Below are positions 1-32,000 of a DNA stretch of 32,000 bases, in pieces; within the stretch, counting starts at the first letter, position 1; the number at the start of each line of letters is the position of its first letter. The translations under genes were made by a program, and so were the position numbers. The notes under the pieces were generated by a model. It made no database searches and had not been told where the DNA came from. It saw only the letters and a list, made by a program, of their open reading frames with translations. The DNA lies in the NCBI GenBank assembly GCA_016205145.1, contig JACQJH010000002.1, forward strand, positions 300,001 to 332,000, written 5' to 3'. This stretch comes from Candidatus Iainarchaeum sp. (GTDB lineage: Archaea > Iainarchaeota > Iainarchaeia > Iainarchaeales > JACQJH01).

Positions 1-1
1 C

Positions 2-370
2 AAAAACCTGTCAAGCGAAAGCTTTGTCAAAAAATTCCTCCTCGAACTCGCAAAAACAATCGGCATGAAACCCATCAGCGGGCCTGCCACAATAAACTAT
101 TCCGCGGAAAAACCCGACGACAACGGCATTTCAGGCTTCATTCTCATAGCCGAATCGCACATAAGCATCCACACCTATCCCGCGCGCGCACTCGCAAAAG
201 TCGACATAGTCTCATGCAAGGAATTCGAACAGGCGCAGGCAGTGGAGTTCGTGCGGAAAAAGCTTGAAGCCGAAGACGTGGTGTGGAAAAGGATCGAGCG
301 CGGAAAAGAATACCCGAAAGACGTCGAAGAAGCCAAAGGCATAATTGACAGGGAAAGAAAAAGCGCCTGA
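2..370 (+). CDS. speH: S-adenosylmethionine decarboxylase proenzyme (pyruvoyl-dependent, SpeH type), 5' end cut by window edge
   Basis: The frame is open from nt 2, with no stop upstream of the ATG at 65. The translation ...GISGFILIAESHISIHTYPARA..VDIVSC... carries the E-S-H self-cleavage motif typical of SpeH-class AdoMetDC. The TGA stop at 368-370 lies inside hairpin 365-388. Confidence 0.85.
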   Translation, partial: KNLSSESFVKKFLLELAKTIGMKPISGPATINYSAEKPDDNGISGFILIAESHISIHTYPARALAKVDIVSCKEFEQAQAVEFVRKKLEAEDVVWKRIERGKEYPKDVEEAKGIIDRERKSA

Positions 371-583
371 ACAACGCGGACTTCAGGCCAGGCAAAAACC
401 AGATTGCCATTGAAGAGGCGACAGCACAAAAGCAGATGGGTATTGCAACGGCAATGCTCCAAGATCCAAAGATTCCGGGCACGTCGCAAAATCTTGGATT
501 TTACAAAGTACCCGTCGTCGGAACCGGCGTTGCGAGCAGGGCGAGCCAGCTACACTGCAGGGGTTGCACCCCTTGCAAACCCC

Positions 584-650
584 GCAAAGCATGCGTGGTG
601 TTCCGCAACAGCGTGAACACCACAAAACGTACCCGCCGGACGAGACGGCT
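584..650. repeat. Structured repeat family F1, copy A (inverted relative to copy B)
   Basis: 67 nt, about 94 percent identical to the reverse complement of 2902-2968. It contains the stem GTGGTGTTC(CGC-AACA-GCG)tGAACACCAC plus a small 4-5 bp / 7-nt-loop hairpin. Confidence 0.85.
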
Positions 651-667
651 GCGGACGAAACCGCCGA
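646..667. repeat. Structured repeat family F2 hairpin (stem-ACGAAA-stem), copy adjacent to F1-A
   Basis: GCGG-ACGAAA-CCGC at 651-664. The same loop sequence recurs at 7980-7997, 8014-8029 and, as the reverse complement, at 4852-4873. Confidence 0.6.
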
Positions 668-868
668 GTCAGAGGAACAGGTGCGCCGCAACAAGCACCA
701 CAATCGTTGCAACCGCAAAGCCAACCACAAACAACGGCGGGATTTTCGGCCCTTTAGTGTCCGAATCAAAAAAACGCATTATGCCCAGGCTGGAACTCGG
801 CCCTGAAACGCCCGGACCCTTTGAAAACTTGACCAACAAAAACCACCCTCTGGAAAAACCAATGAAAG

Positions 869-878
869 ATTATTTAAG
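869..878 (+). promoter_or_regulatory. TATA-like box for the 909 gene
   Basis: attatttaag lies about 35 nt upstream of the ATG at 909, inside an AT-rich patch in an otherwise GC-balanced region. Confidence 0.45.
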
Positions 879-908
879 GGGGTTACCAATAAAAATAATT
901 GGTTTGAC

Positions 909-1898
909 ATGCCGGGATTCGATTTCGGGCCGCCGATGCCCGCATACATGCCGAAAAAGGCCGCGCCGCCATCAAACCCGCTTGCGAACTTTCTCGTTCT
1001 GCTGGCGCTAATCGCAGTCCTGCTTTTTGTGGCAACCTGGACCGGCGTGATAAAATGCAACGCAGTTCCATTCTGGTGCGACACGTACTATGCCATAATG
1101 GGAAAACCGAAAGTGCTCATAGTTTACGGCAACGAAGGCCTGGGCGACCCGGAACTATTGCAGGAACTGCTCGCGGACCCGGCGTTTGTCGGAGTGAAGC
1201 CGACAATGCTGCACATCGACAGGGTCAACCTCGGAAACCTCAAACCATACGCGCTTGTAATAGTCGAAAGGGCGAAAAAAATTGAAACAAGAAAACTCCA
1301 GGACTTCATCGAATACGCCGCATCCGGCGGCAGGCTTGTTTGGACCGGGGATGCGGGCACTGAACTCGGAACAGGCGACGACTACTTGTTCGCGGATGAA
1401 AGCCCGGACGCAAACTCGAAAGAGCACAAGATAATCGGCCCCTGGACCAGGAAAGTGGGAGACACAATTGTGAGTTTCGACCAGCTCATATCAGTGAACT
1501 ACAAGGCAAATTACTGTAAAATCAAAGCCTGCCAAAAAGACAATTCAACGTCGGTCGGCAGCCTCAGGCCCGAACCGACAAGGGAGCATCCGCTGATTGC
1601 AAACCTTTCCACAAACCTTGTGCTACGCGTGTTCGACGGCGAAGACTTTGCAATAGTCAACACAACCACAGGATACGTCACAACCGAAGTGCTGACAGTC
1701 GACTACGGCGGCCAGCTGTTTGACGCCGAAAACAAGCCCGCGGGAAGCACTTCGCCGATGATAGTGGTTTCAGGCGTCGGGGAAAGAGTCGCGTACTACG
1801 CCATGCCGCCCGAACTATTCGCAAACCCCAAGCTCGCGCAAAACCAGAAATACTTCAGCATAGTGCGCAACATGTACAACGGAATGCTCGGCAAATGA
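909..1898 (+). CDS. Membrane-anchored hypothetical protein (N-terminal TM helix, extracytoplasmic alpha/beta domain; possibly ThuA/class-I-GATase-like fold), paralog of 2049..2903
   Basis: 329 aa with an ATG start. It has one TM helix (NFLVLLALIAVLLFVATWTGVI). Segments KVLIVYGNEG...YALVIVERAK...ASGGRLVWTGDAG align with equivalent segments of the next gene. There is no secure family assignment. Confidence 0.7.
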   Translation: MPGFDFGPPMPAYMPKKAAPPSNPLANFLVLLALIAVLLFVATWTGVIKCNAVPFWCDTYYAIMGKPKVLIVYGNEGLGDPELLQELLADPAFVGVKPTMLHIDRVNLGNLKPYALVIVERAKKIETRKLQDFIEYAASGGRLVWTGDAGTELGTGDDYLFADESPDANSKEHKIIGPWTRKVGDTIVSFDQLISVNYKANYCKIKACQKDNSTSVGSLRPEPTREHPLIANLSTNLVLRVFDGEDFAIVNTTTGYVTTEVLTVDYGGQLFDAENKPAGSTSPMIVVSGVGERVAYYAMPPELFANPKLAQNQKYFSIVRNMYNGMLGK

Positions 1899-1978
1899 AA
1901 CAGGCCCGCCAAAAAAATCTAACAAAAACATTTTTAAATAACAAAGAATATTATGATAGCAAATTTGGCCGAAGGAAA

Positions 1979-1988
1979 GATATTTAAA
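1979..1988 (+). promoter_or_regulatory. TATA-like box in AT-rich spacer (direct repeat gaaagatatt at 1976 and 2002)
   Basis: atatttaaag is followed about 50 nt later by a Shine-Dalgarno-like aaggtg (2038-2043), which lies 5 nt upstream of the TTG at 2049. Confidence 0.4.
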
Positions 1989-2048
1989 GACAAGAAACAA
2001 AGAAAGATATTGGTTAACAGGTTAATGGGAAAAAATTAAGGTGTTGGA

Positions 2049-2903
2049 TTGTATCCTGAAGACGCTGGCACTGAACCTTTGCCTCCCGCGCCAGGCGGCG
2101 GGTCATTCCAATCGCATGCCGGAAGAAACCTTGAAGGCATCGTTCCGCTCATTCTAATCATAATCGTTGTCGGGTTTTTGGGCCAAAGATTCGGGTTCTG
2201 GCAGATTCCGTTTCTGGACCAGAATGTTCCAACGCAAATGCTTGTAATCGGCAGCCCGGGCGGCGAACTGAGAAGCGTGCTCGACGAAGCGAAAACCCTG
2301 AGGCTCATAAATTACAGGGAACGCGATGCTGCCTCTTTCACTGTCAACCCGCGTGACCAGCTTGCACAATACAAGATTGTCATGCTCGACCAGTCGAACC
2401 AGGCCGACAAAAGCATTTCAAGCAACTTGGGGGAAGCGCTGCGCTATTTCGTTTCAACCGGCGGAAAACTCATTGTAATAAAAAATTCCGCAATCTATTT
2501 GAGCTCTGAAAGCCAGGGCATTGCATCCGACGTTGTAGGATGGCGCGCGACAATGGGCGACGTTGTTCCGGCGGAATGCGCTCCCGGAAAAAACAGCATT
2601 CCGACGTGCCTGATGCCAATCACGATCAGGGGAATAATTTTCAGGCAGGACTTCGACCACGAAATAATGGAAGGAATCGAATTCGCGCCAGCCTTGCCGG
2701 ACGTTCCGCCTTACCTGCTTGAAGTTTTTGACGTTACGCCTTCGGACAACGAAATCGCATTTGTCCGCGATGTCGTCACTGGCAAAAGCTATCCTGCGAT
2801 AACCGAAAAAACGCTTGTCGTCGGAAAAGCAATCTACTTCAACTACGACCCCGGAAAGACTCCGGAAATATTCAAGAAAACTCTGAAATACCTGTCCAAG
2901 TAG
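2049..2903 (+). CDS. Membrane-anchored hypothetical protein, distant paralog of 909..1898
   Basis: 284 aa. The only in-frame start upstream of the TM helix (IVPLILIIIVVGFLGQRF) is the TTG at 2049, which is preceded by an aaggtg SD-like motif. Architecture and several motifs are shared with the 909 gene (YKIVMLDQ...STGGKLIVIKNSA). Confidence 0.65.
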   Translation: MYPEDAGTEPLPPAPGGGSFQSHAGRNLEGIVPLILIIIVVGFLGQRFGFWQIPFLDQNVPTQMLVIGSPGGELRSVLDEAKTLRLINYRERDAASFTVNPRDQLAQYKIVMLDQSNQADKSISSNLGEALRYFVSTGGKLIVIKNSAIYLSSESQGIASDVVGWRATMGDVVPAECAPGKNSIPTCLMPITIRGIIFRQDFDHEIMEGIEFAPALPDVPPYLLEVFDVTPSDNEIAFVRDVVTGKSYPAITEKTLVVGKAIYFNYDPGKTPEIFKKTLKYLSK

Positions 2904-2968
2904 CCGTCACGTCCGGCTGGTACGCTTTGTGGTGTTCACGCTGTTGCGGAACACCACGCATGCTTTGC
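2902..2968. repeat. Structured repeat family F1, copy B (starts inside the stop codon of the 2049 gene)
   Basis: agccgtcacgtccggctggtacgctttGTGGTGTTCaCGCtgttGCGGAACACCACgcatgc. It has the same orientation as the copy that trails tRNA-Leu. A T5 run follows at 3031-3035. Confidence 0.85.
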
Positions 2969-3070
2969 TGTTCACAATAAGTGCAATCCTGCTTTCACCC
3001 GCATAAGCTGCCACGCCAACACTCGGAAACTTTTTAACGTTCAGCCGCAAAGCTGACTTGCGGAAAAAGG

Positions 3071-3078
3071 ATTATTAA
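3071..3078 (+). promoter_or_regulatory. TATA box for the MscS-like gene
   Basis: attattaa is centred about 27 nt upstream of the ATG at 3102. Confidence 0.55.
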
Positions 3079-3101
3079 CAGGGTAGCCCGTTTCTATTTC
3101 C

Positions 3102-3911
3102 ATGGGCCTTTACACGCAAATATTCATTTTCATCGCCCTCATGCTATTGGCTTTCCTGCTCGGCCAGATTTCATACTTTGCGCTATTCAGGCTGTTCAAA
3201 AACCACAGGTCAACGGCAAAAAAAATCGGGAAAGCGCTCAACTACGCGTTTTTCATTGCATTCCTTTATGTCGGCATAACCTTCGTGCTCAACCAGAACA
3301 TCGACTCCTTTGTCGCCGCGGCAGGAATAATCGGAATCGCAATTGCGCTTGCATCACAGCAGACCGCGTCAAACGTCCTTGCCGGCATAATAACCGGTTT
3401 CCAGAAAAGCCTGTCCGAAGGCGACATCATAGAATTGGACGGCAAAATGGGGCAGGTCAAGGACATAAACCTGCTTTCAGTTGAAATGAAAACCTTTGAC
3501 GGAAAAATAATGGTTATTCCAAAAGCCTATTTCATGTCAAACCCGTTCACGAACTATTCGACCGGAAAAGTGCTGCGCCTCGCCCTGCCATTGCAGGTAA
3601 GCGCAAAAGCCGACGTCAAAAAAATAAACGCAATCCTCATGGACATCTGCCTCAAGGACCCCAACGTATTGCCCGAAATACCGTATGAAACCACGTTTTT
3701 CGAAAAAATCCTGCAAAAGGAAACCGAAAAAAAAACCTACAACCCCGACGTCGTAATAAAAGGCGTTTCAGCCGACTTCTACGCAATAGAACTCCGGGTC
3801 TGGATCCACGACATAAAAAACAAGGACAAAATCGCGTCAGACCTCAACCAGACGATTTTCGAAAAATTCAAGGAAAACAAAATCGAGCTCAGGCCGGGAG
3901 CAGGCATTTGA
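3102..3911 (+). CDS. Small-conductance mechanosensitive channel (MscS family)
   Basis: 269 aa with three N-terminal TM helices. The pore-helix/beta-domain signature is IIGIAIALASQQTASNVLAGIITGFQKSLSEGDIIELDGKMGQVKDINLLSVEMKTFDGKIMVIP. Confidence 0.8.
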   Translation: MGLYTQIFIFIALMLLAFLLGQISYFALFRLFKNHRSTAKKIGKALNYAFFIAFLYVGITFVLNQNIDSFVAAAGIIGIAIALASQQTASNVLAGIITGFQKSLSEGDIIELDGKMGQVKDINLLSVEMKTFDGKIMVIPKAYFMSNPFTNYSTGKVLRLALPLQVSAKADVKKINAILMDICLKDPNVLPEIPYETTFFEKILQKETEKKTYNPDVVIKGVSADFYAIELRVWIHDIKNKDKIASDLNQTIFEKFKENKIELRPGAGI

Positions 3912-3920
3912 ACGCAAAAA

Positions 3921-3962
3921 GCGCCAAGGTTGCACAAAAAACCCGGCAAGGCGCCCTTTTTT
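3921..3962 (+). terminator. Hairpin plus T6 downstream of the MscS-like gene
   Basis: GCGCC (3921-3925) pairs with GGCGC (3950-3954) and is followed by a T6 run (3957-3962). Oligo-T is the usual archaeal termination signal. Confidence 0.5.
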
Positions 3963-4020
3963 CTGCATGGAATGCTTTTATGCCCAAAAGGCACTATTGC
4001 TAGCACACGGGGGCACAAAT

Positions 4021-4161
4021 ATGTCAAAAGCAAGAAAACATTCAAGAAATGCGGCAAGTCATAAAAAAAGGCAAAAATCTCCAAAATCGAAGGCAAAGGA
4101 CAAAGCCGGGCCTATAGGGCCCATCCCTTATGCCGAGGACAAATCTGAAGCTAAAAACTAG
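4021..4161 (+). CDS. Possible small, very basic protein (46 aa, Lys/Arg/Ser-rich)
   Basis: MSKARKHSRNAASHKKRQKSPKSKAKDKAGPIGPIPYAEDKSEAKN. A G-rich SD-like run (ggggg, 4010-4014) lies about 6 nt upstream. A 10-bp perfect hairpin with T5 in its 3' arm (4174-4222) begins 13 nt after the stop. No family is recognised. Confidence 0.35.
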   Translation: MSKARKHSRNAASHKKRQKSPKSKAKDKAGPIGPIPYAEDKSEAKN

Positions 4162-4173
4162 AAACACCGAAAC

Positions 4174-4222
4174 TGCACAAAAACGAGGTATAAACCCCTA
4201 ATTTCTGCCCCCTTTTTGTGCA
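4174..4222 (+). terminator. 10-bp perfect inverted repeat (TGCACAAAAA / TTTTTGTGCA), possibly a terminator or an operator upstream of the wHTH gene
   Basis: The stem pairs 4174-4183 with 4213-4222, with a 29-nt loop. The T5 run lies inside the 3' arm. The element sits 50-100 nt upstream of the ATG at 4276. Confidence 0.4.
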
Positions 4223-4242
4223 AAACTCCGCGCCCCGCAAGG

Positions 4243-4250
4243 TTTAAATA
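4243..4250 (+). promoter_or_regulatory. TATA box for the wHTH gene
   Basis: tttaaata is centred about 29 nt upstream of the ATG at 4276. Confidence 0.6.
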
Positions 4251-4275
4251 CATCATGACACAATCATGATAGTAC

Positions 4276-4755
4276 ATGAAGGGTCATGACTCATCCGACA
4301 TGGAGAGGCTGCTTGCCGAGGCCAGGCTTTTGGCGGAAAAGCCCGAATTGGGCGCTTTTGCCTCGGACGCCGAAATGCTTGACGAAATCAGGCGGTTTGC
4401 CGACAATCCCGTCTTTCTGGCAACTTTGATGTTCAAGCTTGCCAAGGAACGCGAGAAAACCAACAGGCTTTTGGAACAGATTTTCGACAAGTTCGACAAA
4501 ATCATGCTTTCAGTCAAATCAGAAAACCCTTCGCTCCCAACACGCGAGGGAAAGATAGAGCTCCTGCCCGGGCAGGACCAGAAAATCATCGAGGCCGTGC
4601 ACAGAAATGGCCAGGTTGAAGCCAGGCAGATAAAAGAAGAGCTTGGCTACAGGGGCCTTAACGCGGCAAGCCAGCGCTTGAACAGATTGTTCAGGGAGGG
4701 ATACCTTTCGAAAGTGCAGTCCGGAAAAAAAGTTTTGTTTTTGGCGAGGCTCTAG
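4276..4755 (+). CDS. Putative winged-helix DNA-binding protein
   Basis: 159 aa with a helical N-terminal half. The C-terminal segment QDQKIIEAVHRNGQVEARQIKEELGYRGLNAASQRLNRLFREGYLSKV looks like a MarR/TrmB-type wHTH. Confidence 0.5.
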   Translation: MKGHDSSDMERLLAEARLLAEKPELGAFASDAEMLDEIRRFADNPVFLATLMFKLAKEREKTNRLLEQIFDKFDKIMLSVKSENPSLPTREGKIELLPGQDQKIIEAVHRNGQVEARQIKEELGYRGLNAASQRLNRLFREGYLSKVQSGKKVLFLARL

Positions 4756-4772
4756 AAAGACTTTTTTCTAGA
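4751..4772 (+). terminator. Hairpin with T6 overlapping the wHTH stop codon
   Basis: TCTAGAAA (4751-4758) pairs with TTTCTAGA (4765-4772). The T6 run is at 4762-4767. Confidence 0.55.
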
Positions 4773-4851
4773 ACACCAACCCCACCTCCTTTGCCGGAAA
4801 TGACGCTTTTGTCGGGCTGCCTTTCAGGTCCCTCTTTCCTCCTTTGCCACG

Positions 4852-4959
4852 CCCGGCGGTTTCGTCCGCCGGGTCCGAAACCAAGGCGCCCCGCTTTGCG
4901 AGGCGCCGGGTAAACCGGTTTTGCGTAAAAGTGGGTCACTTGCCGACCCACGCAAAACC
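4852..4959 (+). repeat. F2-family structured element made of three consecutive hairpins
   Basis: Hairpin 1 is CCCGGCGG-TTTCGT-CCGCCGGG (4852-4873), with the mutually exclusive alternative GGTTTCG (4858-4864) / CGAAACC (4876-4882). Hairpin 2 is GGCGCC-N11-GGCGCC (4885-4907). Hairpin 3 is a bipartite stem with GGTTTTGCG (4917-4925) pairing to CGCAAAACC (4951-4959) around an inner TGGGTC/GACCCA stem. Confidence 0.6.
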
Positions 4960-5042
4960 ACTTAAATATTTCAGGGTTGCATGAATGCTCCCTGCTTCCG
5001 TCCCGGAGACTTTCACCACAACTAGCGTTTGCCATCCCCTAC

Positions 5043-5051
5043 TTTTAAATA
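5043..5051 (+). promoter_or_regulatory. TATA box for the HerA-like ATPase gene
   Basis: ttttaaata is centred about 28 nt upstream of the ATG at 5075. A second TATA-like ttaaatat lies at 4962-4969. Confidence 0.55.
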
Positions 5052-5074
5052 CGGTTTTGCCCTATTATTTGCCG

Positions 5075-6370
5075 ATGGCGTTTGAACTGAACGAGAAGCC
5101 TGCCATTATCGGCAGGAGCCTGTCCGACATTGAAAAGTACGGCGAGCAGGGCACGGCTTACATCGGAAAGGTTGTGATGTCTTCCGGCGAAAGGCCGGTG
5201 CTTGGAAGGAAAATCAGGATGGATGTTGCCAAGCCGCACCTAATACTGATTTGCGGCAAGCGCGGCGGGGGAAAGTCGTTCTCTATGGCCGTGCTCATCG
5301 AGGAAATGGCGCGCCTTCCAATGCAGGTGAGGAACCGGATTGCCGTCATTGTAATTGACACTGTCGGAATTTTCTGGAGCCTGAAAAAAGGCGATGAGCT
5401 GAATGCCGAGGAATTGTCGCAGTGGGATTTGAAGGCGCAGGCGACGGACATCAAGGTTTTGGTGCCGAAAGGCAAGCTTGACTTTTACAGGGAAAAAGAG
5501 ATTCCGGTTGACGGCGCTTTTTCGATTAAGGCTTCGGAGCTTGAGGCAAATGAGTGGATGGCCTTGTTCAAGCTGACCTGGAGGGATCCGGAAGGCGTGC
5601 TTTTGACAAGGGTCATTGAAAGCGTGAGGGAAAAGCTCGGCACTTATTTTGGGGTTGACGAAATAATTGCCGCTGCGAAATCTGACGAGGAATCGGAGTC
5701 TAACACAAGGCAGGCTTTGGTGAACCGGCTTCGCGTTGCGAAAACCTGGGGCCTGATTGAAAAGCAGGCGCCCAAAATAACGGATTTGGCGCAGGCGGGA
5801 GCAATCACTATAATCGATGTTTCGGCTTACCGGCAGACAATCGGAGCGGAGGGCACCAAGGACATCATTGTCGCATTGGTCGGCAAAAAACTGTTCGAGG
5901 AGCGCATGCTTTTCAGGAAAGAAGAGGAAATCAGGCTGATTAAGGGGAAAAAGCGCGAGAGCGGCATGCCGATTGTCTGGATGTTCATTGACGAGGCGCA
6001 CATGTTCATGCCAAAGGACGAGGAAAACATTGCGTTGAGGGTTTTGCTTGAATGGGTTCGTGTCGGAAGGCAGCCGGGCCTGTCACTGGTTTTGGCTACG
6101 CAGAGGCCGGACAAACTGCATCCGGACACGATAAGCCAGTGCGATTTGTTCATCAGCCACCGCATGACTTCGCGGCCGGATATCGACGCGGTTTCGGCTT
6201 TGCGGCCGAGCTATTTGCACAAGGATTTTGACAAGTATTATGAGGAAATGCCGCGCTCGAAGGGCTTTGCAATTATCCTGGATGACAATTCCGAAAAAAT
6301 CTGGATGACGAAAATCAGGCCCCGCTATTCGTGGGATGCCGGCGTCACGGCAAGCGCGTTCACGGATTAA
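5075..6370 (+). CDS. HerA/FtsK-superfamily P-loop ATPase (DUF87-like)
   Basis: 431 aa counted from the ATG at 5075. The track ORF starts at 4985, but that extension precedes the TATA box and is not protein-like. Walker A is ICGKRGGGKS (GKRGGGKS = 5255-5278), Walker B is VWMFIDEAH (5975-6001), and there is an ATQRP motif typical of HerA/VirB4/FtsK-type translocases. Confidence 0.8.
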   Translation: MAFELNEKPAIIGRSLSDIEKYGEQGTAYIGKVVMSSGERPVLGRKIRMDVAKPHLILICGKRGGGKSFSMAVLIEEMARLPMQVRNRIAVIVIDTVGIFWSLKKGDELNAEELSQWDLKAQATDIKVLVPKGKLDFYREKEIPVDGAFSIKASELEANEWMALFKLTWRDPEGVLLTRVIESVREKLGTYFGVDEIIAAAKSDEESESNTRQALVNRLRVAKTWGLIEKQAPKITDLAQAGAITIIDVSAYRQTIGAEGTKDIIVALVGKKLFEERMLFRKEEEIRLIKGKKRESGMPIVWMFIDEAHMFMPKDEENIALRVLLEWVRVGRQPGLSLVLATQRPDKLHPDTISQCDLFISHRMTSRPDIDAVSALRPSYLHKDFDKYYEEMPRSKGFAIILDDNSEKIWMTKIRPRYSWDAGVTASAFTD

Positions 6371-7911
6371 AAAGGCTTTCTTTAAGCAATTTTCTGGTCT
6401 GGTGGGATATTTTCTTGGACGGAAAGGCTGGGCAGTTGTCAAAGGCTTTGCTGGCAATAATTGCAATCGCGTTGCTTGCTTTCCTGAGCCAGACGATTCT
6501 GGAATTCGTGCACGGCCTGAACCAGGCCATTTTTGCGGGCAATTCAATCGGCAAGCTTGCCGTAACTTTTTCGTGGTATTCCCTTAACATCTTAATCAGC
6601 ATTTGCGTGCTGAAAACAGGGATTCTTCAAAGGCTTGCAGGAAAGGAAAAATTGTTCCTGAAGCTTTTTCTGGCGTGCTTGGGAATAGCGTATTTTTTGG
6701 GCGTACTGCAATTTTACCTGTTTGCAGTGCACTACCAGACTTTGGGGCCGTTTGCGGCGCTTTCCAACGGCCAATACCTTCAATGGGAGGCCTCGATTGT
6801 TTCGCACAACCATTTTCCCAAGGCAAGCATATACTTTTTTGAAAAAATAACCGGATTGCATGCCGGGCCAAGCGTCGATGACGGGCGTCCATTCTATGAA
6901 ATCTATCCGGACATTGACTTGTGGGCTTCGGCTTACCTTTTGCTGGGGCTTTTCGGCCTGGTTTTCGCGGTGCTGCACCTCAATGCAAGGATCCGTGAAA
7001 TAAAACTGTTCGATTATTTCATTGCCTTGACAAGCTTCATAGGCCTGCTTATCGGAACGTTTGACGGCGGCATTGGTTCCACTACGACGGTCATTGCCTT
7101 GGTTTTTTTCCTGTTGTACTGGGCGAGGAACTATCTCAGGTCAACCGATTCGATGATTCTCATACTTTTCCCGCTGATCGGAATTTCCCTTGTCAGCTTT
7201 GTCGGCATTCTTTTGGGGTTGTCTTTCAACGACAGCCTTTTTTCGGTTCCCCTGATTGTGGCAATAAACCTGGCGTACTATTTTGCGGTCATGCGCCGGA
7301 AAAAAATCCTGCAGAAAAACGCGTTCACAAAGGGCCTTGCAGTGCTGTTCGGCATTTCACTTCTGCTGTCAGGCATCATAATCCTTGACCTGTCCTTCGG
7401 AAGGCTTGTGATGGAATACCCTGCGTGGATGACGATGAAGGAAACCGAGAAGGGCGGGGCAGTGTATTTTTACGGTTTGCCGGCTGAAATGACCAAGGCG
7501 GAGTTTGACTCGGAAGTTGAAAAGTTCGGCGGCATTCTCGAATCGCACAAGGAAGGCTGGGTGGGGTATGCGCGCATCACGCCAAACAGGCTTTTCAGGT
7601 CCGGCGAGCTGGAGGACAGGATAAGGGCCGATTTCAGGCCGAAACAGTATTTTTACGTCGAGGAAGGCCTGCCTTACAAAACAGTGCGGAAGCTTACCGT
7701 TTACTGGTTTGAAAATGCTGACGCGGAAAAGTTTTTGCCGGACAAGGAGTTCTTGGACGTCCGTATAATCGGAATGAAAAAAGGAGAAGCTGAAAATTCC
7801 ACGGACATTGTCATCGAGGGCAAAACCGATTGGAGATGGCAGATGCTGTCCGTCCTCAACGAAATCAGGCAAAACGGCTTCAAGGGAAAGCTCATGGTGG
7901 CGGAGAAGTAG
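6331..7911 (+). CDS. Polytopic membrane protein (about 10 TM helices) with a ~150-aa C-terminal soluble domain, coupled to the ATPase gene
   Basis: The first in-frame start is the GTG at 6331, which overlaps the ATPase gene by 40 nt. The TTG at 6415 is an alternative. The hydrophobic helices run through about aa 360. No family is recognised. Confidence 0.7.
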   Translation: MGCRRHGKRVHGLKRLSLSNFLVWWDIFLDGKAGQLSKALLAIIAIALLAFLSQTILEFVHGLNQAIFAGNSIGKLAVTFSWYSLNILISICVLKTGILQRLAGKEKLFLKLFLACLGIAYFLGVLQFYLFAVHYQTLGPFAALSNGQYLQWEASIVSHNHFPKASIYFFEKITGLHAGPSVDDGRPFYEIYPDIDLWASAYLLLGLFGLVFAVLHLNARIREIKLFDYFIALTSFIGLLIGTFDGGIGSTTTVIALVFFLLYWARNYLRSTDSMILILFPLIGISLVSFVGILLGLSFNDSLFSVPLIVAINLAYYFAVMRRKKILQKNAFTKGLAVLFGISLLLSGIIILDLSFGRLVMEYPAWMTMKETEKGGAVYFYGLPAEMTKAEFDSEVEKFGGILESHKEGWVGYARITPNRLFRSGELEDRIRADFRPKQYFYVEEGLPYKTVRKLTVYWFENADAEKFLPDKEFLDVRIIGMKKGEAENSTDIVIEGKTDWRWQMLSVLNEIRQNGFKGKLMVAEK

Positions 7912-7919
7912 CCCGAAAC

Positions 7920-7927
7920 AAAAAAAA
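7920..7927 (-). terminator. T8 run ending the tRNA-Val transcript with its structured trailer
   Basis: A8 on the plus strand equals T8 on the minus strand, about 100 nt downstream of the tRNA-Val 3' end. Confidence 0.5.
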
Positions 7928-7944
7928 GGCGGCATTGCTTACTC

Positions 7945-8029
7945 GGCGTGTCACCAGTGACACGCCTTGGTTTCGGACTCGCCGGACGAAACCGGCGCCT
8001 TGGTTTCGTCACAAGCGGGCGAAACCGCT
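7945..8029 (-). repeat. Structured 3' trailer of tRNA-Val: three hairpins, two of them tandem F2 units
   Basis: The first hairpin is a perfect 10-bp palindrome, GGCGTGTCAC-CA-GTGACACGCC (7945-7966). Two tandem units of gccttGGTTTCG-N11-CGAAACCg follow (7967-7999 and 8000-8030). Each unit also folds as stem-RCGAAA-stem. Confidence 0.65.
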
Positions 8030-8102
8030 TAGGGAAGGGGAGAATCGGACTCCCGGTCTCTGCCGTGTGAAGGCAGTGTCATAGCCACTAGACCACTTCC
8101 CT
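8030..8102 (-). tRNA. tRNA-Val (anticodon CAC), no encoded CCA
   Basis: The minus strand folds by hand into a cloverleaf. Acceptor is AGGGAAG/CTTCCCT, the D arm contains GG, the anticodon stem is CTGCC/GGCAG with loop TTCACAC, the variable loop is 5 nt, and the T stem is GGGAG/CTCCC. The A1:U72 pair and the T-loop TCCGATT (C at position 55) are unusual. Confidence 0.8.
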
Positions 8103-8130
8103 GTGCAAGAGAAAATTCTCTTCGGAAATG

Positions 8131-8138
8131 TTTAAAAA
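8131..8138. promoter_or_regulatory. Shared bidirectional TATA box (tRNA-Val on minus, surface-protein gene on plus)
   Basis: tttaaaaa is centred about 27 nt upstream of the ATG at 8161 and about 32 nt upstream of the tRNA-Val 5' end at 8102. Confidence 0.55.
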
Positions 8139-8160
8139 AAGCAGATACGTATGCTTATTG

Positions 8161-9282
8161 ATGAGAAAGTTTTTTGCCATTGCCTTCGTGCTGTTTTTTG
8201 CCTCCGCTGTTTCGGCTTTGACTGTCGAGGCGCCTTCGCAGATTCCGGCTTATTCGAATTTCAGCGTAACCGCAAAGTTTGATTCCACGGACAATTTTGA
8301 CCAGGCAGTCATACAATTGGATGGTCAGGCGGTTGCAACCGTTTTTCCGACGGCAAACGGTTCTGGCACGATAAGTGAAAGCGACACTGATAACAGTAAA
8401 GTTTTGGGTGCGGCGCTCGCTGATGACGACAAGGCCTCAAAGGACGGGCTCAAGATAGTGGTGTCGCTTGCCGGCTTGTCCGCGGGCAGCCATAACGTCA
8501 AGGCAGTCGAGTTGAAGGCCGGTTCAACTGTCCAGGAGCAGCAGGCCAATATAAACTCGTTCCAGCCGCTTGACGAGTCGTTCAGGGCCGATGCCTTGCA
8601 GAAAATCGATTCGCTTTCCCAGAGCCTTGACGAGCAGAAAAGCAAGAATGATGCGCTGGCAGGCGAAAATTCCTCGCTCAAGTCAAAGGTTTCCGAACTG
8701 GAAAACTCTTTGACCCAGAAGCAGGCCGAGGTTGAAAGCATTTCAGGCAGTTTGCGCAATTTGCAGTCAAGGGTTTCAAGCACGGAAAGCGCGGTCGAGG
8801 AACAGAAAACCCAGAACGAGGAGACAAGCGCAAAGGTCGGCGAGCTTGAAGCGCGCACTGCCGGGCCGCTTGAAAACGTCGTGAAATTCTTGTCCGGACA
8901 GAACGATCAGCCGCAGGCTGAAACATCGGCAGCACAAATGGAAAAGGCCCCGGATGAAAATGCGGTGCAGAACGAGAACATTTTAACCGGCCTGGTCGGG
9001 GCGGCTGAAGCGAATTCGATGACAATAATCGGCCTGGTCGTGCTCATTGTCGTGTCGGTGCTTGCAATAATGCATTTCACGAAAAGGGAATCCATTTACG
9101 CGGACTCCGCAAACAAGGAGTGGGCAAACGACGACAATTTGGAGGATGCCCTGGCGGCGAAGGACAAGGAACTTGAAAGCCAGAATGCGCCCAAGAAATG
9201 GCATGCAAAGGAAGCCCCGGCAGAAGACGAGCAGAAGAAAGGCACGCTTGTCAGGCTCAGCGACATGTTCAAGAAAAAATAA
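8161..9282 (+). CDS. Secreted/anchored coiled-coil surface protein (hypothetical)
   Basis: 373 aa counted from the ATG at 8161. The ATG at 8128 in the track lies inside the TATA box. Features are a signal peptide (MRKFFAIAFVLFFASAVSA), a beta-rich domain, a Ser/Gln/Glu-rich heptad-like coiled coil, a C-terminal TM helix (MTIIGLVVLIVVSVLAIMHF) and a charged tail. Confidence 0.75.
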   Translation: MRKFFAIAFVLFFASAVSALTVEAPSQIPAYSNFSVTAKFDSTDNFDQAVIQLDGQAVATVFPTANGSGTISESDTDNSKVLGAALADDDKASKDGLKIVVSLAGLSAGSHNVKAVELKAGSTVQEQQANINSFQPLDESFRADALQKIDSLSQSLDEQKSKNDALAGENSSLKSKVSELENSLTQKQAEVESISGSLRNLQSRVSSTESAVEEQKTQNEETSAKVGELEARTAGPLENVVKFLSGQNDQPQAETSAAQMEKAPDENAVQNENILTGLVGAAEANSMTIIGLVVLIVVSVLAIMHFTKRESIYADSANKEWANDDNLEDALAAKDKELESQNAPKKWHAKEAPAEDEQKKGTLVRLSDMFKKK

Positions 9283-9353
9283 CCGGCCGGAAACCTATTA
9301 TTTGCCGCTCAAAAAGGATTGCCTGCAAACTCTTGAAATCTTTTAATGCGAGA

Positions 9354-9415
9354 GCATGCGTGGCATCCCGCAACAGCGCGGATGCCACAAACCGCACCAG
9401 CCGGGCGTGACGGCT
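9354..9415. repeat. Structured repeat family F1, copy C, directly abutting the 3' end of tRNA-Leu
   Basis: gcatgcGTGGCATCCCGCaacaGCGcGGATGCCACaaaccgcaccagccgggcgtgacggct. It is colinear with copy A but has three compensatory base-pair changes in the long stem. Confidence 0.85.
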
Positions 9416-9498
9416 TGCGGGAGGCAGGACTCGAACCTGCGGAGCCACTAAGGCACGGGCGCCTAAAGCCCGCGGAATTGCCGCTATCCCACTCCCGC
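9416..9498 (-). tRNA. tRNA-Leu (anticodon UAG), class II with long variable arm, no encoded CCA
   Basis: Acceptor is GCGGGAG/CTCCCGC, the anticodon stem is CGGGC/GCCCG with loop TTTAGGC, the variable arm is TGCCTTAGTGGCT, and the T arm is GCAGG-TTCGAGT-CCTGC. Confidence 0.9.
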
Positions 9499-9504
9499 GG
9501 AATG

Positions 9505-9517
9505 ATATAGGATATTC
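9505..9517 (-). promoter_or_regulatory. AT-rich TATA-like element upstream of tRNA-Leu
   Basis: The minus strand reads gaatatcctatat, 8-20 nt upstream of the mature 5' end. The exact box is uncertain. Confidence 0.35.
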
Positions 9518-9571
9518 GCCCGAAGGGCTTTTTATTGCTTTTCGCGGGAATGCCGTCCAAGAATTCGCGTT

Positions 9572-10189
9572 TTATTTTTTTGCCTTGCCGCTTTTGTTTT
9601 TCCCGCCATTTTTTGCCTGCGGGCTTTGCGTTTTTGCGAGGTATTCGCCGAGCTTTCCCGCTGCAATGGCGCGGTGCGAGAACGCGTTTTTTTCCTCGAC
9701 CGAAAATTCGACTAGCGCTTTTTTCCCGCCGTCAGGCTCGAAGATTTTTTCGTATGGCAGGCGTTTGGCTTCCGGCATGACGACTTTTTCCAGGATCCTG
9801 CCTTCCAGTTCGCCGGCGAAAAACTTGTAGTCCTGCGGAGAATTCATGAGGCAGATAACCGACTTGAACCTTGCACTCCGGTCTTTTCCTTCGAGCTTTT
9901 TGAACAGCCCTTCAAAGCCCAGTTCGAGCCAGGCGCGCTTCGCCTTGGTGCCCGGAAAGCCCGGCAGGGCATCGAAGAAAACGCCAGTGTCCTCGACAAT
10001 GAGCGGCTTTTTGACCAGGCTGTAGGCATGGCGTGCCTTTGCCAGCGCGATCTCTTCAAGCGATTTCAGGTCGGGCTCGTCAAGCTCGATTTTTTTCTGC
10101 TCAATTTTCACGCCGTAACCGCCGAGGATTTTTTTGATTTCGTCGAACTTGAAATCGTTTGTTGAAACCAGGAAAAGAGGATCAGGCAT
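9572..10189 (-). CDS. Non-canonical purine NTP pyrophosphatase (ITPase, HAM1/RdgB family)
   Basis: 205 aa counted from the ATG at 10189. The track start at 10333 precedes the TATA box. Motifs are LFLVSTNDFKFDEI, IVEDTGVFFDALPGFPGT and FSHRAIA. The C-terminal tail is Lys-rich. Confidence 0.85.
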   Translation of the reverse strand: MPDPLFLVSTNDFKFDEIKKILGGYGVKIEQKKIELDEPDLKSLEEIALAKARHAYSLVKKPLIVEDTGVFFDALPGFPGTKAKRAWLELGFEGLFKKLEGKDRSARFKSVICLMNSPQDYKFFAGELEGRILEKVVMPEAKRLPYEKIFEPDGGKKALVEFSVEEKNAFSHRAIAAGKLGEYLAKTQSPQAKNGGKNKSGKAKK

Positions 10190-10213
10190 TAAGACAAGAG
10201 AAAAGAGGATTGT

Positions 10214-10221
10214 TTTTAAAT
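10214..10221 (-). promoter_or_regulatory. TATA box for the ITPase gene
   Basis: The plus strand reads tttttaaa, centred about 28 nt from the ATG at 10189 on the minus strand. Confidence 0.55.
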
Positions 10222-10251
10222 CGTTGGGGAACCGGAAGCACCGGCAATCGC

Positions 10252-10259
10252 TTTTTAAA
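10252..10259 (+). promoter_or_regulatory. TATA box for the 10283 gene
   Basis: tttttaaa is centred about 27 nt upstream of the ATG at 10283. Confidence 0.55.
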
Positions 10260-10282
10260 GCCTTTTTTGTTTCATTTCTTTC

Positions 10283-10678
10283 ATGCCGATTTTTGATGCT
10301 GAACTGTACAAGGGCAGGGCCGAAAAAAAGCACCTGACGCTCGTGCTATCCGAGGGCGAGGGCATAATCAATTCCATCAAGGAGGGCATGAAAGAGCACG
10401 GCATAAAGGAGGCCTTTGTCGAGCAGGCCAACGGCCTCGTAAAAAGCGGCCAGATAACGTTCAATCAGGGCAACAGGCTCAAGTCAAAGGAACTGGCGGA
10501 TGAAAAGATTTTCCGCGCCAGCGGCAAATTCTCATTGAGCTTTGACGAACTGTTCGGCAGCATGAGCATCACGGTAATGAATTCGCATCCCCTTTCCGGC
10601 ACGCTTACAAAGGGCACTGCTTCGGAAGGCTTTCAGATAATCCTCAGTTTCCTGGAAATAAAGAACAAGGAAAACTGA
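10283..10678 (+). CDS. Hypothetical protein, possibly PPC/DUF296-type domain
   Basis: 131 aa. The pattern HLTLVLSEGEGIINSIKEGMKEHGIKEAFV...G...SGKFSLSF...GSMSITV...PLSGTL..GTAS.GFQIILSFLE resembles DUF296, but the match is weak and made by eye. Confidence 0.45.
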   Translation: MPIFDAELYKGRAEKKHLTLVLSEGEGIINSIKEGMKEHGIKEAFVEQANGLVKSGQITFNQGNRLKSKELADEKIFRASGKFSLSFDELFGSMSITVMNSHPLSGTLTKGTASEGFQIILSFLEIKNKEN

Positions 10679-10687
10679 GCCTGCTTT

Positions 10688-11386
10688 TCACTGTTCAAGC
10701 CTGAAAGGGTTGAAATCGGTTTTGTGGTCGTACACGTCCGTTTTTTCCATGCGTTTCAGGAAGGCCACGATTTTGTAGGTTATGGGCGTGAACAGCACTT
10801 CGATGCCGACCTTGAAAACGTAATTTGAGACTATTACCGCAATGAAAAGGCTTTGCGGGAGAACGCCGAAGAATGCGATTGTGACAAACAGCAGGGTATC
10901 CACGCCTTCCCCGACGATTGTCGAGCCGATTGTCCTCGCCCAAAGCCATTTTCCTTTTGTCCAGATTTTCATTTTGGCAAGTATGAATGAATTGGAGAAC
11001 TCGCCGGCGAAATACGCGACCAGGCTTGCAATGACTATTCTGGGCACAACGCCAAGCACGGCCATGAACGCACCCTGGTTTTCCCAGCCCGGCGAGGGCG
11101 GCAGTATGCCGACAAGCCACAGGTAAGCGGACATGAAAGCCGTGGCAAAAAAACCCATCCAGATGACTTTCCTTGATTTCCTGTAACCGTAAACCTCGGT
11201 CAGGATGTCGCCGAAAATATAGCTCAAAGGAAACAGAAGCGTGCCGCCGTCAAAGTCGAAGAAAAAAAACGAGAGAATCTTGGATGACGCTATGTTGGAA
11301 ATTATCAGGACTGCCACAAATGACGCCATTATGACGTCAAAGTACCTGAAATTTTTGGTCTGCGCCGGGTTTTCTGGTTTTTCCAT
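10688..11386 (-). CDS. yhhQ: Queuosine-precursor (preQ0/preQ1) transporter, YhhQ/DUF165 family
   Basis: 232 aa counted from the ATG at 11386. The track uses the GTG at 11398. The protein is multi-TM. Motifs are GGTLLFPLSYIFGDILTEVYGY, R.IASLVAYFAGEFSNSFILAKMK and ARTIGSTIVGEGVDTLLF. Confidence 0.8.
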   Translation of the reverse strand: MEKPENPAQTKNFRYFDVIMASFVAVLIISNIASSKILSFFFFDFDGGTLLFPLSYIFGDILTEVYGYRKSRKVIWMGFFATAFMSAYLWLVGILPPSPGWENQGAFMAVLGVVPRIVIASLVAYFAGEFSNSFILAKMKIWTKGKWLWARTIGSTIVGEGVDTLLFVTIAFFGVLPQSLFIAVIVSNYVFKVGIEVLFTPITYKIVAFLKRMEKTDVYDHKTDFNPFRLEQ

Positions 11387-11540
11387 AAAAATTCCCACAC
11401 ACCCTATCTATTGCACGCGCCCTTCTTGCCTGACACGCCGGGAGCACAACACCAATGCACTACGCTGCCGGCAGCTTACCTGAAAAAACATGCCAAAACG
11501 CGGCAAACAGCCAGTCCCATTATTCTTACTCCGCACATTA

Positions 11541-11571
11541 GGTTTAAAACCAAATTGCCGTTGCCAGGCAA
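11541..11571 (-). terminator. Hairpin plus T-rich tract after the giant operon
   Basis: The minus strand reads TTGCC-tggcaac-GGCAA followed by TTTGGTTTT, beginning 9 nt after the TGA stop at 11581-11583. Confidence 0.5.
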
Positions 11572-11580
11572 AATGCGAAT

Positions 11581-14500
11581 TCAGACCTTTACGCGGATAA
11601 TCGCGCCTTTCTTTTTGAGGTAGTTGTCAACTATGAACAGTATTCCGAGTTCTAGTATCGCGGCCACTATTCCGAATAGTATGCCCAGAACCAGGTTCAC
11701 TGCCAGCGGCGCAACAAAGAACACCAGCGCAAGCAGTGTCCTTATCAGCAGGCGCTTGTTTTCCTCGCGCCTGGATACAACCTTGAGCTCGAACAGGCGC
11801 TTGAACACAACGAATGCGAGAACCGTGTCAATGATGCTGAGCAGCAGCAACAGCAGTGCAAGCATCGGCGCTTCCGTTGTGGCCCTGCCTAAAATGATTT
11901 TCGCGGAATCCGAAATCGTGCCCACAAAAGAGGATAACAGCGCGATGCCGCTGAATTTGGGCCTTGCAATGAGGTCGTCCTTTTTCACTACAAGGCTGTA
12001 CTCGCCCTCTTCCTTGACAATGAACCGGGCTTTTCCGTCAGCCGCGGTCGTGAAGGACAAAGACTGGCTGCTAGGCGAAACAACGCTGATTGAGGCGTCC
12101 TGCGCGGGCTGGCCTTTGACGAAAACCGTTATTTCCTGCGCCTCGCCCACGGGCACGGTATTCTTCAGGTCAACTGCCAGGCCCTCCGAAGCCGGAAGCT
12201 CGCCGCAATCCTTGTTTGACAGGCACTCGGCTTCGCCGAAACCGTTAACCAGAACGCATGCGTTTTGCTGGCAGGCCGCATGCTTTCCCTCGCATTCCGA
12301 GTCGGAAGAACACAAATCGTCGCCTATGCCTGCGGCCAAAATGCACGCATTGTTGCTGCAGACCGTGTGCGAGCCTTCCGAGCACTGCACGCTTGCGGAG
12401 CAGGACAGGCCGTCGGTATCAAAGTTGCTTACGCCGTCCCAGTTTGCCGGCGCAGGCAGAACGCAGTTGTTGGAGAGGCACATGCCGAACTTTTTGGCAC
12501 AGCCCTCGTCGACCTGGCCGTTGCCGTTGTTGTCAACGCCGTCGCCGCAGATTTCGCCATTGTCCGCGATCACGCGTTCAAAGGAATTGTTGTTCTCGTT
12601 CAACTCCGCGACCTGGTTGTCCTTGTCAACAGTTATCAGCAGGATATGGGAATCCTCGAACTCGGGCGCCGCCTGGAACTGAATCACGCCGGAGAAATGC
12701 GCGGTTCCGTCATTCTGCCCGCCAGGAACCTCGACCGCTTCGGAGCCATAAATGCTTCCCAGGCCGTTGCCATAACCGCCATCATTGCCGCCGTCGCCCT
12801 GTGAACCCGCGCCCCAGCCAGCCCCCCAGCCGTTGCCTCCACCGCTCACAATGCGATTGCCGGAACCGGAAGTGTTGGTAGGGCCAACATTCAAAGCGCC
12901 GGACGCAGTGGCGTTACCGGGACCACCATTTTCGTTTGCAGGCCTGCATTCGCTGTTAGACCATTCGCCGCCTTGGGCTACGCACGCGGCTTTTTTGGCC
13001 TTCTTTTCCGGCGTTATCTCGTTTCTGAAATCGTCGCTTGTAAGAGTAATCTTTTCAAATCTTACCTCGGCATTCGGATCGGAAAGCTTTGTCCTCTCGT
13101 TGCCGGAAACCTTACGCTCTGTTACCACCCTTGGATTGAACTCACGCCTGTCAGTGTACAACCCGTTCGAGAAATCCGAAGTTATGGGCTTGCCATTATT
13201 TTTCACGGCAAACTCGACTGAGGCAGAAATTATTTTTCCATCCTCGAATTGCACATTGGTGACTTTTACATCGGAAATGAAGAGGTCGGGCGCATTCTCA
13301 GGCGCGCCGCAATCCGTGTCGGAAACGCAGGTCGCAGGCCCGGCGCCGTCAACCATGACACAGGCCTTTGTGACCACATCGCATGCCGCATGCTTGTTCA
13401 CGCATTGGCTGTCGGCGGAGCACTGGTTCACGCCGGGGCCTATGCCTATCTGGCACGAGTCGTTGCTGCACACCGAATGCGTGTTGCTTGAACAATCGTC
13501 ATTGGAATGGCAGGTCGCAGGCCCGGCGCCGTCAACCAGAACGCATGCCTGGTTGACGCATGCGGCATGCTTGTCCGTGCAATCATTGTTAGCGGAGCAC
13601 TGGTTTGCGCCAGGGCCGAAAACCTGGACGCATGCATTGTTTGAGCAAACCGCATGTTTTTCCGTGGGGTCAGCGCACTGGGGATTCGACAGGCATTCGG
13701 CTTCGCCGGAACCATCAACCAAAACGCACGCGTTGCCCTGGCACGAGGCGTGCTTGCCCGTGCATTCGGCCCCGGAATCGCACTGGTTTCCGTCTTCGCC
13801 GATGACCCTGATGCAGGCATCATTGCTGCACACCGAATGCGAGTTTGAAGTGCAGGAGGAGTTTTGCATGCAAAGCTGGCCTTCTCCGGCAAGCTGGCAG
13901 GCGCTGAAGTCCGCGCTGCACCTTCCGACAGGAGCGGGCCCGCAGTCAGTGTCAGAATAGCATTCCGAAATGCCGGTGCCGGGAACAAGCGTGCAGGCAT
14001 TGTTTTCACAGACTTGCTTCTTGCCTGTGCAGTCGGCGTCCCTGCTGCAAAGGTCTTCGCCTTCACCCGCAGCGACAATGCAGGCAGAATTCTGGCAGGC
14101 AAGGTGGGTCACGTCGACCTCGCAGGAAGCATTCGTTATGCAGGATGCGCCGGTGCCGCCGGCAACGCATGCTTTGGAATCCGGGTCGCATTTTGCGCCC
14201 GCGCACGCGTTGTTTGATTCGCAGTCGGAGTCCGCGCAGTCAATCCTGCCGTCTGCATCGTCGTCAACGCCGTTCGTGCACTTTTCCTGCACAACGCAGA
14301 CATTGCCGCCGGCGGACCTTTCAAACACAATCTGCCCCGTGTTGTCCGTTTCAAGCAACTCGGATATTTTTTGCGTGTAGTCCGCGAAAACGCTGAAAAT
14401 CGTCCTTGACACAACCGAGTTTGCGGCAACGCTGAACGAAATGCTGCCGGAGTTCGCAACGCATTTGCCGATGCAGCACAGGCCTGCGTTGCTTGACTGC

Positions 14501-16188
14501 ACGGGCGTGCCGTCGCAGTTCTGCTTCGCGGAGCAGATTGTGCCGCCCTGCGTGGCGCACGGGTCAGGCAAAACCTTGACATTGATTTTAAGGAAATCCG
14601 CCAAAGAAGGGTCCTTGTCGGATTTGGATGCCACGAGATACGAATAATAGCCTGCCTTGCCGGGTGCCTTCACATTGACTGAAACACTTGAGTCCGATGC
14701 ATATGCGCCGCACGTCGCGGCGGCCAGGGAAACGTTCGCCGAGGAAATCGAAAGATTCGGCGCGGAAGCGCTGAGCGAAAAGGACTGCGCGTCGAACGAC
14801 GGGTTCGTAAGCAGCAATGGCACTGCCTGCCCCGCATTCCTTGCCATGGTCAAAAAGACCTCTTTAGAATTGTTGGAGGAAATTATTTTCGGAATTGGAA
14901 GGGCCATTGCACTCTTTGAAAAAGAATTCTGCAGGTAGCCGGTCATCTGCGGGCCCCTTACCGGCCAGTCGTATTTTGCGGAATCAAATTCAGCTGAAGC
15001 CACAATTGAAGTGGTGAAAAACAGGTCGGTTGTTGAAGGTTCGACAAACTGCACCGTCGTTTCCTGGCCTTTGGGCAGGGAAACGCTTTTTGTCCGCACC
15101 GCATTCATTGCGCCGCCCTTGAAGAAGTAAAGCTTTACCAGCAGGGGGAATGATTCAGTGAAATCCATGTCGCCGGTGTTCTTCACTTTGACGTTGAAAG
15201 TGAAGGGTTTGCCGGTGACGTACCAGAAATTGTCGGTTGGATGGGCCGCCACGATTATTGCAAAAGGCCCGCTTTTGACAGGAAAACCCTGGTTGCCGGC
15301 ATAATAAACCGTGTTCTGCACCGGCAATTGAGTCGTGCAATCCTCGAAATATTCTAAATGCATGTCATACAGTCTCACTGTGCCCGGATTCTTTGCAACG
15401 AAATTTTCAGTGAAAGCCTTTGACTCATCAGGCTGGAGGGAAAAAAACTGCGACGGGTGGCCTTCAACAAAAGCCGCGTTTGTCTCAACGTCGAAATATG
15501 CGCTCGGAGTCCTTTTGATGCAGACCGGCATGTTGCCATTGTTCTTGTAGCTCATGGTGTATGAAACATTGCTTCCCAAATTGAGCGGGCTACCGGCGGC
15601 TACAACGCTGCCTCCGGAGGAAACAACCATGTTTTTTTGAATCAGGGCGTATTCCGCGCCCTGCGTCGTGGTGTTATAGCACAGATTTGCGCCAACCGCG
15701 CCGTTGTTGTTGCCGCTGAAAGAAGCATAGCTTATGGCCTTAATGGTCTTCGGATTCATCGAGGGCGCAAAATATTTTGAATAGACAATCGTGCATTCGA
15801 ACGAATAGGTTTTAGTTTCAGCCGCGCAGAAGCGCTGGTTGGGAATGTCGCGCGTGTTTGGCTTCGAACAGTCAAGCAACAACGGGCCCGGCGACCCCCA
15901 TGTAAAATAAATCCTCGCGTTTGCGGTGGGATCCGAACCAATGTTCTGGACCGTTTCATCAATCCTCACGCGCGTGTTTTCGCCTATTGCAAAACCAGAC
16001 GGGCACAATGCCTTTCCCTGGCTTGGATTGCTTATGTCCGACAAGACAGTGCCGGCGAACGGCCCGTCCAAGGCGGTCATTTTGAGACCCAATATTTTCA
16101 TTTGGGGGTCTGCAAAGGCAGTGCCCGCCATGAAAAGCGCGAATAAAAGGAACGATGCCATTGCAGCCTGCCCGCGATTCCAAGCCAT
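11581..16188 (-). CDS. Giant secreted, C-terminally membrane-anchored cysteine-rich surface protein (1535 aa): CARDB-like domains, H-C4 repeat arrays, acidic DGxD motifs
   Basis: The signal peptide is MAWNRGQAAMASFLLFALFMAGTAFA|DPQ. The N-terminal ~630 aa is beta-rich with CARDB-like strands (VQNIGSD, YKNNGNM, VKNTGDM). About 10 H-C4 units span aa 664-960 and 2-3 more span aa 1236-1327. A CARDB-like domain (aa 966-1209) carries a Gly/Asn-rich insert. A Big/CarboxypepD_reg-like domain is followed by 3 predicted C-terminal TM helices. The ATG shares one nt with the upstream stop (TGATG). Confidence 0.9.
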   Translation of the reverse strand: MAWNRGQAAMASFLLFALFMAGTAFADPQMKILGLKMTALDGPFAGTVLSDISNPSQGKALCPSGFAIGENTRVRIDETVQNIGSDPTANARIYFTWGSPGPLLLDCSKPNTRDIPNQRFCAAETKTYSFECTIVYSKYFAPSMNPKTIKAISYASFSGNNNGAVGANLCYNTTTQGAEYALIQKNMVVSSGGSVVAAGSPLNLGSNVSYTMSYKNNGNMPVCIKRTPSAYFDVETNAAFVEGHPSQFFSLQPDESKAFTENFVAKNPGTVRLYDMHLEYFEDCTTQLPVQNTVYYAGNQGFPVKSGPFAIIVAAHPTDNFWYVTGKPFTFNVKVKNTGDMDFTESFPLLVKLYFFKGGAMNAVRTKSVSLPKGQETTVQFVEPSTTDLFFTTSIVASAEFDSAKYDWPVRGPQMTGYLQNSFSKSAMALPIPKIISSNNSKEVFLTMARNAGQAVPLLLTNPSFDAQSFSLSASAPNLSISSANVSLAAATCGAYASDSSVSVNVKAPGKAGYYSYLVASKSDKDPSLADFLKINVKVLPDPCATQGGTICSAKQNCDGTPVQSSNAGLCCIGKCVANSGSISFSVAANSVVSRTIFSVFADYTQKISELLETDNTGQIVFERSAGGNVCVVQEKCTNGVDDDADGRIDCADSDCESNNACAGAKCDPDSKACVAGGTGASCITNASCEVDVTHLACQNSACIVAAGEGEDLCSRDADCTGKKQVCENNACTLVPGTGISECYSDTDCGPAPVGRCSADFSACQLAGEGQLCMQNSSCTSNSHSVCSNDACIRVIGEDGNQCDSGAECTGKHASCQGNACVLVDGSGEAECLSNPQCADPTEKHAVCSNNACVQVFGPGANQCSANNDCTDKHAACVNQACVLVDGAGPATCHSNDDCSSNTHSVCSNDSCQIGIGPGVNQCSADSQCVNKHAACDVVTKACVMVDGAGPATCVSDTDCGAPENAPDLFISDVKVTNVQFEDGKIISASVEFAVKNNGKPITSDFSNGLYTDRREFNPRVVTERKVSGNERTKLSDPNAEVRFEKITLTSDDFRNEITPEKKAKKAACVAQGGEWSNSECRPANENGGPGNATASGALNVGPTNTSGSGNRIVSGGGNGWGAGWGAGSQGDGGNDGGYGNGLGSIYGSEAVEVPGGQNDGTAHFSGVIQFQAAPEFEDSHILLITVDKDNQVAELNENNNSFERVIADNGEICGDGVDNNGNGQVDEGCAKKFGMCLSNNCVLPAPANWDGVSNFDTDGLSCSASVQCSEGSHTVCSNNACILAAGIGDDLCSSDSECEGKHAACQQNACVLVNGFGEAECLSNKDCGELPASEGLAVDLKNTVPVGEAQEITVFVKGQPAQDASISVVSPSSQSLSFTTAADGKARFIVKEEGEYSLVVKKDDLIARPKFSGIALLSSFVGTISDSAKIILGRATTEAPMLALLLLLLSIIDTVLAFVVFKRLFELKVVSRREENKRLLIRTLLALVFFVAPLAVNLVLGILFGIVAAILELGILFIVDNYLKKKGAIIRVKV
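12208..12549 (-). repeat. Second H-C4 repeat block plus DGVDNNGNGQVDEGC motif within the 1535-aa gene
   Basis: aa 1214-1327: ICGDGVDNNGNGQVDEGC, then the units HTVCSNNACILAAGIGDDLCSSDSECEGK and HAACQQNACVLVNGFGEAECLSNKDC. Confidence 0.8.
13309..14280 (-). repeat. Tandem array of about 10 H-x2-C-x4-C-x10-C-x5-C units (~30 aa each, A/B alternating) within the 1535-aa gene
   Basis: aa 637-960. At the DNA level there is a 183-nt periodicity, with a 28-nt exact identity at 13328-13355 and 13511-13538. Confidence 0.85.
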
Positions 16189-18845
16189 CAGTTTCCGCCT
16201 CCGACTTTCAACTGCTTCGCCTGCTCTGGCGGACCGACAACGTCGCCGCGGTACAATCCCACGTCAACAAGCTGTTTTAGAACAGTCCTGCCGGCATTCG
16301 TTATCGTCGCGGTAATGGAAATGTTTTCATTCAGCGCATAGCACGTCCTTGGAGTGGAAGCCTTTGCAAGCAGGTCAGGCAGATCCGAAACATCAAGGCT
16401 TGCTTCATGCGAATTGTTGTATTCGTTGTTCTCTTCAATCGCCTTCGGCGCATCCGCCACAACCGAAACAATGACTGTGCCGAACCAGCTTGAAGTGTTC
16501 ACTTCAAACCTCATGATTTTCTGTTCGCCCGGCGTCAGGGAAACGAATGCCTCGGACAGCATTGAACCGAAGCCGCTTTGCCCTTCGAACAAAACCACGC
16601 CAACGTTCTTTGCAGTGTCGGAACCGAGGTTTTTCACTGCGGCTTCAAGCGTCACCGTTGAATTCGATGGCACTGAAATCCTGCCGCTCACGGCCGGGAA
16701 ATCCGGGGCATAAATGCTTGTCACGGTCAGGTCGGCGCATTCGTCTGTAACGCCGTCCTGGTCGTCGTCAACGCCGTTGCCGCAGATTTCCTTGAAAACA
16801 ACGTTATTGCAGCCTTCGTCGACCTCGCCGTTGCCGTTGTTGTCGACTCCGTCGTCGCAAATTTCCGACAGGCAATCGGCAGAGCACGCCTCGCCAATGT
16901 TGCAGACGCCGTCGCCGCAGACCGGGACAGGGCAATCATCATTGACCACGCACTCGGGCGGCCCGGGACCCGCGGCAAGCGCGCAAGCGCCGCTCACGCA
17001 CGCGGCGTGCTTCTTAATACAGTCGTTGTCAATAAAACACTGGTCTTCGCCAGGTCCTGCGGCTACAACGCACGCTTTATTGCCGCAAATAAAATGCGTG
17101 TCGCCCAGGCAGCCGGTTGCCGTGCTGCAAAGCTCGCCGTTTCCCGAGGTCGTGCACGCGCCCTGCGGATCGCATTTGCCGATCTGCACGGGATTGCACT
17201 GGCTGTCGGAAATGCATTTGGGTTCACCGGCGCCGCTGACGAGCTTGCACGCGTTGTTGACGCATTCCGTGTGGGTCTCAATGCAGTCGTTGTCAGAACC
17301 GCACAAGTCCGGACCGGGACCGGCCGCCTGGACACAAGTGCTGGGGCTTGTCGGACTGCACACCGCATGGGTTTCCGGGGGGTTGCACTGCAGGTTTATA
17401 TGGCATTTTGCGGGCCCCGCGCCGTCGGCAAGCGCGCAGGCTCCGCCAATGCAATCCGCATGCTTTGCGGTGCAGTCGGCGTTCGAAGAGCACTGGTTTA
17501 CGCCTTCACCGTCAACCTGAACGCACGCGCCGGAATCGCAAATTGCATGTTTGGGCACAACGCATTGTTCGTCGCCAAAGCAGGTCGAATCGCCTTTTCC
17601 GTCGACAAGCGCGCACGCATTGTTCTGGCACTCCATGTGCTTGTTCTTGCATTCTAAATCGGATGAGCACTTGTTCCCGCCGGTTCCCGCGACCTGCACG
17701 CAAGCATCATCAAGGCACACCGCGTGCGTTTCAGAACTGCGGCACTGTTCGCTGTTCTGGCATCTCGGATAGCCGGGCGCGCTTACAAGCACGCAGGCAT
17801 TCCCGACGCAACCCGAATAGACTCCCGGGCCGCACGTCGAATTGGAAGAACAAAGGCTGTCATCCGAACCGGAAACTGACAGGCACGCCTCGCTCTGACA
17901 TATCGCGTGATCCGCGGGTTTGCACTGCGCGTCAACCTGGCAGGTCGATGGACCGGGGCCGTCGACAAGCTCGCATGCATCGTTCACGCAGGCCATGTGC
18001 TTCTTTTTGCAGATTGGCGGGTTCGACGAGCATTCGTCGTCACCGGTTCCGAAAACCGGTATGCAAGCATCCCTGCTGCATGTGGAATGCATGGGCAGGA
18101 TGCACGAACTTCCGGGAGTGCAGAGCACGTTGCCCTCGCCTGACAGGGAACAGGTCTGTGTCACGTAGTCGCAGGTGTACTCAACGGGCTTGCATTCGTT
18201 GTCGGAAAGGCACTTTGCGGGTCCCGTGCCATCAACCAGAGAGCACGTTTGGTTCACGCATTCGGCGTGCTTGCCCTTGCACTGGGCATCGGAAGTGCAC
18301 TGCCATGGCGGGCCCGGTCCCGCGACAATCTCGCACTTGTCATCGGAGCAAACGGAATGGGTTGTGGGAATATCGCATTCCTCTGCCTTGCTGCAAAGCG
18401 CGCCCGTTCCCGTTGTCGAACAGGCTTTATTCTCAGCATCGCATCGTCCTGTCGCGCACGGCGGCAATTGTGCCGCCGCGGCCTCCGACTGGGCGCTTTC
18501 CCTGCCAAGCGAATCGACCGCGGACACATAATATGCATAGGAACCGCCCGCCTTGACATCCGTATCAATGAAGGAAGTTCCGGAAACCATTGACGCAATC
18601 TTGACCAGCGGCCCTTCCGCCACGGCCTTGTAAACGTTGAATGAAAGGCTTCCCGTAATGGCTCGTCCGCTGACGGTTTCCGTGGGCGCGGCCCAGAGAA
18701 CTTCAACCGCCTTTGCTTCCCCGCAAAGGAAACCATAGTATGGCGGGCCCGCATCCGGGTTCACCGGTGCCAGCACGGACGGCAGAAGCGCAAGCAAAGC
18801 GAAAAGCGCAAAAACCGCGCGCGCGTCATGGAAAACGGATTTCAT
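16188..18845 (-). CDS. Secreted cysteine-rich protein (885 aa): FN3-like domain, ~17 H-C4 units, acidic DGxD motifs, two CARDB-like domains
   Basis: The signal peptide is MKSVFHDARAVFALFALLALLPSVLA. The FN3-like segment is VEVLWAAPTE...FNVYKA...SFIDTDVKAGGSYAYYVSAVDSLGRES. H-C4 units span aa 130-637. VCGDGVCNIGEACSADC, ICDDGVDNNGNGEVDEGC and ICGNGVDDDQDGVTDEC follow. The CARDB-like domains begin at DLTVTSIYAP... and at DLPDLLAK.... No TM anchor is present. Confidence 0.9.
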   Translation of the reverse strand: MKSVFHDARAVFALFALLALLPSVLAPVNPDAGPPYYGFLCGEAKAVEVLWAAPTETVSGRAITGSLSFNVYKAVAEGPLVKIASMVSGTSFIDTDVKAGGSYAYYVSAVDSLGRESAQSEAAAAQLPPCATGRCDAENKACSTTGTGALCSKAEECDIPTTHSVCSDDKCEIVAGPGPPWQCTSDAQCKGKHAECVNQTCSLVDGTGPAKCLSDNECKPVEYTCDYVTQTCSLSGEGNVLCTPGSSCILPMHSTCSRDACIPVFGTGDDECSSNPPICKKKHMACVNDACELVDGPGPSTCQVDAQCKPADHAICQSEACLSVSGSDDSLCSSNSTCGPGVYSGCVGNACVLVSAPGYPRCQNSEQCRSSETHAVCLDDACVQVAGTGGNKCSSDLECKNKHMECQNNACALVDGKGDSTCFGDEQCVVPKHAICDSGACVQVDGEGVNQCSSNADCTAKHADCIGGACALADGAGPAKCHINLQCNPPETHAVCSPTSPSTCVQAAGPGPDLCGSDNDCIETHTECVNNACKLVSGAGEPKCISDSQCNPVQIGKCDPQGACTTSGNGELCSTATGCLGDTHFICGNKACVVAAGPGEDQCFIDNDCIKKHAACVSGACALAAGPGPPECVVNDDCPVPVCGDGVCNIGEACSADCLSEICDDGVDNNGNGEVDEGCNNVVFKEICGNGVDDDQDGVTDECADLTVTSIYAPDFPAVSGRISVPSNSTVTLEAAVKNLGSDTAKNVGVVLFEGQSGFGSMLSEAFVSLTPGEQKIMRFEVNTSSWFGTVIVSVVADAPKAIEENNEYNNSHEASLDVSDLPDLLAKASTPRTCYALNENISITATITNAGRTVLKQLVDVGLYRGDVVGPPEQAKQLKVGGGN
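16737..18458 (-). repeat. Tandem array of ~17 H-C4 units plus terminal acidic Cys motifs within the 885-aa gene
   Basis: aa 130-703. 13 of the 16 clear units start with H-x2-C. A-type units (..C.QV.G.G.NQC..) alternate with B-type units (..AC.LVDG.GP..C..). Confidence 0.85.
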
Positions 18846-18854
18846 CCTGAAACC

Positions 18855-19928
18855 TTACTTTTTCTTTGTCGAAATAATGTCGTTAATCGTGCAGCCGCCG
18901 TACCTTTGCGCAATGCACGCGTTGTTGTAAACCTTGAGCTTGCAGAAAACCGGTGCGAAACCCGCAGAACAGCCCGTTTCGCCGATCTGGGCAGCTACAG
19001 ACTGCTGGACCGGCCTTGTCTTGCCGCCGGCTTTCACAAGCGTTTCAAGCTCGAACCTGTAAAGGCCCAGTTGTTTGGAATCAAATGTGAAAGTGAAATT
19101 GTCGGATACCGGTGCAGCCTCGGTCTTGCCGTCCGGCAGGGTAACTTTCACGTTAAAGCCTTCAATGTCGCTGGCTGCCCTTGGGTCGGCTTCGCCAAGA
19201 AGCGGCCCGTAAGCGCCGACTTCGCTGAAGCCGGATGCAATGCAGCCGTTCTGGAGAATGACTTTCTTGAACAATGTGCAGGAGTCGGTTGAACCGCCCG
19301 CGCATTCCACAACGTTTGCATTCAAAGTGTCCTTCGGGGCCTCGGCAGCGGAACCCATGACTACAGCAGAGTATTTTCCGTTGATTTTGTAGAGGCCATT
19401 GGGCAAAGTCGAATAATACAGGTTTTGGGAAGCGGAATAATTGCACTTGCCGCCGAAATCCTCGAGAATCACGCCGGTCGGCGCCAATGCCGAATGCTTT
19501 GATTCTTCTGAAGTGGTGCAGGAAAGCCTGCCGCCGAAATCATAGCAGACGACACCCGCCACGCCCGCAAACACAAAGCCCTTGCCTGTAAGTTTTCCTT
19601 TCTGGCCCTGCTCCGCTCCAACAAGGATTGAGCCGCTGAAACTGCCGCAGCCGTTCTCGCAGGTCGAACTCCCGTCAGGGTTTGTTTTCTTGCCGTTGCA
19701 GAACATGCCTGCGGCCTCGCATTCGTTCGGCGGGGGATTTTCCTTGCATGTCACGCTGCAGGACTGCTCGTATTTCGCGCAATAGTCGCCGCCGTAACTG
19801 CCGGAAACGACTTGCGTGCATTGCGTTGTGCATTCAGTCTTGCATTCCCCGGTGCCCTGCGCTGAAACAGCGAAAAAAAGCGCGCCGAAAAAGCCTATTG
19901 TCAAAGCCAAAGCCAGTGTCCTTTTCAT
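18855..19928 (-). CDS. Secreted hypothetical protein with Cys-rich N-terminal region (357 aa)
   Basis: The signal peptide is MKRTLALALTIGFFGALFFAVSAQG. A Cys cluster follows (ECKTECTTQCTQ...CAKYEQSCSVTCKENPPPNECEAAGMFCNG...CENGC), then a beta-rich body. A 9-nt gap separates it from the next gene. No family is recognised. Confidence 0.85.
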   Translation of the reverse strand: MKRTLALALTIGFFGALFFAVSAQGTGECKTECTTQCTQVVSGSYGGDYCAKYEQSCSVTCKENPPPNECEAAGMFCNGKKTNPDGSSTCENGCGSFSGSILVGAEQGQKGKLTGKGFVFAGVAGVVCYDFGGRLSCTTSEESKHSALAPTGVILEDFGGKCNYSASQNLYYSTLPNGLYKINGKYSAVVMGSAAEAPKDTLNANVVECAGGSTDSCTLFKKVILQNGCIASGFSEVGAYGPLLGEADPRAASDIEGFNVKVTLPDGKTEAAPVSDNFTFTFDSKQLGLYRFELETLVKAGGKTRPVQQSVAAQIGETGCSAGFAPVFCKLKVYNNACIAQRYGGCTINDIISTKKK

Positions 19929-19974
19929 AAAGCCAACTCCAATTGTCCATTACATCGGATAAGCATTAAAAACC

Positions 19975-20703
19975 TCATCCGCTCCTCGGGGGAAAAACCG
20001 TTCCAACGTCTGTCGGCGGCTTGGGCGGGTCGGCGCAGCCTGAAGCATTAAATGTGCATGACGCATTGCATGCAAGGGTTCCGCCGCTGAAGCCGAGCGA
20101 TGCGCAGGTCTTGCCGTTGAGGTTGCTGCCCTCGCATTCCTCGCCGGGTTCAAGCTTGTTGTTGCCGCATACATAGTTTGCGCAGCCGCTCTTGTCGAGT
20201 TTGCAGGAAGCCGAGCATTTGAGGGTTCCGCCGTCAAAGCCGAATCCTGTGCAGGTTTGCGTGCCAAAATCGGTTTTGTCGCATTCCTCCCCAATTTCTT
20301 TCACGCCATTGCCGCAGACCGCGTCGGTGCAGACATTGTTCTTGCACAGTTTTCCTGCCAGGCAGTCGGCATCGGAACTGCAGAATTTCACCGTGCCGGA
20401 GTCAAGGGCACAGCCTTCCGAAGATTTGTCGCTTTCAACGCCGCCGGAAAGGGCGGTTATCTGATAACAGTATTCCGTGCCGCTGGTTGTTGCAGTGTCA
20501 GCATAGCTTGTCTCAACAGTTGAACCGATCGGGGAACTGCCGACAGAGGGTTTTGACCGGTAAATGTTGTATGACAATGGGCCTGAAATCTGCGAGCCAT
20601 CCGTGTTCTGCGTGGGCGCCTGCCATTGGATTATGACCGAAGCCGCGACAAGCGGCAGGACAAGCAGCAGGACAATTCCGATGAAAATTTTTTTACCCGC
20701 CAT
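19975..20703 (-). CDS. Secreted protein: FN3-like domain plus two CGNG-x-E-x-GEEC cysteine-rich repeats (DUF4215 / Myxococcus-type Cys-rich repeat-like)
   Basis: 242 aa counted from the ATG at 20703. The track uses the GTG at 20712, which would overlap the upstream stop. The signal peptide is MAGKKIFIGIVLLLVLPLVAA. The FN3-like segment is IIQWQAPTQNTDGSQISGPLSYNIYRS...TSYADT...GTEYCYQITALSGGVESDKS. The two repeats are VCGNGVKEIGEECDKTDFGTQTCTGFGFDGGTLKCSASCKLDKSGC and VCGNNKLEPGEECEGSNLNGKTCASLGFSGGTLACNASCTFNASGC. Confidence 0.85.
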   Translation of the reverse strand: MAGKKIFIGIVLLLVLPLVAASVIIQWQAPTQNTDGSQISGPLSYNIYRSKPSVGSSPIGSTVETSYADTATTSGTEYCYQITALSGGVESDKSSEGCALDSGTVKFCSSDADCLAGKLCKNNVCTDAVCGNGVKEIGEECDKTDFGTQTCTGFGFDGGTLKCSASCKLDKSGCANYVCGNNKLEPGEECEGSNLNGKTCASLGFSGGTLACNASCTFNASGCADPPKPPTDVGTVFPPRSG

Positions 20704-20708
20704 TGTTT

Positions 20709-22439
20709 TCACCCCGTGTTTTTGCAGCGCTCCGAAATTTTAAGGTTTTTGCAGTTCGGGGACGTGAGATTTGACTTGCAGGCATCCCACCACGTGTCAC
20801 AGAATTCCTTCTGGCTTGTCGTGCCATCAAGCGTGGGCGGCCTCGGCTTGGGCGCGCCCTTGAAATTAAAATTATTTTCCGGCGAGAAGTTTGTCATGAA
20901 AGTGGTCAGTTTGCCTAATGACAGATAGGTCATCTGGCCTGCCGCCGACCATTTTGGCTTGGCGGAGGAAATCCCGAGGGGCGGCGAAGGTATGGGCGTG
21001 CTCGCATAGCAGCTGCCGTACAATGATGAAACACCGCCTGGCAGGCTGCATGAAACGGGCCAGAATTGCTCTTCGCCCGCCTGCCAGGAAAGGTTAAAAT
21101 GGATTTTCAGGGTGTTTTGTGCCGGAATCCCGTCCGGATACGGGAATTCTGCTTGCAGTCTGCGCCCTCCCTGAATTTCACCCAAGGTTACCGTTGAACC
21201 GTTAGCCGGCCCCGGAAGGTTTGGCGCGGCGTAATACACTTGAACTGTTTTTTCGCTCCAAGGCCCGCAGTCCGAGAACGTTGAGCCGGTTTTTGTCTTG
21301 CATGCCCTGCCTTTGAAGGCGTAGGGGCCGATTGCCGGAAAGCCCCGTGAAAAAACCCCGGAACGCGGAATTGTTTCGGAGATGCTGGTTGTGGCGTTCA
21401 CGCGCGAAACAGGATAAGTGTAGCCCGGATAAATGTAGTTCAGCGGAGTGAGCACGAATTCAAAATACTTTGCCGCCTGCGAAACCGTGGCGCTTATTTG
21501 GATGCCGTCGGAGAGGTCTTCGGTTGCGCCGGGCGAAGTCATGGTCAGGGCAGCTCCAGTGCAGTCCTTTGAACAGTTGGCCTGGGTTTCGCCTGATTCG
21601 CAGGCATTGTTGCCGCAGACCGAGGAAATGCAGGCGCCGTTTGAACAGCCGAGCGGGCAGACAGTCCCGATTTCCGAATAACACTGGGCGTCCGGCGGAA
21701 GGTAACATGACTTCAAATTCCCGTTCAGGCAGTAACTTGTGCCCGGAGTGCAGGCATCGGTGCAGGTCTTGCACTGCGCGTTCGCACAGCCTTTCGTGCA
21801 TGTTTCGGTTGTGACCCATTTCTTGCAGCCGTTCACAATCCGGCATTCCTGGAGGTTGCTGCCGGAGCACTGGTAGGAAGTTGCAATGGAACACTCGTCA
21901 GTGCATGATTGCGGGACGCACGCGCCAGCGGAGCAGCCGTTGGAGCATTCTTCCACTTTTTCCGTGAGGCCGTATATGCTGACGCCCGGTGCCCGCGGCG
22001 GATTGTAATTCTTGTGGCATGCGTACAGGTCTCCGCTAACGCACGCCTTTTCCCCTTCAACATTGCAGCGATTGCCAACCAAAGCCCCGTCTTCACACCA
22101 CCAGTCTAATGCGCCGATCGCAAACTGCAGTGCCCTTCCATCCGGCGCGCAAAAACCTTCTTCAATCGAATGCGCATTCTGACAACGATCATTAACATTA
22201 CCATTAAACGGCGGATTGATCTGGCCTTTGGTAAAAAGGCTCGGCCCAAAAGGGTCGTAATACCACGTAACCGGTGCCCCGCTGGCGTCAATCGCGTTAA
22301 AAGGTTCAAATTCAGACGCGGTCCGCGTGGCGGATACAACAGTGTTATCGCTGTCAGTGCATGTCGCGGCGGCGGCTTCCGCCACAAAAAAGGACAGTAA
22401 CAGGATAGCAATCGCCCAAACAACATTTCTGCAATTCAT
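20709..22439 (-). CDS. Secreted cysteine-rich protein (576 aa), three Cys-knot-like modules plus CGNNxCExGE motif
   Basis: The signal peptide is MNCRNVVWAIAILLLSFFVAEAAAA. A CTDSDNT start motif follows. There are three modules of the form C..G.L..C....(W)....C..GC..G/A.C, then VCGNNACESGETQANCSKDC and a beta-rich C-terminal half. The ATG overlaps the upstream stop (ATGA). Confidence 0.88.
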   Translation of the reverse strand: MNCRNVVWAIAILLLSFFVAEAAAATCTDSDNTVVSATRTASEFEPFNAIDASGAPVTWYYDPFGPSLFTKGQINPPFNGNVNDRCQNAHSIEEGFCAPDGRALQFAIGALDWWCEDGALVGNRCNVEGEKACVSGDLYACHKNYNPPRAPGVSIYGLTEKVEECSNGCSAGACVPQSCTDECSIATSYQCSGSNLQECRIVNGCKKWVTTETCTKGCANAQCKTCTDACTPGTSYCLNGNLKSCYLPPDAQCYSEIGTVCPLGCSNGACISSVCGNNACESGETQANCSKDCTGAALTMTSPGATEDLSDGIQISATVSQAAKYFEFVLTPLNYIYPGYTYPVSRVNATTSISETIPRSGVFSRGFPAIGPYAFKGRACKTKTGSTFSDCGPWSEKTVQVYYAAPNLPGPANGSTVTLGEIQGGRRLQAEFPYPDGIPAQNTLKIHFNLSWQAGEEQFWPVSCSLPGGVSSLYGSCYASTPIPSPPLGISSAKPKWSAAGQMTYLSLGKLTTFMTNFSPENNFNFKGAPKPRPPTLDGTTSQKEFCDTWWDACKSNLTSPNCKNLKISERCKNTG

Positions 22440-23227
22440 TTCCTTTTACCCCGTTTAATTTGTGCTTTTCCCTTAATTTCTTTTTTTGCTTTCGGCTTTG
22501 CCCCCGGCTTCAATGGTTTTGCAGCCGGCCCGGGCTTTTGCGCCTGGCTTTGCGTGAAAGGCATTGCCATGGACGGCTGAGGCTCCGTTGCCGGCAGCAG
22601 GCGCGAATCGCCTTGCATTGTTTTTTCGCTTCCGCCGCCTGCGTGGGTTTTGGGTTTCCTGCTTATCATGAACAGGAAGCCGACCGCAGCCATAAACAGC
22701 GCGCCGAGCACGGCGATGGTCAGGTAGAATTCAAGCTGGCTCACCATTGGTTTCGGGAAAGGCGACGGCTTGGGCGCCTGCACCGGGCCCGGAGCAGGAG
22801 CCTGCGGCACTGCAGAACGCGGCCTTTCCGCTGGCAGCGGGGGTTCGGAGAATTGGTTGAAGTAGTTCACGATTGCGGGAACAGTGTTTTTTGCCGTGAT
22901 TTTTATTTCATAGTTTTTTTGCGGTTCCGCCGCGATTTCAACCGTGTACGTTTCCTGTTCGGGCGTGAATTCCGGTATGCGCAGCAATACTGTGCCGTTG
23001 ACGGAAATTTTGACGTCCAAGAGCTTTTTGACCGAAGTGTCAACCGAAAATTGGAGCACCAGCACCGCGCCATTCGAACCGTCTTTCGGCGCGACTGAAA
23101 CAATGGTTATCGGCTGTTGCGGAACGGAATTTTGCGCCGGCGCATTCGCGTCCGGGGAGGATTGCGCGAACACGGCGGAAGCAAGCATGGCAAAAAACAG
23201 CACTGCTATGGTTTTACCCCATCGCAA
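22436..23227 (-). CDS. Type-I membrane protein: signal peptide, Ig-like ectodomain, Pro-rich linker, TM helix, Lys-rich tail (first gene of the operon)
   Basis: 263 aa. The TTG start at 23227 is the only start that preserves the signal peptide MRWGKTIAVLFFAMLASAVFA|QSS. The TM helix is FYLTIAVLGALFMAAVGFLFMI and the tail is KPKAKKEIKGKAQIKRGKRK. Confidence 0.8.
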   Translation of the reverse strand: MRWGKTIAVLFFAMLASAVFAQSSPDANAPAQNSVPQQPITIVSVAPKDGSNGAVLVLQFSVDTSVKKLLDVKISVNGTVLLRIPEFTPEQETYTVEIAAEPQKNYEIKITAKNTVPAIVNYFNQFSEPPLPAERPRSAVPQAPAPGPVQAPKPSPFPKPMVSQLEFYLTIAVLGALFMAAVGFLFMISRKPKTHAGGGSEKTMQGDSRLLPATEPQPSMAMPFTQSQAQKPGPAAKPLKPGAKPKAKKEIKGKAQIKRGKRK

Positions 23228-23251
23228 AAATTACCCCCGCCTGCAAACCAC

Positions 23252-23259
23252 TTATATGT
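23252..23259 (-). promoter_or_regulatory. TATA box for the six-gene surface operon
   Basis: The plus strand reads ttatatgt (minus strand acatataa), centred about 28 nt upstream of the start at 23227. A second TATA-like tatttaaa lies at 23273-23280. Confidence 0.55.
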
Positions 23260-23374
23260 TAATTCATTTTCGTATTTAAATGTTCCATCCGCCAAAACCG
23301 CCGGCATTGTTTTGGCGTGGGCGGAAAAAAACGGGAAAACATGGAATACGATTTTAATCAAAACAGGGAATACC

Positions 23375-23384
23375 ATTTTAATCT
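23375..23384 (+). promoter_or_regulatory. TATA box for the GT-C-like gene (attttaatc duplicated at 23351 and 23375)
   Basis: attttaatct is centred about 27 nt upstream of the ATG at 23406. Confidence 0.5.
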
Positions 23385-23405
23385 AGTTTTGCGTTTTTGT
23401 ATGCT

Positions 23406-24980
23406 ATGGACCGGAGCTTTCAGGCGCTTGTTGCATTGTCATTTTTGCTTGCCGGCATTGCCACAAGCGGCTTCATTTACATTGCCAATCCGCTTGCTTT
23501 GCACCAGGACTCGTTCGACCATCTGGCGCTCGCAAAAATAATCAGGGACGACGGAAAGCTCGTATACCGGTACCCTTACGGCGATGGCTACAGGGATGAG
23601 AATCCCCTGCTTAACCCTGAACCGGGTTTCCATGTCTGGCTCGCCTCGCTTCTTGTCGTGACAAACCTGCATGAAACCCTGCTGGGCGCAATCCTGCCGT
23701 CAATCATCACTTTTCTCCTGGCAACCGGCACTTTTGTTTTCGCGAGAAGGCTTTTCGGAAGCGGTTTGGCGGGCGTTTTCTGCGCAATTGCGGTTGTCGG
23801 CATGAGGAGCAGCAGGCTTTTTTTGGGTCCCCAGTTCCTGGTGCCCATGGCAGTCGGCACGGCGTTGATTCCGTTCAACCTGTTTTTTTTCATTAAAGCC
23901 TGGAAGCAGAAACGCTTCATTGTCCTTTCAGGCATCACTTTTTTTGCCAGCGCCCTTATCCACCCGGTTTATGCGATAATCCTTTTGCCGGCGTTTGCAT
24001 TGCTGATGCTGTCCGACCTGAAAAAAGTGAAGCGGAATGCCGTGATTTTTCTGGGCGGGGGCGCAATCCTGCTTTACCTGTCAAGGTTTTTCGCCACGTT
24101 TCTGAAAATCAATCCAAACCAGGAATGGGTTCCGTTCCTTTTGGATTTGCTGTCAAGGCTGCGGATTCCGCCCTGGAGGCCGGAGGAAAGGCTGCTTGAA
24201 ATTTCAGGGTATTCAAACCTGCTTGTCGTGGGCCTGGCCGGGGCCGGCGTTTGCGCAGTTGCCCTGATTGTCCTGGCAAAAGTGCTGGCCGCATTGTCAA
24301 AAAAGGGCAACAGGCTTGCCGGGCTGTACAATGAAAAGATGCCCGCCATTTGCCTGTATGCTGTTTTCATGGCGGCATTGTTTTTGGAGTTCAGGTTGAG
24401 CGGCTTCTCTTTCCTTGCGCCGGGAGCGCGCGTCTACCAGGCCGTGGGGTATTTCGTGATGCTTTTCGCAGGGTTTGGGCTGTATGCTTTGTTCAGGTTT
24501 GCCGAAAGCTTCGGCAGCATGAAAGAGGAGGGCCCTGCACTGAGCCTTGTTTCCGTGGCATTTGCCATAGTCCTCGCGTTCGCGGTTTTTTCAACCGCTA
24601 TTTCAATGGATGCGGAAAAGCTTGGCTCGAAACCGGGGCCAATCGACCTGGAATTTTTCAGCTGGGTTGACAAAAACGTGCCGAAAGAAGGGAACATTTA
24701 CGTCTTTCCCGTGCTCGGCAAGGCGTTTTACCTTGAAACCCTGCGCAGGCCAAGCATAACCGAGGCCTCAAGGATGGGCCAGCCGCCGGAAACGATCCCC
24801 GAACTGTTCGATTTCCCGAAAGCGGATTGCGCGCAAAAGGAAAAGACCATGAAAAAATATTCGCTTGCGTTCGCGCATTCCTATGAGGAAATAGACTGCG
24901 AAAATTTCGGAAAGGTTTATTCCTACCTCAACCAGGGCCTTGAACAGAACTTCTTTTACCAGCTGCAGGCACAGGGCTGA
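23406..24980 (+). CDS. Polytopic membrane protein, possibly a GT-C-fold glycosyltransferase
   Basis: 524 aa counted from the ATG at 23406. The track uses the TTG at 23397. There are about 12 TM helices, an acidic first loop (HQDSFDHLALAKIIRDDGKLVYRYPYGDGYRDENP) and a soluble C-terminal domain. This architecture resembles ArnT/PMT/AglB-type enzymes, but no diagnostic motif (for example WWDYG) was seen. Confidence 0.7.
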   Translation: MDRSFQALVALSFLLAGIATSGFIYIANPLALHQDSFDHLALAKIIRDDGKLVYRYPYGDGYRDENPLLNPEPGFHVWLASLLVVTNLHETLLGAILPSIITFLLATGTFVFARRLFGSGLAGVFCAIAVVGMRSSRLFLGPQFLVPMAVGTALIPFNLFFFIKAWKQKRFIVLSGITFFASALIHPVYAIILLPAFALLMLSDLKKVKRNAVIFLGGGAILLYLSRFFATFLKINPNQEWVPFLLDLLSRLRIPPWRPEERLLEISGYSNLLVVGLAGAGVCAVALIVLAKVLAALSKKGNRLAGLYNEKMPAICLYAVFMAALFLEFRLSGFSFLAPGARVYQAVGYFVMLFAGFGLYALFRFAESFGSMKEEGPALSLVSVAFAIVLAFAVFSTAISMDAEKLGSKPGPIDLEFFSWVDKNVPKEGNIYVFPVLGKAFYLETLRRPSITEASRMGQPPETIPELFDFPKADCAQKEKTMKKYSLAFAHSYEEIDCENFGKVYSYLNQGLEQNFFYQLQAQG

Positions 24981-25120
24981 GAAAACCGGCCGGAAATCAT
25001 GGGCGCAATAAAATAAACCAGGCAATAAAATGGCTCAGAGTTGAGTTGAATCAACATTTGCTTCCGCTTCAGAAGGTGTTAACCTCATCATCGCCGCTAA
25101 TAGGGGCTGCCGGACAGGTT

Positions 25121-25127
25121 AAAAAAA
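25121..25127 (-). terminator. T7 run after the GNAT-like gene
   Basis: A7 on the plus strand lies 14 nt beyond the stop at 25141 (minus strand). Confidence 0.5.
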
Positions 25128-25140
25128 TATGCAGGCCAGC

Positions 25141-25896
25141 CTAGTCGGTTGCCTCGAACTTTTTCAAGCCGAGCTCTCCCGCGAGTTTGGCGGGCATTTT
25201 GGCGAAATATTTCGACTTTCTTTCAATGACGCCCCACTGTTTTTTGTATGGCTCGTCCCCGACGCCAAGGTCGTAAAACTTTTTGCCGGCGCTGATGGCG
25301 TTGGCGATGTCTTTTGCGAGCAGGAAGGTTGCAATCGACCTGCTTTTGTGCTTTCTGTTCCACCAGCAGCCCAAGTAATAGGTTGTGCCGGCATCGCCCC
25401 CAAAACCGTCAAGGCAGATGTGCACGCCCAGAAGTTCCTTGCCGTCGTACGCGCTGAGCGTGCGCGCATGTTTTTCCCAGAGCAAAAGCCTGCGCTCAAA
25501 ATCCGCTTTTTCTTCCTTCCAGAATTCCAAAAACCATTCTGCGCTTTTGCGGAGGCAGCCTTTCTCGTTTTCAACGAGCTTGACGTTTTCGTTTTTCCTT
25601 TCAAGCCTGCGCAGATCCGTTCTCAAATCCGAGTCCATGCCGAGGGCGTCAAAGCTTTGCGCAAGCGCGATTATGTTCGTCAGGGCGTCGGCGGCATCGG
25701 ATTCAAAGCCGACCGGCGAGTCGGGATGCATGTCCCAGACAAAAAACGGCGCCGGCAGCGCCGCAACATCTTTTTTTTCAAGCCAGAAGTATGGCAAAAA
25801 ATGCACGTCTTTCCAGTTCCAGTAAAAGTCGCCGTCGACGGGCAGCTCTTCAAATTCCGGTTTTTCACACCAGTGTTTGAGGCTTGAAGGATACAT
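25141..25896 (-). CDS. GNAT-fold acyltransferase of the FemAB/CelD (BioF2-like, Acetyltransf_6) type
   Basis: 251 aa. The C-terminal motif KFYDLGVGDEPYKKQWG is typical of CelD/BcsL and FemAB-related EPS-locus proteins. Confidence 0.55.
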   Translation of the reverse strand: MYPSSLKHWCEKPEFEELPVDGDFYWNWKDVHFLPYFWLEKKDVAALPAPFFVWDMHPDSPVGFESDAADALTNIIALAQSFDALGMDSDLRTDLRRLERKNENVKLVENEKGCLRKSAEWFLEFWKEEKADFERRLLLWEKHARTLSAYDGKELLGVHICLDGFGGDAGTTYYLGCWWNRKHKSRSIATFLLAKDIANAISAGKKFYDLGVGDEPYKKQWGVIERKSKYFAKMPAKLAGELGLKKFEATD

Positions 25897-25918
25897 GACA
25901 CAAGATTGAGGGCTTGCA

Positions 25919-25928
25919 GTTTAAAAGT
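25919..25928 (-). promoter_or_regulatory. TATA box for the GNAT-like gene
   Basis: The plus strand reads gtttaaaagt, centred about 27 nt from the ATG at 25896 (minus strand). Confidence 0.5.
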
Positions 25929-25972
25929 TTTCGGAATGCCGGAGGGCACAGGGCCTGAATGCCGCCAATCCG

Positions 25973-25982
25973 CTTTTTATTG
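25973..25982 (+). promoter_or_regulatory. TATA box for the AsnB/Dph6 fusion gene
   Basis: ctttttattg is centred about 27 nt upstream of the ATG at 26005. Confidence 0.5.
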
Positions 25983-26004
25983 CCTTTTTTTGACAAATCC
26001 CTTT

Positions 26005-28089
26005 ATGTGCGGCATCGCCGGATTTTTCGGTTTTCCTGACGCAAAAGCGAGGGCGGAAAAGGCGCTTGACTGCATGCAGGACAGGGGTTTGGACTGCCGC
26101 AAAGTCGTGGCTGAAAAGGAAAACGCCTTTGGCCATCTGCTTCACAGCGTCGTCGGCTCGGTTGAACAGCCATTGCGCGGAAAAGGCGTTTTCGCGTCAA
26201 ACTGCGAAATCTACAACTGGAAAGAGCTTGCGAAAAGGCACAAAGCCGGGGCGCGCAACGATTCGGAGCTTGTGTTCAGGCTGCTGGAACGCGAAAACGG
26301 AACCGGAAAAACTTCGCTGGAAAAAACCCTCGCAGAACTGGACGGCATCTGGGCCTTCTCATACTGGCGCAGCGGAAAAGTTTTTCTGTCACGCGATTTG
26401 TTCGGCGTGAAACCGCTGTTCTATTCCATTGAAGGCGGGTTCTGCTTTGCATCCGAAAAAAAGGCCCTGGAGGCTGCAGGCGCTGTTTCGGGAATACGCG
26501 AACTCGACCCGAGGCACGTGCTTGTTTTCGACCTGAAAACGAAAAAGGCGGAATTCCTGAAGCGGCCTTTTTTGAAAATAAAAAAACTGCGGCTGGATGA
26601 TGAGGGCGCGGAAAACCGGCTGATTGCCCTTCTATCAGATGCCGTGGAAAAGCGCGTGCCGGAAAAAAGCTTCGGCCTGCTTTTCAGCGGCGGCGTGGAT
26701 TCGCTTGTGCTTGCAGTGCTGTTCAAAAAAATGAATCTGAAATTCAAGTGCTTTTTCGCTTTTGCCGAAGGCGCAGGCGAGCCGAAGGATTTGGCGTTCG
26801 CGCAAAAAGCCGCGCGTCGGTTGGACCTGGACCTTGAGACCGTTCCGGTCAAGCTGGATGAAGTGCCGGGCCTGCTTGAAAAAGTCGTGCCGCTCATCGA
26901 GTCAAGCGACCCCGTGCGCGCCGGCGTCGCGCTTCCGGTTTTTGCCGCCTGCCGAGAGGCGAAAAGGCACGGCGTGAAAGTCATTTTTTCCGGCCTCGGC
27001 GCTGACGAGATTTTCTGCGGCTATGCGCGCTTCAGGCAGTCGAACAGCCTGCAAAAAGACTCGCTGAACCTCCTGCTGCAGATGCACGAAAACGATTTGT
27101 ACCGAGACGACGTGGTTTCAATGAACAACAGCATCGAATTGCGCCTCCCGTTCCTCGACAAAAGGCTCGCGGAATTCGCATTGTCGCTTCCGGACAGACA
27201 GAAGATTGAAGGCGAAAGGAACAAGGCCATCCTGAGAAACGCTGCGCTTGCACTCGGCATTCCGGCGGAATTTGCGGAGAGGGGGAAAATTGCGGCGCAA
27301 TACGGCAGCAATTTCGACAAGGCCCTGGAACGGCTTGCCAAAAAAAGCGGCTCGCATGGAAAGGCGGCATTTCTCCAAAGGTTCGCGGCGCGCAAAAACA
27401 TGAAGCTTGCCGCGCTGTTTTCCGGCGGCAAGGATTCGTGCCTCGCATTGTGGACAATGCAGCGCATGAACTATGAAATTTCCTGCCTTGTTTCAATCAT
27501 TCCGGAAAACCCCGATTCGTTCATGTACCACAGGCCGGACGAAAGAATACTCGCATTGCAGGCCGAAGCGCTCGGCATCCCGCTTGTCGTGAAAAGGACA
27601 AAAGGCGAAAAGGAAAAGGAACTCGTTGAATTGAAGTCTGCTTTGGCGGAAGCCAAAAAAAAATTCGGAACCGAGGGCGCGGTTTCCGGCGCATTGTACA
27701 GCAACTACCAGCGCGACCGCATCCAGGAAATCTGCAACGATTTGCATTTGCGCCTGTTTTCGCCGCTGTGGCACAAAAAACAGGAAGAGGAACTGCTGGA
27801 GCTTGTTGACGCGGGCTTTGAATTTGTCATGATAAAAATCGCCGCGTATGGCCTTGACGAAAGCTGGTTGGGAAAGCCGGTCGGGAAAAAAGAAATTGAA
27901 AAGCTCGCGGCACTGGGCAGTAAAATCGGCTTCAATTGCGCGGGCGAGGGCGGCGAATTCGAATCATTGGTTTTGGACGCGCCCAACTTCAAAAAACGCC
28001 TGAAAATCGTTTCATCGGAAAAGAAAATGCGGAACGCGTTTTCCGGCGAACTCGAAATAAGGGAAATCGGGCTTGAAGCAAAGCCATGA
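26005..28089 (+). CDS. Fusion protein: asparagine-synthase-like glutamine amidotransferase (Ntn GATase + PP-loop) joined to a Dph6/MJ0570-like PP-loop ATPase (DUF71, diphthine-ammonia ligase family)
   Basis: 694 aa counted from MCGIAGFFGF, where Cys2 is the class-II GATase nucleophile. The track start at 25906 is upstream of the TATA box. The first PP-loop is SGGVDS at 26686-26703. The second module starts at an in-frame Met at 27400 (MKLAALFSGGKDSCLALW, with the PP-loop at 27421-27438) and ends with the DUF71 motif EGGEFESLVLDAP. There is no stop between the modules. Confidence 0.8.
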   Translation: MCGIAGFFGFPDAKARAEKALDCMQDRGLDCRKVVAEKENAFGHLLHSVVGSVEQPLRGKGVFASNCEIYNWKELAKRHKAGARNDSELVFRLLERENGTGKTSLEKTLAELDGIWAFSYWRSGKVFLSRDLFGVKPLFYSIEGGFCFASEKKALEAAGAVSGIRELDPRHVLVFDLKTKKAEFLKRPFLKIKKLRLDDEGAENRLIALLSDAVEKRVPEKSFGLLFSGGVDSLVLAVLFKKMNLKFKCFFAFAEGAGEPKDLAFAQKAARRLDLDLETVPVKLDEVPGLLEKVVPLIESSDPVRAGVALPVFAACREAKRHGVKVIFSGLGADEIFCGYARFRQSNSLQKDSLNLLLQMHENDLYRDDVVSMNNSIELRLPFLDKRLAEFALSLPDRQKIEGERNKAILRNAALALGIPAEFAERGKIAAQYGSNFDKALERLAKKSGSHGKAAFLQRFAARKNMKLAALFSGGKDSCLALWTMQRMNYEISCLVSIIPENPDSFMYHRPDERILALQAEALGIPLVVKRTKGEKEKELVELKSALAEAKKKFGTEGAVSGALYSNYQRDRIQEICNDLHLRLFSPLWHKKQEEELLELVDAGFEFVMIKIAAYGLDESWLGKPVGKKEIEKLAALGSKIGFNCAGEGGEFESLVLDAPNFKKRLKIVSSEKKMRNAFSGELEIREIGLEAKP

Positions 28090-28096
28090 CAAAAAG

Positions 28097-28714
28097 CTAT
28101 TTTGCGCGGTTTTTCCGTTTCATGTGAGAGAAAACGAAAAAAGCCGCGGCCGCAAGAATTGCAATGACGACAATCGCGTCAATGGCTGTTGTGAATTGCA
28201 GGATTACCTGCCAGTTTTCCTTCAATTGCATGCCCAGGAAAGTCAGAAATGCGCACCACACAAACGCGCCCGCGAAAGTGTAAGCGGAAAATTCCGCCAG
28301 ATTCATTTTGCCGAGGCCGGCCGGAATCGAAATTATGTGCCTTACTGCCGGCAGGAGCCTGCCTATAAAAATGGTTTTCGCGCCGTGTTTTTGGAACCAT
28401 TGTTCCGTCCACTTAAGGTGATGCTCATTCAGGAAAACGTATTTGCCGAATCGCAGGATAACCGGCCTGCCGAGTTTCATCCCGGCATAATAGGAGATAA
28501 GCGAGCCGAACAGGCTGCCGAGCGCGCCGACGAATGCGACAAGCCAGAAGTCCATTGCGCCGTTTGAAACAAGGAATCCCGCGAAAGGCATCACGAGTTC
28601 TGAAGGCAATGGCGTTATCATGCTTTCCAGGGCCATGAGAAGGAATATTCCCGGATAGCCGGCCGCCGAAATCAGGGCCGTGACGTGTTCCGCGATAAGT
28701 TCGACAAAAACCAT
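28097..28714 (-). CDS. dedA: DedA-family membrane protein
   Basis: 205 aa. Motifs are GYPGIFLLMALESMITPLPSELVMPFAGFLV and GRLLPAVRHIISIPAGLGKMNL. Confidence 0.85.
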   Translation of the reverse strand: MVFVELIAEHVTALISAAGYPGIFLLMALESMITPLPSELVMPFAGFLVSNGAMDFWLVAFVGALGSLFGSLISYYAGMKLGRPVILRFGKYVFLNEHHLKWTEQWFQKHGAKTIFIGRLLPAVRHIISIPAGLGKMNLAEFSAYTFAGAFVWCAFLTFLGMQLKENWQVILQFTTAIDAIVVIAILAAAAFFVFSHMKRKNRAK

Positions 28715-28793
28715 GATTAACCCGCAGGAAACAAGCTAAACCGAAAAAGCATTTAAAGCGATTGCGGGCATGCAAATGCAACGAAAAGGCGGG

Positions 28794-29387
28794 TTATGCG
28801 CCAAGGCCGGTTTTCAGGCCTTTCAATTCCTTTTCGGAAAGCCTTCCCGATTTGACGTGCTTTCCGAGCAAAGCCGAATTGCCGAAAGGGTCCAGAAGTT
28901 CTATCGTGAAAGTAAGCTTTCCGTTTTCGGCCAGAGCAATTTTTTCCAGGAGCTTTTGCGCGTTCGCCTTTGTTTTCGGGTTCCCGGAGGAATTCTTTGC
29001 GGACTCCACCGCGCCCCTGAACCTTTCAAGCACGCCTTCGGCGTTTGAAACGAAGCCTTCGGACATCGGGCCCGGCTCGAGAGACAGGCCCAGTTCCGGA
29101 ATCCTGATTGTTGCGGAGCTTGACCTCACGATTTTAGTCGGAATCTGGCCAGCGGATGAAATTTCCACCCAGAATTTTTTTGGTGCGTGGGTTTCAACTG
29201 AAAAGACATCGCTCAGCCTGAAACCGCATTTTCCGCAGGTTATCGTGGTGAAAAGCGCTTCGCCGAACAATGGTATTTTTTTTGCGATCTGCACGGACGA
29301 GGCTTTTCCGCCGCACTGCGGGCATTGCGTGAAAAGGTTCGCGGACAAGTCAAAGCACCTGAAAAAAATTGGTCGGCCCGGATTCAA
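28794..29387 (-). CDS. ZPR1-type zinc-finger protein (archaeal C4 Zn-finger, COG1779-like)
   Basis: CPQCGGKASSVQIAKKIPLFGEALFTTITCGKCGFRLSDV matches the zf-ZPR1 pattern. There is no in-frame ATG upstream of the finger. The start is the TTG at 29387 or the TTG at 29348. Confidence 0.75.
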   Translation of the reverse strand: MNPGRPIFFRCFDLSANLFTQCPQCGGKASSVQIAKKIPLFGEALFTTITCGKCGFRLSDVFSVETHAPKKFWVEISSAGQIPTKIVRSSSATIRIPELGLSLEPGPMSEGFVSNAEGVLERFRGAVESAKNSSGNPKTKANAQKLLEKIALAENGKLTFTIELLDPFGNSALLGKHVKSGRLSEKELKGLKTGLGA

Positions 29388-29401
29388 ACCATGCGGTTTT
29401 T

Positions 29402-29800
29402 TCAGCCGGACTCTCCGGCGTGGTAGACAAGCTCGTTTATTTTCCTGCGCAATTCTTCCTCGTCATCGTCGGCCTTCACGGTTTCATTCTGCATTGAAAC
29501 CGTATTTCCAAGGACAGGACTGCCGGGGCGCTGCAATCTCAGCAGTTTCATTTCAAGCGAGTCAACCCTGCCCGAAAGCTCGGACTGCAGCCTTGAAATG
29601 CTTTCAACCTGCTGTTCAAGCGCCGCGGCAGCATTGAAATAAACCTCTCCCGGCTTGGCAGGCTGGGTGCTTGCGCCGGCCGCTTTTGCTTCCACCCATT
29701 CAGGCTTTTTTTTCGGCTTTGCCGCGGAAAGCAGTGCATTGCCGATTACAAGCGCCACGATCAGAACCACTAGAAAAGTGTTGACTGCCAAACCCCTCAC
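29402..29800 (-). CDS. Small membrane-anchored coiled-coil protein (hypothetical)
   Basis: 132 aa with a GTG start. It has an N-terminal TM helix (NTFLVVLIVALVIGNALL), a heptad-like segment (LEQQVESISRLQSELSGRVDSLEMKLLRL) and an acidic tail. Confidence 0.55.
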   Translation of the reverse strand: MRGLAVNTFLVVLIVALVIGNALLSAAKPKKKPEWVEAKAAGASTQPAKPGEVYFNAAAALEQQVESISRLQSELSGRVDSLEMKLLRLQRPGSPVLGNTVSMQNETVKADDDEEELRRKINELVYHAGESG

Positions 29801-29826
29801 CTGAAATAATTCGCAGCTATGTTCTT

Positions 29827-30588
29827 TTAACCTTTTTTTGAAGCCCTGAAGCGGAAAAGCCGTTCAGCGTTGGCGGTCGTCTGCTCTTCCACGCGGGAAA
29901 TGGATTGGGAGTGGAGTTCCGCGATTTTTTCCGCGACCAGCGGAATCCACGCGGGAGAAGACTGCTTTCCTGAAAATGCGACGGGCGCGTCGGTTTCAAG
30001 CAGCAGGAGTTCCGGCGGAATTTCCTTCGCAACGGATGAAGCCTTTTTGCCCGAAATTATTGCCGGGCCGGCGCTCATGAAATATCCGAGGGCGGAGGCC
30101 CGCTTCACGGTTTCGGCGGAATTCGTGCACCAGTGCAGCAAAACCTTTCTGCAGCCCAGGCCTTCAAGCATGCTTAGGCATTCGCTGTCAGAATTGCGCG
30201 AATGCACGACAACCGGCTTTGAAGCCTTTTTCGCGAGGGCGGCGAAAAACCCGAAGGCTTCGGCCTGCAGTTTTTTTTCGGTTCCGCTTTTTGCACGCAT
30301 GAAATCCAGGCCTACTTCGCCGATGCCGGCTGCGTTTCCAATGTTCTGCGAAACAAGCGCCCTGGCTTTTTCGATTTCGGCGGGCGGCATCGACAGCAAA
30401 TCGGCGGGATGAATGCCGAGGCAAATCTCTATTTCGCTGAATTCCTGCGCAAGCAAAATGTGCTTTTGAATCGACAGAAGGTTTGTTGAGCAGGAAACGA
30501 TTTTTTTTACGCGAGTCGCGCCGGCCTCACGCACCGCCGCTTCCGGCTCATTGAACCAGTCCAAGTGGCAGTGCGCGTCAACGAACAT
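29827..30588 (-). CDS. tatD: TatD-family metal-dependent hydrolase/DNase
   Basis: 253 aa counted from the ATG at 30588 (MFVDAHCHLDW...). The track uses the TTG at 30594. Motifs are GEVGLDF and VVHSR...LLHW. Confidence 0.85.
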   Translation of the reverse strand: MFVDAHCHLDWFNEPEAAVREAGATRVKKIVSCSTNLLSIQKHILLAQEFSEIEICLGIHPADLLSMPPAEIEKARALVSQNIGNAAGIGEVGLDFMRAKSGTEKKLQAEAFGFFAALAKKASKPVVVHSRNSDSECLSMLEGLGCRKVLLHWCTNSAETVKRASALGYFMSAGPAIISGKKASSVAKEIPPELLLLETDAPVAFSGKQSSPAWIPLVAEKIAELHSQSISRVEEQTTANAERLFRFRASKKG

Positions 30589-30612
30589 TCGCAAAAACGA
30601 TTGCGGGAAAGG

Positions 30613-30620
30613 TTATAAAG
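30613..30620. promoter_or_regulatory. Shared bidirectional TATA box (TTATAA core) between tatD and the Dsb-like gene
   Basis: ttataaag is centred about 28 nt from the tatD ATG at 30588 (minus strand) and about 35 nt from the ATG at 30652 (plus strand). Confidence 0.5.
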
Positions 30621-30651
30621 CTTTTTTTGCAAGGAGTTGTTGGGAAAAACG

Positions 30652-31875
30652 ATGCCTGAAAAAGAAAACCAGCCGGAGGAAACCGCTGAAGCTGGACCGG
30701 AAAAAAATCCGGAGCCGCAGAAAAATCCGGCGAAAAATTCCGCACAGCAAAAGCCGCCCGCGTATTTCTGGGCCCTGCTTGTAATCGCACTGCTTGTCGC
30801 GTTCGGCCTCATTGCAAAGCTTTCCGTGCCCGAACAGCAGTTGAAGCTCAAATCCCAGGATTCCGGGCCGCAACCGGAATATCTGCGCATCATTCTCATA
30901 ACCTCGAAGGATTGCGTGGCGTGCGACAAGGAGCACTCGTTCATGGTTTTGCTGAAGCAGAACAAGATTCCGACGCAATTGCAGCAGTTCGACGCGAACA
31001 GCGCTGACGGAAGCAAGATATTGCGCGATTTCGGCATAAAGGATGTTCCGGTCGTGCTGGTCGGAAAGCCAACTATCAGCGACAAGTTCCTTGTGAAGAC
31101 CAAGTCAAGCGGCTTCGCCAAGCTGGAGGACGTCATAAAGTTTTACCAGAAAACCAATCCAGGCATAGTCTTCACGGACAACACGATTGTGATTCCAGAG
31201 ATCGGTTTTGACTCCGTGCCTAGGACGACTTTCCTGCAGGACAACGCGTCCTGCGGCAGCGCCAGCCAGGCGCAGGTTTTCGTCTTCACCGACCCGTACT
31301 GCGAAACATGCATTGTCTCGGAAGCCCTGCTCGACAAGTTCAGGCTCGACTTCAACTCCGATAACTCGAATGTTTCAATGGACTATTATTTCATTCCCAC
31401 CACTTCCGCGGAGCTTGACGCCAAAAACAAGTCCACCGACGCAGCGCTTGCGGTCAACTACCTGCAATGCGCGCAAACCGCCCGCGGCCTTGACGCATTC
31501 AGGAAAAGCTTTTACACAACCTACTGCGGCTACATAGGCAAAGTCGAGGACAACAACCCCGATTACCTCACGTGCCGCATGCTGAACAACCGCTGGATGC
31601 AGCCGTTAACGCAGGAAGAGCTCGGCAAAAGGCTTGACGAGGCGAAAGTCAACAGGGACGTTTTCGACCAGTGCATTCCGCATGCCGGCGATGACATAGA
31701 ATCGAACAAGGCATTGGCGGTCAAGGACAACATCGACGTGACCCCGCTTGCGGTGGTTGACTGCCAGTACAAGACGCCGGTGGAAAACCTCGCCTCGACT
31801 GTCTGCGCACTGCACCCGGAATTCCTGGCGTGCAAAAAATTCTCAGATTCAAATTCAACGTCCACGGCGCAGTGA
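30652..31875 (+). CDS. Membrane-anchored extracytoplasmic thiol-disulfide oxidoreductase with two thioredoxin-fold modules (glutaredoxin-like CVAC + DsbA-like CETC)
   Basis: 407 aa counted from the ATG at 30652. The TTGs at 30637 and 30640 are alternatives. It has an acidic/Pro-rich N-terminal tail and a TM helix (YFWALLVIALLVAFGLIA). The first module is ILITSKDCVACDK...DVPVVLV, with CVAC at 30913-30924. The second is VFVFTDPYCETCIVSE...IDVTPLAVV, with CETC at 31300-31311. Each module has a cis-Pro-like position. Confidence 0.65.
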   Translation: MPEKENQPEETAEAGPEKNPEPQKNPAKNSAQQKPPAYFWALLVIALLVAFGLIAKLSVPEQQLKLKSQDSGPQPEYLRIILITSKDCVACDKEHSFMVLLKQNKIPTQLQQFDANSADGSKILRDFGIKDVPVVLVGKPTISDKFLVKTKSSGFAKLEDVIKFYQKTNPGIVFTDNTIVIPEIGFDSVPRTTFLQDNASCGSASQAQVFVFTDPYCETCIVSEALLDKFRLDFNSDNSNVSMDYYFIPTTSAELDAKNKSTDAALAVNYLQCAQTARGLDAFRKSFYTTYCGYIGKVEDNNPDYLTCRMLNNRWMQPLTQEELGKRLDEAKVNRDVFDQCIPHAGDDIESNKALAVKDNIDVTPLAVVDCQYKTPVENLASTVCALHPEFLACKKFSDSNSTSTAQ

Positions 31876-31881
31876 ACAAAT

Positions 31882-32000
31882 TTGCCGACAAAGGCCTTTT
31901 TCCGCGATCTCGAACTGGTTGTGCTGGACAAAGTCTTCGACCCGCAGGAGGACTCTTTCCTGCTGGCTGAAACAATCGCGGGCCAGCCTTCCCTTGAAGG
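31882..32000 (+). CDS. Probable HemK/Mtq2-type methyltransferase, N-terminal fragment (runs off the window)
   Basis: The frame is open to the window end. ...ELVVLDKVFDPQEDSFLLAETIAG resembles the conserved VYxPxEDSxLL N-terminus of archaeal N5-glutamine methyltransferases. The start is uncertain (TTG at 31882 or GTG at 31921). Confidence 0.45.
   Translation, partial: MPTKAFFRDLELVVLDKVFDPQEDSFLLAETIAGQPSLE

Follow-up and report, generated by a model that had tools for sequence, protein, structure and literature searches.

A candidate archaeal operon for exported, mostly cysteine-rich proteins and its tandem H-C4 module

Six codirectional genes (g1 to g6) on the minus strand of a 32,000-nt stretch of archaeal DNA, hereafter the window, raise two questions: whether their products work together as one surface apparatus, and whether what is new at this locus belongs to the gene set or to a short repeat, the H-C4 module, that two of the products carry in tandem. 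An earlier note on this DNA had proposed a multi-subunit apparatus of a small-genome archaeon, and the source is indeed the MAG of a DPANN archaeon ('Candidatus Diapherotrites') from groundwater.

Layout of the candidate operon and predicted export of its products

The six ORFs were found where the earlier note had placed them (Table 1), and the junctions given there were recovered as well: g1 and g2 share an ATGA overlap, g5 and g6 a TGATG overlap, and gaps of 5, 46 and 9 nt separate g2/g3, g3/g4 and g4/g5, the first of which turns into a GTGA overlap if g3 starts at the GTG at 20712. Two observations support the TTG start of g1, namely its Shine-Dalgarno (SD)-like motif and an N-terminus whose first 13 residues are conserved in L004, a related locus; further SD-like motifs (GGGGT/GGAGG) lie ahead of g2, g3 (ATG 20703) and g6. 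Upstream of g1, a 39-nt block, a putative promoter, is 100% identical in L004 (~80% identity), whereas the remaining intergenic sequence has diverged. The block contains the TATA box previously taken to be the only one, but a second TATA-like box lies upstream of it, and the position of the GGGGGT motif ahead of the TTG favours this upstream box. At the other end, the T-tract described after the last stop is present, but the hairpin preceding it is 5 bp long, and shuffled sequence folds just as stably (z = -0.41). Archaeal terminators act via oligo-T tracts.

Co-transcription and translational coupling of g1-g6 are suggested by gene geometry alone. Resemblance to a single native operon is supported by the tight spacing, by the SD-like motif before most genes, by the putative promoter block and the gene order that L004 shares, and by a GC3 (0.61-0.66) equal to that of the flanking housekeeping genes, which points to a native operon and rules out recent horizontal acquisition. 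Amino-acid composition, acting through second codon positions, accounts for the higher overall GC of the operon.

All six products look exported, as had been claimed, with N-termini predicted to be of Sec type: hydropathy and inspection located a basic n-region, a run of hydrophobic residues and an AxA-like site in six of six. Beyond these, just two products have hydrophobic segments: g1 at aa 165-188, ahead of a tail rich in Lys and Pro, and g6 at aa ~1441-1463 and 1478-1520. This fits anchors confined to the products of the two end genes. No sorting signal (LPxTG, PGF-CTERM or PEF-CTERM) lies within the C-terminal 60 residues of any of g1-g6. Five of the six products are Cys-rich, the other genes of the window having 0-15 Cys. 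Mature Cys counts are even in g2 (38), g3 (18) and g4 (20), as expected of fully disulfide-bonded proteins, and odd in g5 (79) and g6 (75). Four products (g2, g3, g5 and g6) are acidic (pI 4.4-5.3), and N-glycosylation sequons occur in g1-g6 at 0.4-1.0 per 100 aa, the same density as in cytoplasmic neighbours.

Several known classes of surface or exported system were rejected. A type IV pilus or archaellum is contradicted on two counts: inspection showed no [KR]-G/A cleavage motif ahead of the hydrophobic region, and g1-g6 include no ATPase or platform gene; the nearest ATPase, HerA-like, is encoded on the other strand at 4985-6370, outside the operon. Multihaem cytochromes are ruled out by zero CxxCH motifs across g1-g6. 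A viral or phage origin is ruled out, PHROG matches being limited to an FN3-type match of g3 (E = 3e-4) and a weak match of g1 to a family of unknown function.

Table 1. Features of the candidate operon in window coordinates
Feature	Positions	Strand	Description
Six-gene operon g1-g6	11581-23227	minus	codirectional ORFs
Candidate promoter block	23250-23288	minus	two TATA-like boxes; 39 nt conserved in L004
Upstream TATA-like box	23273-23280	minus	TTTAAATA; within the conserved 39-nt block
Downstream TATA-like box	23252-23259	minus	ACATATAA; within the conserved 39-nt block; box of the earlier note
SD-like motif GGGGGT	23233-23238	minus	5 nt 5' of g1 TTG; kept in L004
g1	22436-23227	minus	263 aa, TTG start; signal peptide, ~90-aa beta-rich ectodomain, Pro-rich linker, TM, Lys/Pro-rich cytoplasmic tail; no Cys
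g1 TM helix	22664-22735	minus	aa 165-188; from hydropathy
g2	20709-22439	minus	576 aa; signal peptide, variable N-terminal domain, ~45-aa Cys-rich repeats, CGNNACESGE...C, ~290-aa C-terminal region; 39 Cys
g3	19975-20703	minus	242 aa from ATG, 245 aa from GTG 20712; signal peptide, FN3-like domain (20404-20634), one Cys knot, two CGNG...GEEC units; 18 Cys
g4	18855-19928	minus	357 aa; signal peptide, otherwise unannotated; 20 Cys; near-orphan
g5	16188-18845	minus	885 aa; signal peptide, FN3-like, H-C4 array, CGDGVC motif, acidic repeats, CARDB, second beta-sandwich region; 79 Cys, no anchor
g5 FN3-like domain	18462-18728	minus	likeness judged by eye
g5 H-C4 array	16932-18452	minus	17 modules, aa 132-638
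g5 CGDGVC motif and two acidic double-disulfide repeats	16701-16928	minus	
g5 CARDB	16404-16679	minus	aa 723-814, 42.7 bits
g6	11581-16188	minus	1535 aa; signal peptide, ~540-aa beta-rich N-terminal region, H-C4 arrays, Gly-rich stretch; 75 Cys
g6 acidic repeat	14203-14301	minus	
g6 H-C4 array 1	13309-14190	minus	about 10 modules, aa 667-960
g6 CARDB	12577-12681	minus	aa 1170-1204, 36.2 bits, partial match
g6 H-C4 array 2	12205-12369	minus	one A-B pair, aa 1274-1328; degenerate module precedes
g6 Ig-like domain	11980-12162	minus	
g6 three C-terminal TM helices	11629-11868	minus	
Candidate archaeal terminator	11546-11571	minus	TTGCC/GGCAA hairpin then T-tract TTTGGTTTT; 3' of g6 stop

The gene set had been described as unrecognised, and it has no match to an S-layer or pilus system in Pfam, NCBIfam or PHROG. 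Against Pfam, g1 gave nothing beyond weak sub-threshold matches, and g2 and g4 have no match in Pfam, NCBIfam, PHROG or PDB. Among 5.8 billion proteins, g4 found one homolog besides itself, that of the L004 relative (81% identity), and its AF2 model from this two-sequence alignment is unusable (pLDDT 35). The CARDB domains suspected in g5 and g6 both exceed the Pfam gathering cut-off (PF07705, 22.7 bits). FN3-like domains are candidates in g3 and, by eye, in g5; the fn3 (PF00041) score of g3 is 16.6 bits (E = 0.009) against a gathering cut-off of 25 bits, and RGI_lyase (20.8 bits) and the FN3 region of CbhB are further matches of g3. Against the acidic double-disulfide repeat NF033662, g6 scores 34.8 bits (E = 1e-8) and g5 20 bits, both under the cut-off of 41 bits. 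The suggestion that the CGNG..GEEC units belong to DUF4215 (PF13948) failed, with no match at E <= 0.1 in the six proteins, and no comparable myxobacterial disulfide-repeat model is among their NCBIfam matches. Matches of g3 to DUF7107 and Dickkopf_N and of g6 to CarboxypepD_reg and DUF4198 are all sub-threshold.

The H-C4 module and its carriers

The module has the consensus H-x2-C-x4-C-x4-G-x-G-x3-C-x5-C, is ~30 residues long and occurs in tandem in g5 and g6. About 27 clear copies (roughly 30 in all) had been reported; a regular expression counts 28 (16 in g5 and 12 in g6), 21 of which begin with His, and 2-3 further modules escape it. In g5 the array forms an alternating A-B super-repeat with occasional 'C' modules that lack the His. 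A degenerate DNA pattern for one module has 10 matches in the window, where 0 are expected. The His, the eight Cys and the Gly are invariant in 12 double modules, and in 712 modules of 150 proteins conservation is ~100% for the four Cys and 91% for the His, with conserved D/N at three positions. Two disulfides most likely hold each module closed.

The module has no match in Pfam, NCBIfam or PDB sequences, as its earlier description as unrecognised implied: the arrays (g5 aa 130-645, g6 aa 640-965) returned zero Pfam families at E <= 10 and none from NCBIfam, and the best match of a module profile to PDB sequences has E = 8. DUF7107, Dickkopf_N and Myxo_Cys_RPT were tried as its identity and rejected, their HMMs not matching the arrays. 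An AF2 model of four modules (g6 residues 782-903; pLDDT 88.2) predicts a repeating beta-hairpin plus short helix; its pTM is only 0.51 and makes no case for rigidity between modules. Foldseek, a method weak on small elongated Cys-rich repeats, gave no structural counterpart for this model, the best E values being 5.4 (PDB) and 1.1 (BFVD). No description of an H-C4 repeat was found in an incomplete coverage of the literature on CPR/DPANN, CARDB/adhesion and Micrarchaeota S-layers.

An exhaustive profile search of 1.84 billion proteins recovered 674 representatives at E <= 1e-3, including 295 at E <= 1e-10; a word-index protein search with a 53-row module alignment yielded 17 candidates and returned no homologs. 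Genome loci gathered from species-representative genomes by the degenerate DNA pattern, and confirmed by HMM, number at least 87. Among the matches listed, 37 are labelled CPR, 32 DPANN and 5 unclassified archaea, so that 69 of 87 (about 80%) carry DPANN or CPR/Patescibacteria labels; these are MAG labels as deposited, and the proportions are those of a sample. Many carriers come from anoxic groundwater, to judge from MAG titles.

Carriers have signal peptides and LPxTG-like/sortase-like or TM anchors, some of the homologous proteins ending in LPxTG-like or 'PET..W'-TM-basic tails. In 63 full-length carrier proteins, PKD domains were counted in nine, a fused DsbA/Thioredoxin_4 domain in five, DUF4215 in four and a DUF7107 match anywhere in just three; VWA is also present. 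Module-bearing proteins such as P0009, P0013 and P0015 additionally contain CGDG...EECDDGN repeats, and in other genomes the Cys units of g3 match stretches (E = 1e-12 to 1e-3) of contigs on which H-C4 modules occur. At other DPANN loci (L034, L005 and L074) the module proteins lie in co-directional clusters of exported Cys-rich proteins, and a Micrarchaeota module protein has a membrane-anchored CxxC thioredoxin-like gene two genes downstream. In the window itself, the ORF at 30637-31875 is a DsbA lead by motif only; it has no Pfam or PDB match and no BLAST similarity to the Micrarchaeota thioredoxin-like gene.

Conservation of the gene set and competing explanations

The test for conserved six-gene synteny came out weak: apart from three sequencing runs of the same organism, L004 alone repeats the order of g1-g6, at about 80% amino-acid identity. 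Even there, the g2 homolog (917 aa) is 76% identical over the C-terminal 400 aa only, the N-terminal part (about a third in g2) being replaced and expanded with Flg_new_2 domains. Across 120 module-bearing loci of other genomes, g1, g2, g4, the N-terminus of g6 and the C-terminus of g5 have no homologs, and queries with g1 and the C-terminus of g2 found no relatives in JGI metagenomes, a weak negative given two peptide patterns per query. Judged by these comparisons, the six-gene set is not a conserved system; novelty and generality belong to the repeat module.

The best explanation, at a probability of about 60%, is a native, lineage-specific DPANN operon for disulfide-rich, Sec-exported envelope or adhesin proteins. 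Two products would be held in the membrane, g1 in type-I orientation, its basic tail in the cytoplasm, and g6 by its three C-terminal TM helices, and the four products g2-g5 would be released or peripherally attached. Both g5 and g6 would be elongated like beads on a string, with cores of 17 and about 13 tandem modules; these arrays are probably protease-resistant spacers and would place the FN3-like, CARDB, Ig-like and g6 N-terminal domains tens of nanometres off the membrane. In an episymbiotic way of life the products would most likely serve adhesion, to other cells or to a substrate, or envelope structure; the adhesion role is argued from domain vocabulary and lifestyle, since g1, g2, g4 and the N-terminal region of g6 have no informative homologs. 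The analysis establishes the module family with its distribution and confidently predicted fold, as well as the layout of the genes, their export signals and the anchors; co-transcription, disulfide bonding, the spacer role, adhesion and any physical association among the six products are what we infer.

The earlier note had gone further and had the products assemble as one structure, g1 and g6 serving as membrane feet and g2-g5 as stalk or tip for host attachment, which appears unlikely. The confinement of anchors to the end genes and the tight coupling suggest stoichiometric co-production, the gene order is preserved in L004, the odd mature Cys counts of g5 and g6 leave room for an intermolecular disulfide, and the co-occurrence of CGNG...GEEC-type and CGDG-type units with H-C4 elsewhere is a weak sign of joint working. 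However, synteny between two close relatives at about 80% identity is expected by descent alone, the 120 other module loci lack homologs of g1, g2, g4 or the g6 N-terminus, g4 is a near-orphan, and the operon includes no assembly ATPase, chaperone, sortase or platform gene. Moreover, the swapped N-terminal third of g2 is easier to reconcile with an adhesin that evolves fast and independently than with a fixed structural subunit. For a multi-subunit apparatus there is no positive evidence, and the outcome of the synteny test is weak. We likewise consider improbable a combined reading in which the bead represents a new fold, locked by disulfides or metal, that defines a cross-domain surface toolkit traded between CPR bacteria and DPANN archaea, and in which g1-g6 form a stalk-like host-attachment organelle with g5 covalently tethered to membrane-anchored g6 via unpaired cysteines.

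An S-layer or envelope lattice, with an anchored stalk and non-anchored canopy proteins after the logic of the Sulfolobales slaA/slaB genes, is about as doubtful. Large, acidic, exported beta-sandwich proteins are encoded here beside membrane-anchored partners, and DPANN archaea such as Micrarchaeota possess S-layers, as a preprint describes (bioRxiv 10.1101/2021.04.28.441871). Nevertheless, no S-layer family HMM is among the Pfam/NCBIfam matches of g1-g6, sequon density is unremarkable, six different proteins exceed what known lattices use, and long Cys-knot arrays are no known feature of S-layers.

The Cys and His of the module could also bind metal (Zn, Fe, Cu or Ca) instead of forming disulfides, in which case the proteins would take part in the capture, storage or redox chemistry of metals outside the cell. 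The invariant His and four invariant Cys of each module, its conserved D/N positions, the acidic MopE-like repeats adjoining the arrays and the anoxic groundwater origin of many carriers, where disulfides are less favoured, all fit, but there are no CxxC or CxxCH motifs, the DsbA-type fusions and nearby thioredoxin-like genes point to oxidative folding, and the carriers are adhesin-like (PKD, VWA, LPxTG), which leaves this explanation with slim odds. The C-x4-C and C-x5-C spacings are, to our knowledge, atypical of zinc knuckles and also count against it. That g1-g6 are merely unrelated codirectional neighbours, four of them without detectable relationship to each other and with a 46-nt gap before g4 that could house an internal promoter, is highly improbable in view of two start/stop overlaps, three short gaps, the export of six of six, the Cys-richness of five and the order kept in L004.

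Significance and comparison with known systems

The operon, read as a native source of envelope or adhesin proteins, is an example confined to its lineage, and its interest stays local unless its products prove to assemble. How the ultra-small, host-dependent DPANN and CPR cells attach to others is an open question, and most of their surface proteins are unannotated. The H-C4 module offers a concrete handle: its consensus is strict, its fold is predicted with confidence and its carriers number in the hundreds. A domain family built on it would bring annotation to long parts of many giant proteins now called 'hypothetical', would flag candidate adhesins for cryo-ET or antibody work, and would add a case in which to test gene exchange between CPR and DPANN, for which RuBisCO is a published precedent (PMC6389311).

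DUF7107 (PF23416), Dickkopf_N (PF04706) and Myxo_Cys_RPT (TIGR04201) are likewise short Cys-spaced units of secreted proteins. The g3 knot, C-x5-C-x5/6-C-x4-C, which resembles them, has the H-C4 spacing across a module boundary (C3, C4, next C1, C2), whereas its invariant His and its G-x-G loop set H-C4 apart. DUF4215 and the MopE-like NF033662 repeats occur in the same proteins as flanking vocabulary and are different units.

At the level of whole systems, SlaA and SlaB of the Sulfolobales are co-transcribed anchored and non-anchored exported envelope proteins and can be likened to this operon, but they share no sequence or HMM similarity with it, comprise two genes and not six, and have no counterpart of the Cys-rich arrays. 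The nanohaloarchaeal SPEARE proteins, giant DPANN surface proteins, are large, lineage-specific and proposed for host contact, as are the products considered here. SPEARE proteins have protease and nuclease-like domains, and none were detected in g1-g6 with Pfam or NCBIfam. With bacterial and archaeal adhesins of tandem Ig-like, PKD or CARDB domains, the predicted architecture shares a signal peptide, a long stalk array, distal binding domains and a C-terminal anchor; however, the stalk of those adhesins is built of ~90-residue beta-sandwiches and their anchor is a sortase or archaeosortase signal, whereas here the stalk would consist of ~30-residue Cys knots and the anchor of three TM helices.

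Operon architecture and expression signals

The six minus-strand genes that the earlier note had proposed as a surface apparatus (g1 to g6, 5' to 3') were all recovered through ORF listing and translation, and their junctions are exactly as claimed: an ATGA overlap, gaps of 5, 46 and 9 nt, and a TGATG overlap. Shine-Dalgarno-like GGGGT or GGAGG sequences lie 8–15 nt ahead of the g1, g2, g3 and g6 starts. Public gene calls begin g1 at an internal ATG (250 aa); the TTG start is better supported, since it has the Shine-Dalgarno-like motif, yields a proper signal peptide, and adds 13 residues that are kept in L004, a relative with ~80% amino acid identity.

Upstream of g1, a 39-nt block (23250–23288) is 100% identical in L004 within a spacer that has otherwise diverged. 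It contains the TATA-like box named previously, and also a second box alongside. The GGGGGT ahead of g1 implies a leadered mRNA, which would favor the upstream box as the promoter candidate. Beyond the g6 stop, the reported T-rich tract is present, but the accompanying 5-bp hairpin is only as stable as shuffled sequence (z = -0.41); the tract is presumably the more credible archaeal termination signal.

Features of the operon and its flanks (window positions)
Feature	Position	Strand	Remark
g1	22436-23227	minus	263 aa, TTG start
g2	20709-22439	minus	576 aa
g3	19975-20703	minus	242 aa from ATG; 245 aa from GTG 20712
g4	18855-19928	minus	357 aa
g5	16188-18845	minus	885 aa
g6	11581-16188	minus	1535 aa
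Upstream TATA-like box	23273-23280	minus	TTTAAATA; inside 39-nt block
TATA-like box of earlier note	23252-23259	minus	ACATATAA; inside 39-nt block
Shine-Dalgarno-like GGGGGT	23233-23238	minus	ahead of g1
T-tract	11546-11554	minus	TTTGGTTTT; 3' of g6 stop
Stalk-like protein gene	8128-9282	plus	384 aa
Tandem duplication	~23340-23390		GATTAAAATGGTATTCCCTGTTTT / GATTAAAATCGTATTCCATGTTTT
Multi-pass membrane protein gene	23397-24980	plus	527 aa
Diphthamide-synthase fusion gene	25906-28089	plus	727 aa
CxxC protein gene	30637-31875	plus	412 aa

All six N-termini combine a basic n-region, a hydrophobic core and an AxA-like site, as expected of the signal peptides suggested for them. Further hydrophobic helices are confined to g1 (aa 165–188, followed by a Lys/Pro-rich tail) and g6 (aa ~1441–1463 and 1478–1520), in agreement with anchors in the first and last products only. 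Cysteine makes up 5–9% of g2–g6 and is absent from g1, the exception in a set rightly called mostly cysteine-rich. Mature g2, g3 and g4 carry even numbers of cysteines (38, 18 and 20), and mature g5 and g6 odd numbers (79 and 75), leaving room for one free thiol or intermolecular disulfide in each; the isolated Cys41 of g5 is kept in L004.

The adhesin-like domain vocabulary held in part. CARDB, in g5 and g6, was the sole domain above a curated threshold, with sub-threshold matches to fn3/RGI_lyase in g3, to DUF7107/Dickkopf_N/Myxo_Cys_RPT in one knot of g3, to the acidic double-disulfide repeat in g5 and g6, and to CarboxypepD_reg/DUF4198 in g6 (aa 1343–1403). DUF4215 was undetected in g1–g6 with the Pfam HMM, and g2 and g4 matched nothing in Pfam, NCBIfam, PHROGs or PDB sequences.

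The H-C4 module and its carriers

The arrays of g5 and g6 consist of a ~30-residue repeat, H-x2-C-x4-C-x4-G-x-G-x3-C-x5-C (the H-C4 module). A regular expression found 28 copies, 21 with the leading His, and two or three more lie beyond it, consistent with the 27–30 counted before. 'A' modules (H[AS]VC..xAC.xV.G.G..QC.....C, then a 3-residue Lys-containing linker) alternate with 'B' modules (HA.C.N.AC.LVDG.G...C.S...C, then a longer Pro-containing linker), and a His-less 'C' module sometimes precedes the A-B pair. An exhaustive search of 1.84 billion representative proteins with a profile of 12 A-B pairs retrieved 674 proteins at E ≤ 1e-3, 295 at ≤ 1e-10 and 55 at ≤ 1e-30. In 53 double modules drawn from different proteins, both His, all eight Cys and two of the Gly never vary, and the remaining two Gly hardly do; among 712 single modules of 150 proteins, conservation is ~100% for the four Cys, 91% for His and 93–95% for the two Gly, with D/N at three further positions. 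The arrays had no match in Pfam even at E ≤ 10, in NCBIfam, or among PDB sequences (best E = 8), which bears out the description of the module as unrecognized: it constitutes a well-defined domain family that the searched copies of these databases lack. An AlphaFold2 model of four modules (g6 residues 782–903, 52-row alignment; pLDDT 88.2) predicts two strands, a loop and a short helix per module; its pTM of 0.51 is expected for an extended chain with uncertain inter-module angles. Foldseek, which is insensitive for small repeats, returned nothing from PDB (best E = 5.4) or BFVD (best E = 1.1).

A degenerate DNA pattern of one module, with 10 matches in the window versus 0 expected, matched at least 120 loci among species-representative genomes. 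HMM confirmed 87 loci among the matches listed, labeled as deposited: 37 CPR/Patescibacteria, 32 DPANN, 5 unclassified archaea, 2 Methanosarcinales and 11 other bacteria. Within this sample the repeat is concentrated in the two radiations of ultra-small episymbionts. Nearest-neighbor labels intermix CPR and DPANN, and the arrays closest to those of the window among the matches listed are from Micrarchaeota (L069, 414 bits; L071, 346 bits; L038). Exchange between CPR and DPANN is only suggested by these comparisons, because the units span 60 residues; lateral transfer between them has a published RuBisCO precedent (PMC6389311).

Pfam annotation of 63 carriers revealed PKD (9/63), fused DsbA/Thioredoxin_4 (5/63), DUF4215 (4/63), VWA (2/63) and several Ig-like families. 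CPR-enriched families include DsbA/MdbA-like proteins, often beside VKOR (preprint, bioRxiv 10.1101/335083), which fits oxidative folding of H-C4-type proteins. In L071 (Micrarchaeota CG1_02_55_22), the gene of a 1108-aa H-C4 protein (4132–7458, minus) is followed downstream by a 231-aa ORF and then by a gene (2426–3430, minus) for a thioredoxin-fold protein that is anchored in the membrane and has a CDGC motif; in L038, the H-C4 gene adjoins three short genes whose products have N-termini of the archaeal class-III, pilin-like type (…GQAGLEYLVTYGWAIL…; 1413–3302).

Carriers bear signal peptides, and their C-terminal signals vary, some being LPxTG-like (LPSTG, IPKTGPE and similar). Others end in W[RK]EISPF or in a 'GDTGPAAVAVIGAGAAAG..RRKK' tail; the exact terminus W[RK]EI[SP]PF is found in P0019, P0037, P0059, P0069, P0091, P0092, P0112 and others, apparently bacterial (possibly CPR). 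Both types of ending may be unrecognized sorting or anchoring signals. The archaeal-type carriers P0007, P0008, P0014, P0097 and the L071 protein share a C-terminal '[IVL]PET..W' motif followed by a TM helix and then a basic tail, which looks like an undescribed archaeosortase-type signal; g6 lacks it.

Genomic setting

The g4 and g5 products are identical to HY394_04810 and HY394_04805, which are encoded on a 637-kb contig in a MAG labeled 'Candidatus Diapherotrites archaeon', and the locus is also present in three Logan assemblies (SRR12113383-85). The flanking genes (diphthamide-synthase fusion, HerA-like ATPase, Ham1, Vut_1, MscS, TatD) fit an archaeon. The GC3 of the six genes equals that of the flanks (0.61–0.66 versus 0.60–0.71), and their higher overall GC arises at second codon positions, so that it reflects amino acid composition rather than foreign origin.

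The 527-aa membrane protein, transcribed divergently from the operon, keeps its position in L002, L003 and L004 (85% identity) and had no match in Pfam or PHROG; its first loop (HQDSFDHLALAK) is reminiscent of GT-C glycosyltransferases, and the protein may modify the surface proteins. The intergenic region upstream of it holds a 24-nt near-perfect tandem duplication, single copy in L004. The 412-aa protein starts with a TM helix and has CxxC motifs at two places (CVAC and CETC), both in thioredoxin-like contexts. It is a candidate thiol-disulfide oxidoreductase of the extracytoplasmic side and could serve to fold the Cys-rich products of the operon; it matched nothing in Pfam, PHROG or PDB and had no BLAST similarity to the L071 thioredoxin-like gene. 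The 384-aa protein (signal peptide, beta-rich domain, long coiled coil with a weak crescentin-rod match, C-terminal TM helix, charged tail) is a stalk-like surface protein anchored in the membrane and possibly belongs to the envelope. The 727-aa protein has an unusual architecture, joining a glutamine amidotransferase plus asparagine-synthase module to a diphthamide-synthase (Diphthami_syn_2) PP-loop domain.

Conservation and interpretation

We favor, at a probability of roughly 60%, an operon that is native and lineage-specific and encodes disulfide-rich proteins of the cell surface; the H-C4 arrays of g5 and g6 would act as extended spacers carrying beta-sandwich domains and the products would likely serve adhesion or envelope structure. 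A true multi-subunit attachment organelle is unlikely. Anchors at both operon ends, the odd cysteine counts of g5 and g6, and the co-occurrence of g3-type Cys units with H-C4 modules in other genomes speak for it, but the synteny comparison lends the apparatus idea no support. Beyond the same organism, the order g1-g2-g3-g4-g5 recurs only in L004 (ENA ERZ4903072), where synteny is expected by descent between relatives only ~80% identical (g1 78%, g3 84%, g4 81%). In L004 the first ~178 residues of g2 give way to a different and longer N-terminal region that contains Flg_new_2 domains and brings the protein to 917 aa, and the g5 N-terminus is 67% identical, which reads as the modular turnover typical of adhesins. 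The L004 copy is the sole homolog of g4 among 5.8 billion proteins. When g1, g2, g4, the two ends of g5 and three segments of g6 outside its arrays were searched by tblastn against the 120 module-bearing loci listed, the only matches were to generic FN3 and Cys units of g3, and low-sensitivity scans of JGI metagenomes found nothing for g1 or the g2 C-terminus. Module proteins of the DPANN loci L034, L005 and L074 do lie within co-directional clusters of exported Cys-rich proteins; the gene sets around them, and around that of L038, differ each time. The six-gene set is therefore not a conserved system.

An S-layer or envelope operon with a logic analogous to SlaA/SlaB is similarly improbable, metal binding by the H-C4 modules is doubtful to a greater degree, and g1–g6 are very improbable as merely unrelated neighbors. 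In kind, the operon is ordinary, a cluster of surface-protein genes, and it is unusual in its content; the H-C4 repeat is a useful discovery at the level of a DUF rather than a categorically new system.

Follow-up and report, generated by a model that had tools for sequence, protein, structure and literature searches.

A histidine-bearing four-cysteine module repeated in two adjacent genes of a Candidatus Iainarchaeum contig, a probable extracellular spacer

A unit of about 30 residues with four cysteines, in most copies headed by a histidine, recurs throughout two neighbouring genes of a Candidatus Iainarchaeum contig (JACQJH010000002.1), and the question raised by this locus is what such a unit is for: a disulfide-bonded rod, or a metal site repeated many times over. 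In the 32,000-nucleotide stretch of DNA analysed (the window), the initial annotation placed the repeats in two adjacent genes of 885 and 1535 aa. Both ORFs were found as described, namely A885 (16188..18845, minus strand) and B1535 (11581..16188, minus strand). A885 corresponds to NCBI HY394_04805 of a Ca. Diapherotrites archaeon and is a 100% match to protein P0001. The ATG of B1535 overlaps the stop codon of A885 within TGATG, and the two genes are translationally coupled. Four co-directional genes lie upstream (g357, g245, g576 and g263; 18855..23227, minus strand), all with signal peptides and three with a Cys content of 5.6-7.3%. As stops and starts overlap or abut, these genes probably form one surface-protein operon with A885 and B1535. 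A scan with the unit profile found no module in the four upstream genes.

Both A885 and B1535 are secreted or membrane-anchored proteins built largely from copies of the module. A885 has, in order, a signal peptide (aa 1-26; 18768..18845, minus strand; a hydrophobic segment with a putative cleavage site between ...LLPSVLA and PVNP), an Fn3-like N-terminal domain (aa ~44-125; 18471..18716, minus strand), 17 modules, acidic Cys repeats and a CARDB domain (aa 723-814; 16404..16679, minus strand; PF07705, E = 6.9e-11). The Fn3-like domain is homologous to the N-terminus of the neighbouring 245-aa protein (BLASTP, 37% identity, E = 5e-12), which itself has weak fn3 and RGI_lyase matches. A hydropathy scan of A885 showed the N-terminal signal only and no membrane anchor. 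Its acidic double-disulfide (TSP3-like) repeat (aa 686-705; 16731..16790, minus strand; NF033662, E = 4e-4, under the curated cut-off) adjoins the array and is separate from the module.

B1535 starts with a signal peptide (aa 1-26; 16111..16188, minus strand; putative cleavage between ...MAGTAFA and DPQ) and a beta-rich head of ~520 aa, followed by an acidic double-disulfide repeat (aa 634-662; 14203..14289, minus strand; NF033662, E = 1e-8, 34.8 bits against a cut-off of 41), which lies directly N-terminal of a first array of 10 modules. After this come a CARDB-like and Gly-rich region, with a partial CARDB match (aa 1170-1204; 12577..12681, minus strand; PF07705, E = 7.2e-9), then three further modules, a beta-sandwich and a C-terminal multi-TM anchor (aa ~1431-1517; 11638..11898, minus strand), for which a Kyte-Doolittle plot indicates two to three TM helices.

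Units were counted with a regular expression that uses Cys spacing alone. A885 yielded 17 such units (aa 130-638) and B1535 a further 13 (aa 662-960 and 1230-1328), a total of 30 four-Cys units that agrees with the ~27-30 (about 17 plus 12-13) proposed initially, and the spacing is exactly C-x4-C-x10-C-x5-C in 20 of them. A unit profile, which includes the A885 and B1535 units themselves, scores 14 and 10 units in the two proteins (i-E 7e-8 to 2e-15), with full-sequence E-values of 1e-151 and 1e-94, and finds nothing credible in the remaining ORFs of the window. The A885 array (16932..18458, minus strand; coordinates checked by translation) reads C-A-B-C-A-B-A-B-A-B-A-B-A-B-C-A-B, array 1 of B1535 (13309..14205, minus strand) reads C-A-B-C-A-B-A-B-A-B, and array 2 (12205..12501, minus strand) has a variant unit followed by A and B. 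The single interval originally assigned to the repeats, 12208..18458, corresponds at its ends to aa 1327 of B1535 and aa 130 of A885, and also takes in parts that are not repeats (A885 aa 639-885; B1535 aa 1-661 and 961-1229).

The A and B types alternate strictly along the arrays. With labels assigned by array order only, units of the same type have an identity of 0.362 at non-Cys positions and units of different types one of 0.262, a difference reached in none of 10,000 label permutations (p<1e-4), and the A/B two-unit super-repeat recognised at the outset is thus upheld. To it must be added a third, His-less type, C, with the spacing C-x5/6-C-x8/9-C-x5-C, found at aa 130, 225 and 558 of A885 and aa 662 and 757 of B1535; the architecture of the arrays is C-(A-B)n, a C-type unit standing at the head of each A-B run. 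The unit heading array 2 (B1535 aa 1230) is divergent and also His-less, keeping C-x4-C with Phe at -3 and having a C2-C3 loop of 20 residues, 10 above canonical. Linkers from A to B are just 6 residues long. At the DNA level Tandem Repeats Finder detected no tandem repeat, and the copies are therefore old and diverged; amino acid identity of the units to a reference unit is 27-57%.

The histidine lies three residues before Cys1 in 22 of the 30 units, exactly the number noted originally, and is preceded by K (11) or T (7) in most and otherwise by S (2), M (1) or D (1). There are only 24 His residues in the arrays, and 22 occupy this position. When Cys positions were held and all other residues shuffled, H-x2-C-x4-C was expected 0.7 times, with a maximum of 4 in 2000 shuffles, versus 20 observed. 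An alignment of the 22 His-type units shows no change in any of the four Cys and conservation of 90% or more for His, G16 and G18, in keeping with the conserved Gly positions first reported.

The same residue was then followed in relatives. In 688 frames set by Cys spacing alone, from 149 other proteins, His is at -3 in 603 (88%), and about 9% of frames have Tyr (37), Arg (19) or Phe (5) at this site. Presence of the His is associated with that of G-x-G (OR 12.8, p = 8e-22) and of V/I14 (OR 4.6). In P0028, P0036 and P0033, His-less units have a His in the loop (6/20 vs 2/603), four times at the Gly18 site itself, in three proteins only, which are phylogenetically non-independent. Pairing of the His with the acidic residue that precedes the previous Cys4 was considered and rejected, there being no association (p = 0.44).

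The profile search called for at the outset gave a large family. Run exhaustively over representatives of protein clusters at 50% identity, the unit profile matched 1181, 475 and 96 clusters at E ≤ 1e-3, 1e-10 and 1e-30 respectively, while a word-indexed search with a 514-aa array returned four relatives only and the two-unit profile A4 scored nothing in the word-indexed homologue search. The family consensus is T-H-x-E-C-x-N-x-A-C-V-x-V-x-G-x-G-x-[DN]-x-C-x2-[DN]-x-D-C, and A885 and B1535 carry the family frame H-x2-C-x4-C-x2-V-x-G-x-G-x3-C-x5-C in an extracytoplasmic context (profiles A2 and A4). Every covered Cys column is Cys in 1127 profile-aligned units, with non-Cys states arising from alignment truncations only; what look like half-units come from truncated local alignments or from variant spacings, for example G-x-G-x-N-x-DGC-x6-C. 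Paired Cys loss, a possible clue to connectivity, was not seen, as no aligned unit has a substituted Cys. No Cys loop is present upstream of 150 of 584 His-hairpins, which are single units between Ser/Gly/Pro linkers or the first units of arrays. The family is real, and in the His-first register its domain is autonomous.

A degenerate-DNA scan of GTDB genomes showed the module to be almost confined, among the matches listed, to MAGs of CPR/Patescibacteria and DPANN. Contigs labelled "Gammaproteobacteria" also have it, with PPPIP.SG plus TM sortase-type tails, and one shares the 45-residue C-terminus of P0005; these features make it likely that such contigs are mis-binned. High-GC "Deltaproteobacteria" contigs appear to hold a genuine divergent subfamily. 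The number of modules varies from 1 to 24 per ORF. An N-terminal signal or TM helix is present in 101 of 151 members and many have C-terminal sorting tails, of the form [ILV]P.[ST]G or other. CARDB and PKD domains co-occur in the family, and most members have CARDB, PKD, DsbA-like, VWA or beta-propeller domains at the array end. In 6 of 150 members a signal or TM segment is followed by 9-13 modules and then by a DsbA-like domain whose CGMC site is intact.

Apart from a partial overlap with DUF7107, the module is unmatched by any Pfam, NCBIfam or PDB entry, which agrees with the initial failure to place it in a known family. Pfam-A and NCBIfam otherwise gave no match on the module, either in the window proteins or in 79 family members, PDB sequence searches with unit and two-unit profiles found no relative, and Foldseek with 4-unit and 2-unit models found no structural neighbour. 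DUF7107 (PF23416, 48 aa, function unknown) hits 4 of 79 members and passes its gathering cut-off (24.6 bits) in P0028 (34.6 bits) and P0036 (29.2 bits), and only within the divergent subfamily to which they belong. It weakly matches the neighbouring 245-aa protein and has no match at E ≤ 1 on A885 or B1535. The framework C-x5-C-x5-C-x4-C-x10-C-x5-C and the motif C-x2-[DN]-x-[DE]-C are common to DUF7107 and the module. However, DUF7107 is in a shifted register that joins Cys3-Cys4 of one unit to the next, His-less unit, and its 48-residue model has six Cys versus the four of the module and no His. That this register (Cys3-Cys4 loop plus next hairpin, with possible inter-unit disulfides) could be the true domain was rejected on account of the quarter of His-hairpins that have no upstream loop. 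A link at superfamily level is possible; DUF7107 has no structure or function attached, and no literature on it was found.

Eukaryotic disulfide-rich extracellular repeats of the EGF-like, TNFR and laminin/furin types are likewise core-less, Cys-framed hairpin modules of 30-40 residues that form tandem rods and hold functional domains off the membrane, and TNFR domains are also composed of alternating module types. The module differs from them in having four Cys rather than six, in its His/G-x-G signature and in occurring in prokaryotes, all but restricted to CPR/DPANN, and none of these families had a Pfam match in the window proteins or the 79 members, or a PDB sequence or fold match. NF033662, TIGR02232 (myxo_disulf_rpt) and DUF4215 are prokaryotic extracellular repeats, predicted to be disulfide-bonded, that occur in the same proteins. 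The acidic double-disulfide repeat, however, is Asp-rich (C-x-[DN]-G-x-D-[DN]-[DN]-x-[DN]-G-x-x-D-E-x-C) and has neither the hairpin-helix nor the His. None of the three models scores on the module: NF033662 hits its flanks only and TIGR02232, in 9 of 79 members, falls on another repeat. Acidic double-disulfide/TSP3-like repeats are also present in 5-9 of the 79 family members.

Structure prediction of four units, as proposed initially, gave an AF2 model with a pLDDT of 85, in which every unit is a beta-hairpin plus a short helix; for an A-B pair the pLDDT is 94.8 and the pTM 0.76, and the pair is predicted to be one rigid body. By strand geometry the His would sit on the hairpin face opposite Cys1 and Cys2. 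With 13.6% Cys and 1.8% aromatic residues in the arrays, there can be almost no hydrophobic core. Because a unit may stand alone between flexible linkers, its four Cys have to be satisfied by that unit itself, and the DsbA-like fusions place the module in a compartment where disulfides form. It is most likely that there are two disulfides within each unit and that the units form a rod, and the rod with two disulfides per module suggested in the initial annotation is indirectly supported by the extracytoplasmic setting, the invariant Cys, the lack of a core and the DsbA fusions.

The explanation favoured here, to which a probability of roughly 0.68 is given, is that the module is a disulfide-stabilised extracellular spacer, with the His placed over the G-x-G loop as a structural keystone. 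Each unit would be an autonomous extracytoplasmic mini-domain of ~30 residues: its beta-hairpin, in which Cys1 and Cys2 sit directly across the strands from each other, would lead through the G-x-G loop into a one-turn helix that stops at Cys4, with two intra-unit disulfides most likely holding the coreless unit together. The His would lie cross-strand from the conserved Val and pack against the G-x-G loop, and the keystone role is the most likely one for it. Tandem units would give a long, acidic, protease-resistant stalk, made up in the window of A-B pairs, each pair rigid and each run of pairs beginning with a C-type unit. At roughly 2 nm per unit, a figure estimated from the 3.3 A rise per residue of a beta-strand, the 17-unit array would be a rod tens of nm in length. 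In B1535 such a stalk would keep the CARDB/Ig-like head domains away from the membrane anchor, and in the anchorless A885 it may have an equal spacer role in a partner protein. In relatives from CPR and DPANN, on proteins with a sortase or TM anchor, it would bear PKD domains, pilins or DsbA-like oxidoreductases. Judged on architecture, a stalk role is the most likely for the module.

Alternatively, the arrays may themselves be a functional binding surface, a multivalent adhesin or lectin for host glycans or the S-layer during episymbiosis, with the ligand site on the exposed His/Val face or in the [DN]-x-C-x2-[DN]-x-D loop, possibly with Ca2+. This is thought unlikely. The near limitation to episymbiont lineages of CPR and DPANN, among the matches listed, would suit it, as would A885, which has no anchor and is mostly modules, and the conserved polar D/N at positions 20, 25 and 27, which recall the loops of Ca-binding EGF and TSP3 repeats. 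However, position 20 has no D/N in B-type units, most members bear more typical binding or enzymatic domains at the array end, the wide range of unit number per ORF is that expected of a spacer, and there is no significant lectin homology, the similarity to the lectin scytovirin being weak and non-significant (E = 0.81).

The initial annotation also offered a metal site made of the His and the four Cys, and this found no support. A site in which the Cys thiolates, with or without the His, bind Zn, Cu or Fe in each unit, making the arrays metal-stabilised extracellular rods, metal sponges or redox conduits, is now regarded as improbable. Its attractions are the four invariant Cys with a His conserved at 88-95%, the specific retention of an imidazole in the swapped variants, and many anaerobic hosts, in which thiolates would persist; superficially, the topology of hairpin, loop and short helix is also reminiscent of treble-clef zinc sites. 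Nevertheless, Tyr, Phe or Arg stands in for the His in about 9% of frames, six C-type units without His keep all four Cys and would fold without it, and at i-3 from Cys1 the His is predicted to face away from Cys1 and Cys2 by strand alternation in the AF2 secondary structure. No Cys-to-His or Cys-to-Asp change is seen among the 1127 units. A zinc ribbon or treble-clef Zn(Cys)4 site needs two CxxC(-like) knuckles and multihaem c-type cytochromes need CxxCH, whereas the module has C-x4-C and C-x5-C, and neither CxxC nor CxxCH occurs in A885 or B1535. In addition, the proteins lie outside the cytoplasm, and in some relatives the module is joined to a DsbA-like domain with its catalytic site intact.

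It should be mentioned that a residue with a packing role alone is seldom conserved at 88-95%, as the His is, and, as the swapped variants keep an imidazole specifically, a chemical role of the His is conceivable. The fuller form of this idea, that the unit binds metal or acts as a pH or redox switch through the His and the Cys thiolates, with the 17- and 13-unit arrays, and hundreds of CPR/DPANN surface proteins besides, as extracellular multi-metal rods, is given only a slim chance. If this is true, a module exchanged between Bacteria and Archaea would serve for metal capture, for redox exchange or for stiffening, in a reversible manner, where symbiont and host meet, and interest would rise sharply were the His a metal ligand.

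That the arrays are a polyprotein precursor, cleaved at K/T-H linkers to free small Cys-rich antimicrobial or signalling peptides, is very improbable: tandem 30-aa Cys-rich units with basic linker residues (GKH, KKH) do bring to mind some eukaryotic knottin and defensin precursors, which are tandem Cys-rich polyproteins, but the arrays have folded domains and anchors on either side, the A-B pair with its short linker is modelled as a rigid body, and protease or maturation genes were not found in the cluster. A compositional artefact, either fortuitous periodicity in a low-complexity Cys/Gly-rich region or a mis-called ORF, might be suspected from the higher GC (0.56-0.60) of the module region and its many overlapping alternative ORFs, but is refuted by hundreds of homologues in the same frame, the full-sequence profile scores, the shuffle control and the confident AF2 models.

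Cells of CPR bacteria and DPANN archaea are ultrasmall, and most live as episymbionts; to our knowledge, little is established about the means by which their surfaces reach host cells and hold them, and no relevant literature was found on cysteine-rich surface proteins of DPANN, Patescibacteria or Saccharibacteria. The module allows many CPR/DPANN surface proteins to be recognised by sequence (>1,000 clusters at 50% identity). It is common to two domains of life and rare elsewhere, among the matches listed, which suggests either transfer between the domains or a shared way of making long, thin, protease-resistant stalks, and such stalks cost very little coding material. A Pfam-style model made from these profiles would annotate thousands of "hypothetical proteins" and flag candidate attachment proteins and tethered disulfide oxidoreductases.

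With regard to the latter, MdbA/DsbA-type oxidoreductases (CPR fam000318, Gram-positive-like envelopes; PMC6744442) are a partner domain and not a homologue of the module. In the six family members that have one, the array is a tether between membrane and catalytic domain. The domain is absent in the window, and neither a DsbA nor a VKOR gene was found within its 32 kb. CPR genomes are enriched in MdbA-like oxidoreductase, VKOR and sortase (PMC6744442). Anoxic groundwater is the origin of many of the source MAGs, and in such a setting a dedicated oxidase is needed for disulfides at the surface.

The window comes from the MAG of a Candidatus Diapherotrites (DPANN) archaeon, and its two adjacent module-bearing ORFs, A885 (885 aa, 16188..18845, minus strand) and B1535 (1535 aa, 11581..16188, minus strand), possess 30 four-Cys units as identified by a regular expression on Cys spacing alone. 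A885, which was identical to NCBI HY394_04805 (a hypothetical protein) in the homologue search, has 17 of these at aa 130-638, and B1535 has 13 at aa 662-960 and 1230-1328. The spacing C-x4-C-x10-C-x5-C is exact in 20/30 units and a His lies exactly three residues ahead of Cys1 (position -3) in 22/30, this being the site of 22 of the 24 His residues of the arrays. Aligned, these 22 His-type units keep all four Cys without exception, and the His, Gly16 and Gly18 are at least 90% conserved. The motif H-x2-C-x4-C occurs 20 times against 0.7 expected, with a maximum of 4 in 2000 shuffles in which Cys positions were fixed and every other residue shuffled. With A and B labels assigned by array order alone, identity at non-Cys positions was 0.362 within type and 0.262 between types, a difference reached in 0/10,000 label permutations. 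The observation of the initial annotation is confirmed, including its unit numbers, conserved Gly positions and A/B two-unit super-repeat. There is also a third, His-less unit type, C (C-x5/6-C-x8/9-C-x5-C), at the head of each A-B run, giving the architecture C-(A-B)n. No tandem repeat was found at the DNA level, indicating that the module copies are old and have diverged.

A 40-unit profile, run with HMMER exhaustively against 1.84 billion representative proteins, matched 1181 clusters at E <= 1e-3, of which 475 reached E <= 1e-10 and 96 reached E <= 1e-30. The family consensus of profile-aligned units is T-H-[LKT]-E-C-x-N-x-A-C-V-x-V-x-G-x-G-x-[DN]-x-C-x2-[DN]-x-D-C, no substitution being seen in a Cys column of any such unit. 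The His is conserved outside the window, occupying position -3 in 603 (88%) of 688 frames drawn by Cys spacing only from the 149 best non-window proteins, with Tyr in 37, Arg in 19 and Phe in 5. As initially proposed, the module fits no known family: no Pfam-A or NCBIfam model matches it in the window proteins or in 79 scanned members, HMM searches of PDB sequences gave no match, and Foldseek against the PDB found no neighbour for its models (best E 6.6 with four units, zero matches with a pair). The sole overlapping model is that of the uncharacterised Pfam family DUF7107, to which the module is at most a distant relative; it scores above threshold in the member proteins P0028 and P0036, in a register of Cys3-Cys4 of one unit plus the next, His-less unit. 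This register was rejected as a true domain boundary, as 150/584 His-hairpins have no upstream Cys loop, being either isolated between Ser/Gly/Pro-rich linkers or placed first in an array. The four Cys must therefore be satisfied inside each unit, and the module is autonomous in the His-first register originally described. It is a new family of a known kind, the small disulfide-rich extracellular repeat modules, and stands out by its size, its invariant His and a distribution that spans two domains of life yet is nearly confined to CPR and DPANN. No published description of it was found in the literature.

AlphaFold2 modelled an A-B-A-B fragment (B1535 aa 780-904, 14-sequence alignment) with pLDDT 85 and pTM 0.51, and an A-B pair (22-sequence alignment) with pLDDT 94.8 and pTM 0.76; the lower pTM of the four units suggests rigid A-B bodies with more flexible joints between them. 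Each modelled unit forms a beta-hairpin (six residues per strand, two-residue turn), a loop and a four-residue helix ending at Cys4. In the model Cys1 and Cys2 face each other directly across the two strands, and the His at -3 pairs with the conserved Val14, strand alternation in the DSSP string placing it apparently on the hairpin face opposite the two Cys.

We give a probability of about two-thirds to the module being an autonomous extracytoplasmic mini-domain, in which two disulfides inside each unit would provide stability and tandem units would serve as an extracellular stalk or spacer. This is favoured because the arrays (13.6% Cys, 1.8% aromatic residues) have no core, because they belong to surface proteins with 1 to 24 units per ORF among the family loci, and because some of them tether catalytically intact DsbA-like domains. 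An N-terminal signal or TM segment is present in 101/151 family proteins, and many C-termini carry [ILV]P.[ST]G followed by a TM segment and basic tail, others having different sorting tails such as DTGPAAVAVIGAGAAAG..RRKK, or plain TM anchors. In 6/150 top proteins (P0060, P0061, P0103, P0070, P0038, P0066), a signal/TM segment and 9-13 modules precede a C-terminal DsbA-like thioredoxin domain with CGMC intact, which NCBIfam links to the Rcas_1661-family thioredoxin-like (seleno)lipoproteins. Enrichment of MdbA-like oxidoreductases, of an adjacent VKOR and of sortase in CPR genomes was shown by Méheust et al. (2019, PMC6744442). Domains found beside the module in 79 members (Pfam and NCBIfam) include PKD (8), DsbA/Thioredoxin_4 (5), CARDB (3) and the acidic repeats DUF4215 (5) and TIGR02232 (9), with single cases of VWA, beta-propellers, beta-helix and type IV pilin N-termini. 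It is unlikely that adhesion or Ca-dependent ligand binding is a property of the arrays themselves. In function they may be likened to Cys-rich rods of the EGF, TNFR and laminin type, but the module stands outside these families: it has four Cys where they have six, and neither its sequence nor its fold gives a match.

The interpretation in the initial annotation is supported in part. Its second reading, a His/Cys metal site in each unit, fares poorly, unlike the stalk, and is judged improbable despite the conservation of the His. In some frames Tyr, Phe or Arg replaces the His, and C-type units without it still hold all four Cys. The His is associated with the G-x-G loop (odds ratio 12.8, p = 8e-22) and also with V/I14 (4.6) and [DN]20 (4.5), and shows no co-variation with the C-terminal acidic positions. 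A His inside the loop occurs in 6/20 units with a small residue at -3 compared with 2/603 His units (p = 1e-8), lying at the Gly18 site itself in 4/6 cases (…TGVHEHQC, …YGLHTVEC). This looks like a positional swap, implying spatial contact with the -3 site, the cases coming from three proteins only (P0028, P0036, P0033). Together with the substitutes and the His-less C-type units, the swap favours the His as a structural keystone whose planar side chain would pack over the Gly loop, rather than a metal ligand. A peptide polyprotein is very improbable and an artefact scarcely credible.

B1535 starts with a signal peptide and a ~520-aa beta-rich head, continues with two module arrays that have CARDB-like and Gly-rich segments between them, and carries a multi-TM anchor at its C-terminus. 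A Gly/Trp/Asn-rich low-complexity stretch between the arrays, …GNGWGAGWGAGSQGDGGNDGGYGNGLGS… (aa ~1085-1140, window 12800-13000, minus strand), may act as a flexible hinge. A885, which lacks an anchor, comprises a signal peptide, an Fn3-like domain, its modules and CARDB. In the window proteins, the Pfam-A and NCBIfam matches are limited to CARDB and to acidic double-disulfide repeats below threshold, in the array flanks.

A degenerate DNA pattern of the canonical unit (~46 bits by our own calculation, <0.1 chance matches expected) was scanned against the 596 Gb of GTDB species representatives and found at least 120 loci. By record title, the matches listed include 45 named CPR/Patescibacteria (Saccharibacteria, Peribacteria/Peregrinibacteria, Paceibacterota and others), 46 named DPANN (Micrarchaeota, Woesearchaeota, Nanoarchaeota, Pacearchaeota, Iainarchaeum, Aenigmatarchaeota and Altiarchaeota), 15 unclassified 'archaeon' or 'bacterium' and 14 with other-taxon labels. 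Five loci labelled uncultured 'Gammaproteobacteria' (L009, L014, L054, L071, L085) have PPPIP[EQK]SG plus TM sortase-type tails, and the L054 ORF shares an identical 45-residue C-terminus with family member P0005; mis-binning or mislabelling of CPR (Saccharibacteria-like) sequences is the probable explanation. Two 'Deltaproteobacteria' loci of high GC content fall in the divergent P0002/P0028/P0036 subfamily, in which His-bearing and His-less units alternate (P0028, P0036, P0033; loci L032, L084). The N-terminus of P0002 (…TTFLSGCLGD…) resembles a lipoprotein signal. Among viral contigs the pattern was present in only 3 of 2.9 million (IMG/VR; L121, L122, L123), which may be CPR/DPANN viruses or host DNA flanking prophage.

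A885 and B1535 stand last in a row of six genes that share one orientation (23227 down to 11581), and their stop and start overlap (TGATG), suggesting translational coupling. The four signal-peptide genes upstream (18855-23227, minus strand), g357, g245, g576 and g263, have overlapping or abutting stops and starts, and all six are probably one surface-protein operon. Signal peptides are present in 6/6, and Cys content is 4.9-8.9% in 5/6 (g357 5.6%, g245 7.3%, g576 6.8%), the exception being g263 with none. g576 has repeated C..GC..G.C motifs and no Pfam match. The 245-aa protein (19975-20712, minus strand) has weak DUF7107 and Dickkopf_N matches at aa 97-129, on CSSDADCLAGKLCKNNVC, whose C-x5-C-x5-C-x4-C frame is that of a circularly shifted module, and its N-terminal domain is homologous to the Fn3-like domain of A885 (37% identity, E = 5e-12). 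The unit profile had no further match in the rest of the window, which also has no DsbA or VKOR gene.

The genes flanking the six are housekeeping (Vut_1 transporter, Ham1, tRNAs, MscS, HerA-like ATPase, TatD, AsnB/Dph6-like fusion). ARAGORN places a tRNA-Val(CAC) at 8030-8102 (minus strand), and the Rfam scan at gathering threshold gives only tRNA-Leu, at 9416-9498. The 727-aa ORF at 25906-28089 (plus strand) has GATase_7 and Asn_synthase (glutamine amidotransferase/asparagine synthase) fused to a C-terminal Diphthami_syn_2 domain (PF01902, Dph6-like); it is unusual for two PP-loop amidating enzymes to be joined in this way.
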